NCBI GenBank assembly: GCA_031422435.1
Contig: JANPLU010000033.1
Coordinates: forward strand, 12,686 to 76,685
From: Acaryochloridaceae cyanobacterium VAR_48_metabat_390
Lineage (GTDB): Bacteria > Cyanobacteriota > Cyanobacteriia > Thermosynechococcales > Thermosynechococcaceae
Reading direction: 5' to 3'
DNA length: 64,000 nt
The notes under the pieces are model-generated. The model worked only from the letters and a program-made list of their open reading frames with translations, did not search any database and was not told where the DNA came from. The stretch's first letter is position 1. Every line of letters begins with the position of its first letter. Of the stretch, positions 1-64,000 are shown piece after piece. A program made the translations under genes and the position numbers.

Positions 1-572
1 ACCCGATTCACCGCGCCCATGAGTATATTCAAAAATGTGCCCTAGAGATTGTGGATGGGCTGTTTTTGCACCCATTGGTGGGCGCAACCAAAAGCGACGA
101 CATCCCCGCTGACGTGCGGATGCGCTGCTATGAGGTGCTGCTGGAAAGATATTTCCCCCATGATCGCGTCACCCTTGCCATTAACCCTGCCGCGATGCGC
201 TACGCAGGGCCGCGTGAGGCGATTTTCCATGCCTTGGTGCGCAAAAACTATGGCTGCACTCACTTTATTGTGGGGCGAGATCATGCTGGGGTGGGCGACT
301 ATTACGGCACCTATGACGCGCAGTACATTTTTGATGAGCTTGACCCTATCGCCTTGGGCATCACCCCCATGATGTTTGAACACGCATTTTACTGCAAAAA
401 ATCTTTGGGAATGGCGACGGCTAAAACCAGCTCTAGCCTGCCGGAAGAACGCATCCATCTGTCTGGCACAAAGGTACGGGAAATGTTGAGACGCGGTGAG
501 CTACCGCCCCCTGAGTTCTCTCGTCCTGAAGTAGCCTCTATTTTGATTGATGCGATGAAGGGTGACGCGTAG
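1..572 (+). CDS. sat: sulfate adenylyltransferase, 3' part (gene starts before the window)
   Basis: Frame open from base 3: PIHRAHEY (HxxH), [29 protein letters not shown]. Confidence 0.95.
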
Positions 573-601
573 TCGTTAAATCTCCCGGTCAATAACAACT
601 T

Positions 602-637
602 AAAAGCCCTGCTTAAACTACTGTAAGCAGGGCTTTT
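602..637. terminator. bidirectional rho-independent terminator
   Basis: AAAAGCCCTGCTTA-N8-TAAGCAGGGCTTTT between the convergent sat and dps genes. Confidence 0.85.
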
Positions 638-700
638 GAATTTCTAAAGGGAGATTAATCCGTTGACTGGAGAGCAGCAATACGAGAGACGAGAGCTGAG

Positions 701-1177
701 CTATTCCAATAGGCTCCGAAGCATCCAAGCATTTTTTTCGTGGAGCTGCATTCTCTGGGTTAAAAGGTCAGCCGTTGGCTCATCGTGAGCTTCATCCACC
801 ATCGGAAAAATCGAGCGCGCGGTACGCACCACTGCCTCCTGGCCTTCAACTAAGAGCTTAATCATTTCTTCCGCCTTGGGTACACCCGCCGTTTCCTTGA
901 TTGAGCTGAGTTTGGCGTATTCACTATAGGTGGCAGGAGCAGGGAACCCTAAAGACCGGATTCGCTCAGCGACCAAATCAACCGCCAATGCTAGTTCGGT
1001 GTACTGCGTCTCAAACATCAAATGAAGCGTACTAAACATTGGTCCTGTGACGTTCCAATGGAAATTGTGTGTTTGGAGATAAAGCGTGTAGGTATCGGCC
1101 AGCAGACGCGATAAACCTGCCGCAATCTCTTTGCGGGTTGCTTCGTCAATGCCTAGATTGATGCTCGGGGCTGCCAT
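701..1177 (-). CDS. dps: Dps family DNA-protection/ferritin-like protein
   Basis: [13 protein letters not shown]3-[20 protein letters not shown]. Confidence 0.95.
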
Positions 1178-1430
1178 TTCATTCTCCAGTGTAGCTAGAT
1201 CAAGGGTTTTAAGTGATGTTACGAAGTCACTTTGCTGAGAGATTAAGTCGTCGTACTGACCAGTCGCTCCGCCAATAAATCAGCCAGAAACTGATATTCA
1301 TCAATTTTAGAGCCGTAGGATTACGATCTCTTAACCCTAAGCCGTTACACTCGCCATTGTAAATGAAGCTGCGCTTTGCTGTGCTGAGCGTGCAGATTGA
1401 GACACGCCTACTCTAGAGAAGGTTTTTGCG

Positions 1431-3620
1431 ATGAACCGTCGGGATTTTCTGGTCTTTTTTGGTGCAGCGCTGGGCGGGGCGGCCCTGTCCGAGCGGTCTT
1501 TTCTGAATGAATCAATAGCTAAAGCTGCGCGCGCTCAGTTAGCCATCCCCTTTACGCCCGTTTTAGGGCCAATGCCGCTCGTTACCAGCGGCATTGCGCC
1601 ACTTCAGCAGGTGGAGCGCTACCAGCAGTTTACGGTGGTGGATGATTTGGTGTTGCCCAAAGGGTATCGCTATCAGGTCATTGCCGCTTGGGGCGATCGC
1701 CTAGGCAATTCTCGGTTTGGCTACAACAACGACTATCTATCCTTCATCGAAACGGCACCCAACGAAGGGTACTTAGTCGTCAACTTTGAATACATTAGCG
1801 CCATTCCTTGGATCCAGAGCTACGAAGCGGTCATTGGTCAGGCGCTGCCGTTTAAGGCCGTAGAAGTTGCCATTAAAGCCGCTGGAGACAAGGGTATTGA
1901 TGCCTTCAGCCTGACCGATGCAGACCCGCTCAAGGCGCAGATCCGCCAAATTGCTAAAGAGGCGCTCATCGACCAGGGGATTGGGGTGCTGTCCATTCGT
2001 AAAACCGCTGTGGGACAGTGGGAGCGCACCTACTCTAAAGCCGATCGCCGCATTACCGGAATTTCTGGACTCGAAGACCGTCGCTATTTGGCCTGCACAG
2101 GCCCTGCAAAAGAGGTCTTCCGTAGGGCACAGGGGCAGGGGTATGTGGATGGGCTGGGCGATCGCATTATCGGCACTATGGGGAACTGCGCGGGGGGCAC
2201 GACCCCTTGGGGCACAGTACTCAGTGCCGAAGAAAATTTCCAGAATCAGGTGGTAGAGGCGGTCTATGCCGATGGAACCGCGTTTGCGCCCAGCAATCGG
2301 CGGTTTGTGGTCGATGCTGAAGAAATCTCTGGGCAGGGGAATGTGTTGGGACTTTCGGGCAACAAGTACGGCTGGATTGTAGAGGTAGACCCCGCTAACC
2401 CCCAAGACTACGGCACCAAGCATACGTGGCTAGGCCGCTATCGCCATGAGGCCGTTGGGGTACGGGCTGAAGCGGGTAAGCCCTTGGCGTTTTACTCCGG
2501 CTGCGATCGCCGAGGTGGGCACCTCTACAAATTTGTCAGCCGCGATTGGGTCATCAACCCCCAAGACAAACGCAATTCTCGCCTCCTTGAAGCAGGGATG
2601 CTTTACGCCGCGAAGTTTAACCCCGACGGCACAGGTCAGTGGATTGCGCTCAAGCCCGATACGCCCATTAACCCAACCCTGCCCAGCCAACTATTAGGCA
2701 ATCTGCTGCCGCTGCCCAAACGTCCAGAGGGCGGTTATTTAGCCGCTAAAACTGATAAAGAAGTGCTGGCATTCAAACAGCAGTTCAAAACCCTGGCGGA
2801 TCTGTACACAGGTAGCAGCTCTGTAGAGCAGCAGGGCGCAATTTTAATTGATGCCCACTACGCAGGGAATGCAGTTGGCGCAACGGCAACCGCCCGCCCT
2901 GAAGATACCGATGTTGCGCCAGACGGCTCGTTGTACATCGCTTTCACCTCGGGTACGCCGGGTAGCGACGGCAGCATAGACCCTCAAATTTTCAAAGGGC
3001 CTAAGGGCGAAACGCCCTACGAGTACGGCTTTATTATGCATTTAGTCGAAGACAAGGCAGACCCTGCCGCGCTGACCTTTCGCTGGTCAATGCTGGCAAC
3101 AGGCGGGGAACCAGCCGAAGGCGGACTTGGCTTTGCCAACCCAGACAATCTGCTGTTTGACCAGAGTGGCAACATTTGGATGGTGACGGATATGTCTAGC
3201 GATAAGCTCAATAAAGCCATTCCAAACCGTCTTGAGGCAGATAAGCCCGTGAGTCAGTCAAATCTGCGGGGGCTGTACGGCAACAACGCTATTTGGGTTA
3301 TCTCGATGCGGGGGGCAGACGCAGGGAAGGCGCACTTGTTTGGGATGGGGCCAATGGAGTGTGAAACGACAGGTCCCTTTTTGAGCGCCGACCAAAAAGC
3401 CTTATTTCTCGCCATTCAGCATCCGGGTGAGGTCAATGGTATTCGTCAGAATCAGGCATCTCAAAGCCGACCGTTTGCAATGAAAACCACGGATGGCAAA
3501 GATTTTGTCCAAACCCGACAGGTTCCGGTGGGTTCTAACTGGCCGAACCCAGGTACTGCCCAACCACCCCGTCCTGCAGTGGTTGTGGTGAGCCGCGTGG
3601 ATGGACAGGCGATCGCCTAG
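1431..3620 (+). CDS. phoX: PhoX-family alkaline phosphatase (DUF839), Tat-exported
   Basis: NRRDFL Tat motif; FGYNNDY, NCAGGTTPWGT-x-LSAEEN, GRYRHEA, RPED, NPDNL, IQHPGE. Confidence 0.92.
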   Translation: MNRRDFLVFFGAALGGAALSERSFLNESIAKAARAQLAIPFTPVLGPMPLVTSGIAPLQQVERYQQFTVVDDLVLPKGYRYQVIAAWGDRLGNSRFGYNNDYLSFIETAPNEGYLVVNFEYISAIPWIQSYEAVIGQALPFKAVEVAIKAAGDKGIDAFSLTDADPLKAQIRQIAKEALIDQGIGVLSIRKTAVGQWERTYSKADRRITGISGLEDRRYLACTGPAKEVFRRAQGQGYVDGLGDRIIGTMGNCAGGTTPWGTVLSAEENFQNQVVEAVYADGTAFAPSNRRFVVDAEEISGQGNVLGLSGNKYGWIVEVDPANPQDYGTKHTWLGRYRHEAVGVRAEAGKPLAFYSGCDRRGGHLYKFVSRDWVINPQDKRNSRLLEAGMLYAAKFNPDGTGQWIALKPDTPINPTLPSQLLGNLLPLPKRPEGGYLAAKTDKEVLAFKQQFKTLADLYTGSSSVEQQGAILIDAHYAGNAVGATATARPEDTDVAPDGSLYIAFTSGTPGSDGSIDPQIFKGPKGETPYEYGFIMHLVEDKADPAALTFRWSMLATGGEPAEGGLGFANPDNLLFDQSGNIWMVTDMSSDKLNKAIPNRLEADKPVSQSNLRGLYGNNAIWVISMRGADAGKAHLFGMGPMECETTGPFLSADQKALFLAIQHPGEVNGIRQNQASQSRPFAMKTTDGKDFVQTRQVPVGSNWPNPGTAQPPRPAVVVVSRVDGQAIA

Positions 3621-4066
3621 TCAGGCAAAATAGAGCGCTGACACTTTGGGCAGATCGCGTGAATTAAAAGCTGGCAGTCGAGCAGGTGAAATCCCTCTTT
3701 CTCTGCCGTTTTAGAACCCACCTTGAGAATCGATTCGCTCTTAAATTCAATCGTCCGGTTGCACTTCACACAAATGAGGTGATGATGGTGATTAGGGTAT
3801 GGCTGATTAATTTCATAGTGCTTATGGTCTTCCGCAAACTCAAGTTCGCGCAAGATTCCCATCCGCGCCATCAGCTTCACTGTACGGTAAATCGTAGACA
3901 GGCTAATCGGATCACCTTGCTCCTGGAGTTTGTTATAGAGATCCTCCGCGCTAAGGTGAGTTCCTTCCGTAAGATTTTGAAACACGTTAAGGATGATTTC
4001 TCTCTGCGGAGTGAGCCGCCATCCTTTTTCATTAAGTTCGGACTTCAGCGAGTTTGCCGTATACAT
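3617..4066 (-). CDS. fur: ferric uptake regulator, FurA type
   Basis: RLTPQR, HLSAED, STIYRT, HHHHLICVKC, CPKC; likely start at MYTANSLK (4066). Confidence 0.93.
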   Translation of the reverse strand: MYTANSLKSELNEKGWRLTPQREIILNVFQNLTEGTHLSAEDLYNKLQEQGDPISLSTIYRTVKLMARMGILRELEFAEDHKHYEINQPYPNHHHHLICVKCNRTIEFKSESILKVGSKTAEKEGFHLLDCQLLIHAICPKCQRSILPD

Positions 4067-4138
4067 CGCCCTGCTTCGCAATAAAGTTTGCTTATTGACA
4101 AGAGTACACTAATTCGTTGGACGTTTGCAACAAGACAC

Positions 4139-4154
4139 TCTTATTGAGAATCAA
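4139..4154 (-). promoter_or_regulatory. putative FurA box (autoregulation)
   Basis: Minus strand reads TGATTCTCAATAAG, matching the ATTCTCAATAA core of the cyanobacterial FurA consensus, ~75 bp upstream of fur. Confidence 0.5.
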
Positions 4155-4183
4155 AGGCTTTAGTGAACTCAAACGTTTGAATA

Positions 4184-4687
4184 TCATGTTGCAGCGTTGC
4201 CAGCAATAAGGCTTTGTCTCATTTCATCCCAATGCTTAACAAAGCCGAAGACACTTAGGGTAGCTATTCTGCCCCAATCTGTGTGGCTTAACTCAATGTT
4301 TAGATAATTTTCCGGCAGTACGGTCAATCGTTGAGACCATTCAACAGCAGTAATACCAAGAGGTGCTTCTAGCCCTAGCCAGTAGTGTTCTGGGTGTAGA
4401 TCGTGGGCTTCGGTGGGGCTAAGGCGATATAAGTCAAAGTGATATAGCGGAATACGGCCTTCAGGATATTCATGAAGCAGAGCAAAAGTCGGGCTAACAA
4501 TGGCATCTGTGATGCCGAGTCCGGCTCCTAATCCTTGAATGAGCGTAGTTTTGCCTGCGCCCAAGTCTCCTTTCAAAAATAGGATGGTTCCAGCGGCAAC
4601 CCAATGGCCTAACTGCTTGCCCAAGTTTAGCGTTTGTTCTAGGGTCAGAAGGCTTAAAGTCAAAAATGTGTCTGTATCATTTGCCAT
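4184..4687 (-). CDS. tsaE: tRNA threonylcarbamoyladenosine biosynthesis ATPase TsaE
   Basis: GDLGAGKTT, VSPTF, HFDLYRL, VEW. Confidence 0.93.
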   Translation of the reverse strand: MANDTDTFLTLSLLTLEQTLNLGKQLGHWVAAGTILFLKGDLGAGKTTLIQGLGAGLGITDAIVSPTFALLHEYPEGRIPLYHFDLYRLSPTEAHDLHPEHYWLGLEAPLGITAVEWSQRLTVLPENYLNIELSHTDWGRIATLSVFGFVKHWDEMRQSLIAGNAAT

Positions 4688-4837
4688 TGTGGTCTTTTAG
4701 GGATTTCTATCATAGTGTGATGGATAAACTGGCTTAATAAAACCTAAGGTGAACTGCAATCTCAAAAATGCTGCCGATAGCCTTAGAAAGAAAAAGTTTC
4801 CCGCATCTTGTTGTGTTAACTTTTTGGTTAACAAATT

Positions 4838-5734
4838 ATGAAGATTGCAATTTTATCTCAAGACGTTTCGCTTTATTCAACCCGCCGACTTTTAGAGGCA
4901 GGGTTAAAACGTGGGCATGAGGTGCAGGTGATTGATTTTCTGCGCTGTGCTGTTACGCTTCAGACCCAAAGCCCTCAACTGTGGCACAAGGGTCAGCGCT
5001 GTCCACGATTTGATGCCGCTATTCCGCGTATTGGCCCTGGTAAGGCGATCTACGGCACGGCTGTGGTGCGGCAGCTAGAGGTAATGGGGGTTCCCGTGCT
5101 GAATTCAGCCAATGCGATCGCCTGTGCCAGAGATAAGCTGCACTGCTATCAGCAGCTTGCCAGCAAGGGTCTACCTATGCCAGCGACGGGCTTTACCTAT
5201 GCCTGTAAAGACATTGAGACGGTGTTGTCTCGCATGAATTCAAAGGCGGTCGTCATCAAGCTTTTAAAGGGCAGTCACGGCATTGGAGTGGTGCTGGCAG
5301 AAACCCTACAAACCGCCCGCGCCCTGTTTGAAGCGTTTCGCGGGGTGGATGCTGACGTGCTGGTGCAGGAATGCATTGATGAAGCCCGTGGGGTAGATCT
5401 GCGCTGTTTTGTAATTGGCAACCAGGTGGCAGCGGCGATTCAGCGCAAAGGGCCACCTGGAGAATTTAGAGCCAACCTGCATCGGGGTGCGACGGCGCAC
5501 CCTGTTGAACTGACTGAGCAAGAAAAGGCGATCGCCATTGCAGCAGCCCAGGCCATTGGTTTACAAATTGCAGGGGTCGATTTGCTGAGAACACAGCAGG
5601 GACCCTTAGCCATTGAAGTCAATGCTTCCCCCGGTTTAGAAGGCATTGAAAAGGCGACTCAAATTGACCTTGCGGCTCAGGTGATGATGTTTTTAGAGCA
5701 GTGGTTAACTGCTGCGAAAGGATTGCAGTCTTAA
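4838..5734 (+). CDS. rimK: RimK-family alpha-L-glutamate ligase (ATP-grasp)
   Basis: LYSTRRL, IPRIG, RDKL, GSHGIGV, FRANLHRG, EVNASPGLEGIE. Confidence 0.88.
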   Translation: MKIAILSQDVSLYSTRRLLEAGLKRGHEVQVIDFLRCAVTLQTQSPQLWHKGQRCPRFDAAIPRIGPGKAIYGTAVVRQLEVMGVPVLNSANAIACARDKLHCYQQLASKGLPMPATGFTYACKDIETVLSRMNSKAVVIKLLKGSHGIGVVLAETLQTARALFEAFRGVDADVLVQECIDEARGVDLRCFVIGNQVAAAIQRKGPPGEFRANLHRGATAHPVELTEQEKAIAIAAAQAIGLQIAGVDLLRTQQGPLAIEVNASPGLEGIEKATQIDLAAQVMMFLEQWLTAAKGLQS

Positions 5735-5746
5735 CGTCACTGGGGT

Positions 5747-6418
5747 TTAAGCGGGTGCTTCGCCTAGGCGCTGAAGCGAAATCACCGCTGAAGCTGAGAC
5801 TTGAGGATGTTCGTCTTTGCTCAGGTATTTGAGTGCCGGAACGGTTTTAGGCGAAGGTAGATTTCCCAATGCTTCGGCAAGACGCTGACGCACTAGCCAG
5901 TCTTCAGATTGGGTGAAGCGCAGGATATCTGTGACGGCATCAATGGCCTTAATTTCGCCAAGGGCGGCGATCGCAGCCTGCTGAATCACTACAGCCTCGC
6001 TGTCTAACGCTCTCACTAGGGTTTCACGGGCGCGAGGGTCTTTGAGGTTGCCTAAAGAAACTGCAGCGCTAAACTGCACCAGCCAATTGGTGTCTTCCAT
6101 GAAGGCTCGTACCAACGGCTCAAAGGCACGCTGATCTGCCAAGTAGCCTAAGGCTCCTGCGGCGGCGGCTCGAATGCTGTAGTCGGTGTCGTCGAGCAGC
6201 TTGAGCAAAATGTCGTAACACTCTGGGGTTTGCTTAATGCCGAGGGCAAACACCGCCATTGAACGAATATCTAGGCTAGGGTCGTTTAATACTTTCTTGA
6301 TCAGGGGCACCGCGTCGATGGGGGCTACATCTCGCAGCGCGACCAAGGCTAAACGGCGATCACGGGTACTGTCGCTGTCGAGCTGCTGCGAAATTTCTTG
6401 GAGCGTTGGATTCGCCAT
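5747..6418 (-). CDS. nblB: HEAT-repeat phycobiliprotein degradation protein NblB
   Basis: PBS-lyase HEAT repeats (RSMAVFALG, RAAAAGALGYL, WLVRQRLAEALG), 223 aa. Confidence 0.8.
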   Translation of the reverse strand: MANPTLQEISQQLDSDSTRDRRLALVALRDVAPIDAVPLIKKVLNDPSLDIRSMAVFALGIKQTPECYDILLKLLDDTDYSIRAAAAGALGYLADQRAFEPLVRAFMEDTNWLVQFSAAVSLGNLKDPRARETLVRALDSEAVVIQQAAIAALGEIKAIDAVTDILRFTQSEDWLVRQRLAEALGNLPSPKTVPALKYLSKDEHPQVSASAVISLQRLGEAPA

Positions 6419-6422
6419 TTTT

Positions 6423-6440
6423 GTTACAAAAATTTACTAT
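6423..6440. promoter_or_regulatory. HLR1-like (RpaB) direct repeat
   Basis: GTTACAAA-AA-TTTACTAT, one mismatch to (G/T)TTACAWW-N2-(G/T)TTACAWW, immediately upstream of nblB. Confidence 0.5.
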
Positions 6441-6464
6441 TTTTCTCAGTATAGTTCATGATTC

Positions 6465-7649
6465 TTAACGACGGCGCAAAAGCTTGCTCACCATCTTGCG
6501 TGAGAACCGGAAATGAATGTCGGATTTTTCCGCCCATTCTTGAAGCAGCCGATAGAAAAGCTGACGGTCTTCGGCTTGCAGTACCGCAACCTGGTCAGCG
6601 GTTTCGATGACGTAGGGGTAGCCATTACCGATAATAATTTCACCGCGCACATAGTCTAAAGCAGTGTTGATTAAGCTCGCCTCATGCATCCAGCGGGGAA
6701 ACTCTAGGCGAACGGGTGGATTGTCGTTGGCTTTGAGGTAGGTAAAGGTAACGCGGGTGGCCTGCTCTTCGTACTCTGCCAAAATGCCCTGTCCCCACGC
6801 ATCTCCAGGGCGATCGCACAAAAACAATGGCGTGCGATCGCCCCACTGCATTCCTGACGTTAAAAGCTGCGCGTCATTGAGGGTTGTGGTTTCGGGAAGG
6901 CTCTCTAGACACCGTAGGGTTTGGATGAGGTCACAGGCATGGGAGGTGTCGATATAGCCCACCAGCGGCACACGATACCGTTCGCTGGCGCGCAGTAAAT
7001 GAACGTACTGCTGGGCATAAAAGGTGCGGCACTCAAAATCAAAGGCTTCGGCAAAGGTGGCAATGAGTGACCCGTCAAAAAAGACGAGGCAATCTTGGCA
7101 TCTCGCGTGGTCTTCAATAAACTCAATGGCGCGTGTTACCTCCATCTCAAACCGGCGCATACTCACCTGTCGATCAAGGGAGCGCCCGTTGCGCGGCACC
7201 TGAAGTTCGGCAGGGGTCATGATGCTAAGGCGCACGTTTTTGTCGTAGATCCCCTCATCAGAATGGGCGTTCTCAAACCAGCCCACCTGCACCAGGGCAA
7301 TGGGCGGCGCAACGTCTTTGGTGGGGAAAATCTGGGAGCCGTCCACCGCAAAGGTGATGATATTGGTGAGGCGATCGCGCACCCATTCCAAGCTTTCTTC
7401 ACGGTTAGGCCACTTCAGCTTAGAGGGCACAATCCAGTTGGGATATTTGCCCAATGTCTCTAGAGGACGCGCTCCAGGATGGGCGTGATCTGACAAGATG
7501 TCGGCAATGTATGGGTCAGACTGCGCCGAGACTTTCCGCAGGGCGCGGCGATAGGCTTGATAGGTGGCGGATGCATCATGATAAAACTGCGAAAATTCTG
7601 ACTGTTTTTGATCCAGAATCTGCAAAAGATCCGAAGGTTTTAAGGGCAT
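6465..7649 (-). CDS. NurA-domain nuclease
   Basis: FAVDGSQ, FFDGSL, RLEFP, GNGYPY-x4-ADQVA motifs of the NurA family. Confidence 0.8.
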   Translation of the reverse strand: MPLKPSDLLQILDQKQSEFSQFYHDASATYQAYRRALRKVSAQSDPYIADILSDHAHPGARPLETLGKYPNWIVPSKLKWPNREESLEWVRDRLTNIITFAVDGSQIFPTKDVAPPIALVQVGWFENAHSDEGIYDKNVRLSIMTPAELQVPRNGRSLDRQVSMRRFEMEVTRAIEFIEDHARCQDCLVFFDGSLIATFAEAFDFECRTFYAQQYVHLLRASERYRVPLVGYIDTSHACDLIQTLRCLESLPETTTLNDAQLLTSGMQWGDRTPLFLCDRPGDAWGQGILAEYEEQATRVTFTYLKANDNPPVRLEFPRWMHEASLINTALDYVRGEIIIGNGYPYVIETADQVAVLQAEDRQLFYRLLQEWAEKSDIHFRFSRKMVSKLLRRR

Positions 7650-7689
7650 TGCACAATACTGTTGTGAAGGGCTAGCCCAAATTGCTTAA

Positions 7690-7857
7690 GGTTATGAATT
7701 AAATAATCTACAGAATTGCTGAGAAGCCATGCATTTTGAATGCCCTCATCCCCTAGCCCCTTCTCCCTAGGGAGAAGGGGAATTAGATGTTGCTCCCTCT
7801 CCCTAGGGAGAGGGTTGGGGTGAGGGGAATGAGTGTCGGCTATCAAACCCATGATCC
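7690..7857. mobile_element. MITE copy 1 (degenerate TIRs, internal GC-rich double hairpin)
   Basis: 168 bp; ends GGTTATGAATTAAATAA / CCCATGATCC; core nearly identical to 31597..31762. Confidence 0.75.
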
Positions 7858-7880
7858 TTCGCAAATGTAGACTACACCCC

Positions 7881-9386
7881 TTAAAGTAGCGTGTCTTCAG
7901 CGGTTTTAGACTCAATAAACGCTTCTGCCTTTGCAAAAATCTTCTGCCGCCGTTCAGCATCCATCTTGTCCAGGGTCTTCACCATCATCGATAGGCGTGG
8001 ATTGCGCTTCAGCATATCCTTTTTACGGTCTACAAAGCGCCAGTACAGTCCATCCCAGACCTCACACCAGTCACCCTTCGCATAATCACCCATTTTATTG
8101 AGATAGTTAGAACCCGACATGTAGGGCTTCGTCATCATCTGACCGCCATCGGCAAACTGTCCCATACCATAAACATTGGGCACCATCACCCAGTCAGCAC
8201 TGTCTACAAACAGCTCCATGAACCACCGAAAGACCGCATCAGGATGCACTTCTGCCAACAGCATGGCGTTACTCATCACCATCAGGCGCTCGATGTGGTG
8301 CGCCCAGCCGCGCTCCTGTACGCGCCGGATCACCTGATCGACGGGATCTAAGCCCGTGGTGCCGTTGTACCAATCTGCCGTGAGCTGCCGCTGGTGATTC
8401 AAAACGTTTTGCTGGCGCTGAGTGGGGGCGATCGCATGGTAAACGCCCCGAATATACTCTCGCCATCCAATAATTTGCCGAATAAACCCTTCCAGGGAGT
8501 TGAGGGGAATCTCATGATTTGAGGCGTAGTCCAGCGCCGCCATAACCACCTCCTGAGGGGTCAGAATACCCAAATTGAGCATAGGCGAAATGACAGAATG
8601 AAAAACGAATGGCTCTTTGGTGGAAAGTGCGTCTTCGTACAGCCCAAAGTGAACAAAGCGCTCGGTCAGAAACTGATGGAGCCAAGCTAGAGCATCTTTG
8701 TGGGTAACGGGCAGCCAAAAGTTTGCGCTCTGACCCGGATGGTCTGGAAATTTAGCGTCTACTAGGGCACCAACCGCTTTAACATGTTGAGTCTGAGCAG
8801 GGTAAGTGATCTGCGGCACCTCAATTTTTTTAGGCAGGGGCTTACGATTTTGGTCGTCGTAGCTCCACTGTCCGCCCTCTGGTTCGCCTGCTTTATCCAT
8901 TAAGATATCGAGCCGCCGTCGCTGAATCTTGTAGAAGTCGCCCATAAAGAGGCGCTTATAGCGACTGCGGTAGTCCTGAAACTGGTCATGGGTGGTCAGA
9001 AACAGGGGGCTATCGTAGGTGATGAGTTTGAGGCTGTGTGTGGCGCAGAAAGACTGGAGGCGATCGCGCATTCCGTGGTCTTCAAGCGTATAGGTGTGCA
9101 GTTCCGATGCGCCGTATTTTTGGACGGTGTGCCAAAGGTTTTCTTCGTAAGTGGGCAATCTCTCCTCAGCCATCAGCTCACAATACTCCACTGTCATACC
9201 CTTCTCGCGCAGGGCATCTCGATGATGGCGCATGGCGGCAAGAATCAGAATAAGCTTATGTTTGTGAAACTTGAAATGTGTACATAGGCTCTCATCTTCT
9301 GCCATAAACACAGGCATTTGCCGGAGCGGTAGCCTTCCATGATCTGGAAACAGCATATTGCCGAATAAAATAATCACTTCACCCAC
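7881..9386 (-). CDS. prokaryotic (6-4) photolyase / CryB-PhrB clade, apparently without the Fe-S cluster
   Basis: HKHKLILI..AMRH, PEGGQWSYD..NRK, FGLYEDA, EGFIRQIIGWREY, AHHIERLM, WVMVPNVYGM, KPY. Confidence 0.88.
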   Translation of the reverse strand: MGEVIILFGNMLFPDHGRLPLRQMPVFMAEDESLCTHFKFHKHKLILILAAMRHHRDALREKGMTVEYCELMAEERLPTYEENLWHTVQKYGASELHTYTLEDHGMRDRLQSFCATHSLKLITYDSPLFLTTHDQFQDYRSRYKRLFMGDFYKIQRRRLDILMDKAGEPEGGQWSYDDQNRKPLPKKIEVPQITYPAQTQHVKAVGALVDAKFPDHPGQSANFWLPVTHKDALAWLHQFLTERFVHFGLYEDALSTKEPFVFHSVISPMLNLGILTPQEVVMAALDYASNHEIPLNSLEGFIRQIIGWREYIRGVYHAIAPTQRQQNVLNHQRQLTADWYNGTTGLDPVDQVIRRVQERGWAHHIERLMVMSNAMLLAEVHPDAVFRWFMELFVDSADWVMVPNVYGMGQFADGGQMMTKPYMSGSNYLNKMGDYAKGDWCEVWDGLYWRFVDRKKDMLKRNPRLSMMVKTLDKMDAERRQKIFAKAEAFIESKTAEDTLL

Positions 9387-9615
9387 TCAAAGATGTGATC
9401 AATCGTAAGCTCGATTGCCGAGGCAAAAACTGAAACAGGCAGCAGCGCAATGGCTTCAGGTAATCAACGCGCTTGTACTCTCACTATAGCTTTACAAAAA
9501 TAGAGACTGGCGTTGGAGACAGCATGTTGCTAGACCACATAGTCATGCATCATCGTGGCGTAATTTAAGTGTCTCTAAAAATTTCTCTGGGCTGATGAAC
9601 TACCCATCACCCTTG

Positions 9616-10287
9616 TTACCCTATCACCAGCCCATCTTTGACGTGAATCGTGCGCTGCGTTTTAGCGGCAATGTCCGGCTCGTGGGTCACAATCACAATC
9701 GTAATGCCCTGACAGTTTAACTCCCCCAGCAGGCTCATTACCTCTTCTGAAGTTTCGGTATCTAAGGCTCCAGTAGGTTCATCAGCAAGGACAAGCGCCG
9801 GACGGTTGACAAGGGCACGGGCGATCGCCACGCGCTGCTGCTGGCCCCCAGAAAGCTGATTAGGGCGATTGAACAGCCGCTCCGTCAAGCCCACTCGCGT
9901 GAGAGCCTCCTCGGCACGGGCACGACGCTGGGGCTTAGGGATGCCTGCATAGACCATCGGCAGCATCACGTTATCTAGGGCAGTTGAGCGGTTGAGTAAA
10001 TTAAACTGCTGAAACACAAAGCCAATGCGCTGATTACGGATGTAGGCCAACTCGTCATTATTGAGAGTGGTCAAACTGCGGCCTTCTAAGATGTAGTGTC
10101 CATCCGTAGGACGATCCAAGCAGCCCAAAATGTTCATCAAGGTTGATTTACCAGAGCCAGAGACACCCATAATGGCAACGTATTCACCTTCTTCAATGGC
10201 GAGGTCAATCCCTTTGAGAACGGGCACGTCTACCTCGCCTAGGCGATAGGTCTTGATGATGTCCTCCATCCAAATCATGTTTACCAT
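9616..10287 (-). CDS. ABC exporter ATP-binding subunit (MacB/DevA/LolD-like)
   Basis: [27 protein letters not shown]; start set at MVNMIW to avoid overlapping the permease. Confidence 0.92.
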
Positions 10288-10292
10288 GATGG

Positions 10293-11555
10293 CTAATCGC
10301 TCCGTAAGGCCGTAATGGGGTCCAATTGAGAGGCATTGCGAGCCGGAATCACCCCCGCGACTAAGCCCACGACTAAAGCCAAAGCTAGTCCCGCAAAGAT
10401 AGACCATAGAGAAATTACAAAGGGAAATTTAAACGAGATTGAGGCTACAAACGCCAAACTGACTCCCATTGCCACGCCAATAGCACCACCCGCCAAAGAC
10501 ACCATGATGGCTTCTGCCAAAAACTGGCTTAAAACGGCGCTGTTGGTCGCCCCAATCGCCTTACGAATACCAATTTCGCGGGTGCGCTCTACTACCGAAA
10601 CCAGCATGATATTGGCAATGCCGATGCCGCCCACGACCAAAGAGATTCCGGCGATCGCACTCACCAAAACCGTGAACAGCCCCACCACGCTGCTAAAGGT
10701 GTTGATAATATCAATCTGACTGCTGATGCGAAAGTCATCAGGATTCGGCGGAAAAATACCGTGGCGAATCCGCAGCACGTTTGTTACCTGAAACTGAGCG
10801 GCCTCAAGCTGAGACTGATCTGCCGCCTTAATCCAGAATCCGCTAATGGCGGTGCCATTGAGAGAAGCATTTCCCACAATTTGGGCTGACATGGTGGTGA
10901 GCGGTACATAGACGCGGTCATCCTGATCCTGTCCGCCGACAGAACCCTTGGGTTCCATCACCCCCACCACGCGATAGCGTCCAGCCTGAATCCGGACGCT
11001 TTTCCCAATGGGGGTTTCTCCCGCTGCAAACAAATCGTCTTTTACCTTGCTGCCCAGGATTGTGACAGGCTCAGCATTGTTGAGATCGTCCTGAGTAAAA
11101 AACTGCCCTTCTTTCGGCTTAATTTCTTTTACGTCAGAGTAGCTCAAATCCACACCCAAAATGGAGGTAGAGCTGTTTTGCTCTTCATAAACCACCTGTC
11201 CACCCCGCTGCAAAAAGGCCGTCACAGCCTCTGCTGCTGGAGACTGCTGGGCGATCGCCTGAGCATCTTCCCACGTCAAGGTGGTGGCAGACCCAGACCC
11301 TTGGCTAATGCCACCCGAACGCGCTGCGCCCGATATCACCAGCATAACGTTGGTCCCCAACGCCTGAATTTGCTGTTCGGTGCCTTTCTGTACACCCTGT
11401 CCTACAGACGTCACCATGATGACCGAGGCAATGCCAATGATGACCCCCAGCATGGTGAGGCTAGTGCGAAGGCGATTGCTCCAAAGAGCCTCCACGGCCA
11501 TAGTCACAATTTCTAAAAATGAAATTTTAATGGTGCGAATGCGCTGGGTTTTCAT
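10293..11555 (-). CDS. ABC exporter permease (MacB/FtsX family)
   Basis: RTSLTMLGVIIG, GGIGIANIMLVSVVERTREIGIRKAIGA. Confidence 0.92.
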   Translation of the reverse strand: MKTQRIRTIKISFLEIVTMAVEALWSNRLRTSLTMLGVIIGIASVIMVTSVGQGVQKGTEQQIQALGTNVMLVISGAARSGGISQGSGSATTLTWEDAQAIAQQSPAAEAVTAFLQRGGQVVYEEQNSSTSILGVDLSYSDVKEIKPKEGQFFTQDDLNNAEPVTILGSKVKDDLFAAGETPIGKSVRIQAGRYRVVGVMEPKGSVGGQDQDDRVYVPLTTMSAQIVGNASLNGTAISGFWIKAADQSQLEAAQFQVTNVLRIRHGIFPPNPDDFRISSQIDIINTFSSVVGLFTVLVSAIAGISLVVGGIGIANIMLVSVVERTREIGIRKAIGATNSAVLSQFLAEAIMVSLAGGAIGVAMGVSLAFVASISFKFPFVISLWSIFAGLALALVVGLVAGVIPARNASQLDPITALRSD

Positions 11556-13108
11556 TAAAGTCCACCGCCCCTTCGCCTACCGCCACCGCCGCCACCACTG
11601 TCTAACCCAGGAATTACTGAAGGGGTGCGAGAGACGGGACGTTCCCCTTGGGGAAAGTTGAGAAGAACGCGATCGCCAACCGATAATCCAGAAGTGACCA
11701 CGGTTTTGCCTTCAACACTGACCCCTGTGACAATCGGCGTAAGACTAGAGCGATAACGATTGCTTTTACCGCTCCGCTCACGACCACCACTGCCAGCAAG
11801 ATACACCCCAGTGCCCTCAGCCTGCCGCACAATTGCCACAGTGGGCACCACCAGCGCATTTTTAAGAGTGCCGATATTAAATTTGGTATTAACGTTCATG
11901 CCCGATCGCAGCAGGTTTTGCGGATCGACTACCGAGGTTTGAACCTGAAAGTTCGTGACGTTTTGATCAACCGTTGACTGGGTGGCAACCTGGGTCACAA
12001 TGCCCTTAAAAAACTTGCCGGAATAGGCATCGGCCTCGATGGTGACAGGTAGCCCTACCTTTATTTTAGGAATGCTGGTTTCGGGTACTTTTACCACCAC
12101 TTCATTATTGGAGGCGACGGACAAAATTGAAGAGGACGTTGCCGAAGAAATGGTGCTGCCAGAGGTGGTTGGCGTTACGAAGGAGCCAGGGTCAGCAAAC
12201 TTACGGGTGACAGTGCCACTAAAAGGGGCGCGAATGACCGTATCGTTAATCTGCGTTTGGATGGTTTTGAGAGCGCCTTCGCTATTCAAAATCTGAGCGC
12301 GAGCGGCTTCAATATCTTCAGAACGCGCCCCTGCCGCCTGAAGACTGAGCGCCTGTTTAGCCTGCTCAACTTGAGCGCGGGCTGCGGCAATATCTTCAGG
12401 GCGAGAGCCAGATCGCTGCAGGCTAAACGCCTGCCGATTTTGCTCAACTTGGGCACGAGCCGTATCAAACGTTGCGCGGGAGGTATCCAAGTCTCTTAGG
12501 GCGATCGCCCCTGCGGTATAAAGCTGCTGATTTTGACGATAAGTCACTTCTGCCTGTCGCAGCGTCGCCTGGGCAGAACTAAGCTGCGCCTGGGATTGAG
12601 CCACATCTTGAAAACGATTGCCTGCCAAAAGCTTAGTTAAATTGGCTTGGGCAGAACTAAGCTGCGCCTTCGCCTGCGCCACCTCTTGAGGGCGATTGCC
12701 AGCCAGCAATTTATTCAAAGCCGCTTGCGAAGATGAGATCTGTGCCTGCGCCTGAACAAACTGTCCCTGAAAATTAGAGTCATCCATATAGGCCAGAATT
12801 TGGCCTTTCTCAACGCGATCGCCCTCTTTAACCAAAAGCTGTTTCAAAACGCCAGAATTTTTAGGGCTGACATTAACAGACTTATCAGGCTGTACGGTGC
12901 CGTTGGCCGTAATGGTAACGGGTAAATCTAACTTCTGTACAGTTGCCGCCTGAATTTTGCGACTGGCTTCTTGACGCTGAGCCGTCGAGATTTGGCTATA
13001 GACAACATAGCCTGCGATCGCCAATAGCCCTAGGCAGACAAATCCGATCACCCCTTTGGGAAGACGGGAAAGCTCAACCCCTTTAAGCTTAGTCCAGTGA
13101 AGTGCCAA
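11555..13108 (-). CDS. efflux periplasmic adaptor (MacA/HlyD/DevB family)
   Basis: N-terminal TM, lipoyl-like LLVKEGDRVEKGQ, long coiled coil, IRAPFSG; GGAGG RBS before the TTG start. Confidence 0.9.
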   Translation of the reverse strand: MALHWTKLKGVELSRLPKGVIGFVCLGLLAIAGYVVYSQISTAQRQEASRKIQAATVQKLDLPVTITANGTVQPDKSVNVSPKNSGVLKQLLVKEGDRVEKGQILAYMDDSNFQGQFVQAQAQISSSQAALNKLLAGNRPQEVAQAKAQLSSAQANLTKLLAGNRFQDVAQSQAQLSSAQATLRQAEVTYRQNQQLYTAGAIALRDLDTSRATFDTARAQVEQNRQAFSLQRSGSRPEDIAAARAQVEQAKQALSLQAAGARSEDIEAARAQILNSEGALKTIQTQINDTVIRAPFSGTVTRKFADPGSFVTPTTSGSTISSATSSSILSVASNNEVVVKVPETSIPKIKVGLPVTIEADAYSGKFFKGIVTQVATQSTVDQNVTNFQVQTSVVDPQNLLRSGMNVNTKFNIGTLKNALVVPTVAIVRQAEGTGVYLAGSGGRERSGKSNRYRSSLTPIVTGVSVEGKTVVTSGLSVGDRVLLNFPQGERPVSRTPSVIPGLDSGGGGGGRRRGGGL

Positions 13109-13146
13109 TCAAAATCCTCCAAACCCAATCTGTCGAAGGCATAGAA

Positions 13147-13255
13147 TAAATCTCTTGCACGAATATGCCTCTTTCCCTTAGCCCCCGTGGGAGAAGGGTA
13201 ACGCCTTTGGCGATAAGAAAGGAATGAGAGGAGTAGGATTAATGCCAGAGGTCTA
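13147..13255. repeat. degenerate MITE-like element of a second family
   Basis: Imperfect inverted ends TAAATCTCTTGCA / TGCCAGAGGTCTA (10/13) around a CCCTTAGCCCCCGTGGGAGAAGGG hairpin. Confidence 0.45.
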
Positions 13256-13579
13256 ATATATTGCCGAAGCGCTGCGGCTTCCTGTACTCAAATCATAGAA
13301 ACAAAATATCGAATCAGCATGGATCAAAGTTCCTAGATAGGCGTAGTACTAAAGCTCTAATTGAGCGAGAAGACACTATCGATGGATTGTCATTGCTGAG
13401 AGATCGTAAATATAAATCCCGTTTGTATAGAACGAGTCTTGACTCAGGAGACTGAACAGATGACGATGCAACTGAATCAAAGATTTTTTAAGATCTGTCT
13501 TTCTATCTCTCCTCCACTTCAAATTTTTGTCTTATGAGCTTCACAGTAACTTGTGTCAGGCAGACAGCACCCTTCAATC

Positions 13580-16500
13580 ATGAAAATTCTTCAAACTCAA
13601 ACCCTCCGAGGACCCAACTACTGGAGCGCTCGCCACTCCAAACTCATTCTGGTGCGACTGGATTTAGAAGGGTTAGCCGATAAACCTTCAAGCGCCCTGT
13701 CTGGATTCTATGACGGGATTGCGGCAATATTACCCAGCCTTGAGGCACATATCTGCGCGCCAGGATGTCGCGGTGGCTTTCTGAGCCGCGTGCAGGAAGG
13801 CACCCTAATGGGACACATTTTCGAGCGCGTGGCGCTGGAACTTCAGACCTTAACCGATATGTCCGTGGGGTTTGGCTGCACCCGCGAGACCACAACACCA
13901 GGCATTTTCCATGTTGTCATTGAATATGAAGCTGAGACGGCGGGTCGCTATGCCACCAGAGCGGCACTCCGTCTGTGCCAAAGCATTGTAGATACAGGCA
14001 CTTACTCTAAAGCCGAGCTAAGCAAAGATTTAGATGACTTGGCTCGGCGGCGCCGCCGAGCTACTTTGGGCGCAAGCACTGAGGCGTTGGTACGGGAAGC
14101 AGAAAATCGCAGCATTCCCTGGACACACTTAAAAAGTAGCGACCTATTTCAGTTGGGCTACGGCAAATATCAAAAACGGGTTCAGGCTGCACTAACCTCC
14201 CACAGCAGTGTCCTGGGAGTGGAGGTAGCCTGCCATAAGCAACAAACCAAAACGCTTTTAAAAAGTATGGGAGTACCCGTCCCATTAGGGATAGTGGTCT
14301 ACGCCTTCAGAGATTTAGAAAAGGCGATTGACCAACTGGGCGGCTATCCCATTGTCATTAAGCCTTTAGATGGCAATCACGGTCGAGGCATTACTATCAA
14401 TATCCAGTCTTGGAAACAGACCAAAATTGCCTATGATTGCGCCCGTGACATTTCTAATGGCGTGATTGTCGAACATTTCTATCAGGGGCGAGATCACCGA
14501 ATTTTGGTGGTCAACCATAAAGTTGTCGCAGTGGCGGAGCGGGTACCTGCTCATGTGGTCGGTGATGGACATTCAACCATCGCACAGCTCGTTGAGCAAG
14601 AAAACCAAGATGACCGTCGGGGCGAGGGTCACGATAATGTACTGACCCATATAGAGCTGGATAATGCAACGGATGAAACGTTAAGAAGTCAAGGCCACAC
14701 CCTCAATACTATTTTGCCGCCAGCCCAAATCTGCTACCTCCGAGCAACCGCCAATCTGAGTACAGGCGGGATCGCCATCGACCGCACAGACGAAATCCAT
14801 CCAGAGACCGTGTGGCTAGCGGAACGCGTATCTCGCATTATTGACCTGGACGTAGCGGGCATTGATGTGATTACAACCGATATTACTAAGCCCCTCACCG
14901 AGGCGGATGGCGTAATTGTAGAAGTGAATGCAGCCCCAGGGTTGCGGATGCATATAGCGCCTAGTCAAGGAGTAGGACGCAACGTGGCGGCACCCATTAT
15001 GGATATGCTGTTTCCACCTGGAACGCCAACACAAATCCCAATTGTGGCGGTGGCAGGTACGAATGGCAAAGCAGCGCCCACAACCCTCATCGCCCATATT
15101 TTTAGTCAGGTTTATAAAGAGGTAGGCTTTACAACCTCTGATGGAATTTATATCGGCGATCGCCCTCTTAAAACCATCAACCCTTCAACTTCTCAACACG
15201 CCCAGGTTATTCTGCAAGATCCAACCGTAGAGATTGCGGTTTTAGAAACAACGCAGGATGAGATTTTACAGTCAGGTCTAGCCTTTGAGCACTGTGATGT
15301 GGGCGTGGTTTTGAATGTAGCGGCAGATCAGTTGGGGTTAACGAACCTCAACATCATCAACCCACTCACCCGAGTAAATGCGGTCATCGCTGAGACGGTA
15401 CACCCTAATGGCTACGCCGTACTCAATGCGGATGACCCACAGGTTGCAGCAATGGCTAGACAGGTGGGGGGAAAAGTCGCTTATTTTTCAATGAATTCAG
15501 AGAATCTGGTGGTGCGATCGCACATTCAGCGAGGAGGCATTGCCGCAGTCTACGAAAAGGGACACCTGTGCATCTTGCAAGAAGACTGGGTTTATCAGAT
15601 TGAGCATGTTGCGCAAATCCCCAACGCATTGGGTGGCTGCACACCTTATCTTATTGCCAATGCCCTCGCAGCAAGCCTAACAGCCTTTGTTTTAGGGGTA
15701 AAAGTAGAGCAGATTCGGTCGGCACTGCGCAGCTACACCACCTCAGCTTGGCAAACCGTAGGGCAAACCACTTTATTCAACCTTAATTACTATGACTGCG
15801 AGCGAATTAAGCCGTATTTAGACCTCAAAGACGAAACGATTCCAACTCAAGGAGAACTAAAGCTCAGTCCGTCGCCTGTATTGATCCATTCCAATTCGCT
15901 GCCGCCTCTTGCTGCCTCTATGGAGCTTGAGAGCGCGTTGCGGCATACAAGCCAAACGCATGAAATCCCTCAGGAGCATTCGCTACACGAGAGGGTGCTA
16001 GCAGCAGTAGGTTCACATTCTGCAGCGGCTGTCTTAAACGGGAGTAGAGCGTTTGATACTCCAAGAATTGAGCCAAAACCGACTGAACCAGCCCATCACG
16101 TTCATCACAAGAAAAACACTCACGCTGAGCCATCACAGTCCAAAAAGGTCTTTGCTAAGTCCAAACCGCGCAGCTTTAAGGCATGGGTCGCCGAGGTTGT
16201 TTCCAACGTGGTGCAGAAGACTGTTAAAGAGGCTTTTAACTTAGGGGAAGTAGTGGGTACTACTGCGATCGCCGTTAGTCGCGTAGCGGCAGAGATGGCA
16301 CTTGAGAAAAGCAAAGAACTAGCGAAAACCGTCTGGAAAAAATTCCAAACAGCGACTCAGCTAGTCGATTCAGCCACCCTCGACCCAGCACTTCAGGATG
16401 TTATGGTTCTGTGGGGCAAAGATGGGCGATTTGTAAACGAACTGTTCATCTTTCAACAAACCTATACAGGCGTCGACGTTTATCTCAAGAATGGTACCCC

Positions 16501-16612
16501 TGTTTATATAGATGGAAAGTTAAATTCCCGTATAGATGGTCGCTTCAGTTTTGCGTTAAGCCAGATTCCTGAGAATATCGCCAAGGTCAAAGAACATCCT
16601 CATTATCCGTAA
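13580..16612 (+). CDS. cyanophycin synthetase paralog: intact ATP-grasp domain, degenerate Mur domain, unrelated C-terminal extension
   Basis: Colinear with cphA1 for 738 codons; P-loop GTNGKAAP; no DYAHNP lid; 1010 aa from ATG 13580. Confidence 0.9.
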   Translation: MKILQTQTLRGPNYWSARHSKLILVRLDLEGLADKPSSALSGFYDGIAAILPSLEAHICAPGCRGGFLSRVQEGTLMGHIFERVALELQTLTDMSVGFGCTRETTTPGIFHVVIEYEAETAGRYATRAALRLCQSIVDTGTYSKAELSKDLDDLARRRRRATLGASTEALVREAENRSIPWTHLKSSDLFQLGYGKYQKRVQAALTSHSSVLGVEVACHKQQTKTLLKSMGVPVPLGIVVYAFRDLEKAIDQLGGYPIVIKPLDGNHGRGITINIQSWKQTKIAYDCARDISNGVIVEHFYQGRDHRILVVNHKVVAVAERVPAHVVGDGHSTIAQLVEQENQDDRRGEGHDNVLTHIELDNATDETLRSQGHTLNTILPPAQICYLRATANLSTGGIAIDRTDEIHPETVWLAERVSRIIDLDVAGIDVITTDITKPLTEADGVIVEVNAAPGLRMHIAPSQGVGRNVAAPIMDMLFPPGTPTQIPIVAVAGTNGKAAPTTLIAHIFSQVYKEVGFTTSDGIYIGDRPLKTINPSTSQHAQVILQDPTVEIAVLETTQDEILQSGLAFEHCDVGVVLNVAADQLGLTNLNIINPLTRVNAVIAETVHPNGYAVLNADDPQVAAMARQVGGKVAYFSMNSENLVVRSHIQRGGIAAVYEKGHLCILQEDWVYQIEHVAQIPNALGGCTPYLIANALAASLTAFVLGVKVEQIRSALRSYTTSAWQTVGQTTLFNLNYYDCERIKPYLDLKDETIPTQGELKLSPSPVLIHSNSLPPLAASMELESALRHTSQTHEIPQEHSLHERVLAAVGSHSAAAVLNGSRAFDTPRIEPKPTEPAHHVHHKKNTHAEPSQSKKVFAKSKPRSFKAWVAEVVSNVVQKTVKEAFNLGEVVGTTAIAVSRVAAEMALEKSKELAKTVWKKFQTATQLVDSATLDPALQDVMVLWGKDGRFVNELFIFQQTYTGVDVYLKNGTPVYIDGKLNSRIDGRFSFALSQIPENIAKVKEHPHYP

Positions 16613-16658
16613 GGAAAAATTGAGCTAATACTGCGATAGAGAATCCTAGATTTGTTGG

Positions 16659-16694
16659 CAAAACCTGCCTCCACAAAACCTGCCCCCACAAAAC
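16659..16694 (+). repeat. 15-bp tandem repeat (2.4 units)
   Basis: CAAAACCTGCCTCCA CAAAACCTGCCCCCA CAAAAC. Confidence 0.8.
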
Positions 16695-16769
16695 ATTGTC
16701 TTTGTAGACTCAATTAAACTTGGGCTTTGCTTCAGCACAGTGATATTATGCAGCTCTTAGGATTATTTT

Positions 16770-17624
16770 ATGCCTGAGGTAAAACCTCTCCTAGCGCAAC
16801 AGTTTATGGCAATTTCAACCCAGTATCCAGTAATGGTTATTGGTGGAGCAGAAGACAAAGTCAACGGGTGCAGTATATTAACCGCTTTCTTTCAAAGTGC
16901 TGGTGGGGCGTTGGCGAAAATCGGCATCATCCCCTGCGCTTCGCAAGAACCCAGTGTCGTTGGTGATCGCTACTACCAGATCTTTGAGAACATGGGCGCT
17001 CAAAAAGTTCAGGTGCTTGATATTCGGCAGCCTCAAGAGTGTGATACAGAGGGCTGGCTCAATATCTTGGCAGACTGCACCGGTATTTTTGTCACCGGAG
17101 GCGATCAGGTGCGCCTATGTGACCTGATTGGCGGCAGCAAATTTATCGACTCTATTAAAACCAGGGTTAAGCTTGGCACTCTCGTATTGGCAGGCACCAG
17201 CGCGGGTGCTGCCATCATGGGTGAAAAGATGATTGCAGGCGGCAGCAGCGGAGAATCGCCCAACCAGCTATTGGTAGACCTGATGGACGGTTTAGGGATT
17301 TTTCCTGAACTGCTCGTCGATCAGCATTTTCATAATCGCAATCGCATGGCTCGACTGATGAGTGCGATCGCCGCCCATCCAGAAAAACTCGGCATGGGTA
17401 TTGATGAAGATACCTGTGCCGCGTTTGAAAAAGATGGAACCTTTGAAGTGATTGGCAAAGGAACGATTACCATCATTGATCCCGGCAGTTTGACCCATAC
17501 GAACCATCCTGAAGTTGCCGATCTCTCCCCCATCAGCCTGCATAACCTGACCGTACATGTGTTGAGCCAGGGCGATCGCTATCACTATCAACGCCGAAAG
17601 GTCTTGTCGCCCACTGAATCCTAG
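16770..17624 (+). CDS. cphB: cyanophycinase
   Basis: IGGAEDK, TGGDQ, GTSAGA (catalytic Ser), DQHF, RNRMARL, GIDEDT. Confidence 0.96.
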   Translation: MPEVKPLLAQQFMAISTQYPVMVIGGAEDKVNGCSILTAFFQSAGGALAKIGIIPCASQEPSVVGDRYYQIFENMGAQKVQVLDIRQPQECDTEGWLNILADCTGIFVTGGDQVRLCDLIGGSKFIDSIKTRVKLGTLVLAGTSAGAAIMGEKMIAGGSSGESPNQLLVDLMDGLGIFPELLVDQHFHNRNRMARLMSAIAAHPEKLGMGIDEDTCAAFEKDGTFEVIGKGTITIIDPGSLTHTNHPEVADLSPISLHNLTVHVLSQGDRYHYQRRKVLSPTES

Positions 17625-17676
17625 AGACTGAGCAACCCTCACGATTACCAGCATTGACGTCTGCCAATTCATGTCA

Positions 17677-17692
17677 TGTAGCCATTAATACA
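17677..17692. promoter_or_regulatory. NtcA-binding site
   Basis: TGTA-GCCATTAA-TACA, a perfect GTA-N8-TAC, between cphB and cphA1. Confidence 0.7.
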
Positions 17693-17820
17693 GAACTAGG
17701 CATTCACTTTGAAATTAATTAAGGTTTAAACCTCAAGCTGCTCAAAGCAACGTTGGACTCTCTAGACCTCGGCTTTGTCTTAAGCATCCTGTGAAACTCG
17801 CAGAGACTATCTCTACCTTT

Positions 17821-20526
17821 ATGAAAATTCTCCAAACCCAGACGCTCCGAGGCCCCAACTACTGGAGCATCCGCCGCTCAAAGCTCATTCTGGTGCGACT
17901 GGATTTAGAGGAGCTAGCCCATAGCCCTTCAGATACCCTGCCTAGTTTCTATGACGGCCTTGTGGCGGCGCTACCTAGCCTCGAAGAACACTTTTGTTCT
18001 CCAGGCTGTCGGGGTGGATTTTTAAGCCGGGTCAAGGAAGGCACCATGATGGGGCACATCCTGGAGCATGTGGCGCTGGAGCTTCAGACCTTAGCCGATA
18101 TGCCCGTAGGGTTTGGTCGCACCCGCGAGACGGCAACGGATGGGGTCTACCAGGTTGTCATTGAGTATCAAAATGAGGAGGCAGGGCGCTACGCGGCAAG
18201 GGCGGCACTGCGACTTTGTCAGAGCATTGTAGAGACAGGCGCTTATCCCAAAGAAGAGCTGGAAAAAGATTTAGATGACCTGGCTCAGTTGCGGACTGAA
18301 GCGATCTTGGGCGCAAGCACTGAGGCGCTCGTGCGCGAAGCCGAAAATCGCGGCATTCCCTGGACGCATTTAGAAAGCTGTGACCTGTTTCAGTTTGGTT
18401 ACGGAAAGCATCAAAAGCGGGTTCAGGCTGCACTCACCTCCAAGAGCAATATTCTGGGGGTAGAGCTGGCCTGTAATAAAGAAAATACGAAAAATATTTT
18501 GACCCAGTTTGGGGTTCCCGTCCCCTTGGGCAAGGTGATCTACGCATTTAGTGAGCTAGAAGAAACGATTGAGCAGCTAGGAGGCTATCCCGTTGTCATT
18601 AAGCCCTTGGATGGCAATCATGGTCGCGGCATTACCATTGATATCCAGTCTTGGGAAAATGCGGAAGTGGCTTACGACCGTGCCCGTGATGTCTCTAAAG
18701 GCGTGATTGTAGAACACTTCTACCAAGGGCGAGATCACCGAATTTTAGTCGTCAATCATAAGGTTGTTGCCGTTGCGGAGCGGGTACCTGCCCATGTAAT
18801 CGGCAACGGAATCGCCACTATAAAAGAGCTAGTTGAGCAAGAAAACCAAGATGACCGTCGGGGCGAAGGTCACGACAATATGCTCACCCATATTGAGCTA
18901 GACGACGCTACGGACGAAATGATGCATCGTCAAGGGTTTACGCTAGACACCGTTTTGCCCCCAGGTCAAATCTGCTATTTACGGGCAACCGCCAATCTGA
19001 GTACGGGCGGGATCGCCATTGACCGCACGGACGAAATTCATCCAGAGACGGTTTGGGTTGCAGAACGCGTGTCTCGCATTATTGACCTGGACGTAGCAGG
19101 TATTGATGTCATTACAACCGACATTACCAAGACCCTCGCGGAAGCGGATGGCGTAATTGTGGAGGTGAATGCAGCACCCGGCTTACGGATGCATATTGCA
19201 CCCAGTGAAGGAGTGGGACGAAACGTCGCAGCACCCATCCTCAATATGCTGTTTCCTCCTGGAAAACCCAATCGGGTTCCGATTGTGGCAATCACGGGAA
19301 CCAATGGCAAAACTACTACCACTCGACTGATTGCCCACATCTTCAGTCAGGTGTATGAGTTTGTGGGCTTTACCACCACTGACGGTATCTACATCGGTCG
19401 TCACCTCGTCGAAAAGGGTGACACTACGGGGCCACAAAGCGCCCAGATCATTCTGCAAGACCCGACGGTAGACATTGCAATTTTAGAGACGGCACGGGGC
19501 GGCATTTTGCGATCGGGTCTTGCCTTTGCCCACTGCGATGTGGGGGTGGTCTTAAATGTGGCGGCGGATCACTTGGGCTTGGGCGATATCAACACGATTG
19601 ACCAAATGGCAAAGGTCAAGGCAGTAATTGCAGAGGCGGTTCACCCCGATGGCTATGCCGTGCTGAATGCCGATGACGAGCGGGTTGCCGCAATGGCAGA
19701 CTACGTGCCTGGAAAAATTGCCTATTTTTCGATGGATGCTGATAACCCGTTAGTGCGATCGCATGTTCAGCGCGGGGGCATTGCCGCAGTCCTCAAAGAG
19801 GGCTATCTGGCGATTTTGCAGCAGGACTGGGTTCACCGCATTGAAAAGGTCGAGCTGGTGCCCCTCACCCTGGGCGGACGCGCACCGTTTATGATTGCCA
19901 ATGCTCTGGCGGCAAGTCTGGCAGCGTTTGTGCAGGGTGTGAAAGTTGAGCAAATTCGCGCCGCCCTTCGCAGTTTCCGGGCTTCGGCGGAGCAGACGCC
20001 GGGACGCATGAATTTATTTAACTTGGGTCACTATCATGCGCTGGTAGACTACGCCCACAACCCAGCCGGATACGCAGCGGTGGGCAGCTTTGTTAAAAAC
20101 TGGTCTGGCCCTGCCATTGGCGTGGTTGGCGGCCCTGGCGATCGCCGTGATGAAGATTTGATTGAGTTAGGCACACTGTCGGCAGGCTTCTTTGAGCAGA
20201 TTGTGGTGAAAGAAGATGACGACAATCGGGGTCGCCCTCGCGGCAACGCAGCGGAGCTGATTGTGCAAGGGATTCATACTGCCGCCACGGAAGATAACGT
20301 GCCAGTCCCACACACAGTTCAATTATCAGAAACAGAGGCGATCGCCTGGGCTTTAGATAACGCGCCCAAAGATGGTTTGGTGGTGATCTTTCCTGAAAGC
20401 GTGAGTCGGGCGATCGAGATTATCATGGCGCGTAACCCCATTTTGGATGATGCAGAAGCCGCCTTTTTCGCAGAATTGAAGACTGAGAAATGGCCTGCGT
20501 TTACACCCCAGTGTTCGCTCCCTTAA
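17821..20526 (+). CDS. cphA: cyanophycin synthetase CphA1
   Basis: HFC..GGF..R..HILEH N domain; KPLDGNHGRG, EVNAAPG; GTNGKTTT, ETARGG, DHLG, PGRMN, DYAHNP, PGDRR all intact. Confidence 0.97.
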   Translation: MKILQTQTLRGPNYWSIRRSKLILVRLDLEELAHSPSDTLPSFYDGLVAALPSLEEHFCSPGCRGGFLSRVKEGTMMGHILEHVALELQTLADMPVGFGRTRETATDGVYQVVIEYQNEEAGRYAARAALRLCQSIVETGAYPKEELEKDLDDLAQLRTEAILGASTEALVREAENRGIPWTHLESCDLFQFGYGKHQKRVQAALTSKSNILGVELACNKENTKNILTQFGVPVPLGKVIYAFSELEETIEQLGGYPVVIKPLDGNHGRGITIDIQSWENAEVAYDRARDVSKGVIVEHFYQGRDHRILVVNHKVVAVAERVPAHVIGNGIATIKELVEQENQDDRRGEGHDNMLTHIELDDATDEMMHRQGFTLDTVLPPGQICYLRATANLSTGGIAIDRTDEIHPETVWVAERVSRIIDLDVAGIDVITTDITKTLAEADGVIVEVNAAPGLRMHIAPSEGVGRNVAAPILNMLFPPGKPNRVPIVAITGTNGKTTTTRLIAHIFSQVYEFVGFTTTDGIYIGRHLVEKGDTTGPQSAQIILQDPTVDIAILETARGGILRSGLAFAHCDVGVVLNVAADHLGLGDINTIDQMAKVKAVIAEAVHPDGYAVLNADDERVAAMADYVPGKIAYFSMDADNPLVRSHVQRGGIAAVLKEGYLAILQQDWVHRIEKVELVPLTLGGRAPFMIANALAASLAAFVQGVKVEQIRAALRSFRASAEQTPGRMNLFNLGHYHALVDYAHNPAGYAAVGSFVKNWSGPAIGVVGGPGDRRDEDLIELGTLSAGFFEQIVVKEDDDNRGRPRGNAAELIVQGIHTAATEDNVPVPHTVQLSETEAIAWALDNAPKDGLVVIFPESVSRAIEIIMARNPILDDAEAAFFAELKTEKWPAFTPQCSLP

Positions 20527-20619
20527 ATGCTGGTCAATAATAAGGGTATTGGCGTTTGATACTGCAATACCCTGGCCTATAAGCCGAGGATTAATACTCA
20601 GTCCTCAGGAGATTGTTTG

Positions 20620-23600
20620 ATGATTTTGAACCCATCCCGTTCCAGCGCCGGGTCTTCCTTTTCGACCACTTATGAAGATCAGACCCAAGTGATCGCCCAC
20701 CAGCTCCTAGCAGAAACGACCGAAAAGCGATCGCTCTTTGCGAAGGTGCGAGATCAGTTCCGTTGGGATGACAAGCTCCTCAGCTGGACAATGGATAACC
20801 CCGCGTTGCGGGTGCAGCTTTTTCGCCTGATCGACTGTTTACCCTCGCTGACCACCAAAGCCGAAATTGCCCGTCACCTCCAAGAATACTTAAGCGATGG
20901 AGCGGTGGAACTCCCCCAAGCACTTAAAGGGCTGCTCAACTTTACCGCTGCCGACTCCATGCCAGGGCAGGTCGCGGCAACCACCCTTTCGACCGCCGTA
21001 GAAACCCTAGCGCGTAAATACATCTCTGGCGAAACCCTAAAACAGGCGCTCAAGAGCATCGGGCAGCTTCGCAGGCAGTCTATGAGCTTCACTATGGATC
21101 TCTTAGGGGAAGCCGTGGTGACAGAAACAGAAGCCCAAGCCTATCTCGATCAGTATTTAGCGCTAATGGCGCAGCTTACAGAAGCATCTAGGCAGTGGTC
21201 AGCCGTGCCCCAAGTGGATAGCGCCGATGGGGTAGATGTTGCCAAAGTGCAGGTTTCCGTCAAGCTTACGGCGTTTTATTCTCAGTTCGATCCGCTGGAC
21301 GTTAAAGGTTCCCAGGCCAAGGTGAGTGATCGCATTCGCATCCTCCTGCGTAAAGCACGGGAAGTAGGCGCAGCGGTGCATTTTGACATGGAGCAGTATC
21401 GCTACAAAAATGCAACTCTAGAAACCCTGAAGCAGCTCTTGATGGAGGACGAATTTTGCGATCGCACCGACATCGGCATCACCCTGCAAGCCTACCTGCG
21501 AGATAGCCACCAAGATTTACAGGACTTAATCGCGTGGGCGAAACAGCGGGGCAAACCCATCACGGTAAGACTAATCAAAGGAGCCTATTGGGATCAAGAA
21601 ACCATCATCGCGCGTCAGAACCATTGGTCTACGTCTGTCTATAATCACAAGTCTTCAACCGACGCTAACTTTGAGCGCATGACGCAGCGGCTTCTAGAAA
21701 ACCATGAGGTGCTTCACGCCGCGATTGGTAGCCACAACGTCCGTTCTCAGGCGCACGCTATTGCGATCGCCACAGCCCTAAACATACCCAAGCGCCACAT
21801 CGAGTTTCAAGTCCTCTACGGCATGGCAGACAACCTCGCCGCCGCCCTCGCCAAACGGGGACATCGGGTGCGAGTTTACTGTCCCTATGGACCGCTGATC
21901 CCAGGCATGTCTTACCTGATTCGGCGACTGCTGGAAAATACCGCCAACAGCTCTTTTCTAAAGCAAAGCGTGGGGGATCATCCCACGGAGGGGTTATTAG
22001 CAGTTCCCGTTTGGGGAGAAGGCGATGAAGACGGGAGCAGCAACCCACCCATGCCCATTGCCTCCGCCGCCGTAACCGTGACTCGAATCAATCCCTCGGC
22101 AGATACCGATTGGGCGATTGCCCAGTATCGTTCCGATGCGGCAACTGCGTTAGCCTCGGTAAAGCAGCAGCTAGGGCAATCTTATCTACCGCTGGTTAAC
22201 GGCGAGCGGGTACAAGCCTTAAAAACCATTGAGTCCGTGAATCCCTCCAATCCGGCTGAGGTGGTGGGCACTATTGGACAGATGGATATCGGGCAGGCTG
22301 ACCAGGCGATCGCCGCAGCCAAAGCGGCCTTTGTAACCTGGAAGCAAACCCCTGTCGCAGAACGCGCCGCCATTTTGCGTCGCGCCGCAGATTTACTCGA
22401 AGCGCGCCGCCATGAGCTGAACGCCTGGATGGTGTTTGAGGCAGGTAAACCGCTCCAACAGGCCGATGTAGAAGTCTCAGAAGCCGCAGATTTCTGTCGG
22501 TACTACGCCACAGAAATGGAGCGCCTAGACGCAGAAATTGTCTATGACGTAGCAGGGGAAAGCGATCGCTACTTCTATCGTCCCAAGGGCATTGTGCTGG
22601 TCATTTCGCCCTGGAATTTCCCTCTGGCAATTCCCACGGGCATGACCGTTGCTGCCTTGGTGACGGGCAACTGTGCGCTGCTTAAGCCTGCCGCTACAAC
22701 CGCCGTCATTGCGGCAAAGCTGTGCGACATCTTAGTAGAGGCAGGTATCCCCAAAGGGGTGTTTCAGTACATTCCCTGCGGTGGCTCCACGGTGGGGACT
22801 CATCTAGTCAAACACTCCGACGTGCAGATGATTGTATTCACGGGTTCCCAGGAGGTCGGTTGCCAAATCTACGCCAATGCCGCCATTCTGCAACCAGGGC
22901 AAAAGCACCTGAAGCGCGTGGTGGCAGAAATGGGTGGCAAAAACGCCATCATCGTAGATGAAAGTGCGGATTTGGATCAGGCGGTGCAGGGAGTTGTGTA
23001 TTCTGCCTTTGGCTACAGCGGTCAGAAGTGTTCTGCCTGCTCTCGTGTAGTGGTGCTAGCGCCCATTTACGATGCCTTTGTAGCGCGGCTGGTAGAAGCA
23101 ACTCAATCCTTGAATGTCGGAGATGCCGCCGACCCAAGCACAAAGGTTGGCCCTGTAATTGACAGTGCGGCACAGCAGCGCATTCGTGAAACCATTGCCA
23201 AGGGCAAAACTGAAGCCAATCTCGCCCTAGAACTACCTTCCCCAGAACCAGGCTATTTTGTTGGCCCTGTGATTTTTACGGATGTAGATCCGCAGTCTAC
23301 TCTTGCCCAAGAAGAAATCTTTGGCCCCGTGTTGGCAGTGATGAAAGCTGAGAATTTTGAGGAAGGATTGGCGATCGCCAACAATACAAACTACGCACTC
23401 ACGGGCGGTCTATACTCTCGCACACCCTCCCACATTGAACAGGCCAAAGCAGAACTTGAGGTGGGCAATCTCTATATCAATCGCACTATTACGGGGGCGA
23501 TCGTGGCAAGACAGCCCTTTGGGGGGTATAAGCTATCGGGGGTGGGTTCCAAAGCGGGTGGACCAGATTATTTGCTGCAATTTCTAGACCCGCGCACGGT

Positions 23601-23652
23601 GACAGAAAACATTCAGCGACAGGGGTTTGCGCCCATTGAAGGGATGGAGTAA
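20620..23652 (+). CDS. putA: bifunctional proline dehydrogenase / P5C dehydrogenase
   Basis: DLLGE, DMEQY, RLIKGAYW, YLIRRLLEN; ISPWNFP, FTGS, EMGGKN, GQKCSAC, EEIFGP. Confidence 0.95.
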   Translation: MILNPSRSSAGSSFSTTYEDQTQVIAHQLLAETTEKRSLFAKVRDQFRWDDKLLSWTMDNPALRVQLFRLIDCLPSLTTKAEIARHLQEYLSDGAVELPQALKGLLNFTAADSMPGQVAATTLSTAVETLARKYISGETLKQALKSIGQLRRQSMSFTMDLLGEAVVTETEAQAYLDQYLALMAQLTEASRQWSAVPQVDSADGVDVAKVQVSVKLTAFYSQFDPLDVKGSQAKVSDRIRILLRKAREVGAAVHFDMEQYRYKNATLETLKQLLMEDEFCDRTDIGITLQAYLRDSHQDLQDLIAWAKQRGKPITVRLIKGAYWDQETIIARQNHWSTSVYNHKSSTDANFERMTQRLLENHEVLHAAIGSHNVRSQAHAIAIATALNIPKRHIEFQVLYGMADNLAAALAKRGHRVRVYCPYGPLIPGMSYLIRRLLENTANSSFLKQSVGDHPTEGLLAVPVWGEGDEDGSSNPPMPIASAAVTVTRINPSADTDWAIAQYRSDAATALASVKQQLGQSYLPLVNGERVQALKTIESVNPSNPAEVVGTIGQMDIGQADQAIAAAKAAFVTWKQTPVAERAAILRRAADLLEARRHELNAWMVFEAGKPLQQADVEVSEAADFCRYYATEMERLDAEIVYDVAGESDRYFYRPKGIVLVISPWNFPLAIPTGMTVAALVTGNCALLKPAATTAVIAAKLCDILVEAGIPKGVFQYIPCGGSTVGTHLVKHSDVQMIVFTGSQEVGCQIYANAAILQPGQKHLKRVVAEMGGKNAIIVDESADLDQAVQGVVYSAFGYSGQKCSACSRVVVLAPIYDAFVARLVEATQSLNVGDAADPSTKVGPVIDSAAQQRIRETIAKGKTEANLALELPSPEPGYFVGPVIFTDVDPQSTLAQEEIFGPVLAVMKAENFEEGLAIANNTNYALTGGLYSRTPSHIEQAKAELEVGNLYINRTITGAIVARQPFGGYKLSGVGSKAGGPDYLLQFLDPRTVTENIQRQGFAPIEGME

Positions 23653-23775
23653 AAGCCTACATGTTCAGATAAATGCCCCAACCTTCGCCTCAACATGCAG
23701 GTAAAGCGCGGAGCTTCCTGTCTAGACTCTCAACAGCATTTCACAATAGGTTTGGCGCATGACCTTATGGTTAAC

Positions 23776-26316
23776 TCAACGCCAGTCACCCACCAATACG
23801 TAAGGTGCCCAATAAAAGGGATGGCGATAGTCTGGATCTTTCAAAAGTTTCAGTTGGGTTTGCCGTAATGCCTCAGCCTTTGTGATTCCAGACTGTGATA
23901 GTGCAGCATAAAAGGTCTCCATAAACAGGCTGCTCGACTCATCATCAATAGACCACAGCGTGGCAACTGTGCTGCGGGTGCCTGCCTGCACCGCAACGCC
24001 TGCTAACCCCAAGGATGCACGCTTATCCCCGGCAGCAGTTTCACAGGCGCTTAGAACGAGAAGGTCAATGGCTCTCCGAAACGGCTGCTGTCGCTTTTCA
24101 ATGAGATCTTTAAGTTCGTAGAGGGTGATGGGCTTATCCCACGCCAAAATAAACGTCTGGTCTACGTTGGAACTAAATTGACCGTGGGTGGCAAAATGCA
24201 GCACCGTCGCCGTAGAACCTTCGACGGCATTGGCGATCGCTCGACTGGTGAACTGCTCATTGAGCAACACACTCCCTGGCAGCTTTTGCACAATGGCCTT
24301 AAGTTCGCCCGGCACAAAGGCCAGTGGTGGAAATCCACTCCGCTCCAGGGATAAACCCGCAACAAGACTTCGCGTGGGGGTTAAGGGTTTAGATTCTGGG
24401 GAAATGAGCTGAAGACTGGGGGCGATCGCCACTCCATAGCGCTCAACCAAAAACTGTTTGCCGTCATAGAGCGCTGCTAAAGGGACATTAATTAGCTCAC
24501 TATCAGGCACAAAAACGAGGGTTTTAATCTTTTGCTGCTGGAGTAGAGCTTCGGTCGGCTCGACCAGCCACTGGTATAGCGCTTGCCCCAACTCCTTAGC
24601 TTCTGGTGCGGTGTAGGGCTTTTCTAGGGCAGTGCGGAACTGCGCCACAGCAGCTTCAACCTGTTTGCTCAACACAGGACGAGCCATCATCTGAATCGAC
24701 CCATCCGGTAAGCTCAGCAGCGTGACAATGCGATCCTCTAGCACAATGGGATAGAGCAAAGCCGTTCCGGGCTGAATGAGCTGGGTGAGCGGACGGCGAC
24801 GATCTTCAAGACAGGAGGATCGAAGAAAATAGGACAGCTCAGCGACTCGCAGGGACTCAATGGCCTGCTGTGCGGTTTTAATGGTTTCTACGGTAGCGGT
24901 TTGACCATTGCGGGGCTGGAGCAATAAATCCACATACTCTCGGTAAACTGGCTCCACCTGATCTCGAAATCCATACTGCAGGTCACTTCCTACAGAAACC
25001 AGATCTCGGCGCAACCTCTGAAGCAGATCGACGGCCTCACGGTAGAAGGTAAGCGCTGGCTCTGTTTTACCCTGGGCTTTGAGAATGCGGCCTAGCTGCC
25101 ATTTCCAGCGATAGCAGCTTTCATCAGCATCGGCTTTCATGGCTAAATTCAGCGCTTCACGGGTAACGGCTTCGGCGTCAGCCCACTGTTGCGTGCTTTC
25201 GTAAAGCCGACCGAGATACCCAACGGCGAAAGACTCTAAGCGCAGGTTTTGGGTTTGACGTGCCTGCCCAATGGCCTGGTTTAACCCCTGGGCGATCGCC
25301 TGAGTAGAAGGTGCTTGCGTGGCAAAGCGAAGCGCAATCTGGCTCTCGGCGAGCTGAAGCCGCTGCCCTAGAGTTTGGTAGCTAGAAGGCTGCTGACTCA
25401 GGGACTGTGCGAGGGTGGAGGCTAAGGCTTGAGCATTTGACCACTGGCGTTGGGCGATTAAGATATGAAGGCGGTTGAGGTTTGCTTTGGTTTGGATTTC
25501 AGGGCGATCGCCATATTGCAGCACCTGCTGATAGGCATCTAGCGCTTCGGGGAGCTGCTGTTGAGCATAGGCTAAGTTGCCCTGCTGCATGAGCAGCGCC
25601 GCAGTCTGCTGATTGAGGTGATGGGTTTGGGCAACGGCCTGTGCTGCGGTTAAGGTTGCTTTGGCTCGGTCAAATTCACCGACTTGGGTAAACATTTGAC
25701 CCAAGTTCAGCGCCATTGCTAAACGAAGGCTTACATCGGTTTGTTGGGCAATGAGCGGTTCAGATTGGGTGAGCGTACTGCGCGCCCTTGAAAAGTAGCC
25801 GAGGGATTGTTCTGCCTGTGCCTGGTTAATCAGGCTACCTGCGGTGCCTGCAAGATCGTTGAGCTGACGATAGACTTTTTCTGCTTTCTGCCAGCTTTCT
25901 AGGGCAGCGGTTGCTTTACCCTGAGAGAGCTGAAGGCTACCCTGGGTATTGAGCAGCCGCGCCAATACGGTATTTTTATGGGCTTGAGAATCAGGCGTAA
26001 CAAGGGTTAGTCCTCGATTGAGTGCAGTTTGTGCGGCTTCATCTTGGCCTAGCTCTTGATAAGCCAGGGTGAGATAGTTGAGTGCCAATGCCTCTTGAAT
26101 GGGCGACTTGTTTTGCTGTGATTGTTTTGCCGCCTGTTTCCATTGCTGGGCGGCGGCAGCAAAGTTGCCGTTTTGGTAGAGCGACAAGCCTTCCTGAATT
26201 TGAGGATTGGTTTGGGCGGTTACCCTACCTGTCTCATGCCAATCGATCCACAGCAGCAGTCCTATTAAAAATGCGCTGAAGGCAATTTTCCATTGTCGTG
26301 ACCGATGTGGTGTCAT
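23776..26316 (-). CDS. exported TPR + CHAT (caspase-like) domain protein
   Basis: Signal/TM segment, TPRs, LHFATHG and LVLSACET dyad motifs, HPFYWAPY. Confidence 0.9.
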   Translation of the reverse strand: MTPHRSRQWKIAFSAFLIGLLLWIDWHETGRVTAQTNPQIQEGLSLYQNGNFAAAAQQWKQAAKQSQQNKSPIQEALALNYLTLAYQELGQDEAAQTALNRGLTLVTPDSQAHKNTVLARLLNTQGSLQLSQGKATAALESWQKAEKVYRQLNDLAGTAGSLINQAQAEQSLGYFSRARSTLTQSEPLIAQQTDVSLRLAMALNLGQMFTQVGEFDRAKATLTAAQAVAQTHHLNQQTAALLMQQGNLAYAQQQLPEALDAYQQVLQYGDRPEIQTKANLNRLHILIAQRQWSNAQALASTLAQSLSQQPSSYQTLGQRLQLAESQIALRFATQAPSTQAIAQGLNQAIGQARQTQNLRLESFAVGYLGRLYESTQQWADAEAVTREALNLAMKADADESCYRWKWQLGRILKAQGKTEPALTFYREAVDLLQRLRRDLVSVGSDLQYGFRDQVEPVYREYVDLLLQPRNGQTATVETIKTAQQAIESLRVAELSYFLRSSCLEDRRRPLTQLIQPGTALLYPIVLEDRIVTLLSLPDGSIQMMARPVLSKQVEAAVAQFRTALEKPYTAPEAKELGQALYQWLVEPTEALLQQQKIKTLVFVPDSELINVPLAALYDGKQFLVERYGVAIAPSLQLISPESKPLTPTRSLVAGLSLERSGFPPLAFVPGELKAIVQKLPGSVLLNEQFTSRAIANAVEGSTATVLHFATHGQFSSNVDQTFILAWDKPITLYELKDLIEKRQQPFRRAIDLLVLSACETAAGDKRASLGLAGVAVQAGTRSTVATLWSIDDESSSLFMETFYAALSQSGITKAEALRQTQLKLLKDPDYRHPFYWAPYVLVGDWR

Positions 26317-26322
26317 AGCGGC

Positions 26323-28419
26323 TTAATGACTCACTGCTGCCACTAAAGGACGTTCGGTAGCGGGAGACACTCTTGTAAACTGACAAGGCTTGGTTTGTGG
26401 AGGATTCGCTGTATTTGCCGCTGCAACGAGACGCACCGCACCACTTGGCTCAAAAACCCATCCCTGCGCCTCGATAATGGGCGCGGTGGAGGGTGACGAA
26501 CTTGAAGCGGATGAACCCAATAGAGCGGAATTGGGACTGCTTTTTGGTTGGCTGTTTAGCTGTAGCGGTAAACGTAAATCTTGCCAGACAGCGCTCCCTT
26601 GAGCTGGATCTGACGGGGTAGCAGGGAGTCCGCCTCGACCGGAGTAAATGAAGCTATCGCGATCGCCTCTACGGTCACCCAAACAGGCCGTTTCGATGAT
26701 TTTGGTACCCAGTACCGTAGGCAGTGCGGCAAGATCGACCACCGGATTTGTAGAAACAATGTTGGTGTCAACGGTACCGTTTAGCCCAAATTCTGAGCGT
26801 GCGGTGATGTCGCTAGAATTTGGAAAGTTGGCTGTGTTGGGCGCAATACCAAATAGCCCTTGAGTTGTAATGCTGATATTGCCTCCATTGCCAAACACCG
26901 CATCGGTGCTAATGTTGCTGTCTTCGCTGGGTACAGCGGCGATTAGACCAGCCAAGATGTTGATGTTGCCGCCATTGCCCGTCGTGGTGCTAGAGGTTGA
27001 AATATTGCTTTGGTTGCGTAATACCAAGGCATCTTGTACTGCTAAGTTAATATTTCCGCCCATGCCAGTAGTAGACTTTGCACTAATAGATGCCTGGTTA
27101 TCTAATAAAATAGACCGAGCAAAAATACTGATTTCACCAGCGCTGCCGTTCCTTCGGCTAGAGCTAAGAATTGAGGAATTGTCTAGAGATAAACTATCTG
27201 CATTAATTTGAATTCTTCCTGCGGAACCGGATGAAAATGATGACGTTGAAATAAAACTATTCTCTTTGAGAAAAATATTGTTAGATTGAATCGTAATGTT
27301 GCCTGCTTGACCAACATTATTTCCATCTCCAAACTGTGTGGATGCATCAATCTTGGATCTGGTTAAGCTTAATGTCTTCGCCTGAATCTTGATATCACCA
27401 TTTGCTGAGGAACTGTAGGTAACAGATACTATCTCAGTATCCTTTAAGGCCAATAGATCTGAAGCAAAGATAGAGATAGAGCCAACTGTACTTCCAATGT
27501 CTATTGGCCCACCAATTTGTACTCGATCTAGCTGAATTTGTCGTCCATACAAGAAAACATCTGATAATCCGCCACCCAACTGTAATCCATTCGTAATCTC
27601 AATGTCTCTGAAGTTTTTTACGCCAGAAAAATCTAGCGCTAAGCTTTGATTGGTTCCTAAGTTAAGTAATCCAACTGTTTCGCCTGCGGCAGCACTTCCA
27701 ATTTCTAATCGACCATTGAAAGCAAATAAGCCTGCAGGGATAGAAAACGGATCTGAGGGATCTGTTAAGACCCCTTTTAATTTTACGTCTCCCCCCACGA
27801 GTGCAAGGGTTTGCCCTTCTTCGACAAAAAGTCCAGAACCAGGCTGGTCAAATTCACCCACAATGGGGCCAGGATTTGCACCAAACTGTAGGCCAATAGG
27901 AACGCCAAGGGTCAGCAAAGTAGGGACTGGTTGAGCATTATTTGCACTAAATTGATAGCCAATCGAAAAATTAATGCTTTCAGCCGTACTTGCTACAAAA
28001 GAACCGCTTAAATTTAAACTTGCACCAGGGCCAAAAATAATACCGCTAGGATTGATTAAAAATAGATTGACAGGATGACCAAAACTATCACCCACCTGAA
28101 GCGTTCCGTTAATCAAAGAGGGGTTATTGCCCGTTATTCGAGCAATGATATTAAAAATATTGACATTGGCAGGGATTTGAAATGTCGCCGTCCATCCTTG
28201 CTCTACAGAGAAATTCAAAAAACTGTGGAGCAAGTTATGATCGATAGGTCGCCCTCCAGAAATGTTATAGATTTGTTGAGCAGTATCGATTTGAACCTGG
28301 CTTCCTGCGGTTTGATCTATTTGGATACCTGCAAAACAGGGTTTAATCGTTATAAAATTAGTCAGAAGCGTGCCCATTAACGCAGCACGGAAGAGATAGC
28401 GTTTCTCTAAAATCTTCAT
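26323..28419 (-). CDS. filamentous-haemagglutinin N-terminal (TPS) domain beta-helix exoprotein
   Basis: NLLHSFLNFSV, NLFLINPSGIIFG, GSFVASTA, GNGGNI repeats, C-terminal GRGGLP / WQDLR / EAQGW. Confidence 0.9.
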   Translation of the reverse strand: MKILEKRYLFRAALMGTLLTNFITIKPCFAGIQIDQTAGSQVQIDTAQQIYNISGGRPIDHNLLHSFLNFSVEQGWTATFQIPANVNIFNIIARITGNNPSLINGTLQVGDSFGHPVNLFLINPSGIIFGPGASLNLSGSFVASTAESINFSIGYQFSANNAQPVPTLLTLGVPIGLQFGANPGPIVGEFDQPGSGLFVEEGQTLALVGGDVKLKGVLTDPSDPFSIPAGLFAFNGRLEIGSAAAGETVGLLNLGTNQSLALDFSGVKNFRDIEITNGLQLGGGLSDVFLYGRQIQLDRVQIGGPIDIGSTVGSISIFASDLLALKDTEIVSVTYSSSANGDIKIQAKTLSLTRSKIDASTQFGDGNNVGQAGNITIQSNNIFLKENSFISTSSFSSGSAGRIQINADSLSLDNSSILSSSRRNGSAGEISIFARSILLDNQASISAKSTTGMGGNINLAVQDALVLRNQSNISTSSTTTGNGGNINILAGLIAAVPSEDSNISTDAVFGNGGNISITTQGLFGIAPNTANFPNSSDITARSEFGLNGTVDTNIVSTNPVVDLAALPTVLGTKIIETACLGDRRGDRDSFIYSGRGGLPATPSDPAQGSAVWQDLRLPLQLNSQPKSSPNSALLGSSASSSSPSTAPIIEAQGWVFEPSGAVRLVAAANTANPPQTKPCQFTRVSPATERPLVAAVSH

Positions 28420-28507
28420 AATTTATCAAGATAGTCCTTGTAAATATTCTAGCGTTTATTTTTAGCCTAAAAGGTTTTGAATAATAGGCTTTTTAAGCCT
28501 GCCTATA

Positions 28508-28894
28508 TCATTGTCCGACTGGAATACAGGCAATACAGTCCCAGCGCTTGTACCTGCGATTGTAAACCCAGTAGCCTGTTCCACCCCCAAGAGGAGTACA
28601 AACGCCACAGTCATTACTGCTCAGTGCTGAAACAAGCGGAAGTAGCTGATTTTCCAGTGCTTGATATTGTATTTCTACAGCTTTAATCGTATCCAAAACA
28701 ATCTGTAGCTGTGTCTGAACTTCTTGAGACGTACTCAGACCTCCATCTAAGAGAGGGTTTAATAGATCAGAGGCTTTTGCGTAGTCTCCAAAGGCAAGAT
28801 ATACCTGTGCTTCATCAAAGGCAGAAGGATTAGATTTGAATTGATCTTCTGCATGCTGAAGTGCTTCATTGACGCTGGAGTGACGATCTAACAT
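28508..28894 (-). CDS. hypothetical 128 aa protein, helical N-terminus and C-terminal CxxC...CxxC
   Basis: AGGAAA RBS-like sequence before the ATG; same strand as and directly upstream of the TPS gene. Confidence 0.7.
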   Translation of the reverse strand: MLDRHSSVNEALQHAEDQFKSNPSAFDEAQVYLAFGDYAKASDLLNPLLDGGLSTSQEVQTQLQIVLDTIKAVEIQYQALENQLLPLVSALSSNDCGVCTPLGGGTGYWVYNRRYKRWDCIACIPVGQ

Positions 28895-29009
28895 GGTGTT
28901 TTCCTGAACAACAACAGGTTTAACGAGAATTCAAACGATTGGTTAAATGCTGAATTTTATTCGATGTGTATATATTTTTTAGGGTGAATCACGTTTGTTC
29001 CGCAACTCT

Positions 29010-29972
29010 TTATAAAAATTCACGTTCTGTTGTCCAGCGCCATCCAGGCCATTGCTCAGTCGGTAAAGGCAGCGCCTCCCCCGTAGCGGTATTTTGCATC
29101 AGCATCCCAAAGGCTCCAGCCCCTAAGCCTGCTTGAGGCCACATGCGATAGAAAGGTAGATCTGTTAGATGTGATTGATAATTCGTCAGATGTTGGACGG
29201 GTCGCGCTTTAAACTGCGGAAACTTTCGCAATAGCCACTGCCCTACCTGCTCATTTTCTTCTGGTGCAAAGGTGCAGGTGGTATAGACTAAATGCCCTCC
29301 TGGAGCCACTAACTGCGCCGCATTCGCTAAAATCCGCTTCTGCCGCTGGGCATTTTGCTTAATCGTCATGGGATGGAAACACCCCTCAGCCTTACTGCCT
29401 TTCGCTAATAGCGACTGTCCAGAACAAGGGGCGTCTACCACCACTAAGTCTGCCGTAGATGGTAGCCGCAGCGCTAAATGACTAGGGTCTGTACTGAGGA
29501 CGATCGCCGGATTCACCCCGCACCGCTTCAAATTTCCAATCAGCATCCCCACCCGTTTCCCGATGGTTTCATTACAGATGAGCTGATCGGGCTGGTGCGA
29601 TCGCCACATAAAAATACTCTTTCCTCCAGGTGCCGCACATACATCGATCGCCACCCTAGGATGGGTGGGCAGCGCCATCAAAACCGAAGCCGCAAACACC
29701 GAAGAAAAATCGAGGCAGTAATAATGCCCAGCTTCGTGGAGTGGATGGGCACCAGGGGTAGACCCAACCGCTAGGCGATCGACAAACTCCGGCTGCCAGG
29801 GAAGCGGCGGCTCTACCGCAAACGGCATCACATCAGGGCGCGGTTTCAGCCATAGAATACAGGATGGGTAAGGCTGTGGATCGGTGAGCGTTTGGACAAA
29901 TGTATTTTGGTCTACGGCATCATTAAATAGTTTTTGGCTCAATTTAATGAGCAGTTGAGACGCAGGTGCCAT
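29010..29972 (-). CDS. RsmB/NOL1/NOP2-family RNA m5C methyltransferase
   Basis: DVCAAPGGKS, DAPCSG, YTTCTFAPEENE. Confidence 0.9.
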   Translation of the reverse strand: MAPASQLLIKLSQKLFNDAVDQNTFVQTLTDPQPYPSCILWLKPRPDVMPFAVEPPLPWQPEFVDRLAVGSTPGAHPLHEAGHYYCLDFSSVFAASVLMALPTHPRVAIDVCAAPGGKSIFMWRSHQPDQLICNETIGKRVGMLIGNLKRCGVNPAIVLSTDPSHLALRLPSTADLVVVDAPCSGQSLLAKGSKAEGCFHPMTIKQNAQRQKRILANAAQLVAPGGHLVYTTCTFAPEENEQVGQWLLRKFPQFKARPVQHLTNYQSHLTDLPFYRMWPQAGLGAGAFGMLMQNTATGEALPLPTEQWPGWRWTTEREFL

Positions 29973-30016
29973 TGAACCCCTAAGACCTAAAAAAATGATG
30001 TGTAGGAAAAGCTATT

Positions 30017-31582
30017 TTGATTGACCTTGAGCGCTTGCCGCGTCCTTTGTTGGCTTTTGGGGTGCCGCTACTGTTTTTTGCGATCGCCCTTTGCATAATG
30101 CCCATCGCCGAAGTGCTTCAGTTTGACCCCGATGAAGGCATTGAGCTAGCAAAGGTTACGCTCTATCGCCAAGGCTATACCCTATACGACCAAATTTGGA
30201 ATGACCAGCCACCCCTCCTCACGATTTTGTTAGCGCAGTGGCTTGGGTTCTGGGGGCATAGTATCATAGCGGCGCGGCTGCTAATTCTGAGCTTTGCAGC
30301 GCTGTTGGTTGGAGCCTTTTACAGCACACTGCGGCTAACCGTTCGGCAACCCTATGCTTTGGCTGGCACCTTCGGGTTATGTCTGACGTTTGGCTTTTTG
30401 CAGTTGAGCGTGTCCGTTATGCGGGGCTTACCCGCCTTAGCCTTGGCGATGTTGGCTGTGTACTGGTTATGTCTGGGGATGTCTGGAGAGCCGTCGGGAG
30501 GGCAGACAGAACAATCTTTATGGCAAAGATCATGGCGATGCGGTTGGATTATGGCTTCAGGGGTGTGTTTTGGGCTATCGCTGCAAATTAAGTTTGTCAC
30601 CCTGCTGCTGGCTCCCGCGTGCTTAGGGCAACTTTTTAATCAAGGTACAACAAAAGGTGATCGCCCCGCTATTTTAGTAACGCTTTGGAGCATCTTCTGT
30701 GGGTTATCTTTTTTGGTCACCGGGCTGCTCACAGATGCCTTTCACCCCAGTCAACTGCTCGAGACTCATCTCAACGCTGCCACCCAAACCACCCTCCAGC
30801 AAGAACCGAGTTGGCTGAGGCTTTTGATGTTTTTGGCAGAGGATTTGGACTATTCAATATTGGCGGCAATCGGAGTCTGGCTGCTGCTGCGTCGCAATCT
30901 GTCACGCCACAATCCGGCCTTTCCTCTGTATTGGCTGCTCACCGCACTTGCTATTCTGAGTTTTCATCAGCCCCTTTGGGATCACTATTCTCTCTTTGTT
31001 GCGATTCCTGTCGTCTGGCTCGCAACTTATACCCTGGCTTATATCGCTCAGGTGTGGCCTTCCAAAAAACGTTGGAAACGCCCCATTTTTCGCAAAATAT
31101 TGGCGGCTCTGGTAATCTTTGCGATCGCCCTCATCCCCGTTAAGCTAGGCGTCAACGTTGTGATCAATCAACAGCTTACCCAAGCCTCTCACCAACAGTT
31201 TCTTGTCATTGCAGCGCTCCTGAAGTACCAAGCTCAAACCCGCTGGCTCTTTACTGACCTCCCGATCGCGTCTTTTTATGCCAACCTCAAAGTTCCACCA
31301 GAGCTAGCGGTTTTTTCCACCAAACGGATCGAATCCGGTAGCCTCAGCAATGATAAACTCTTAACCCTATTACAAACTTATCAGCCCGAACAGGTCTTGC
31401 TGGGACGCTATCCAAACATTCAGGCTGCTTTGCAGCCCTACCTGGCCGCTCACTATGTGAGACAGTACAAGCAAGCGCAAATCTCGCTGTACGTCATAAG
31501 GTCGCTGATAGAAACGCAATCTCCCATTATTCCTGCCATTTCCGCAACTCACTTTAGCAATTCCACATTCAAACAGCCTTAA
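30017..31582 (+). CDS. GT-C fold membrane glycosyltransferase (ArnT/PMT-like)
   Basis: FDPDEG after TM1, WNDQPPL, many TM helices. Confidence 0.75.
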   Translation: MIDLERLPRPLLAFGVPLLFFAIALCIMPIAEVLQFDPDEGIELAKVTLYRQGYTLYDQIWNDQPPLLTILLAQWLGFWGHSIIAARLLILSFAALLVGAFYSTLRLTVRQPYALAGTFGLCLTFGFLQLSVSVMRGLPALALAMLAVYWLCLGMSGEPSGGQTEQSLWQRSWRCGWIMASGVCFGLSLQIKFVTLLLAPACLGQLFNQGTTKGDRPAILVTLWSIFCGLSFLVTGLLTDAFHPSQLLETHLNAATQTTLQQEPSWLRLLMFLAEDLDYSILAAIGVWLLLRRNLSRHNPAFPLYWLLTALAILSFHQPLWDHYSLFVAIPVVWLATYTLAYIAQVWPSKKRWKRPIFRKILAALVIFAIALIPVKLGVNVVINQQLTQASHQQFLVIAALLKYQAQTRWLFTDLPIASFYANLKVPPELAVFSTKRIESGSLSNDKLLTLLQTYQPEQVLLGRYPNIQAALQPYLAAHYVRQYKQAQISLYVIRSLIETQSPIIPAISATHFSNSTFKQP

Positions 31583-31596
31583 GCACTACTGAGTTA

Positions 31597-31762
31597 GGAT
31601 CGTGGATTAAATAACTTATACAGAAGCGATACACATTGCACTGCCCTCATCCCCTAACCCCTTCTCCCTAAGGAGAAGGGGAACCAGATTCTTGCTCCCC
31701 TCTCCCTAGGGAGAGGGGCTGGGGGTGAGGGCAGTGCAATAAGGTTATTTAATCCATGATCC
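31597..31762. mobile_element. MITE copy 2 with TTA target-site duplication
   Basis: TIRs GGATCGTGGATTAAATAAC / GTTATTTAATCCATGATCC (18/19), TTA on both flanks, internal nested palindromes. Confidence 0.85.
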
Positions 31763-31809
31763 TTAGAGCCGAAACAGTCGCCTATGATAATCTGATCAGC
31801 AACAGATTA

Positions 31810-33966
31810 ATGGCAGCGACCAACGAACTCAAGCGCAGTGGTTCACTCTTTTTGATGAAACGGCTATTTATTTACCAGAGCCGATATCTTGATCTGCTCG
31901 GTCTGATGGGTCTGATCGCGATCACCCTTGCCATCACGACTTTCTATATTTCTCAGGAGCAATATTTTTACTTCTGGGACTATACTCACTACTCAGACCG
32001 CGTCAGTCAATGGGTGGCAAAGCTCTACGAATCACCGTTTAAAGCGCTAGAAAACTTTGTCGATTATTTGGGCGATGACTATACTCAAATTCCGTCAATA
32101 CCGCTGATGCCTTTTGCGCTGGTGTTTGGAAACTCGCGCCTCGTCTTTATTTTGAGCCTTGCCTTAGTCTATGTGGTTTCCTTTTGCTTAACGATGGGGA
32201 CGATCGCCACTCAAGTCATTGCCGCTAACGCAAGATCTGTGTTTTGGTTAGCGGCCTACTTATCTATCCTAATGCCTGCGACTTGGTCATCCATTCTCCG
32301 AGGCTACCCCGATTTGGGGGGCGCTTCCTTGATGAGTCTAGCGATTCTTTTCTACTGGAAAGAGCCTCAGCTTAAGACGCGTAACCGAATGATTCAACTT
32401 GCACTGATTCTGGCGATCGCCGTGTGGTTCCGTCGTCCCTTTGCCTACAGCGTACGGGCCTTTTTTGCGACGCTATTGGTTGAGGCCATCCTAAACTATC
32501 TCGTGTATCGCAGACAGAAACCCAAGGCTGCACTCAATGCTTTTACAGCAAGTTGCATTAAGCTCTTCAAAACTGGTGGCTGGTTTCTGATCTTTTCGCC
32601 CGTTTTAGTCTTTAAAGTTTTGTTCGTTGACTATCGCACCCTCTATGCGTCCTACGAACTCAGCGTCCTAGAAGGTCTGCAATACTATGTCAGTGAGTTT
32701 GGTGGGTTGATCTGTACGTTAGCCTTACTGGGCTATGGCGCTGGGTTGTGGGTACAGAATACTCGATATCGAGAGCACAGATTTTTATTAATCTGGGGTG
32801 GCCTTTCTATCACGCAGTGGATTTTTCTGGCAAAACAAAATGGCGCTCACTACACCATCCACTTCAGCCCATTTATTATTGTCGGCCTTGTTTTGTTTGC
32901 GTTCTCTGTAAGACGCATTTTGAGCACTAATTCTAGGCTATGGTTTCCTCTTCTCTTTGCAGGCGTGGGGCTAACCTCGTTTAACCTACTGTCTGGACTC
33001 ACAAGTTTTGGACTCAGAACCTATTCGTTTAGATCTTTATTTGCCGTTGCAAAGCCTCCCTTATATCGAACCGACTATCAGGAATTTGCGCATTTAATCA
33101 GCTTTTTGCGAAAGATTACGTCCGGACAGCCTTTAGACAAGAAAAATATTTATGTTGCAGCTTCCTCGCAAACTTTGACGAGCGATGCGATTCTGGCAGG
33201 CGATCGCCAGCTTTACCCTAAAAGCCAGCTCACGGTCTTAAGAACTTCAAATATTGACTCCCGCGATGTATATCCCCTTAATGCGCTCATGAAAGCCCAC
33301 TTTGTGGTGGTTGCCGTACCAGTGCAGTATCACATCAAGCCAGACGAGCAGAAAGTTGTCCGAGTGGTGGTGGATACTTTCCAACAGAATCAGCTTTTTT
33401 CTAGAGACTTTCAGCCATTTTCCAATGAGTTTACTCTAGAAAATGGCGTACAGGTCAGAGTCTATCAGCGGATTCGCGCAACGCCCCTTTCTACCGTCAT
33501 TGCAATGCTTCAGGCCATGCAAGTCAAAGTTGATCGTCAGCCCGGTCGTGAACCATATTGGCTTACGCTTCAGTCAGAGGAGCCTATCAACATTGAAAAA
33601 GACATTGTTCGTACCGTTCAGATTAGAGATATCCCTCTTCGGAGCCTTGAACCCTCTTCTTTTTTGTATTTCGGCTCCCTCTCACCCTCCATCGCCCTGA
33701 ATGCAACGCTCAACACTTCCCGATGTCCAGTCTCTGGCGAATTTTCTCTAAGAGTTTCGGCTCTCAATGTTCAAGGTCAGGTACTCACCACTCAAATCTG
33801 GTCAAATTCTAAAGGAAATGAGATCAATGTCCGCTTCAAAGATTTACCCCCGCAGGCATCTTACTTACGCTTAGACCTTCAGTTTCTCAATCCTACCTCA
33901 GCACGGCAGACTGACCCAGACTGCTCCATTTCGGTCAATAACATGGTGGTCTCAAAGGTAAAGTGA
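31810..33966 (+). CDS. polytopic membrane protein, probable GT-C glycosyltransferase with C-terminal soluble domain
   Basis: YFYFWD loop after TM1, LRGYPD, many TMs; the track start at 31756 lies inside the MITE TIR, so the real start is 31810 or 31855. Confidence 0.6.
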   Translation: MAATNELKRSGSLFLMKRLFIYQSRYLDLLGLMGLIAITLAITTFYISQEQYFYFWDYTHYSDRVSQWVAKLYESPFKALENFVDYLGDDYTQIPSIPLMPFALVFGNSRLVFILSLALVYVVSFCLTMGTIATQVIAANARSVFWLAAYLSILMPATWSSILRGYPDLGGASLMSLAILFYWKEPQLKTRNRMIQLALILAIAVWFRRPFAYSVRAFFATLLVEAILNYLVYRRQKPKAALNAFTASCIKLFKTGGWFLIFSPVLVFKVLFVDYRTLYASYELSVLEGLQYYVSEFGGLICTLALLGYGAGLWVQNTRYREHRFLLIWGGLSITQWIFLAKQNGAHYTIHFSPFIIVGLVLFAFSVRRILSTNSRLWFPLLFAGVGLTSFNLLSGLTSFGLRTYSFRSLFAVAKPPLYRTDYQEFAHLISFLRKITSGQPLDKKNIYVAASSQTLTSDAILAGDRQLYPKSQLTVLRTSNIDSRDVYPLNALMKAHFVVVAVPVQYHIKPDEQKVVRVVVDTFQQNQLFSRDFQPFSNEFTLENGVQVRVYQRIRATPLSTVIAMLQAMQVKVDRQPGREPYWLTLQSEEPINIEKDIVRTVQIRDIPLRSLEPSSFLYFGSLSPSIALNATLNTSRCPVSGEFSLRVSALNVQGQVLTTQIWSNSKGNEINVRFKDLPPQASYLRLDLQFLNPTSARQTDPDCSISVNNMVVSKVK

Positions 33967-34197
33967 TCCAAGGGTATAGGATTTAGGCGATCGCCACCAG
34001 ATTTGTCTTATTGCAAACCTCACGGAAGCTAGCTCAAACCGTCAGACCACTGTATTGACCCACACCGCTCTCAACCTGTAAAGTTGCAGACTGAGAGCGT
34101 GAGAGGCAAAACTCTTGTTTAGCATTGAATACAATCTAAGGGGCGCTGAGCGCTCTGAAGGTGTAGGGTTGTTTCTATTAAGGTCTAAATTGATCTC

Positions 34198-35367
34198 GTG
34201 CAAAGCCGTTCCCTGATGGATCTTGTTCCCGAAAGCCCTACAGATTTTGTCGAACTTTCGATTGTGATGCCTTGTCTTAACGAGTCAGAAACGCTCTCCA
34301 TCTGTATTACAAAGGCTCAGTGGTATATTCAGCAGCAGCATTTAGCCGCAGAGATCATCATTGCCGACAACGGCAGCACCGATGGTTCCCAGGCGATCGC
34401 CACAGGTTTTGGTGTGAAAGTGATTGAGGTAAGTGATCGTGGTTATGGCAGTGCACTTCGGGCAGGGATCGCCGCCGCCAAGGGACAGTACATCATCATG
34501 GGCGACGCAGACAATAGCTATGACTTTACCCAGCTTTCTCCCTTTATTGACCAGTTACGGGCAGGCTATGACCTTGTAATGGGCAATCGATTTCGGGGTG
34601 GCATTCAGCCCGGTGCGATGCCGCCGCTCCATCGCTATTTAGGGAACCCTGTGTTGACCTGGATTGGTCGACTCTTTTTTGCAAGTCCCTGCCAAGATTT
34701 TCACTGTGGGCTGCGGGGCTTTCGGAAGGACGCGATTGAAGCCTTGGGTTTACGCACGACAGGCATGGAATTTGCTAGTGAGATGGTGGTCAAGGCCACA
34801 CTTTACCGTCTCAAAATTGCTGAAGTCTCCACCACATTGTCCCCTGATGGTCGTAGCCGCCCACCCCATCTAAGATCATGGCGAGATGGATGGCGACACC
34901 TGCGTTTTTTACTGCTGTACAGTCCCCGATGGCTATTTCTATACCCTGGATTGCTCTTAATGCTGGTGGGGTTTGTGAGTACACTTTTCCTGCTGTCTGG
35001 GCCAAAGGTGCATACTTTGCTGTACTCATCCACGGCGATGCTAATTGGGTTTCAGATTGCGCTATTCTCAATCTTTACTAAAGCCTTTGGCATGAACGAA
35101 GGTCTATTGCCAACTGATCGGCGGTTTCAGAAGCTGTTGCGATATCTCAATTTAGAAGTAGGCTTAATAGTGGGAGCAATTCTAATTCTTATGGGTTTTG
35201 GCGGAACGGTCTACGCTTTTAGTAGGTGGCAGAGTCAGCTTTTTGGAGCCTTAGACCCTGCTGAAACGATGCGAGTTGTCATTCCTTCCGTAACCTGTTT
35301 TGCGCTTGGGTTCCAGGTTGTGTTTTCTAGCTTTTTTCTGAGCGTGCTGAACTTAAAGACTAAATAA
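34198..35367 (+). CDS. GT2 polyprenol-phosphate glycosyltransferase (DPM/GtrB-like) with C-terminal TMs
   Basis: SIVMPCLNE, DNGSTDGS, GYGSA, MGDADNSYD, DFHCGLRGF, HLRSWRDGWRHL. Confidence 0.9.
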   Translation: MQSRSLMDLVPESPTDFVELSIVMPCLNESETLSICITKAQWYIQQQHLAAEIIIADNGSTDGSQAIATGFGVKVIEVSDRGYGSALRAGIAAAKGQYIIMGDADNSYDFTQLSPFIDQLRAGYDLVMGNRFRGGIQPGAMPPLHRYLGNPVLTWIGRLFFASPCQDFHCGLRGFRKDAIEALGLRTTGMEFASEMVVKATLYRLKIAEVSTTLSPDGRSRPPHLRSWRDGWRHLRFLLLYSPRWLFLYPGLLLMLVGFVSTLFLLSGPKVHTLLYSSTAMLIGFQIALFSIFTKAFGMNEGLLPTDRRFQKLLRYLNLEVGLIVGAILILMGFGGTVYAFSRWQSQLFGALDPAETMRVVIPSVTCFALGFQVVFSSFFLSVLNLKTK

Positions 35368-35413
35368 GCGTTCCAAATCAGTTTATTTACTCATGGTAGG
35401 GTGAAAGAGCATC

Positions 35414-36262
35414 GTGATAGATAAAAATCTATTAAAACAGTTTCTACATGATTATCCATTTCAGCCCGCCACTGCCGTTTGGAGAGCTTCAGAGATTGCC
35501 CATGTCCTTCAATACCCATTCCCCGCGGGGTATGGCCTTGATTTAGGGTGTGGTGACGGTCGGCTGACCAACATTATATTTGAACAAGTGGGTCGTCGAG
35601 ATACGGTTGGAATTGACCTTGACCCCAGCGAAACGGCTTTAGCAGAAAAGTTAAAGCTCTATCGACACATTCACGTCGCGCCTGCCGATCAAATTCCAGA
35701 GGCAGATAACACCTTTGATTGGGTATTTTCAAATTCAGTCCTAGAACATATCCCAAATCTTGATGAGGTTCTTCGAGAGGTTTCTCGGGTACTCAAGCCA
35801 GGGGGGCATTTTTTACTCACGGTGCCAGGTCAAAATTTTCATTCCTGTTTGCGAGGTCCGTTGTGGCCTTGGTCTGATCGCAAAGCCTATCTAGATGAAG
35901 TGGATGCTCGATTTGCCTGTCTGCGCTACTGGAGTCCCGATGAATGGTCGGCACATCTTCAGCTCCATAGCCTAGAAATCCAGCGGTCTACGTTTTACCA
36001 AACACCCGCTGAAGCACAGCGGTGGGAAACGATCGCCCGCTTTACCTCTGGCATTCTTTACGGTCTCATTGGCCGTCGGAAACAGCCGATCGAAATTCAG
36101 CGATCGCTCGGCGTCAGAAAACCTAGTGCGAAAATGCCTTGGGTTTTGGCCAGTATTCTAAGTCAGGTACTAGCGCTAGGGTTAGACAGTAAAAAATCTG
36201 ACTCAGACGAAGCTTTGATGGGTGGGCTCATGCTGCTCATTCAAAAACGTACATCGTCGTAG
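35414..36262 (+). CDS. class I SAM-dependent methyltransferase
   Basis: LDLGCGDG, FDWVFSNSVLEHI, RVLKPGG. Confidence 0.88.
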   Translation: MIDKNLLKQFLHDYPFQPATAVWRASEIAHVLQYPFPAGYGLDLGCGDGRLTNIIFEQVGRRDTVGIDLDPSETALAEKLKLYRHIHVAPADQIPEADNTFDWVFSNSVLEHIPNLDEVLREVSRVLKPGGHFLLTVPGQNFHSCLRGPLWPWSDRKAYLDEVDARFACLRYWSPDEWSAHLQLHSLEIQRSTFYQTPAEAQRWETIARFTSGILYGLIGRRKQPIEIQRSLGVRKPSAKMPWVLASILSQVLALGLDSKKSDSDEALMGGLMLLIQKRTSS

Positions 36263-36310
36263 GGTCTCCCCCGGGCGTACTCAAAGAATAAGATTTCAGA
36301 GAACAAGTGA

Positions 36311-37186
36311 ATGCAGGCTACCTGTCAACTGTGCGAGTGTAAAGACTACCGCGAAGTCTTTACCAAGAAGGGCTACGCTCATCTTCAATGTAATCACTGC
36401 CGCAGTATATATGTCTTTCCCAGGCCTAGTGATGCTGAACTGATTGCATTTTATCGACAAGATGTAGAGCATCTCTCAACATCCTGTTGGCAAGATTCCC
36501 ATCGACATGCATGGGATTTATGGAGACAGACCTTAAAGATGGCAAAAACTAAGGCCGGAACTGGAAAACTGCTAGACATTGGCTGCGGCACGGGTGAATT
36601 TATACGGTTTGCACAGCAGGAAGGCTGGGAAGATGTAGAAGGTATTGAGGTTGTGCCTGAGGTCGCAGCGATCGCCGCTCAAAATACAGGCGCAAAAATA
36701 TACGCCACAGACTTTTGGAGCGCTCCCCTCAACCCTGGCAACTACTCGGTTATTGCCATTTGGGACGTGATTGAGCATCTCAGAGATGTTAGAACTAACC
36801 TCAGCCGCATGTATGATTTGCTAAAGCCAGGGGGCGTTTTGATTATTGGAACCGTTAACCGTGATGGGTTCTCAATTAAAACCCTGCGGCACCATGCCCG
36901 AACCTTTGGTCCTCCCGAACATCTCACCTTTTTTACCCGACAGGGGACTCGTCTGGCGTTAACAGCTCAAAAATTCAGAAGTATTAACCAGTGGTCTTCG
37001 TTTATATACCTGCAAGAATGGACTCGTTTTCTGCCCAAAAGCAAACATCCATCCAGCAATAAAATTAAGAGTAGTCATCTCAAGTTAACAGAGACAGTCC
37101 TGTTTTTATTTTTTGTTAAGCTGGTAAACATTATCCTCAGATTCACGAACCTCGGCGATGAGCTTGTTATCGTTGCACAAAAATAA
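36311..37186 (+). CDS. class I SAM-dependent methyltransferase with N-terminal Zn-binding motif
   Basis: CQLC...CNHC, LLDIGCGTG, WDVIEH, LKPGG, PPEHL. Confidence 0.88.
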   Translation: MQATCQLCECKDYREVFTKKGYAHLQCNHCRSIYVFPRPSDAELIAFYRQDVEHLSTSCWQDSHRHAWDLWRQTLKMAKTKAGTGKLLDIGCGTGEFIRFAQQEGWEDVEGIEVVPEVAAIAAQNTGAKIYATDFWSAPLNPGNYSVIAIWDVIEHLRDVRTNLSRMYDLLKPGGVLIIGTVNRDGFSIKTLRHHARTFGPPEHLTFFTRQGTRLALTAQKFRSINQWSSFIYLQEWTRFLPKSKHPSSNKIKSSHLKLTETVLFLFFVKLVNIILRFTNLGDELVIVAQK

Positions 37187-37222
37187 TATACAGAACTAAT
37201 GATCAGAGTGATTGCGGGCTAA

Positions 37223-37633
37223 ATGCAGATTACTGACTTTCTATCAAAACATCAAAAGAAGCTCATTCAATTTCTTAAATTTTTATTCTTTGGTGCATTT
37301 GGATATTGTTTTTCTATATCTCTTCTGATTGGTTTTAAGGAGTTTCTACAGATTCATTATCTTATTGCTTGGCTTTTGGCTTGGGTTCTCACAAATTTTT
37401 TCACATTTTTCTTTAATAATAAATATACCTTTAAGAGTGTTGATGAAACAAACCTATGGTTAAAGCTCCTAAAGTACTATGTTGTCAACCTTTCTAGCTT
37501 TTTAATCACCTTAGTCTTAATGTACATTTTGGTTGAGCTATTCAAGATATACTATCTGACGGCAACGATTGGAATCTCCCTGGTTCTTCTGGGCTACAAC
37601 TTCATGATTCATAGAATCTGGAGTTTTAAATAG
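37223..37633 (+). CDS. GtrA-family flippase-like protein
   Basis: 136 aa, 4 TMs, FLKF..FG, NNKYTF, YNF..HRIWSF. Confidence 0.85.
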   Translation: MQITDFLSKHQKKLIQFLKFLFFGAFGYCFSISLLIGFKEFLQIHYLIAWLLAWVLTNFFTFFFNNKYTFKSVDETNLWLKLLKYYVVNLSSFLITLVLMYILVELFKIYYLTATIGISLVLLGYNFMIHRIWSFK

Positions 37634-37646
37634 TATCTTCTAAAAA

Positions 37647-38771
37647 ATGAAAATAGCAATCATCACTGAAGCATTTTTTCCCAATATCGGTGGTATGGAG
37701 GTCAGCTTTTTGGAGCTGGGTCGTGCCCTCGTCAAGCTAGGGCATGAAGTCGAGGTCTACACGCTTTGGCTGAATCAAGGCGATCCCCCAGAAGACAGCA
37801 TCGGTTCTATTAAAATTCATCGAATCACTAAGGCATTTCGGTACTTTGAAAGTATTTGGGGATTGCGTAATTATCCAGATGTACTTCGATTTACAATTGA
37901 TTTAATCAAATTGAATCAATTATTGAATCAATTTGATTTTATTGTCTTCAATCTTTGGCCAGTTGTTCCAGCGCTTGTATTGCCGCGCTTTGTAAAATCT
38001 AAACTGGCTGTTTACTGGTGTGAAATATACGACAAACCTTTCTGGCGAGTTATTTATAAATTAATCATCCGTTTTGGTCCAAAGCTCCACTGCGGCGTTA
38101 ATCAAAACATTTGCGATTTTCTCCAGCACAACTATCAGATTCCTGAAAAGCGCCTTAAAGTGCTGATTAGTGGTGTCTACTCCAGTCTGTATGGAAGCGA
38201 TCACTCAACAAAACGCAATCGCTCCATTTTATTCTTCGGTCGATTAGCCCCGCATAAAGACCCTGAAGCCGTCATCAAAGCCTTTTTAGTGCGACAGCTC
38301 CATCAGAAAGGTTACGAACTCAACGTGGTGGGCGGTGGCCCCCTGTATGAGTCGCTGCTCAGTCAGTATCAGCACCAACGCGGCATCAAAATTCACGGTG
38401 TAGTTGATGAAGATCGCAAAATCGAGTTTCTACAACGCGCCAGCTTACTGGTCTTACCTTCCAAACGGGAAGGTTTTCCGAGAGTTTGTGCGGAAGCCAC
38501 AGCGGCAGGCACCCCTATTCTGACGGTTCTATATCCCTCCAACGGAACGGTTAATATTGTGACTCAGTATGGGATTGGCTGGCTTTCTAACCCAAACCAG
38601 TCTGAGTTTGCCGAAAAAATTGAGCGCTACGGAAATATGGAATATGAAGAATGGGAATTAGTCTCTTCACGCTGTCAAAAGATAGCTAAAACAAAATTTG
38701 ATTGGAATATTGTTGTCCAAGAATTTTTGGCCCCAGATTTTTTAGAGCCTGCAAGGACTGAGCCAGCATGA
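37647..38771 (+). CDS. GT4 glycosyltransferase
   Basis: FFPNIGGME, GHEVEV, FGRLAPHK, PSKREGFPRVCAEA. Confidence 0.9.
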   Translation: MKIAIITEAFFPNIGGMEVSFLELGRALVKLGHEVEVYTLWLNQGDPPEDSIGSIKIHRITKAFRYFESIWGLRNYPDVLRFTIDLIKLNQLLNQFDFIVFNLWPVVPALVLPRFVKSKLAVYWCEIYDKPFWRVIYKLIIRFGPKLHCGVNQNICDFLQHNYQIPEKRLKVLISGVYSSLYGSDHSTKRNRSILFFGRLAPHKDPEAVIKAFLVRQLHQKGYELNVVGGGPLYESLLSQYQHQRGIKIHGVVDEDRKIEFLQRASLLVLPSKREGFPRVCAEATAAGTPILTVLYPSNGTVNIVTQYGIGWLSNPNQSEFAEKIERYGNMEYEEWELVSSRCQKIAKTKFDWNIVVQEFLAPDFLEPARTEPA

Positions 38772-39595
38772 GCAAACTTTTTATCAGCAAACCTTGGAAG
38801 CAACTTCTGCCTCCAGTTATTTTCAACCAAAAAGAGCAGTGGGTTCGGCTCAAAGTTATGATTAACCAAATTATTCAGCAACTTGCACCGCCCATCTTGC
38901 TGGATATTGCCGAAGCTGCTTCAGGCTTTACGCAAAAAAAAAGCCGCACCCATCCTGTTCTAGCTCAGGTTGACTATAACCCTTCTACCCAGCAACTAGA
39001 AGTCTACTGGAATCCCAAAATGGCTCAGTCTCTAGAGACCTGGGGAGAGGGGACAACTTGGTCTGAGCTTGAGTATTTCATGGTCAACTGCCATGGTAAA
39101 GTCCTTGATATTGCCTGCGGGACGGGCAAAACCATTGAAATCCTCTCCCGACATCACAATATTGAAGTCTATGGCTGCGACATTTCTGATTTTCTGATTC
39201 AAAAGGCGATTGATCGAGGTATTGAACCGCATCTGCTAAAGGTGTGTGATGCAACTGCAACGGACTACAGCGACAACTTTTTTGACTATGCCTACTCTAT
39301 TGGTTCCCTAGAACATTTTACGGAAGATGGCATCCTCAATTTTTTACAAGAGTCGCAGCGAATTACAAAATATGCGTCCTTCCATATGGTGCCCATCTCT
39401 CGTTTAGAGCAGCAGGAAGGGTGGCTTAATAAATTTCAGAGTTATTACAACAACTCCACAGACTGGTGGCTGACAAAATTTAGAGCATCCTACGATACCG
39501 TCATTGTTCTTGATTCTTCCTGGCAGGATAGAGTCTCTATCGGGAAATGGTTTGTCTGCATCAAAGACTTTAGCCTCCGAACAACCGATATCTAG
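38768..39595 (+). CDS. class I SAM-dependent methyltransferase
   Basis: VLDIACGTG, GCDIS, FDYAYSIGSLEHF; start may be 38858. Confidence 0.85.
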   Translation: MSKLFISKPWKQLLPPVIFNQKEQWVRLKVMINQIIQQLAPPILLDIAEAASGFTQKKSRTHPVLAQVDYNPSTQQLEVYWNPKMAQSLETWGEGTTWSELEYFMVNCHGKVLDIACGTGKTIEILSRHHNIEVYGCDISDFLIQKAIDRGIEPHLLKVCDATATDYSDNFFDYAYSIGSLEHFTEDGILNFLQESQRITKYASFHMVPISRLEQQEGWLNKFQSYYNNSTDWWLTKFRASYDTVIVLDSSWQDRVSIGKWFVCIKDFSLRTTDI

Positions 39596-39606
39596 CGTTT
39601 TAATTA

Positions 39607-39900
39607 CACGTGAGTTCGGCGGAAAAGGTAGGCTGATACCTTAAGCTCAAAGTATTAACATTTAGCGTGAGTTTGACACTAAGAAATAGCTTGGGGTAGT
39701 GCAGTTAGCCCTTTATCATTGAGGTCTAACGCAGGCTCCTTAGGATGATAGAAATAGGCGATCGCTCCTGCCAATAGATTCACCAAAAAGTTGAACCAAA
39801 TTGAACCGACTGCGATGGCGTTAAGAGTCAACCTGCCCAATATTTTTGAGTTAGGCATTGACCGATTCAATAAATGGCTCGCTTATGCAGCAGGATCTTT
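39607..39900 (-). pseudogene. IS982-family transposase 3' remnant with terminal-repeat-like ends
   Basis: Broken frames read KILLHKRA/IESVN.*LKN..Q..RHRS/FNFLVNLLAG..AY..PK.PAL; IR-like ACGTGAGTTCGGC (39607) and GCGTGAGTTTGAC (39666). Confidence 0.75.
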
Positions 39901-39953
39901 CCTAAGCCGTTAGAGCAAAAATGCTCGCAGATCAAACTGCGATCACTACATCT

Positions 39954-40700
39954 CTAGATGCAGTCAGGATCTTCCCCCAATTCTCGCAGTCGAGCGGCTA
40001 AACGTTCCGCACGTTGAGCCTCTACCTCAGCACGTTGAGCTTCTACCTCAGCGCGTTGCTGTGCGGCCTCTTCCGGTAACGGCACTAATGCACCACTCTT
40101 GTCATAAAACCGCAGCCAGGTTAGCGTCTCTCGGTCAATGGTACCTGTCCAAGTCCCTAACCATAGCCCCAGGGTTTTACACCACAGCCAGCCCCGCTCA
40201 TCAGGGCTAATAGTCTGATAGGTGTCGCCACGATGCCAACCCTGTAAAGATTCTGCATCAAAGGGGTTGTAGACAAAATAATCTTGGGTCTTAAACACGC
40301 GGTCATAGAGCTGTTTTTTGAGTCCTAAATCTACCTTGGCAGTACTTGGAGACATCAACTCAATAATGACATCAGGGTAGCGACCTTCTTCTTCCCAAAC
40401 CACCCAGCCTTGGCGAGAGCGAGTCCCTTCAACATCCAGCACCACAAAAAAGTCTGGCCCTCTAAAATCTTGATTTTTGGCCTGGGTGCTGCTGTAGTAA
40501 ACAAACATATTGCCGCCGACGTAATAGTCGGTTTGTTCAGCGCGGTACTGCTGATAAGAGCGAATCAGCACATTCATCGCCACGCGGTGTTGGTTGGTTT
40601 CCAAGGGTATTCCGTCGTCAAAAATTAAGTCCGTGGGCGGCTGTGGCGGAGTCCAATCTTCTGCTTCGGGGGTGGTCTGAGGTGGAAGAGTATTGACCAT
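39954..40700 (-). CDS. Uma2 (DUF820) family endonuclease-like protein
   Basis: PLETNQH, FRGPDFFVV, PDVIIELMSPST, C-terminal AQRAE repeats. Confidence 0.88.
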   Translation of the reverse strand: MVNTLPPQTTPEAEDWTPPQPPTDLIFDDGIPLETNQHRVAMNVLIRSYQQYRAEQTDYYVGGNMFVYYSSTQAKNQDFRGPDFFVVLDVEGTRSRQGWVVWEEEGRYPDVIIELMSPSTAKVDLGLKKQLYDRVFKTQDYFVYNPFDAESLQGWHRGDTYQTISPDERGWLWCKTLGLWLGTWTGTIDRETLTWLRFYDKSGALVPLPEEAAQQRAEVEAQRAEVEAQRAERLAARLRELGEDPDCI

Positions 40701-40805
40701 AAAGCTGCCAGCAAAAAGGGCTGTAATTTTATTCTATCGCTACAGCAAAAAGGGCGTTTAGATCAAACTGCCAAAACTGCTACTGTCGCTAGCTTGCAGC
40801 GTTAA

Positions 40806-41654
40806 TTATCCAAACCGTCCTGCAACGTAATCTCTGGTACTGGGCTGCTCTGCTTCTAAGAAGATTTGGGAGGTCGCGCCGAACTCAACAAGCTGACCAA
40901 TGCGATGCTCATCGGTGCTAAAAAATGCGGTGTACTCAGAAACCCGTGAGGCTTGCTGCATGTTGTGGGTCACGATCACAATCGTCACTTTATTTTTTAG
41001 CTCATGAAGTAGCGCCTCAATTTTCATGGTGGCGATCGGGTCAAGAGCAGAGCAAGGTTCATCCATCAGCAACACTTTAGGGTTGACTGCTAGGGCACGG
41101 GCAATGCAAAGGCGCTGCTGCTGTCCACCTGAAAGATCTAGCCCTGATTGGTTGAGATTATCTTTTACCTCATCCCAGAGCGCCGCGCTGCGGAGGGCAG
41201 ACTCAACTGCGTCGTCTAAAAAAGATCGGCTGGGGCGACTGACGGTTTTGATGCCGTAGGCCACGTTGTCGTAGATGCTCATGGCAAAGGGATTGGGCTG
41301 CTGGAAAATCATGCCAACCTGACGGCGGAGCTGGTTAAGATTGGTACCCTTTGCATAAATATTTTTGCCCAGCAGCTCCACTCTGCCCTGAATGCGGAGA
41401 TCGCTCTCCATTTCGCCAATGCGATTGAGGGTTTTAAGAAATGTGGATTTACCGCACCCAGAAGGGCCGATAATGGCGGTGACGTGTTTTTCGTAAATGT
41501 TTATGTACACGCCCTCGACCGCCTTATGACGACCATAAAAACAGCTTAAGTCCTGGACGTGCATAACCGGAATGGGTGACGGCTCCCCTTCATTAGGAGC
41601 TGTACTAGTTGGTGTTAAAGGGTTGGAGGGAAGAGGGCTTGAAGAAGAGAACAT
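40806..41654 (-). CDS. pstB: phosphate ABC transporter ATPase
   Basis: [40 protein letters not shown]. Confidence 0.96.
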   Translation of the reverse strand: MFSSSSPLPSNPLTPTSTAPNEGEPSPIPVMHVQDLSCFYGRHKAVEGVYINIYEKHVTAIIGPSGCGKSTFLKTLNRIGEMESDLRIQGRVELLGKNIYAKGTNLNQLRRQVGMIFQQPNPFAMSIYDNVAYGIKTVSRPSRSFLDDAVESALRSAALWDEVKDNLNQSGLDLSGGQQQRLCIARALAVNPKVLLMDEPCSALDPIATMKIEALLHELKNKVTIVIVTHNMQQASRVSEYTAFFSTDEHRIGQLVEFGATSQIFLEAEQPSTRDYVAGRFG

Positions 41655-41659
41655 AAGAA

Positions 41660-42526
41660 TTAGCGGGTTGTCTGACGGTTACGTGTGACCCACCGAGCCA
41701 AGAGATTGGTGAACACTACAATGCCCACTAACATGACAGCGGCAGCCCAGGCTAAGTTATTTTGATCGACAAAGGGCGAACTTGCATAGTTGTAAATCAG
41801 CACGGATAGAGACGCGCTAGGACCCAGCAATCCTTCTAGCCAGTTTTGGCTGAAGAGTGCGGTAAAAATGAGCGGTGCGGTTTCGCCTGCAGCCCGTGCG
41901 ATCGCCAGCAAACTACTGGTCAAAATACCAGGAAACGCCCGTGCCAGCACAATGCGAAGGGTGGTGCGCCCATAGCCAGCGCCTAATGCGGCAGAGGCTA
42001 AGCGCTGGGCATTGGGCACCAGCTTGAGCGATTCTTCCGTGGCTAGGGTGACAATGGGCAACATAATGACCGAGAGCGCAAACCCACCCGCCAGTGCCGA
42101 AAATCCCTTGAGGGGCAGCACCAGAACTCCGTAGGCAAACACCCCCACTACAATAGAGGGCGCGGCGCTGAGAATTGTAACCAGCATTCGCACGGCGTTA
42201 GCGAAGGTTGAGTTTTTGCCAAATTCCGAGAGATAAATCGCGGTTAAGATGCCCAAGGGCAGGCTTAGACCTGCGGCGATCGCCACCATCACCCCAGTCC
42301 CAATAATGGCATTGGCAAACCCACTGGGGACATCTTTCATACCTGCGGGGGCGGGTAGCTGGGTAAAGACATCTGCCGTAAGGTGAGGCACTCCTTTACT
42401 CAAAATCGCCCCCAGCATCGCCAATAGCGGAATCAGCGCCAGCGCACTCAGCGCAAATGCCGTGACGCTCATGGCGACATTAAATAGCTTTTTTGAAGGG
42501 GGCAGCGGCGCGAACAGGTCAGACAC
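41660..42526 (-). CDS. pstA: phosphate ABC transporter permease
   Basis: PSIVVGVF, ARAAGETAPL. Confidence 0.95.
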   Translation of the reverse strand: MSDLFAPLPPSKKLFNVAMSVTAFALSALALIPLLAMLGAILSKGVPHLTADVFTQLPAPAGMKDVPSGFANAIIGTGVMVAIAAGLSLPLGILTAIYLSEFGKNSTFANAVRMLVTILSAAPSIVVGVFAYGVLVLPLKGFSALAGGFALSVIMLPIVTLATEESLKLVPNAQRLASAALGAGYGRTTLRIVLARAFPGILTSSLLAIARAAGETAPLIFTALFSQNWLEGLLGPSASLSVLIYNYASSPFVDQNNLAWAAAVMLVGIVVFTNLLARWVTRNRQTTR

Positions 42527-42551
42527 AGAAACAATCCTAGGCGTAAGTCAA

Positions 42552-43526
42552 CTAAGCATTTCGGGTTAAAGTGCGAACTAAAACCGCTGCGATCGCATTG
42601 ACCGCCAGCGTCACCAAAAACAGCATGAGCGCAAGGTACATGAGTGCGCCAATATGGAGCGGGTCAGAGGCTTCTCCAAACTGATTGGCAAGCAAGGCCG
42701 GAATAGAGTTACCAGGGTTGAGTAAGGAGGTACTAATCTCATTGACGTTGCCAATTACCATCGTGACCGCCATCGTTTCGCCCAATGCCCGACCCAGGGC
42801 AAGACTTGCAGCTCCAAAAATGCCCGAGGCGGCGGCGGGTAGGGTAATAAACATAATGCTCTCCCATTGGGTTGCGCCGAGGGCAAAGGCACCATTGCGA
42901 AGATCTTGGGAGATGGCGAGAAACACTTCCCGACTGATGGCGGCGATTGTCGGCACTATCATGATGGCTAAAACCACCCCTGCCATCAACATGCTGGGGC
43001 CAAAAGGCTGAGTGTTAAAGATGGGAATCCACTTAAAATGGCTGTATAGAAATTGTTGAAATGGCTCTAAGGCCGGAATTAAAATAAACCGTCCCCATAA
43101 CCCCACAATCACGCTAGGTATGGCGGCAATTAGCTCAACCAAAAATGCAATGGGCGTTTGCAGCCCTTCTGGCAAGACTTTCTCGCTGGTGATAATAGCA
43201 ACGGCAACGCCGATGGGGAGTGCGAGGAAAAGGGCGATCGCAGAGCTAACCAAGGTGCCGTAAATGTAGGGAAGTGCCCCAAATAGGGATTGGTCAATGT
43301 TCCATTCTTGCGTCCATAGAAAGGCAAGGCCAAACTTGGCGATCGCAGGGCGTGCGTCCTTAAAAATCAGCACGCACATCCAAAATGGGATGGATGCGGT
43401 GAGCAGTGCCGCCAAAAACGAAATGCCCCGAAATCCACCATCCCCAAATTGGCTCACCCAGGACTCCGTAGGCACTGGAGAGCGTTGAGGCAGGTTAGAC
43501 TGAGTAGGCTCCAAGGCTTCTGTCAT
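42552..43526 (-). CDS. pstC: phosphate ABC transporter permease
   Basis: ELIAAIPSV, GRALGETMAV; start set at MTEALE. Confidence 0.95.
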   Translation of the reverse strand: MTEALEPTQSNLPQRSPVPTESWVSQFGDGGFRGISFLAALLTASIPFWMCVLIFKDARPAIAKFGLAFLWTQEWNIDQSLFGALPYIYGTLVSSAIALFLALPIGVAVAIITSEKVLPEGLQTPIAFLVELIAAIPSVIVGLWGRFILIPALEPFQQFLYSHFKWIPIFNTQPFGPSMLMAGVVLAIMIVPTIAAISREVFLAISQDLRNGAFALGATQWESIMFITLPAAASGIFGAASLALGRALGETMAVTMVIGNVNEISTSLLNPGNSIPALLANQFGEASDPLHIGALMYLALMLFLVTLAVNAIAAVLVRTLTRNA

Positions 43527-43560
43527 TTGAGTTAAGCGGCTTCTGAAAAAATATAACGCA

Positions 43561-43592
43561 CGGTAGGGACGCAATACATTGCGTCCCTACCG
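43561..43592. repeat. GTAG-type REP palindrome between pstS and pstC
   Basis: CGGTAGGGACGCAAT-AC-ATTGCGTCCCTACCG, perfect 15-bp stem. Confidence 0.8.
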
Positions 43593-43616
43593 ATAGGCTT
43601 GGCTAAAAATCAGTTT

Positions 43617-44666
43617 TTACTGAGCTTTAACGCTTGCTTCAAGTTGCTGAAGCACTCTTTGAATCACAGGCTCAGGAACAACTCCGTAATCCAGGGTAGG
43701 GTTGATCTTCTGTCCATCGCTCAGCACCCACTTAATCCACTGCTTAACCGCAGGCAGCTTATCAGCTTCGTATGTTTTGTAGACCAACATCCAAGTCATG
43801 CCCACAATAGGATAGCCCGATGCTGGATTTCCTTCAAAAACCCGAAAATTAGCCGGAAACTTGATGTTGGCTAACGCTTCGTTAGTCGTTTGAAGCGAAG
43901 GCGTTACAAATTCACCTTTTTTGTTCTGAACAGCAGCAAAGGTCATGTTATTTTGCTTCGCTGAAGCCAGCTCCACATACCCCATAGAATTGGGGGTTTG
44001 TAGAACGGTAGCGGCAACGCCTGCATTACCTTTACCGGTCAAAGGGTTAGCAGCCCACTTGGGTGCAGTGCTAACGCCGATTTTTCCACGAAAGAAGGAG
44101 CTTGCGGCGCTGACGGCATTGGTAAACACAAACGTTGTACCACTACCATCTGCACGAACCACTAATTTAATAGCCTGATCCGGCAGGTTTACGCCAGGGT
44201 TTGTTTTAGCAATGGCTGGGTCATTCCACTTTGTGATTTTTCCACCGAAGATTTCGCCAACAGCGGCCTGAGTGAGCTTTAAGCCAGCAGGAACCCCAGG
44301 GGCATTATAGGCAACGGTTACAGCACCAGCCGCTGTAGGCACCAGCAAGGTACCGCGATTCCGATCAACCTTTTCCATCTGTTCATCGGTCATGGCAGAA
44401 TCACTTGCGCCAAAGTCAACCGAACCCGCTTGAAATTGCTTTACACCACCGCCACTGCCGATTGCCTGATAGTTGACAGTAGTATCGGGATTTTTGCTCT
44501 TGAACTCACGAACATAGCGCTCATACAGCGGAGCAGGAAAGGTCGCTCCAGCGCCATTGAGGGTTACAGCTTGGGCGATCGCCGCAAACAAAGGAGTAAC
44601 CGAGACTGCAAGTGTTACAACAGAAACAGTAAAAGCACGACGTGCAGTTATGGCGTTAAGACCCAT
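43617..44666 (-). CDS. pstS: phosphate-binding protein
   Basis: GAGATFPAPLY, YQAIGSGGG, DFGASD, RADGSGTT, YPI; GGAG RBS before ATG 44666. Confidence 0.96.
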   Translation of the reverse strand: MGLNAITARRAFTVSVVTLAVSVTPLFAAIAQAVTLNGAGATFPAPLYERYVREFKSKNPDTTVNYQAIGSGGGVKQFQAGSVDFGASDSAMTDEQMEKVDRNRGTLLVPTAAGAVTVAYNAPGVPAGLKLTQAAVGEIFGGKITKWNDPAIAKTNPGVNLPDQAIKLVVRADGSGTTFVFTNAVSAASSFFRGKIGVSTAPKWAANPLTGKGNAGVAATVLQTPNSMGYVELASAKQNNMTFAAVQNKKGEFVTPSLQTTNEALANIKFPANFRVFEGNPASGYPIVGMTWMLVYKTYEADKLPAVKQWIKWVLSDGQKINPTLDYGVVPEPVIQRVLQQLEASVKAQ

Positions 44667-44733
44667 TACGTTCTCCAATCTAAAGATAGTCAAAATGCTT
44701 GTTTAGATACCCCACAATATTCATATAGAAAAA

Positions 44734-44785
44734 TGGTTAACCTTAGATAAAGAAAACAATAAATTCAGTTTAAGATTAGGTTTAT
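44734..44785 (-). promoter_or_regulatory. Pho box (SphR/PhoB)
   Basis: Minus-strand 8-mers at exact 11-bp period: ATAAACCT, CTTAAACT, TTTATTGT, CTTTATCT, GTTAACCA; consensus PyTTAAPyPy(T/A). Confidence 0.8.
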
Positions 44786-45000
44786 TTTCAGTATTTTTAA
44801 ACTTTAGAATTTAGCTTAGAGATATCATTCACCAGGGTGCTGTGACAAACTAAAATCTTGGTATGGTTGTTTTTTATAGAAGCTTAATTACTACTAAAGG
44901 TCTGTGCCGAGTAGTCAGTCTTAAAGAAATATAGGGTGCTATAAAGTATCAAGACAGCGATTCAGTTAAATATTTTTTCGTTATTTTCTTGCTTGAAACT

Positions 45001-46095
45001 ATGGCTCGTACGCTGTCTCTTCCAAAATTCTTAACGTTCAAAAACATCAGCTTTCCGCCTGCGCTTCGTCCCTTCATGAAGCCGATGTTGCTGGCTTCTA
45101 TTGGTATTCATGCGTTTGTTTTGCTCGTGCCACTTCCAGAGCCACCACCCAAGGTCGTTGCACCCAAACCCAAGACCGTTAAAGTGAGTGCGCTGCCAAC
45201 CCTCAAGATGCCTAAGCGGGTTATTAAGCGCTCAATTATCAGAAAATCAGCCTTGGCAGTCATTCCCCCCAAGGGATTAGTGGTGCGTGGCTTAGTCAAA
45301 AAAACCGAAGCCCCAGCACCTGGAGAAAGATCGCCCCGCGACGTGCCGCCTCAGAAACCCTTATTAACGGCAGACAAACAGGGTTCTAGCAGCAGCAGTG
45401 ACCCTATGAGCGATTTCCCTAACTTCCCCAATGCGATCCCTGGCTGTTCCGGACTTCCCTCTTGCTTTGATACCCAAAAGCCCTTAAGTGACGTGACTCA
45501 GTTTTTTGAAAAGCAGTTACCCCTCAAAAAGTTTTCTATTAAGCCAACTATTACGGAAGCCAGTCGAAAGGTTTATCAAATTGAGAAGCAGGGTACTAGT
45601 CAGTATCTAAATGTTTTAGTGGACGGCAGCACTACCGTTTATGTCCTTGCACCCAATCCGTTAGCACTCGCAGATTTAAAAAATGCCGTCCAGGTTCCAG
45701 AAGATTTCACAAAGAGTATCTTAGGTCAACTTCCAACCGCCAGTAACGGAAATGAAGCTAGCGTTACGCCTGATCAACTGACGACCCCTACAGCGATCTT
45801 CACAGACTTAGGCGGTGAAGATCCCCAAGGGTTTGAAACCAACCCCACGGCAAATTCTGAAATTGATAGCCTTAAGCTGGTGGCAGACCAAACCCCTGAC
45901 CAGCTTTTTTCAAGCTATTTCAGCTCCAGCCTAGAGCAGCTCGACTACAAAGCGACGCCCATTGCCGCAGGTTATGGGGGCGGGCTACTGTACGAAATCA
46001 AAAAAGGAACGGCTAAACCTTTTTATCTCAATCTGGTTCCCACAAAATCTGGGAGTGGAACCGTCGTGGCGGTGTGGCTGAGCAATCCATCTTGA
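45001..46095 (+). CDS. hypothetical membrane-anchored protein with TonB/TolA-like N-terminus
   Basis: LLASIGIHAFVLLVP anchor (SxxxH), Pro/Lys-rich linker, two similar C-terminal modules. Confidence 0.65.
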   Translation: MARTLSLPKFLTFKNISFPPALRPFMKPMLLASIGIHAFVLLVPLPEPPPKVVAPKPKTVKVSALPTLKMPKRVIKRSIIRKSALAVIPPKGLVVRGLVKKTEAPAPGERSPRDVPPQKPLLTADKQGSSSSSDPMSDFPNFPNAIPGCSGLPSCFDTQKPLSDVTQFFEKQLPLKKFSIKPTITEASRKVYQIEKQGTSQYLNVLVDGSTTVYVLAPNPLALADLKNAVQVPEDFTKSILGQLPTASNGNEASVTPDQLTTPTAIFTDLGGEDPQGFETNPTANSEIDSLKLVADQTPDQLFSSYFSSSLEQLDYKATPIAAGYGGGLLYEIKKGTAKPFYLNLVPTKSGSGTVVAVWLSNPS

Positions 46096-46159
46096 GCCTT
46101 ATCCATTTTTCTTCCTGCACTTTCATGCAGAATGGATAGGCACCTCTTCTTCCATTGGC

Positions 46160-47416
46160 ATGACTCAATCTCCGCCAGCCCAATCAACAGCCAATATTGA
46201 TGACACTTCATTGCGGTGTTGCATTGCTGCTCGTATTGCTGAAACGCCTCAGCAGCGGGTTACGTTTTCAACCTTCATGGAGTGGGTATTGTACGAGCCA
46301 AAGCTAGGCTACTATACAGCTCAGCGCCAAAAAATTGGAGCGGGAGGAGATTTTGTAACGTCTCCTCATTTGGGCGCAGACTTTGGTGAACTGCTGGCAG
46401 AGCAGTTTCTAGATTTATGGGTTTCTTTAGAGCGCCCTAGTGTTTTTCAGGTTGTTGAAATGGGGGCAGGTCAGGGGCTGATTGCCGCTGATGTGCTGGG
46501 CTATTTGTGCGATCGCAGCACACCAACTTCCCACCTATCCTCTAACCCAGACTACGCCGCCTTCTGGGATGCCTTGGAATACATCATCATTGAGAAAGCG
46601 TCTGTTTTAATTGCTGAGCAGCAGCATAAACTCAAAGCCTTCGCAGCAGACCATACAGTCACCTGGAAAACTTGGGCAGACATCCCCAGCCAGAGCATTA
46701 CAGGCTGCTTTTTTTCTAACGAGCTAGTGGATGCATTTCCAGTGCATCGTATTAAAATCCAGGCGGGGCGGTTACAAGAAGTTTTTGTGACAGCAGACGT
46801 TATGGGCGCTGCTTCAGATCGAATCCAATTTGCAGAGGTTGTTGCCGAGCCTTCCACACCCGCACTTCAGCAGTACCTAGTAGACCTGAACATGGACATA
46901 GCCGCCTACCCTGATGGCTACCGCAGCGAAATCAACTTAGCCGCCTTAGATTGGCTCACCACCGTTTCTCAAAAGCTTTGCCACGGCTACGTTTTAACTA
47001 TTGACTATGGCTACACTGCCGCCCAATACTACAGCCCTCAGCGCCGTCAAGGTACGCTCCAGTGCTACTACCAACAGGCACACCACGAAGACCCTTATTG
47101 GGCAGTGGGGCAGCAAGATATCACCGCCCACGTTAATTTCACGGCGTTAGAACAGCAGGGTAAGACGCTGGGGCTTCAGACTATTTCCTATGTGCAGCAG
47201 GGGCTATTTTTGATGGCGCTAGGTTTGGGCGATCGCCTTAACCTCAACGCAGCTTCAGCCGCCAACTTCATGGACATCCTGCGACAACGAGAAGCACTCC
47301 ATGCGCTCATCAATCCGTTAGGCTTAGGCGGCTTTGGCGTTTTACTTCAGGGCACAGCCAAAACCCCCAGCCTTGAAGAATATCCCTTTAGCGGCATGGG
47401 CACCTTGACCCCTTAA
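46160..47416 (+). CDS. MidA/NDUFAF7-family SAM-dependent methyltransferase
   Basis: GDFVTSP, VEMGAGQG, FSNELVDAFP, IDYG, QDITAHVNF. Confidence 0.9.
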   Translation: MTQSPPAQSTANIDDTSLRCCIAARIAETPQQRVTFSTFMEWVLYEPKLGYYTAQRQKIGAGGDFVTSPHLGADFGELLAEQFLDLWVSLERPSVFQVVEMGAGQGLIAADVLGYLCDRSTPTSHLSSNPDYAAFWDALEYIIIEKASVLIAEQQHKLKAFAADHTVTWKTWADIPSQSITGCFFSNELVDAFPVHRIKIQAGRLQEVFVTADVMGAASDRIQFAEVVAEPSTPALQQYLVDLNMDIAAYPDGYRSEINLAALDWLTTVSQKLCHGYVLTIDYGYTAAQYYSPQRRQGTLQCYYQQAHHEDPYWAVGQQDITAHVNFTALEQQGKTLGLQTISYVQQGLFLMALGLGDRLNLNAASAANFMDILRQREALHALINPLGLGGFGVLLQGTAKTPSLEEYPFSGMGTLTP

Positions 47417-47419
47417 AAC

Positions 47420-47671
47420 TTAGGCTGCGTCTAGCCACTCAGACTCTGGCGATAAATCTTGCCAAGCTTCCGTCACAATTTCACTAAGCCATTGGCGCGT
47501 CATCTGGTCTAACTCAGGGTCATCTGCCAAAACGAGGCGAGTCAAATCATTTAAAGATTGCCCTTCGGCATAGGCACTACTCACCAACCCTGCGATCGTT
47601 GCAGCAATCAGCTCTTCTGTAATTGGGCTTTGGCTACCGCTGCGGGTCTCCAAAGCGCTAGGATGATTCAT
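47420..47671 (-). CDS. small hypothetical protein
   Basis: 83 aa helical ORF with GGGGG RBS-like sequence; resembles conserved cyanobacterial hypotheticals. Confidence 0.65.
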   Translation of the reverse strand: MNHPSALETRSGSQSPITEELIAATIAGLVSSAYAEGQSLNDLTRLVLADDPELDQMTRQWLSEIVTEAWQDLSPESEWLDAA

Positions 47672-47766
47672 TATTCCCCCTGATGTAAAAAGTTTGCGTC
47701 ACATTTCTTAGAACTGCACTCGGCATCTTAACCTATTTTTAACGCTTCCCCTTCGGCGCGAGCAAA

Positions 47767-49815
47767 ATGCAAGAAATCTTTTACACTGAAGTCCCCACAC
47801 CTGATACCCATCGCGTCAAAACTTGGCTCCAGAAAAACTTTCAGCCAGTGCTGGGCACAAAAGTTAATACAGCAGAAGGCTGCTGTGTAAAGCATTTGCC
47901 AGAAGCAGAGTGGTCTATTTTTGTTTGGTCTGTACAGCGTACCACCTACCTCAAAGTATTTCGATGGAGCAAGTCGTTTCCTCGTAACGAATCAACATTT
48001 CTTAAAAAACTTCAGCAAGATTTAGCCAAAGCGTTTCCGATCCGGTATCCAGCACCGCCTCAAATCGATCTCACCCAAACCTCCATCTTTGAGGGCTTAG
48101 CCCAGCAATACCCCCTAACCGTTAAATACTTTCAGCAGATGCCCAAAGGCGAAGCTGATCTCAAGCGAGTCTACTGGTGGGAGCAGCGCTGGCGCGATAA
48201 TGTACATTCACCTCAGCAGCCTCGTCAGGTGATCTTTCAAGGCGATGCTGCCAATGCCGATGACCTGCCCACCTATGACCTGATCTATTTAGGCGGTGCC
48301 CTTGGGGTGATTCATGCGGCAGTCATGGCGAAGTTGGGCTATCGCGTACTGCTCATAGAGCGACTCCCCTTTGGACGGATGCATCGAGAATGGAATATCT
48401 CGCGGGCAGAATTTCAAAACTTAATTGATTTAGGTTTATTTACCGCCGCTGAGTTTGAAGACTTAATTGCCCGCGAATATGTCGATGGCTTTCATAAGTT
48501 TTTTGATGCCAATAACCCACCCCAGGCCAAGGCCGCAATTCTCCATACGCCGACAGTGCTGAACATTGCTGTCAATTCAGCCAAGCTTTTGCAGGTCTGC
48601 GGCGAAAAACTCTGCAGAGCGGGTGGCGAAATCTGGGACTACACCGAATTTACTCGAGCCGACATCCAGCCCCACCGAGTGAAAGTGCAGAGTACCTACC
48701 TTCCGGATCAAACACTCAAAGAGGCCACCGGAAAAATCTTAATCGACGCAATGGGCACGGCCTCTCCCATCGCTTGGCAGCTGAACGGCGGACGTACCTT
48801 TGATAGCGTCTGTCCAACGGTTGGTGCCGTTGTTTCTGGCGTTGACCCAGCCGTATGGAATTCATCTTTTGGGGATGTTCTCAACAGCCACGGCGATATT
48901 TCGCGGGGGCGACAGCTCATTTGGGAGCTTTTTCCTGGCCCTGGCAACGAACTGACCTTTTATCTGTTTCACTACCACCAAGTGCATCCTGACAATCCAG
49001 GCTCACTGCTGGAAATGTACGAAGATTTTTTCGCCATCTTGCCAGAGTATCGCCGCTGCGATCTCGACAAACTCACTTGGCTTAAGCCGACCTTTGGCTA
49101 TATCCCCGGTCACTTCAGCGCCAATGACCGCGATCGCACCGTAGCCTATGACCGCTTAGTGGCGATTGGAGATGCCGCCTCCATGCAGTCACCGCTGGTG
49201 TTTACAGGCTTTGGGTCAATTGTACGAAACCTACCGCGTTTGACGGACTTACTCGATACTGCGCTTAGAAATAACCTCGTAAAGGCGCAAGACCTTAATC
49301 AAATCCGCGCCTATCAGAGCAACATTGCCGTCACCTGGCTATTTTCGCGGGGCATGATGGTGCCCACAGGTCGGCAGATTCCGCCCCAGCGCGTCAATTC
49401 CATGCTGAATACCTTTTTTGGCATTTTGGCAGGGGAAACCCCAGAAATGGCGGATGGGTTTGTGAAAGATCGCTTTGGCTGGCTACCTTTCAACCGCATG
49501 GCAATCAAAGCAGCCTGGACTAATCCGGCACTGCTGTACTGGATTTGGGACTTAGTAGGGCCAATGGATATGCTGCGATGGCTCCAAAGCTACTGGAGCT
49601 TTACGATGGCAGCGTTTGTGAATGCCTTGCTCCAAAGCTGGTTTCCGACTTTTGTGCGACGGCTTCAGCCTTACCTAGAGCCGCGCTATCCGAGGGTGTG
49701 GCTGTGGCTGTTGGCAATCAGCTATAGCGTAACGTACTCGATGGGGAAAGCACGAATCGAGCGATCGCTCCCTGTGCTTCCCAAATCCTCACCTGTGCCA
49801 GTCAAAGTGTTGTAA
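47767..49815 (+). CDS. cruA: CruA-type lycopene cyclase (flavin-dependent)
   Basis: YDLIYLGGALG, REWNISR, IDAMGTASP, GDAASMQSPL-x-FTGFG; long N-terminal extension typical of CruA rather than CruP. Confidence 0.8.
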   Translation: MQEIFYTEVPTPDTHRVKTWLQKNFQPVLGTKVNTAEGCCVKHLPEAEWSIFVWSVQRTTYLKVFRWSKSFPRNESTFLKKLQQDLAKAFPIRYPAPPQIDLTQTSIFEGLAQQYPLTVKYFQQMPKGEADLKRVYWWEQRWRDNVHSPQQPRQVIFQGDAANADDLPTYDLIYLGGALGVIHAAVMAKLGYRVLLIERLPFGRMHREWNISRAEFQNLIDLGLFTAAEFEDLIAREYVDGFHKFFDANNPPQAKAAILHTPTVLNIAVNSAKLLQVCGEKLCRAGGEIWDYTEFTRADIQPHRVKVQSTYLPDQTLKEATGKILIDAMGTASPIAWQLNGGRTFDSVCPTVGAVVSGVDPAVWNSSFGDVLNSHGDISRGRQLIWELFPGPGNELTFYLFHYHQVHPDNPGSLLEMYEDFFAILPEYRRCDLDKLTWLKPTFGYIPGHFSANDRDRTVAYDRLVAIGDAASMQSPLVFTGFGSIVRNLPRLTDLLDTALRNNLVKAQDLNQIRAYQSNIAVTWLFSRGMMVPTGRQIPPQRVNSMLNTFFGILAGETPEMADGFVKDRFGWLPFNRMAIKAAWTNPALLYWIWDLVGPMDMLRWLQSYWSFTMAAFVNALLQSWFPTFVRRLQPYLEPRYPRVWLWLLAISYSVTYSMGKARIERSLPVLPKSSPVPVKVL

Positions 49816-49897
49816 CGCAGTAAGAGTACGCTTATTTCAAAACTTTGACTGGACATTGACCAAAGTCAAACGCTTAAGGCAGATCCAGCGTGGTTTT

Positions 49898-50137
49898 TTA
49901 CAAAAGATCCGCGAAGTCATCTTTTTCCTTAATAGTCTCAATTTCAACAAAGGCGCAGGGGTAGGGAATAAACAGCGTTCTTTTTTCATTCCAAACGCCG
50001 CCTTTTTCAGCAACCACCTGCATAATGCCCTCAACGTCACCATTTCCAACATGGATGGTGATGCAAGCTGAGGCAGCTTCTTGATCTCCTTTTTTAAAGG
50101 TTGGGCTATAAAACGTGACTTTTCGACCCTTTGCCAT
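49898..50137 (-). CDS. hypothetical 79 aa protein
   Basis: AGGGAG RBS; directly downstream of carB on the same strand. Confidence 0.6.
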   Translation of the reverse strand: MAKGRKVTFYSPTFKKGDQEAASACITIHVGNGDVEGIMQVVAEKGGVWNEKRTLFIPYPCAFVEIETIKEKDDFADLL

Positions 50138-50196
50138 GTAACGAATGCTCCCTGTTAAAGCCGTTCAGTATTTATTTTTGTAAAACCTTTAGTGCG

Positions 50197-53100
50197 TCAT
50201 TTAGACAGAAGCGTGAGGTGGTAGTCCTGAATGGCTTTGACATCCAATGGGTCAGACTGTAAGGCTTTGATGGCGGCAGCGGTAGCCTTTGCCCCTGCAA
50301 TGGTGGTCACAATCGGAACTTTATAGGTCAACGCCGATCGCCGAATCAGGCGACCGTCTGCCTGCGCTTCTTCCCCAGAAGGGGTATTGAGAATAAGCTG
50401 GATTTGACTATTTTTAATGCCATCCAAAACATGGGGGCGACCTTCATGGAGCTTGAATACCAGCGCCACGTCTAAGCCTGCGTCTTGCAATACTTTGCGG
50501 GTGCCCGTGGTGGCGATCGCCTTAAACCCCATCGCAATCAAGTCTCTGACCACCGGAATAATCGCGTGCTTATCGCGGTCATTCATGGTCACAAACACGG
50601 TGCCTGATAGAGGAATCTTTTGGTTGGCTGAGAGCTGCGCCTTTGCATAGGCACGACCAAAATCTTGGTCAATTCCCATCGCTTCGCCCGTAGAGCGCAT
50701 TTCAGGTCCCAGAATCGTGTCAGTTCCAGGGAACTTCTCAAAGGGTAAAACGGCTTCTTTGACAGAAATATGGCTGGGGATTTTCTCTTCTGTGATGCCC
50801 AGATCCGCTAAGGTTTTGCCAGACATCAATCGCGCCGCAATTTTTGCTAGGGGGCTTCCAATGGCCTTAGACACAAAGGGCACGGTGCGCGAGGCGCGAG
50901 GATTTGCCTCAATGATAAAAACCTGTTCGCCCTGCACGGCAAACTGAATATTCATCAGGCCAATCACCTTCAGGGCTTTGGCAAGCTGAATCGTCCAGGT
51001 GCGGATTTGGTCAAGAACAGGGGCACTGAGGGACAGGCTAGGCAGGGTGCAGGCCGAGTCGCCAGAGTGGATGCCTGCCTGTTCAATATGCTCCATGATG
51101 CCGCCAATAACGACGGCTCCAGTGTGGTCGGCGATCGCATCCACGTCCACTTCAATGGCGTTCTCTAAAAACTTGTCGATTAGAATCGGGTGATCTGGCT
51201 CGATTTGGACAGCGTAGGTCATGTAGCGCTCTAGCTCCGCGTCGGAGTAGACGATCTCCATCGCGCGACCGCCCAACACGTAGCTGGGGCGAACCACCAC
51301 AGGGTACTGAATGCGCTGTGCCACCGCTAAAGATTCCTCAAAGTTGCGGGCAATGCCGTTGGCAGGCTGCTTAATATCTAGCTCCCGCAGAATTTTCTCA
51401 AACCGCTCGCGGTCTTCTGCCGCATCAATTGAGTCGGGTGAAGTGCCCCAAATGGGCGCTTTTGCGTCAGAGAGGGGTACGGCTAGCTTGAGCGGCGTTT
51501 GACCGCCAAACTGAATAATGATGCCCTCTGGGTTTTCAGCTTCTATAACGTTAAGGACGTCTTCTTTAGTGAGCGGCTCAAAGTACAGGCGATCGCTGGT
51601 GTCGTAGTCAGTCGAAACCGTCTCAGGGTTGGAGTTGACCATGATGGTTTCAAAGCCATCTTCGCTGAGGGCATAGGCGGCGTGACAGCAGCAGTAGTCG
51701 AACTCAATTCCTTGTCCAATACGGTTAGGGCCAGAGCCTAGAATCATCACCTTCCGGCGGGTGGAAGGCAGCACCTCGGTTTCAGTTTCGTAGGTGGAGT
51801 AGTAGTAAGGCGTTAGTGCCTCAAATTCTGCCGCGCAGGTATCGACGGTTTTGTAGGCGGGGATTACGCCCAGAGACTTACGATAGGCGCGCACGTCGTC
51901 TTCGGGTGTGTGGGTGGCGTAGGCAATTTGGCGATCGCTAAAGCCTTGGCGCTTAATCGCCCACAGGATGTCGTAGTCTAGTGCCGAAAGCTGAGACTGC
52001 TTCAAAAAATTCTCGGTTTCGAGCAGCTCCTGCATCTCGTTTAAAAACCACGGATCAATTCCAGTAATTTCATAAATTTCGCTGACGCTCAGGCCAGACT
52101 GCATGGCGTGGCGCAGGGTATAGATCCGGTCAGGGCTTGGGGTTCGCAGCCCAGCGCGAATTTGATCGAGAGTGGGGAGTGTTTCGTCGCGATCGCAGCC
52201 CCAGCCAAAGCGTCCATTTTCCATCGAGCGTAGCGCCTTCTGGAATGATTCCTGAAACGTTCGTCCAATCGCCATAGCCTCGCCCACAGACTTCATTTGG
52301 GTGGTCAAGGTCGGTTCTGAACCTGGGAATTTCTCAAAGGCAAAGCGGGGAATTTTGGTAACGACGTAATCAATGGTCGGCTCAAAGCTGGCGGGGGTTT
52401 TCTTGGTAATGTCGTTGGGGATCTCGTTGAGGGTGTAGCCGACCGCAAGCTTTGCGGCAATTTTGGCGATCGCAAAACCCGTCGCTTTAGACGCAAGTGC
52501 AGAAGACCTTGACACCCGTGGGTTCATCTCAATCACAATCATGTCGCCCGTCACAGGGTTCACGGCAAACTGAATGTTAGAGCCACCCGTCTCTACCCCA
52601 ATTTCACGGATGATTTTAATTGAAGCATCTCGCAGACGCTGATATTCTTTGTCGGTCAGGGTTTGGGCTGGGGCAACGGTAATGGAGTCGCCCGTATGAA
52701 CCCCCATCGGGTCAATGTTTTCGATAGAGCAGATAATTACCACGTTATCCGCCAGATCTCGCATTACCTCTAGCTCATACTCTTTCCAGCCGATCAGGGA
52801 TTTCTCGACTAGGATTTGGGAGACAGGGCTTGCGTCTAGGCCAGACTGGGCAATTAACTCAAATTCCTCTTGGTTATAGGCAATACCGCCCCCAGTGCCG
52901 CCCAAGGTAAAACCAGGCCGAATAATAAGCGGGTAAGTGCCAATCTGCTGAGCAATCTCCCGCGCCTCTTGAAAGGTTTCGGCTAACCCCGATGGGCACA
53001 TCGGTACGCCAATGCGCTCCATTGCTTCTTTAAAGAGCTTGCGATCTTCCGCCATTTCGATCGCCGGAAGTTTTGCGCCAATTAGCTCCACACCATAGCG

Positions 53101-53427
53101 CTCTAAAACCCCTGTTTTAGCCAGCGTCACCGCCAAATTCAGCGCCGTTTGCCCCCCCATCGTGGGCAGTAGGGCATCGGGACGTTCTTTGGCAATAATT
53201 TTCTCGACAATTTCCGGCGTTAGCGGCTCAATATAGGTGCGATCCGCCGTCTCTGGATCCGTCATGATGGTGGCTGGGTTAGAGTTCACCAGCACCACTT
53301 CATAGCCTTCATCTCGCAGCGCTTTACAGGCTTGGGTTCCAGAATAATCAAACTCACAACCCTGACCAATCACAATGGGACCAGAGCCAATCAGCAAAAT
53401 TTTGTGGAGATCGTTACGACGGGGCAT
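50197..53427 (-). CDS. carB: carbamoyl-phosphate synthase large subunit
   Basis: MPRRND start, [40 protein letters not shown] domain. Confidence 0.98.
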
Positions 53428-53661
53428 AGGCTCGCACAGAATAGGTTCAGCAGAGGGCAAGGAAACGCAGGAGGGTTCGCCAATTGAACGAACTAAAGGC
53501 ACACAAACACTCCAGAGCATTGAACCAATACCCATCTGGATTATAGGGTTGGATTCGCTGCGCTGGAGAAATTTTCAGGCATCCTCTGCGCCCTCATTAG
53601 ATTACTACAAAAGCTTAGCGGCAAAAGTTTGTAGCTAACGGCTTGCGCTATGCGCTTAATG

Positions 53662-54111
53662 CTACAAAGATCGGCTTAAAAAAGTTGGACCTAGATTTTG
53701 CTCAACGGTATAAGGACATTCTGCTGGGAAAATCGCTGTTGATATCTGCCTTTCTTTCGCCGCATCCCGACGAGCACGTCGATAGTATTTCGCCACCCAT
53801 TCAGAATCTTGTAAAAATCGCTGCAAGCTCGGCGTATCTTCTAAACAGTCTTGGATCTTGTCCCGACAGTGAGAGAGCGTAGCATTCCAGCTTTGAGTTC
53901 TCTTTTCGGGTTGATACTGGCACTTCAGTAAATGCATCAGCAGCACCTGTAGATAACTGCCGAGTTCCCTTTGTTCACTGCGACCCAAAGTTTCTAATTC
54001 CTCGACCAAATTTTCAACGTCTAACCCTGCCCAATAACCTTGGCGCAGATGTTCAGCCTGCTGCTGTGTCCATTGCAGAAAATCCTGATCACAAAGTGTT
54101 GCCTTAGTCAT
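53662..54111 (-). CDS. DUF29 family protein
   Basis: DQDFLQW, LDVENLVEELE.LGRSE, LLMHLLK.QYQP, TPSL, FP.ECPY. Confidence 0.88.
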   Translation of the reverse strand: MTKATLCDQDFLQWTQQQAEHLRQGYWAGLDVENLVEELETLGRSEQRELGSYLQVLLMHLLKCQYQPEKRTQSWNATLSHCRDKIQDCLEDTPSLQRFLQDSEWVAKYYRRARRDAAKERQISTAIFPAECPYTVEQNLGPTFLSRSL

Positions 54112-54259
54112 TCAGCATTACTCCCCTGCACGGAACACCATTAGGTTAGGTCAATGTTAGGTCTATCCCAATATTACTTTGAGATTCAGTAGATCTGCTG
54201 AGTCGCATAATCTGATTGCATTGGTCTAGGATCATAGGCAAGCACTCATCTGATTCGAC

Positions 54260-54850
54260 ATGGTTGCCAGCCCACAGACAAACTTTCTTGAGCCAAAGGC
54301 TTACCTTGAAGCGGAGAAAGATAGCCCAGCAAAGCACGAATATCGCCAAGGTTACGCCTATGCAATGGCTGGAGCCAGCAACACCCATGTTCTTATTGCT
54401 GGCAATTTTTTTTCACTCCTGAGAAGCCATATTCGGGGCGGCGATTGTCGAGCCTACATATCGGATACGAAAGTTCACATAGAAGAGAGCAGTGCCTACT
54501 ACTATCCAGACGTTACTGTAAGCTGTGACCCCCGCGATCGCAGCTTTATGAATTTTCTGCGCTATCCAAGCCTTATTGTCGAGGTTTTATCTAACACCAC
54601 AGAAGCTTTTGACCGAGGCGATAAATTTGCTGATCACCGTAAGTTAGAGTCTTTGCAAGAGTATGTGCTGGTGAGTCAAACCCTCATGCGCGTTGAGTGT
54701 TTTCGCCGTAATACTGATGGACAATGGGTGTTATGCACCTTTGAGGCACAAGACCAAGTGCATCTAGCGAGTCTAGGCTTTTCTTGCTCTGTTGCAGCAG
54801 TCTATGAAGACGTTGATTTTACAGTGGTAACGCAACAAGTATCGGTTTGA
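54260..54850 (+). CDS. Uma2 family endonuclease-like protein
   Basis: KHEY..G..YAMAG, YYPDV, LIVEVLS.TTEAFDRGDKF. Confidence 0.9.
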   Translation: MVASPQTNFLEPKAYLEAEKDSPAKHEYRQGYAYAMAGASNTHVLIAGNFFSLLRSHIRGGDCRAYISDTKVHIEESSAYYYPDVTVSCDPRDRSFMNFLRYPSLIVEVLSNTTEAFDRGDKFADHRKLESLQEYVLVSQTLMRVECFRRNTDGQWVLCTFEAQDQVHLASLGFSCSVAAVYEDVDFTVVTQQVSV

Positions 54851-54856
54851 TAACGG

Positions 54857-55750
54857 TTAGCCCGTCCCTCTAAACAAGCCCTGAGGCTTCACCAGCAGTA
54901 CCAAAACCATAACCACAAGCGCTACAGCTACCTTATATTCTGTCGGAATCCAGTAGGTGCTGACCTCTTGGGCAATGCCGATAATAAAGGCACCTACAAT
55001 CGCGCCATAGGGGTTGCCAATGCCGCCCAAAATAATAGAGGCAAACATCGGCATAATCAAAAACCAGCCCATGTTAGGCCGTGCTGCCTGAATTAACGCG
55101 TACAGCCCACCTGAGAGTGCCGTTAGCCCCCCCGCAATAATCCAAGTCCACAGCACAACCCGCTGCACGTCAATGCCGGAGACGCTGGCAAGGTCTAGGT
55201 CATCGGCAACGGCGCGCATGGCTTTGCCAATTTTGGTATTTTGCAGCAGCAGATGTAACCCCAAGACTGCTAACAATGCCAGTCCAATCACCACCAGTCT
55301 GTAATAGGGGATTTTTAACCCCACAATATCGAGCGCTGTCTGGACGGGCAGGTCATAGCTTTGGTTGCCGCCGCCCCAAATAAAAATAATGCCGTTGCGC
55401 AGAAACAGCGCTAACCCAATCGAAATAATAATCAGCGTAGTCGAGTTCGCGCGACGGCTGCGCATCGGCTTCCAGATCAAATACTCGCTAAGCAGAAAAC
55501 CTGCAATGGTGATAGTGCTGCCTAGGGCGATCGCCACCCATATTCTCAGCTCTGTATTGCCAATCACAGCATCTAAAATCTGCGTGTCAAACAGCAGCGC
55601 CATATAGGCACCCAGGGTCAGAAAATCTCCGTGGGCAAAGTTAGGAAGGCGTAAGATGCCGTTGGTGAGCGTTAGCCCCACCGCAGCTAAGGCAATAATG
55701 GAGCCAACGGCAATGCCGTTGACAAAAAGCTGGGCGAGTTCTAAATCCAT
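54857..55750 (-). CDS. branched-chain/neutral amino acid ABC permease (LivH/NatD-like)
   Basis: NFAHGD, TKIGKAMRAVAD, LGGIGNPYGA, KPQGLF. Confidence 0.9.
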   Translation of the reverse strand: MDLELAQLFVNGIAVGSIIALAAVGLTLTNGILRLPNFAHGDFLTLGAYMALLFDTQILDAVIGNTELRIWVAIALGSTITIAGFLLSEYLIWKPMRSRRANSTTLIIISIGLALFLRNGIIFIWGGGNQSYDLPVQTALDIVGLKIPYYRLVVIGLALLAVLGLHLLLQNTKIGKAMRAVADDLDLASVSGIDVQRVVLWTWIIAGGLTALSGGLYALIQAARPNMGWFLIMPMFASIILGGIGNPYGAIVGAFIIGIAQEVSTYWIPTEYKVAVALVVMVLVLLVKPQGLFRGTG

Positions 55751-55840
55751 TCCAAGGTATCCGGCGGCAGGGTTCAGGCGTTTAACTTTATCAATTTACC
55801 AGGGTTTTGCGGCATTCTTTATCCTCCTTTTCTCCAAAGC

Positions 55841-55879
55841 AATAGCCCAGCCACGGTTATGAAATGTGACTGGGCTATT
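55841..55879 (-). terminator. hairpin downstream of ftsH
   Basis: AATAGCCCAGCCAC...GTGACTGGGCTATT. Confidence 0.6.
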
Positions 55880-55917
55880 AAGTGAGGTATTGAATTAAAG
55901 AAGCTGAGGCGCTTGGT

Positions 55918-57759
55918 CTACGCGATCGCCGCCATGGTCACATCGCTCGTATTCAGAATCCCCTGAAGCTCTTCAGAGTCAACGGTTTCCTTTTCTACCA
56001 GCATGTCAGCAATTTTGTCGAGAACCAGCTTGTTTTTGACCAAAACATCCTTGGCTCGACGGTAGGCTTGATCCACCAGATTTCGAACTTCGTCATCAAT
56101 CGCAGCAGCAGTCTCATCAGAGAAATCCCGCTCTGCCATGATGTCGCGCCCCATAAAGGGGTTGCCCTGCTGACGACCGAGGGCAACAGGGCCTAGGCGA
56201 TCGCTCATGCCAAACCGCGTCACCATCTGACGGGCAACTCGCGCCACCTGCTGAAGGTCATTGGAAGCCCCTGTGGTCACTTCATCTTCGCCAAAGATAA
56301 TCTCTTCAGCGATTCTGCCGCCCAAGGCAACCGCCATTTGGTTTTGCAGATAAGAGCGGCTGTAAAGGCCAGACTCCATTTGGTCTTCACTGGGGGTAAA
56401 CCAAGTTAGACCGCCTGCACGACCGCGAGGAATAATGCTAATTTTTTGAACCGGATCGTAGTCAGGCATCAGCGCACCTACTAAAGCATGACCTGCTTCG
56501 TGATAGGCCACCAAAACCTTACGCTTTTCGCTCATGACGCGATCTTTCTTCTCAGGTCCTGCCAACACGCGGTCGATCGCGTCGTTGACTTCATCCATAG
56601 AAATTTCGGTCAGGTTGCGACGAGCCGCAAGAATCGCAGACTCGTTGAGCAGATTAGATAAATCTGCACCCGTGAACCCTGGAGTACGGCGGGCAATCTT
56701 TTCAAGATCCACGTCCTTGCTCAAGGTCTTACCGCGAGAGTGAACGTTCAGAATTTCGAGACGACCCTTGTAGTCTGGACGATCTACCACCACTTGACGG
56801 TCAAAACGACCGGGACGCAGCAGTGCGGAATCCAACACATCAGGACGGTTTGTAGCCGCAATGATGATAATGCCCGTATTGCCTTCAAACCCGTCCATTT
56901 CAGTCAAGAGCTGGTTGAGGGTTTGTTCGCGCTCATCGTTACCGCCACCAAGACCTGCACCCCGCTGACGGCCTACCGCGTCAATTTCATCAATAAAGAC
57001 GATGCAGGGCGCATTGGCCTTAGCCTGCTCAAACAAATCACGAACGCGGGATGCACCCACACCCACAAACATTTCAACAAACTCAGACCCAGAGATAGAG
57101 AAGAACGGAACACCCGCTTCCCCTGCGACAGCCTTTGCCAGCAAGGTTTTGCCTGTACCAGGAGGGCCGACCAGCAGAACGCCCTTCGGAATTTTGGCCC
57201 CCACAGCCGTGAAGCGATCTGCATTTTTTAAGAAGTCAACGACTTCGCTCAGTTCCAGCTTGGCTTGCTCAATCCCTGCCACATCGTTAAACGTAATCTG
57301 GGTTTGAGGCTCCATCTGGACGCGTGCTTTAGACTTGCCAAAGTTCATGGCCTGGTTTCCAGGACCACTTTGAGCGCGACGGAATAGAACAAACAGACCC
57401 ACCAGTAGTGCGATAGGCACTAAGAATGTACTCGCTGCTCTGACCCAAAAGCCTTCATCCGTTGGCGGCATCACATTAATATCAACCTTATTTTCGGTCA
57501 AGATATCAATGAGCTGAGGGTCAGGGGGAAGATTAACCTGTACCCGAGTACCGTCTGCCGTGATGACTTGGGCTTGGCTGCGATCTGCGCTCAAGCCGAT
57601 CTTTTCAATCTTGCGATTTTCAACTGCCTCAATGAGCTGACTGTAGCGCCAGGTTTCTTTTGCTACAGGCTGTTTGTCTAAGAAAGAGGTCGCCAAAGCC
57701 AAGACCACAATCCCTAAAAGGACGTATAGTCCTGCATTTCTCCACCGCTTATTATTCAC
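55918..57759 (-). CDS. ftsH: ATP-dependent Zn metalloprotease FtsH (FtsH3-like N-terminus)
   Basis: [30 protein letters not shown]. Confidence 0.97.
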
Positions 57760-57888
57760 GAGATCTCATTCCTCCTGGCTGAATGGGGGCCGGATGTAAC
57801 TTTATTGCTTTTATTAACTAATGTTAACTTATCTCAGAAAGATGCTGCACTGCAATGGGTGCAAAAAGTTTCTGAAGTACGAGGGCGA

Positions 57889-59127
57889 CTAGTTGGTGCG
57901 AATCATGCTGCCTTCGGGGTTGATCAGGCGCAGCAGCTTTTGCTTGATCTGAGTATCAAAGACGCTCCACTTCAGTTTGGCGTACTCAGAGTTTTCGTTT
58001 AGACCCGATAAAAAGCCCATCGGAATCTCAAAACCGCCCGCCAGCGATCGCCCCCCGCCAAAGAATCGACCCTGGGCGTCTTGCCCAAAGGCTTCTTTAA
58101 TAAACTCATCGGGGTCGAGGGTAATTTTAGTGGTTCGCAGAGAGCCAACCACCAGCTCTAGTTCCTCATCCTCATCATGGGCAATGCCGTAGACCACCGC
58201 CGTATGGACGTTATCTTCGGTGATTAAAAAATCTGCCGCTTGGGGAATGGCATCACGGTCGTCGTAGCGCAAAAAGCCTACCCCAGCAATGCTGACATTG
58301 TTTTGGATGGAGCGGTTCTTGAGCGATCGCTCAATTACATCCATCACCTGTTTAGAGCGGGTAGACTGCAATACCGTATTCAGCGTTTGCGCGTCATAAA
58401 ACCGACTCAGGTAAGCCGCCGCCAAAAAGTCTTCTTCTTGAGCCTGTCGAAGACCGTTGGTGTCAGACCGAAGCCCATGCATGAGTGCCGTGGCGCACTT
58501 GACATGCTCGCTGGTTCCGTTGTCGAGATGCAGCAGCCCAGCCTGAAGATACTGGGTCAGAATCGTTGCCGTCGCGCGAGTGTGGGTACGAATATCCAAA
58601 AATTCGGCGTGCAGGTCATCCTGAGAGCTGTGATGGTCAATCACCACCAGAATGGGGAGTTTTGCCTGCTGTACTAAGGGCATGAGTTGACTGGTCGTGC
58701 CCTGGTTATCAATCAGCACGCAGCCTTTATAAACAGACCAGTCTTTTGCCTTTGCGGTGGGGCAATTCCAACGCTGCACCGGAAGTCCGGTCAGCTTTAC
58801 GAGGGCAATATTTTCTTGGTGGCTCAGGGTACCGCCGTAGACAATATCGGACTGAATTTCAAAGCGCTCTGCAATCAGTCGATAGGCCCAGGCCGATGCC
58901 AACGCATCGGGGTCAGGGAAGTCTTGCAAAATCACAAGATGCCGCTCGCCTCGGTGCTTGTCAAGGACGCGGATTAGTGCGTCTCCACGGGCATCCGCAA
59001 TGCGCTGAGTTGGGCTAGACAACCCCAGGCGAGACTGGATTTTTTCACCGTCTCCCAGCAAGATTTCTGTGGGGTGTAATGCCAGGGAAGGCTCAACATC
59101 AGCAGTGGACAAAGAACTCTGCACCAT
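57889..59127 (-). CDS. DHH-family phosphoesterase (NrnA-like)
   Basis: PDPDALASA, IDN, IDHH, SDT, FFGGG. Confidence 0.88.
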   Translation of the reverse strand: MVQSSLSTADVEPSLALHPTEILLGDGEKIQSRLGLSSPTQRIADARGDALIRVLDKHRGERHLVILQDFPDPDALASAWAYRLIAERFEIQSDIVYGGTLSHQENIALVKLTGLPVQRWNCPTAKAKDWSVYKGCVLIDNQGTTSQLMPLVQQAKLPILVVIDHHSSQDDLHAEFLDIRTHTRATATILTQYLQAGLLHLDNGTSEHVKCATALMHGLRSDTNGLRQAQEEDFLAAAYLSRFYDAQTLNTVLQSTRSKQVMDVIERSLKNRSIQNNVSIAGVGFLRYDDRDAIPQAADFLITEDNVHTAVVYGIAHDEDEELELVVGSLRTTKITLDPDEFIKEAFGQDAQGRFFGGGRSLAGGFEIPMGFLSGLNENSEYAKLKWSVFDTQIKQKLLRLINPEGSMIRTN

Positions 59128-59292
59128 AGGACGCTCAGGAGTATTCAGAAATTAAAAGGTTAATGATTGAGTCTTGACGCCGATCCACTTTCACACTCTC
59201 TTCATCATAGGGTGCCACAGGGATAGAGTGGTCTTACTCTGAGGGATGATTTATTTCTATGGGATATTCACACTTAATATCCCATTTCACAT

Positions 59293-59790
59293 TCATAGGC
59301 CAATCATGTATTTGCGCCACTCTTGATGACCGCCATTCTGCACCTGTTTATTCACTTCAAAGTACAGGCTACTAAACGGTCGTCTTGGGTTTTGGTGCAG
59401 GGGCATTCGCGCTTCTTGGGGGGTGCGATTGCCTTTTTTGACGTTGCACTTCACACAGGCGGCAACAATATTCTCCCAACTGTCGCCCCCGCCCCGTGAC
59501 TTGGGCATGACGTGATCTAGGGTTAAGTCATCGCCGCTGTAGCTGCAATATTGGCAAGAATGTCCATCACGGTTCAATATATTGCGGCGCGTGAGGGAAA
59601 TTTCTTTGTGGGGTAAGTGGATGAACTGGCGCAGGCGAATCACGGTCGGCAGTGGGAAGTTTGCGTACACATACTTCCCATTATGCTCAACCTGCTCAGC
59701 TTTCTCTTTTATCAACAAAACAATGGCACGTCGCCAGCTTGTAATGTTCAAAGGCTCGTAGGAAGCGTTTAAAACCAGAACTTTGCCCAT
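59293..59790 (-). CDS. HNH endonuclease (McrA-like, conserved type)
   Basis: VLVLNASYEP, RD..CQYC, TLDHV.P.SRGG, CVKCN..K. Confidence 0.92.
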   Translation of the reverse strand: MGKVLVLNASYEPLNITSWRRAIVLLIKEKAEQVEHNGKYVYANFPLPTVIRLRQFIHLPHKEISLTRRNILNRDGHSCQYCSYSGDDLTLDHVMPKSRGGGDSWENIVAACVKCNVKKGNRTPQEARMPLHQNPRRPFSSLYFEVNKQVQNGGHQEWRKYMIGL

Positions 59791-59852
59791 AAATGCTTGA
59801 CAAAGACATTTTTAAAGATGTTAGCACAGCTCTCTTAGGCAGCAGAGTTTGC

Positions 59853-59906
59853 GCCAGCTTTACCATTGCCACTCTAAATTGCCAGCTTTGAATTGCCAGC
59901 TTTAGA
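59853..59906 (+). repeat. degenerate 13-15 bp tandem repeat in the HNH/dnaK divergent region
   Basis: GCCAGCTTT x3 plus GCCACTCTA, each unit followed by ..ATT. Confidence 0.65.
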
Positions 59907-60063
59907 TTTCGCCCAAAAACTGCAACCGATTACGGTTGGTTCGGTAAATACGCCTTAAGGTTTCTGCTGTAGAGCGCCACTATATAGAAGAGAGTGCAGG
60001 CGATAGACCAATTCAGTTTGGAGCGCCGACTAAATTTTGGATCAAGGAGCGAAATAACGTCTT

Positions 60064-61974
60064 ATGGCAAAAGTGGTTGGAATTGACTTGGGGACAACAA
60101 ATTCCTGCGTTGCGGTCATGGAAGGGGGCAAACCTACGGTCATCGCAAATGCCGAAGGGTTTCGCACAACGCCTTCGGTGGTGGCCTTTGCAAAAAATGG
60201 CGATCGCCTAGTCGGTCAAATTGCCAAGCGCCAGTCCGTCATGAACCCCGAAAACACCTTTTACTCGGTGAAGCGCTTTATTGGTCGCCGTGTGGATGAA
60301 GTCGGCACTGAAATGACCGAAGTGTCTTACAAAGTTTTAAACACAGGCGGCAACGTCAAAATTGATTGCCCAGCCGCAGGCAAGCAGTTCTCTCCTGAAG
60401 AAATTTCGTCTCAGGTGCTGCGGAAGCTCGTTGATGACGCCAGTAAGTATTTGGGCGAAAAAGTAACCCAGGCGGTCATCACGGTTCCAGCATACTTTAA
60501 TGACTCTCAGCGTCAAGCTACTAAAGACGCGGGCAAAATCGCAGGCATTGAGGTTCTGCGAATCATCAACGAGCCGACCGCTGCATCTCTGGCCTATGGC
60601 CTAGACCGCAAGAGCAACGAAACCATCTTGGTCTTTGACTTGGGGGGTGGTACCTTTGACGTCTCCATTTTAGAAGTGGGCGACGGCGTGTTTGAGGTGA
60701 TGTCTACCTCTGGTGACGGTCACTTGGGTGGCGATGACTTTGACAAAAAAATTGTAGACTTCCTCGCCTCTGACTTCCAAAAAAGCACTGGAATTGACCT
60801 GCGCAAAGATCGTCAGGCTTTACAGCGCCTCACCGAAGCCGCAGAAAAGGCCAAGATTGAGCTATCTAGCGTCACCCAGGCCGAAATTAACCTGCCCTTC
60901 ATCACGGCCACTCAAGATGGCCCTCAGCATTTAGACACAACCCTAACCCGCGCCAAGTTTGAAGAGCTTTGCGCTGACCTCATTGATCGCTGCCGCATCC
61001 CCGTTGAGAATGCGGTACGGGATGCCAAAATCGACAAAAATGCCCTTGATGAAATCGTGCTGGTGGGCGGTTCTACCCGAATCCCTGCGGTGCAGGAGCT
61101 GGTGCGTAAGGTCTTGGGCAAAGCTCCTAACCAAACCGTCAACCCTGATGAAGTGGTCGCCGTGGGTGCTGCCATTCAGGCGGGTGTTCTGGCTGGCGAA
61201 GTCAAGGACATTCTATTGCTCGACGTAACGCCGCTATCTCTGGGTGTAGAAACCTTGGGTGGTGTGATGACGAAGCTCATTACCCGCAATACCACCATCC
61301 CCACCAAAAAGTCGGAAACCTTCTCGACTGCCGTGGATGGTCAGACCAACGTGGAAATCCACGTCCTTCAGGGCGAACGCGAATTGGCGAACGACAACAA
61401 GAGCTTAGGAACCTTCCGTTTGGATGGTATTCCTCCCTCTCAGCGTGGCGTACCTCAGATCGAAGTTACCTTTGACATTGATGCCAACGGCATCCTTAAT
61501 GTCACCGCCAAGGACAAGGGCAGCGGCAAGGAGCAGTCTATCAATATCACTGGAGCTTCTACGCTTTCTGATGATGAAGTGAACCGCATGGTTAAAGATG
61601 CTGAGGTGAATGCCGACGCTGACCGTGAGCGCAAAGAAAAGGTGGAGGTCAAAAACCAAGCCGATACGCTGGTCTACCAAGCCAACAAACAGGTGGCTGA
61701 GTTTGCCGATAAGGTTCCTGCGGCGGACAAAGAGAAGATCGAAGGTTTGATCAAGTCTCTCGAAGAGGCGATCGCCGCCGACAACTCTGAGCAAATGAAG
61801 ACCCTCACGAGTGAACTTCAGCAGGCGCTCTATGCGATCGGCACCAGCATGTATCAGCAGGCGGGTGAAGGCGCCCCTGATGCTTCTACAGGTGCAGGCT
61901 CTGATGCTTCTGCGGGCGGCAGCACTGGTTCTGAAGATGATGTGATTGACGCTGAATTTTCAGAAAGCAAGTAA
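60064..61974 (+). CDS. dnaK: chaperone DnaK (DnaK2-like)
   Basis: [26 protein letters not shown]-terminal [10 protein letters not shown]. Confidence 0.98.
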
Positions 61975-61982
61975 CCACCCAT

Positions 61983-62014
61983 TCAGAAAGGCTAGCGCCT
62001 GTTAGCCTTTCTGA
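61983..62014 (+). terminator. hairpin after dnaK (second hairpin with T-tract at ~62042..62079)
   Basis: TCAGAAAGGCTAGC-GCCT-GTTAGCCTTTCTGA. Confidence 0.7.
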
Positions 62015-62195
62015 TTGCCATGACAATTGCTCCTTCAGATTTCCCCCCTATTGCACTCTTTCCGCAGGGGGGATTTTTTATTGGACGAAAAGTAGAGAGA
62101 TCGCACTCTATTTGGCTATGGTGGCGATCGCCTTTGCAAACGCTCCACGACTGATTGAGCGATCACACATCAGAAAAACTGTTTTTCCAAGAAAA

Positions 62196-63864
62196 TTATC
62201 CCTCTTCAAACCAATCCGACTGCCTGGCTCGCTGCGCATCACGTTCATAAGATTCTGACAAACTTCTAAGAGTGACTGCAAAACGCTGATATCCAGCATT
62301 TTCGACTTGTTCGGCTTTCTGTCGATATTGCTCAGCAAGCTCCAACTCAGGTTTTCCTGTGGGATCAACAAAACGAGCACCGAGCGAGTTATAAATTCCT
62401 GTGTGGAATCCATCTCGCATATCTTCTGCATCTCTTGCATTCAGTGCATCGGCTACGGTCTGATTAATCCACAATCCATTTGTGTCAGGTGGACAATGAA
62501 TAAGAACCTGGCCTATATGGATGAATGCAACCTCTAAATGTCCAGATTCCATACAAATTTCTTTCACTCTGTAAAGCCAAGTTGAGAAATGAAAGTCGTT
62601 GAGACTGCCATCTTCTTGCATTCCAGGGAGAGTACGCCACTCGTCAAGTAACTGATAGGCATTTGTTGCAATTGCCTGTGTCTTCTCGGATGGATTATTA
62701 GTAGCGATATTAGAATTCTTCGAGCGATAAATCAAGCGAATCAATTTACAGAAAAACTCTGGATCGTTGGCGAGGCGATTTTCTAGTGATTTTGGGGTGG
62801 CTTCGTAATGACCATCTAGAAAAGGCAAATAAGCCCACTCCACACGAAAAAGATCATCTGGATTTACTTCTGGGGTCTCCTGAAGCATCTTGATGAGTTC
62901 TACGACGTGATATGGATCCATTGAACTTGATGGCTCTGATGAAGATAATGCATCAATCAAGGCTTTAACACAGAGGTCTAAATTGATTGGCTGTTTATCG
63001 GAACGCATTCTCTCTAAACAGTTGATTGCGGCGTTAGGTCTTTTATGCTCAATTAGCTTTTCAATGGCAATATCTAAAGCGTTATCTGCTTGATAGGGGT
63101 TTACATTGATTTTTAGCCAATAGTCGCCCTGTAAATTTGCTAGCCACTTTTCGACACGATCCCACGTTTCAATAGCAAATGGTAGATATCTGAGAAACTG
63201 ACTGAAATGTCCATCAGCCCATCCTGACTTGTCTAGTTCATCAGCCCAAGACCAGCCATTAGTATAGTAACGACTCCAGATATATCCTTTTATAAAAGAC
63301 GAGAGTTTATGATTTTCTGTCTCTAAATATTTAGGTATCAAAACTCTGTCAATCTCTTCATTTGCGATACGTCCAAGAAAGTGTCCCACTTGACCCAGCA
63401 CTGATTCGGCAGCCTCAGCAAATTGAATAACTGATTCGATTCCGCCTAATTTTAATATTTCCTCGACAGCTTTTTGACGGCGTTCATTAAGCTTTTTTTG
63501 TTGCTCTTCCCAATGGCCTTTTTCTTCATAAAGATCAAAGTCTCTGTTAGAGAATAAATGCTGATAGAGGTAAAAAGGGGTTGTTGGAGCTAATTTGTTG
63601 GCAACTGTCTCAATAGAAGAAAGTAACTCATCACTCAACACCCATACAGCATCAGAAAATCGTCTATGCTTGGTTGTGAGTTTTTTGAGCCTATCCCAAA
63701 GATGTAACCGTTTGTCTTCAGAAAAGCCTGAAATGGCATCAGACGATAAGACTTCAATCAGTTTGTCAAATGAGGGCTTTGGAAGGTTATTGAAATGGTT
63801 AATAAGTTCACTGAGCTTGGTTAAATCATAATTTGCCATTGATACAGCAAGTTCAGAATAAAAC
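62196..63864 (-). pseudogene. 3' part of a large helical hypothetical protein gene, interrupted by an IS
   Basis: Frame continues upstream of the ATG (FYSELAVSM) to the IS boundary; AT-rich, no HIP1. Confidence 0.7.
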
Positions 63865-64000
63865 GGCGTTGTTGCATAAGTGGAATCTAGGACAGAAATC
63901 CCCCTTTATTGAGGTTGGATTAAGCAGCAACTGGAACACTGACAGGCTTACCCAATTGAATCATCCGGTTCAGCATCGCGCATTGACACAATAATTCTGT
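63865..64000 (-). mobile_element. IS5 family (IS903 group) element, right end
   Basis: TIR GGCGTTGTTGCATAAGT (cf. IS903 GGCTTTGTTGAATAAAT); transposase C-terminus TELLCQCAMLNRMIQLGKPVSVPVAA*, stop at 63920..63922. Confidence 0.85.

Follow-up and report, generated by a model that had tools for sequence, protein, structure and literature searches.

Cyanophycin is a nitrogen-storage polymer, and its synthetases, of which CphA1 and CphA2 are the established types, attract study as unusual non-ribosomal polymerases and with a view to polymer production. The window analyzed here, a 64,000-nucleotide stretch of contig JANPLU010000033.1 from the Acaryochloridaceae cyanobacterium VAR_48_metabat_390, holds three contiguous genes on the forward strand, to which all the coordinates below refer: a cphA1-derived variant (13580..16612), called X here along with its protein; cphB, which lies directly downstream of X and encodes a cyanophycinase (16770..17624; Peptidase_S51; TIGR02069 at 296.7 bits for a cut-off of 126.6); and cphA1 itself (17821..20526), followed in turn by putA (20617..23652). 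The reading frame of X, from the ATG at 13580 to the stop at 16612, is intact at 1010 residues, as an initial annotation of the same DNA had it, and an in-frame GTG further upstream, at 13553, is an improbable start since the aligned stretch in two other genomes (G001 and G007) holds a TAG. The neighbouring cphA1, starting with the ATG at 17821, encodes a complete cyanophycin synthetase 1 of 901 residues counted from MKIL, with three intact sites and intact motifs, a Mur_ligase_C domain and 1203 bits to TIGR02068 over model positions 1-860 of 862. The layout X-cphB-cphA1, contiguous and on one strand, occurs in five genomes (G000, G002, G003, G007 and G009); in G299, X lies at most 13 kb from cphA1, and a complete or partial cphA1 is present in all nine X-bearing genomes. 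Promoter-like and terminator-like sites were at or below the shuffle expectation, and GTAN8TAC occurs eight times in the window against 5.4 expected.

X aligns with the neighbouring CphA1 over 740 residues with 550 identities (74%) and no gaps, which agrees with the indel-free match of 738 codons first described, and the BLASTP match runs out at residue 747 of P0001, or residue 738 when the count starts at MKIL. It falls within the CphA1 sequence family, showing the N-G-M order and 946.2 bits to TIGR02068 (cut-off, 850), with coverage of model positions 1-730 of 862 only. The N, G and Mcore architecture is common to X and CphA1 (TIGR02068; SuCphA1 7LG5, TeCphA1 7WAC), and SuCphA1 7LG5 is the best solved relative, at 1006 bits over residues 1-738. 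Beyond this point the two proteins part: CphA1 has the lid of its M domain, Mlid (residues 724-876 in TeCphA1), whereas X has 272 residues of linker and tail instead. A Pfam scan accordingly detects Mur_ligase_C (PF02875) in CphA1 and not in X, and the last 280 residues of X hit nothing in Pfam, even with the E threshold raised to 10. Three features were absent from the initial annotation, namely the tail domain in place of Mlid, the loss of the N site, and the CphA1-type substrate residues of the G domain.

The N domain (residues 1-160; 13580..14059; PF18921) bears the primer-cutting motif of cyanophycin synthetases, given as Cx19HxxEH in passages of PMC9262961. In X it reads C...HIFER, the second His (His83) having become Arg, and X is therefore predicted to be unable to cut primers. 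The residues of C..HxxEH are kept in 30 of 30 CphA1 rows of the alignment, and at least one is lost in each of the eight X rows drawn from genomes; over all 32 X rows, the four residues of the motif survive together in seven and the motif is lost in 25.

The M domain is represented by Mcore (residues 488-722; 15041..15745), which scores 56 bits to PF08245, compared with 90 bits for CphA1, the fold being kept and the ATP/substrate site degraded, and by a remnant of Mlid (residues 723-738; 15746..15793), where homology to CphA1 stops and the Arg of PGRMN is Gln. The motifs GTNGKTTT, GD.TGP, E.ARGG, DHLG, PGRMN, DYAHN and GDRR are kept in all 30 CphA1 rows from relatives; X reads GTNGKAAP, TINPSTS, ETTQDE, DQLG and VGQTT, the changes that the initial annotation had listed, and has lost the Mg ligand after the P-loop Lys, the glycines of ETARGG, the His of DHLG and the Arg of PGRMN. 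An active M site, with the P-loop GTNGKTT, the Mg ligands and the Asp-His of DHLG, is thus lacking in X, as is an Mlid with Mur_ligase_C and the ATP-contacting Arg731 and His748: DYAHNP and PGDRR are absent, as already pointed out, and PF02875 finds no match. Among 104 Mcore sites with little or no variation across 29 CphA1 rows, 46 are kept and 21 lost, and the losses cluster at the motifs, 19 of the 39 sites inside the ATP/substrate windows being altered in no fewer than half of 30 X rows compared with two of the 65 outside, in a count for which the windows were partly picked post hoc and the rows are related. The degradation of the M site is beyond chance. For the kept fold, AF2 pLDDT values are 85-93 over residues 600-720.

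The manner of this loss is not the one first supposed. Arg-ligase motifs were said to have been selectively erased one by one, yet all 32 X rows lack both Mlid and the ATP-contacting Arg of PGRMN, and the loss of Mcore motifs differs in degree between subclades, with one protein (P0058) still having all of them; the pattern is better read as probable decay following one event, the replacement of Mlid. X is predicted to be unable to add Arg. Deleting Mlid from TeCphA1 or mutating its M domain yields no CphA2 activity, according to passages of PMC9427784, and this result, together with the dead M-site motifs and the missing Mlid, leads to the prediction that X would make no cyanophycin from Asp, Arg and ATP.

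Judged from the alignments, only the N and M sites have decayed. In the ATP-grasp G domain (residues 161-487; 14060..15040), the six motifs singled out in the initial annotation are indeed identical, letter for letter, to those of the neighbouring CphA1, and the catalytic and Asp-binding residues checked are all in place: the X of the window has His267 of the P-loop, Arg309, the Asp-binding Arg323, Asn394 and Arg458 (TeCphA1 numbers, their roles being taken from passages of PMC9427784), the set that marks an active G site. Of 127 G-domain sites invariant in CphA1, 108 are retained with at most one exception among 30 X rows, and at no site does the loss reach half of the rows; eight of eight X rows keep the R of RDHR, the R of VAERVP, the N and S of NLSTGG, and the G and R of APGLRMH. 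The large loop ATANLSTGG in X is of the CphA1 type, and the last Arg of APGLRMH is replaced by F, Y or L in all three CphA2 rows, so that the substrate residues which X retains are those of CphA1 and not those of CphA2. One catalytic position does vary, however, His267 being Gln in ten of the 32 X rows, including the three closest orthologs (G001, G003 and G007), and kept in the other 22, the X of the window among them. Passages of PMC9427784 describe decreased activity on mutation of His267 to Ala in TeCphA1 and SuCphA1. Because of this replacement, catalysis may not be the conserved function of X.

The linker that replaces Mlid (residues 739-865; 15794..16174) is predicted to be disordered, matches no Pfam family and differs between X rows in both length and sequence; in the full-length model pLDDT stays below 50 from residue 723 to residue 901, and in a model of the tail from residue 3 to residue 71. 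The tail proper begins with a helical segment of the KAW...AIAWEKF type (residues 866-926; 16175..16357), identified from alignments, present in the X rows inspected and with helices predicted at low to middling confidence, and ends in an alpha/beta domain of one helix, four strands and two helices (residues 927-1010; 16358..16609), for which pLDDT exceeds 90 over residues 95-170 of the 175-residue tail model. The full-length AF2 model is poor (mean pLDDT 60, pTM 0.39, with a G domain badly modelled from 42 sequences) and uninformative on how tail and body might dock. Matches to the tail are few: 31 among 1.84 billion representatives (E 6e-39 to 1e-28 for the best seven), and eight of 401 sampled genomes of the class, all of one family. 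It has no Pfam, NCBIfam or PDB-sequence match and no usable match in the ESM Atlas; Foldseek searches of its fold against PDB and BFVD gave nothing at E <=0.001, and the best VIA-align wide hit had a Z of 4.2 and an rmsd of 4.0 over 63 aligned residues.

Relatives of the tail do exist as stand-alone frames, found in the genome search at E values of 1.8e-36 and 1.1e-33. These are unnamed proteins of about 390-500 residues from cyanobacterial conjugative elements (P0010, P0012; G022:C329, G001:C125), encoded beside a TraG/VirD4 coupling protein, a TrwC relaxase, an AAA ATPase and an M23 peptidase, and at their C-termini they have in common with the X tail both the helical segment and the alpha/beta domain, at 43-55% identity. 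Unlike the fused tail of X, they have an N-terminal domain of their own and mostly end in G-F/L-x-R. They belong to no Pfam or NCBIfam family, and P0010 had no match in the plasmid collection. Such likeness points firmly to a shared origin of the tail with proteins of conjugative elements.

X is not peculiar to this genome. The clade, whose proteins number at least 32, spans two genera of a single cyanobacterial family; all are annotated plainly as "cyanophycin synthetase", and there are orthologs in nine of 48 genomes of the family and about 24 further database clusters. NCBI labels assign X-type proteins to Altericista sp. CCNU0014 and Acaryochloris thomasi RCC1774. The initial annotation was right to derive X from CphA1 and not from an old, divergent CphA2: it shares 74% identity with its CphA1 neighbour and 33% with the CphA2-type frames of relatives. 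In trees, which came from quick searches with SH-aLRT support only, X branches from within the CphA1s of its own family and outside the CphA2 clade, whose branch measures 4.1-4.4 changes per column (support 100), so that descent from CphA1 is strongly indicated. A recent duplication, as first proposed, was rejected, given that dS between X and CphA1 within one genome is about 0.9-1.9, that orthologs span two genera, and that further database clusters exist.

Whether X arose once is less simple. On all 738 columns, 29 of 30 X rows form one clade (SH-aLRT 99), and X is also a single group on Mcore after removal of 28 trait columns (SH-aLRT 94). On the N and G columns alone, X is not one clade, four changes being needed and a branch with support 97 splitting it, which counts against a single origin. 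We read this split as probable gene conversion between paralogs, of which a 134-nt identical tract in G009 is a direct sign; alternatively, X may have had several origins. P0058, whose junction differs and which groups away from the X clade, also weighs against a simple history, and a search for its genomic context gave no match in the genome contigs searched.

All parts of X are under purifying selection. The dN/dS ratio (omega) is 0.08-0.17 in N, G and Mcore (0.08-0.10 in G, 0.13-0.17 in Mcore) and 0.23-0.41 in the tail; the CphA1 orthologs from these genomes give 0.03-0.07. That X is merely a decaying, functionless duplicate is highly improbable, for although sites have been lost stepwise and three of ten genomes of the genus lack the gene, frames are intact in all eight genome copies examined, omega in those three domains lies well below the value near 1 expected of decay over dS of up to 2, the members number at least 32, and the G domain is as conserved as that of CphA1.

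The account that we favour, while giving it somewhat less than an even chance, is that X is a conserved CphA1 paralog in which Mlid gave way to a linker and a conjugative-type tail, the M and N sites degraded and the G site stayed intact, and which serves as an Asp-adding or chain-end-binding partner of CphA1. Such a role would make X a likely helper of the normal enzyme, not a second full synthetase. The gene would have been duplicated once, in an ancestor of the two genera, and a later 3' fusion would have cost the copy its Mlid and so, in one step, its Arg ligation; the residues of the Mcore ATP site and of the N site would then have drifted, differently in each subclade. Mcore would have remained constrained because in CphA1 it builds the tetramer, contacting the N domain and three Gcore modules, with Mlid mobile and peripheral (passages of PMC9427784); X would on that ground keep the ability to assemble, either with itself or with CphA1. 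The G domain of X, having CphA1-type Asp-binding residues, would add one Asp to the end of (beta-Asp-Arg)n and would then require the M domain of CphA1 in trans for the addition of Arg, while the tail would tether or place the protein. Several observations count against this account: an enzyme with a G site alone and the specificity of CphA1 would come to a halt once a single Asp had been added, to no obvious benefit; X and cphB-cphA1 are not linked in G004 or G017; and the tail alpha/beta domain, present in 25 of the 32 X rows, is missing in seven.

A serious contender, though an unlikely one, is that X lacks catalysis altogether and is a pseudoenzyme, joining CphA1 oligomers or granules as a scaffold or regulator that binds cyanophycin and would bring in the function of the tail, be it placement, clustering, or control of growth or breakdown. 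Two of its three active sites are dead, its new tail is conserved, and Mcore outside the active site, with only two of 65 invariant sites lost, suits a role in assembly; moreover, the G domain of G001, G003 and G007 is held at an omega of 0.06-0.08 even though their His267 is Gln. A scaffold, on the other hand, needs no full set of ATP-grasp catalytic and Asp-binding residues kept over a dS greater than 1, most X rows do keep His267, and Gln at that position may still permit catalysis.

The other possibility is that X converged on CphA2 and is a single-site polymerase that remakes cyanophycin from the beta-Asp-Arg released by cyanophycinase. The likeness is real as far as the dead sites go. 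CphA2 is described in passages of PMC10273328 and PMC9262961 as having an inactive, lidless M domain without P-loop and an N domain without Cx19HxxEH, and X has come to the same condition independently, with only the G domain able to be active; both derive from CphA1, and their origins are separate. X also sits right before cphB, no CphA2-type frame was seen in the eight X-bearing genomes compared, and the determinant of dipeptide specificity in CphA2 is called "subtle, cryptic" in passages of PMC10273328, so that X may, judged by sequence, still have such an activity. The "CphA2-like state" proposed in the initial annotation therefore stands for the M site, and in most members for the N site, and fails for the live G site, which keeps the Asp-holding residues of CphA1: the three CphA2 rows differ from X both at the Arg of APGLRMH and at His267, and the finding that changes at CphA1-invariant G sites never reach half of the X rows points the same way. 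The TeCphA1 result cited above, in which removal of Mlid or of M activity yielded no CphA2 activity, is a further difficulty, and since CphA2 occurs in just three of the 41 genomes compared, its absence from X-bearing ones weighs little. The proteins differ in build as well, CphA2 having about 640 residues and X 1010, with a full-length Mcore and a foreign tail, and X scores 246 and 222 bits against the CphA2 structures GcCphA2 7TA5 and StCphA2 8FXH, far below its score for SuCphA1. CphA2 has reportedly been described from N2-fixing cyanobacteria, whereas the window's genome yielded no nifD above the cut-off. Taken together, we consider a convergent CphA2 improbable.

No paper on this CphA1-derived subfamily was found in the literature searched, the name "CphA3" led only to Aeromonas beta-lactamases, and the terms searched were absent from the supplements of PMC10206079. 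As every member is annotated as a cyanophycin synthetase, counts of functional synthetases drawn from genomes would be inflated in this lineage. The X clade offers a natural experiment in which CphA1 was reduced to its G domain once more, independently of CphA2, and its intermediates (P0058 and the P0047-P0051 group) give the order of events, with the lid lost first and the decay of M and N following. It also provides a test of a CphA1-type G domain without an M domain of its own and of mixed oligomers between synthetase paralogs, and a case in which an uncharacterised mobile-element domain was recruited into a storage-polymer enzyme. It is conceivable, if rather doubtful, that X represents a third, independently evolved class of synthetase, a single-site enzyme in which the lid of CphA1 was swapped for a module of conjugative elements and Asp would cap or extend chain ends where the tail sets the place or the partner. 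Were this true, these non-diazotrophic cyanobacteria would gain control over granule growth and over the access of cyanophycinase, unlike anything that CphA1 or CphA2 affords.

The CphA1-derived paralog, here termed X, is encoded by an intact 1010-aa frame running from an ATG at 13580 to a stop at 16612, and lies beside cphB (16770-17624; TIGR02069, 297 bits) and cphA1 (ATG 17821 to 20526, 901 aa; TIGR02068, 1203 bits), the latter followed by putA (20617-23652, proline dehydrogenase and P5C dehydrogenase), all on the forward strand. The genome that carries it (136 contigs totalling 3.7 Mb, 99.99% complete) holds no further cphA homologs. A 300-aa frame at 5135-5446 (G000:C33:17820-18131 in that genome) gives a weak ATP-grasp match to the G domain of X (28% identity, E 5.6e-7) and is probably a RimK-like or GshB-like ligase. 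The cphB-cphA1 spacer contains GTAGCCATTAATAC at 17678-17691, a match to GTAN8TAC, the NtcA-type consensus; the window holds 8 such matches versus 5.4 expected by chance.

Pairwise alignment of X with the neighbouring CphA1 gave 550 identities over 740 residues with 0 gaps and, as the initial annotation had described, the reading frame is unbroken, all six named G-domain motifs are the same in both proteins, the M-domain motifs are altered (GTNGKAAP, TINPSTS, ETTQDE, DQLG and VGQTT, with intact counterparts in 30/30 CphA1 rows from relatives) and the mobile lid of the M domain (Mlid) is missing, a Pfam scan yielding no Mur_ligase_C match and TIGR02068 covering X only over model positions 1-730 of 862. 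The CphA1 N domain is reported to harbor a cryptic metallopeptidase site, Cx19HxxEH, as a source of primers (PMC9262961), and this site is intact in 30/30 CphA1 rows. In X the motif reads HIFER, with the second His replaced by Arg; 8/8 genome-derived X rows lack one or more of the four residues, and all four persist in only 7 of the 32 rows of the wider set.

No Pfam family matched the last 280 residues of X. The C-terminal 272 are not junk; they comprise a predicted disordered linker, a helical segment and an alpha/beta domain modelled with confidence (pLDDT >90), and the latter two are homologous, at 43-55% identity, to the C-termini of stand-alone 390-500-aa proteins, whose genes adjoin those for TraG/VirD4 coupling protein, TrwC relaxase-helicase, AAA ATPase and M23 peptidase, a conjugative-element context. 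Such stand-alone proteins (extracted loci L046, 1-1245; L047, 1012-2364; L055, 6779-9421; L056, 6387-7604; L058, 5067-6437) have a conserved N-terminal domain, end in G-F/L-x-R in many cases, number 9 matches in the related genome G005, and carry no established family name. The tail domain is rare: a search of 1.84 billion representatives gave 31 matches (E up to 0.001), and it is present in 8/401 sampled genomes of the class, every one from the window's own family; Pfam, NCBIfam, PDB-sequence, Foldseek and VIA-align searches found no relatives.

A survey of 41 related genomes places X-type frames (about 950-1130 aa, with homology past residue 748 or the tail present) in the window's own genus (G000-G004, G007, G009) and in a second genus (G017), a scan of the 48 family genomes covered adding G299. 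A database search retrieved about 24 further clusters, every one labelled merely “cyanophycin synthetase”, two of them named by NCBI (Altericista sp. CCNU0014, Acaryochloris thomasi RCC1774). We did not find the subfamily in the literature searched, which included passages of PMC10273328, PMC9262961, PMC9427784, PMC10206079 and PMC8949462 and covered key papers partially, so that it may be in print. One X-type database protein, P0038 (942 aa), lacks about 70 G-domain residues of the G-omega part, including NLSTGG, and represents a degraded copy or else an artefact of assembly. The three-gene layout sought in relatives is contiguous (X-cphB-cphA1) in 5 genomes, while G004 and G017 carry X on a different contig.

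Per-domain NG86 estimates of omega (dN/dS) among X orthologs were 0.08-0.10 for G, 0.09-0.25 for N, 0.13-0.17 for Mcore (the M domain without Mlid) and 0.23-0.44 for the tail, versus 0.03-0.07 over residues 1-738 of CphA1 orthologs from the same genomes, and dS between X and CphA1 within one genome was 0.7-1.4 overall. X is therefore old and under constraint throughout, if some 2-4 times more loosely than CphA1; with this divergence and its occurrence in two genera, it is not the recent duplicate initially supposed.

All trees were quick searches with SH-aLRT support. They place X within the CphA1s of its family and apart from the CphA2 rows, whose branch measures 4.1-4.4 changes per column, in keeping with the earlier view that X is not an old CphA2. 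On all 738 columns, 29/30 X rows fall into a single clade (SH-aLRT 99), with the genus's CphA1s as its sister group, and the same 29 group together on Mcore without 28 trait columns (SH-aLRT 94); N+G columns alone split X into 3-4 groups, each placed with the CphA1s of its hosts. In our reading this conflict stems from gene conversion between X and CphA1, a clear footprint of which is seen in G009 (locus L036; X 5150-8086, cphA1 9263-12055), where identical G-domain tracts of 134, 54, 50 and 47 nt fall within codons about 309-470. Across N+G the window X shares 78-88% identity with its orthologs and 72-86% with its own CphA1, versus 75-95% and 60-75% across Mcore; hence the striking G-motif identity may be partly conversion-derived. 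Several independent origins are possible, most of all for P0058, a tail-bearing CphA (1072 aa) in which all N, G and Mcore motifs are intact, the junction differs (directly after RSFQAS) and the tree position is separate; it represents either an intermediate from early on or an independent second fusion with a tail of the same family.

Of sites with little or no variation in 29 CphA1 rows, scored in 30 X rows, the G domain retains 108/127 in at least 29/30 rows with 0 lost in half or more, compared with 45/83 retained and 5 lost in N, and 46/104 and 21 in Mcore. Most Mcore losses (19/21) fall in six windows spanning the ATP and substrate motifs (19/39 sites inside versus 2/65 outside), a contrast whose significance is overstated, the windows being partly picked post hoc and the rows related. 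Beyond its active site, then, Mcore equals that of CphA1 in conservation, which fits its reported contacts with the N domain and three Gcore modules in building the tetramer, Mlid being mobile and peripheral (PMC9427784). Mlid and the Arg of PGRMN are absent in 32/32 X rows, while the remaining M motifs differ by subclade, most being kept in the P0047-P0051 group and nearly all lost in the G017/P0059 group; since Mlid deletion strongly lowers TeCphA1 activity (same source), we infer that one disabling event, the lid swap, came first and that drift followed. The motifs are indeed degraded, but probably not by the selective, stepwise erasure first envisaged.

The live site of X is, by its residues, a CphA1-type G domain, retaining the Arg of RDHR, the Asp-binding Arg, Asn and Arg, and the large loop ATANLSTGG; His267 (TeCphA1 numbering) is present in 22/32 rows, the window X among them, and Gln in 10/32. 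We tentatively favor X as an Asp-adding or chain-end-binding partner, whose G domain would add Asp or bind the chain end while CphA1 supplied Arg addition, the two probably sharing oligomers or a granule, and the tail providing placement or a partner. A non-catalytic scaffold or regulator would be the next candidate, though an unlikely one. Ranked after it, and also improbable, is a convergent CphA2 polymerizing beta-Asp-Arg: the authors of the CphA2 structures call the specificity determinant “cryptic” (PMC10273328), so dipeptide polymerization by X is still conceivable, but CphA2 has F, Y or L at the last of those Arg in 3/3 rows and a changed His267, whereas X is CphA1-type, and M-defective TeCphA1 reportedly showed no CphA2 activity (PMC9427784). 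A decaying duplicate is very improbable, omega lying below 1 in every domain rather than near 1 throughout. The gene putA, which follows cphA1 in the window, recurs beside X elsewhere: in G299, X directly follows putA (L059, G299:C9, 11585-14695, same strand) within 13 kb of cphA1. Some cyanobacteria break down arginine through proline and PutA, and the link between putA and the cyanophycin genes may be functional.
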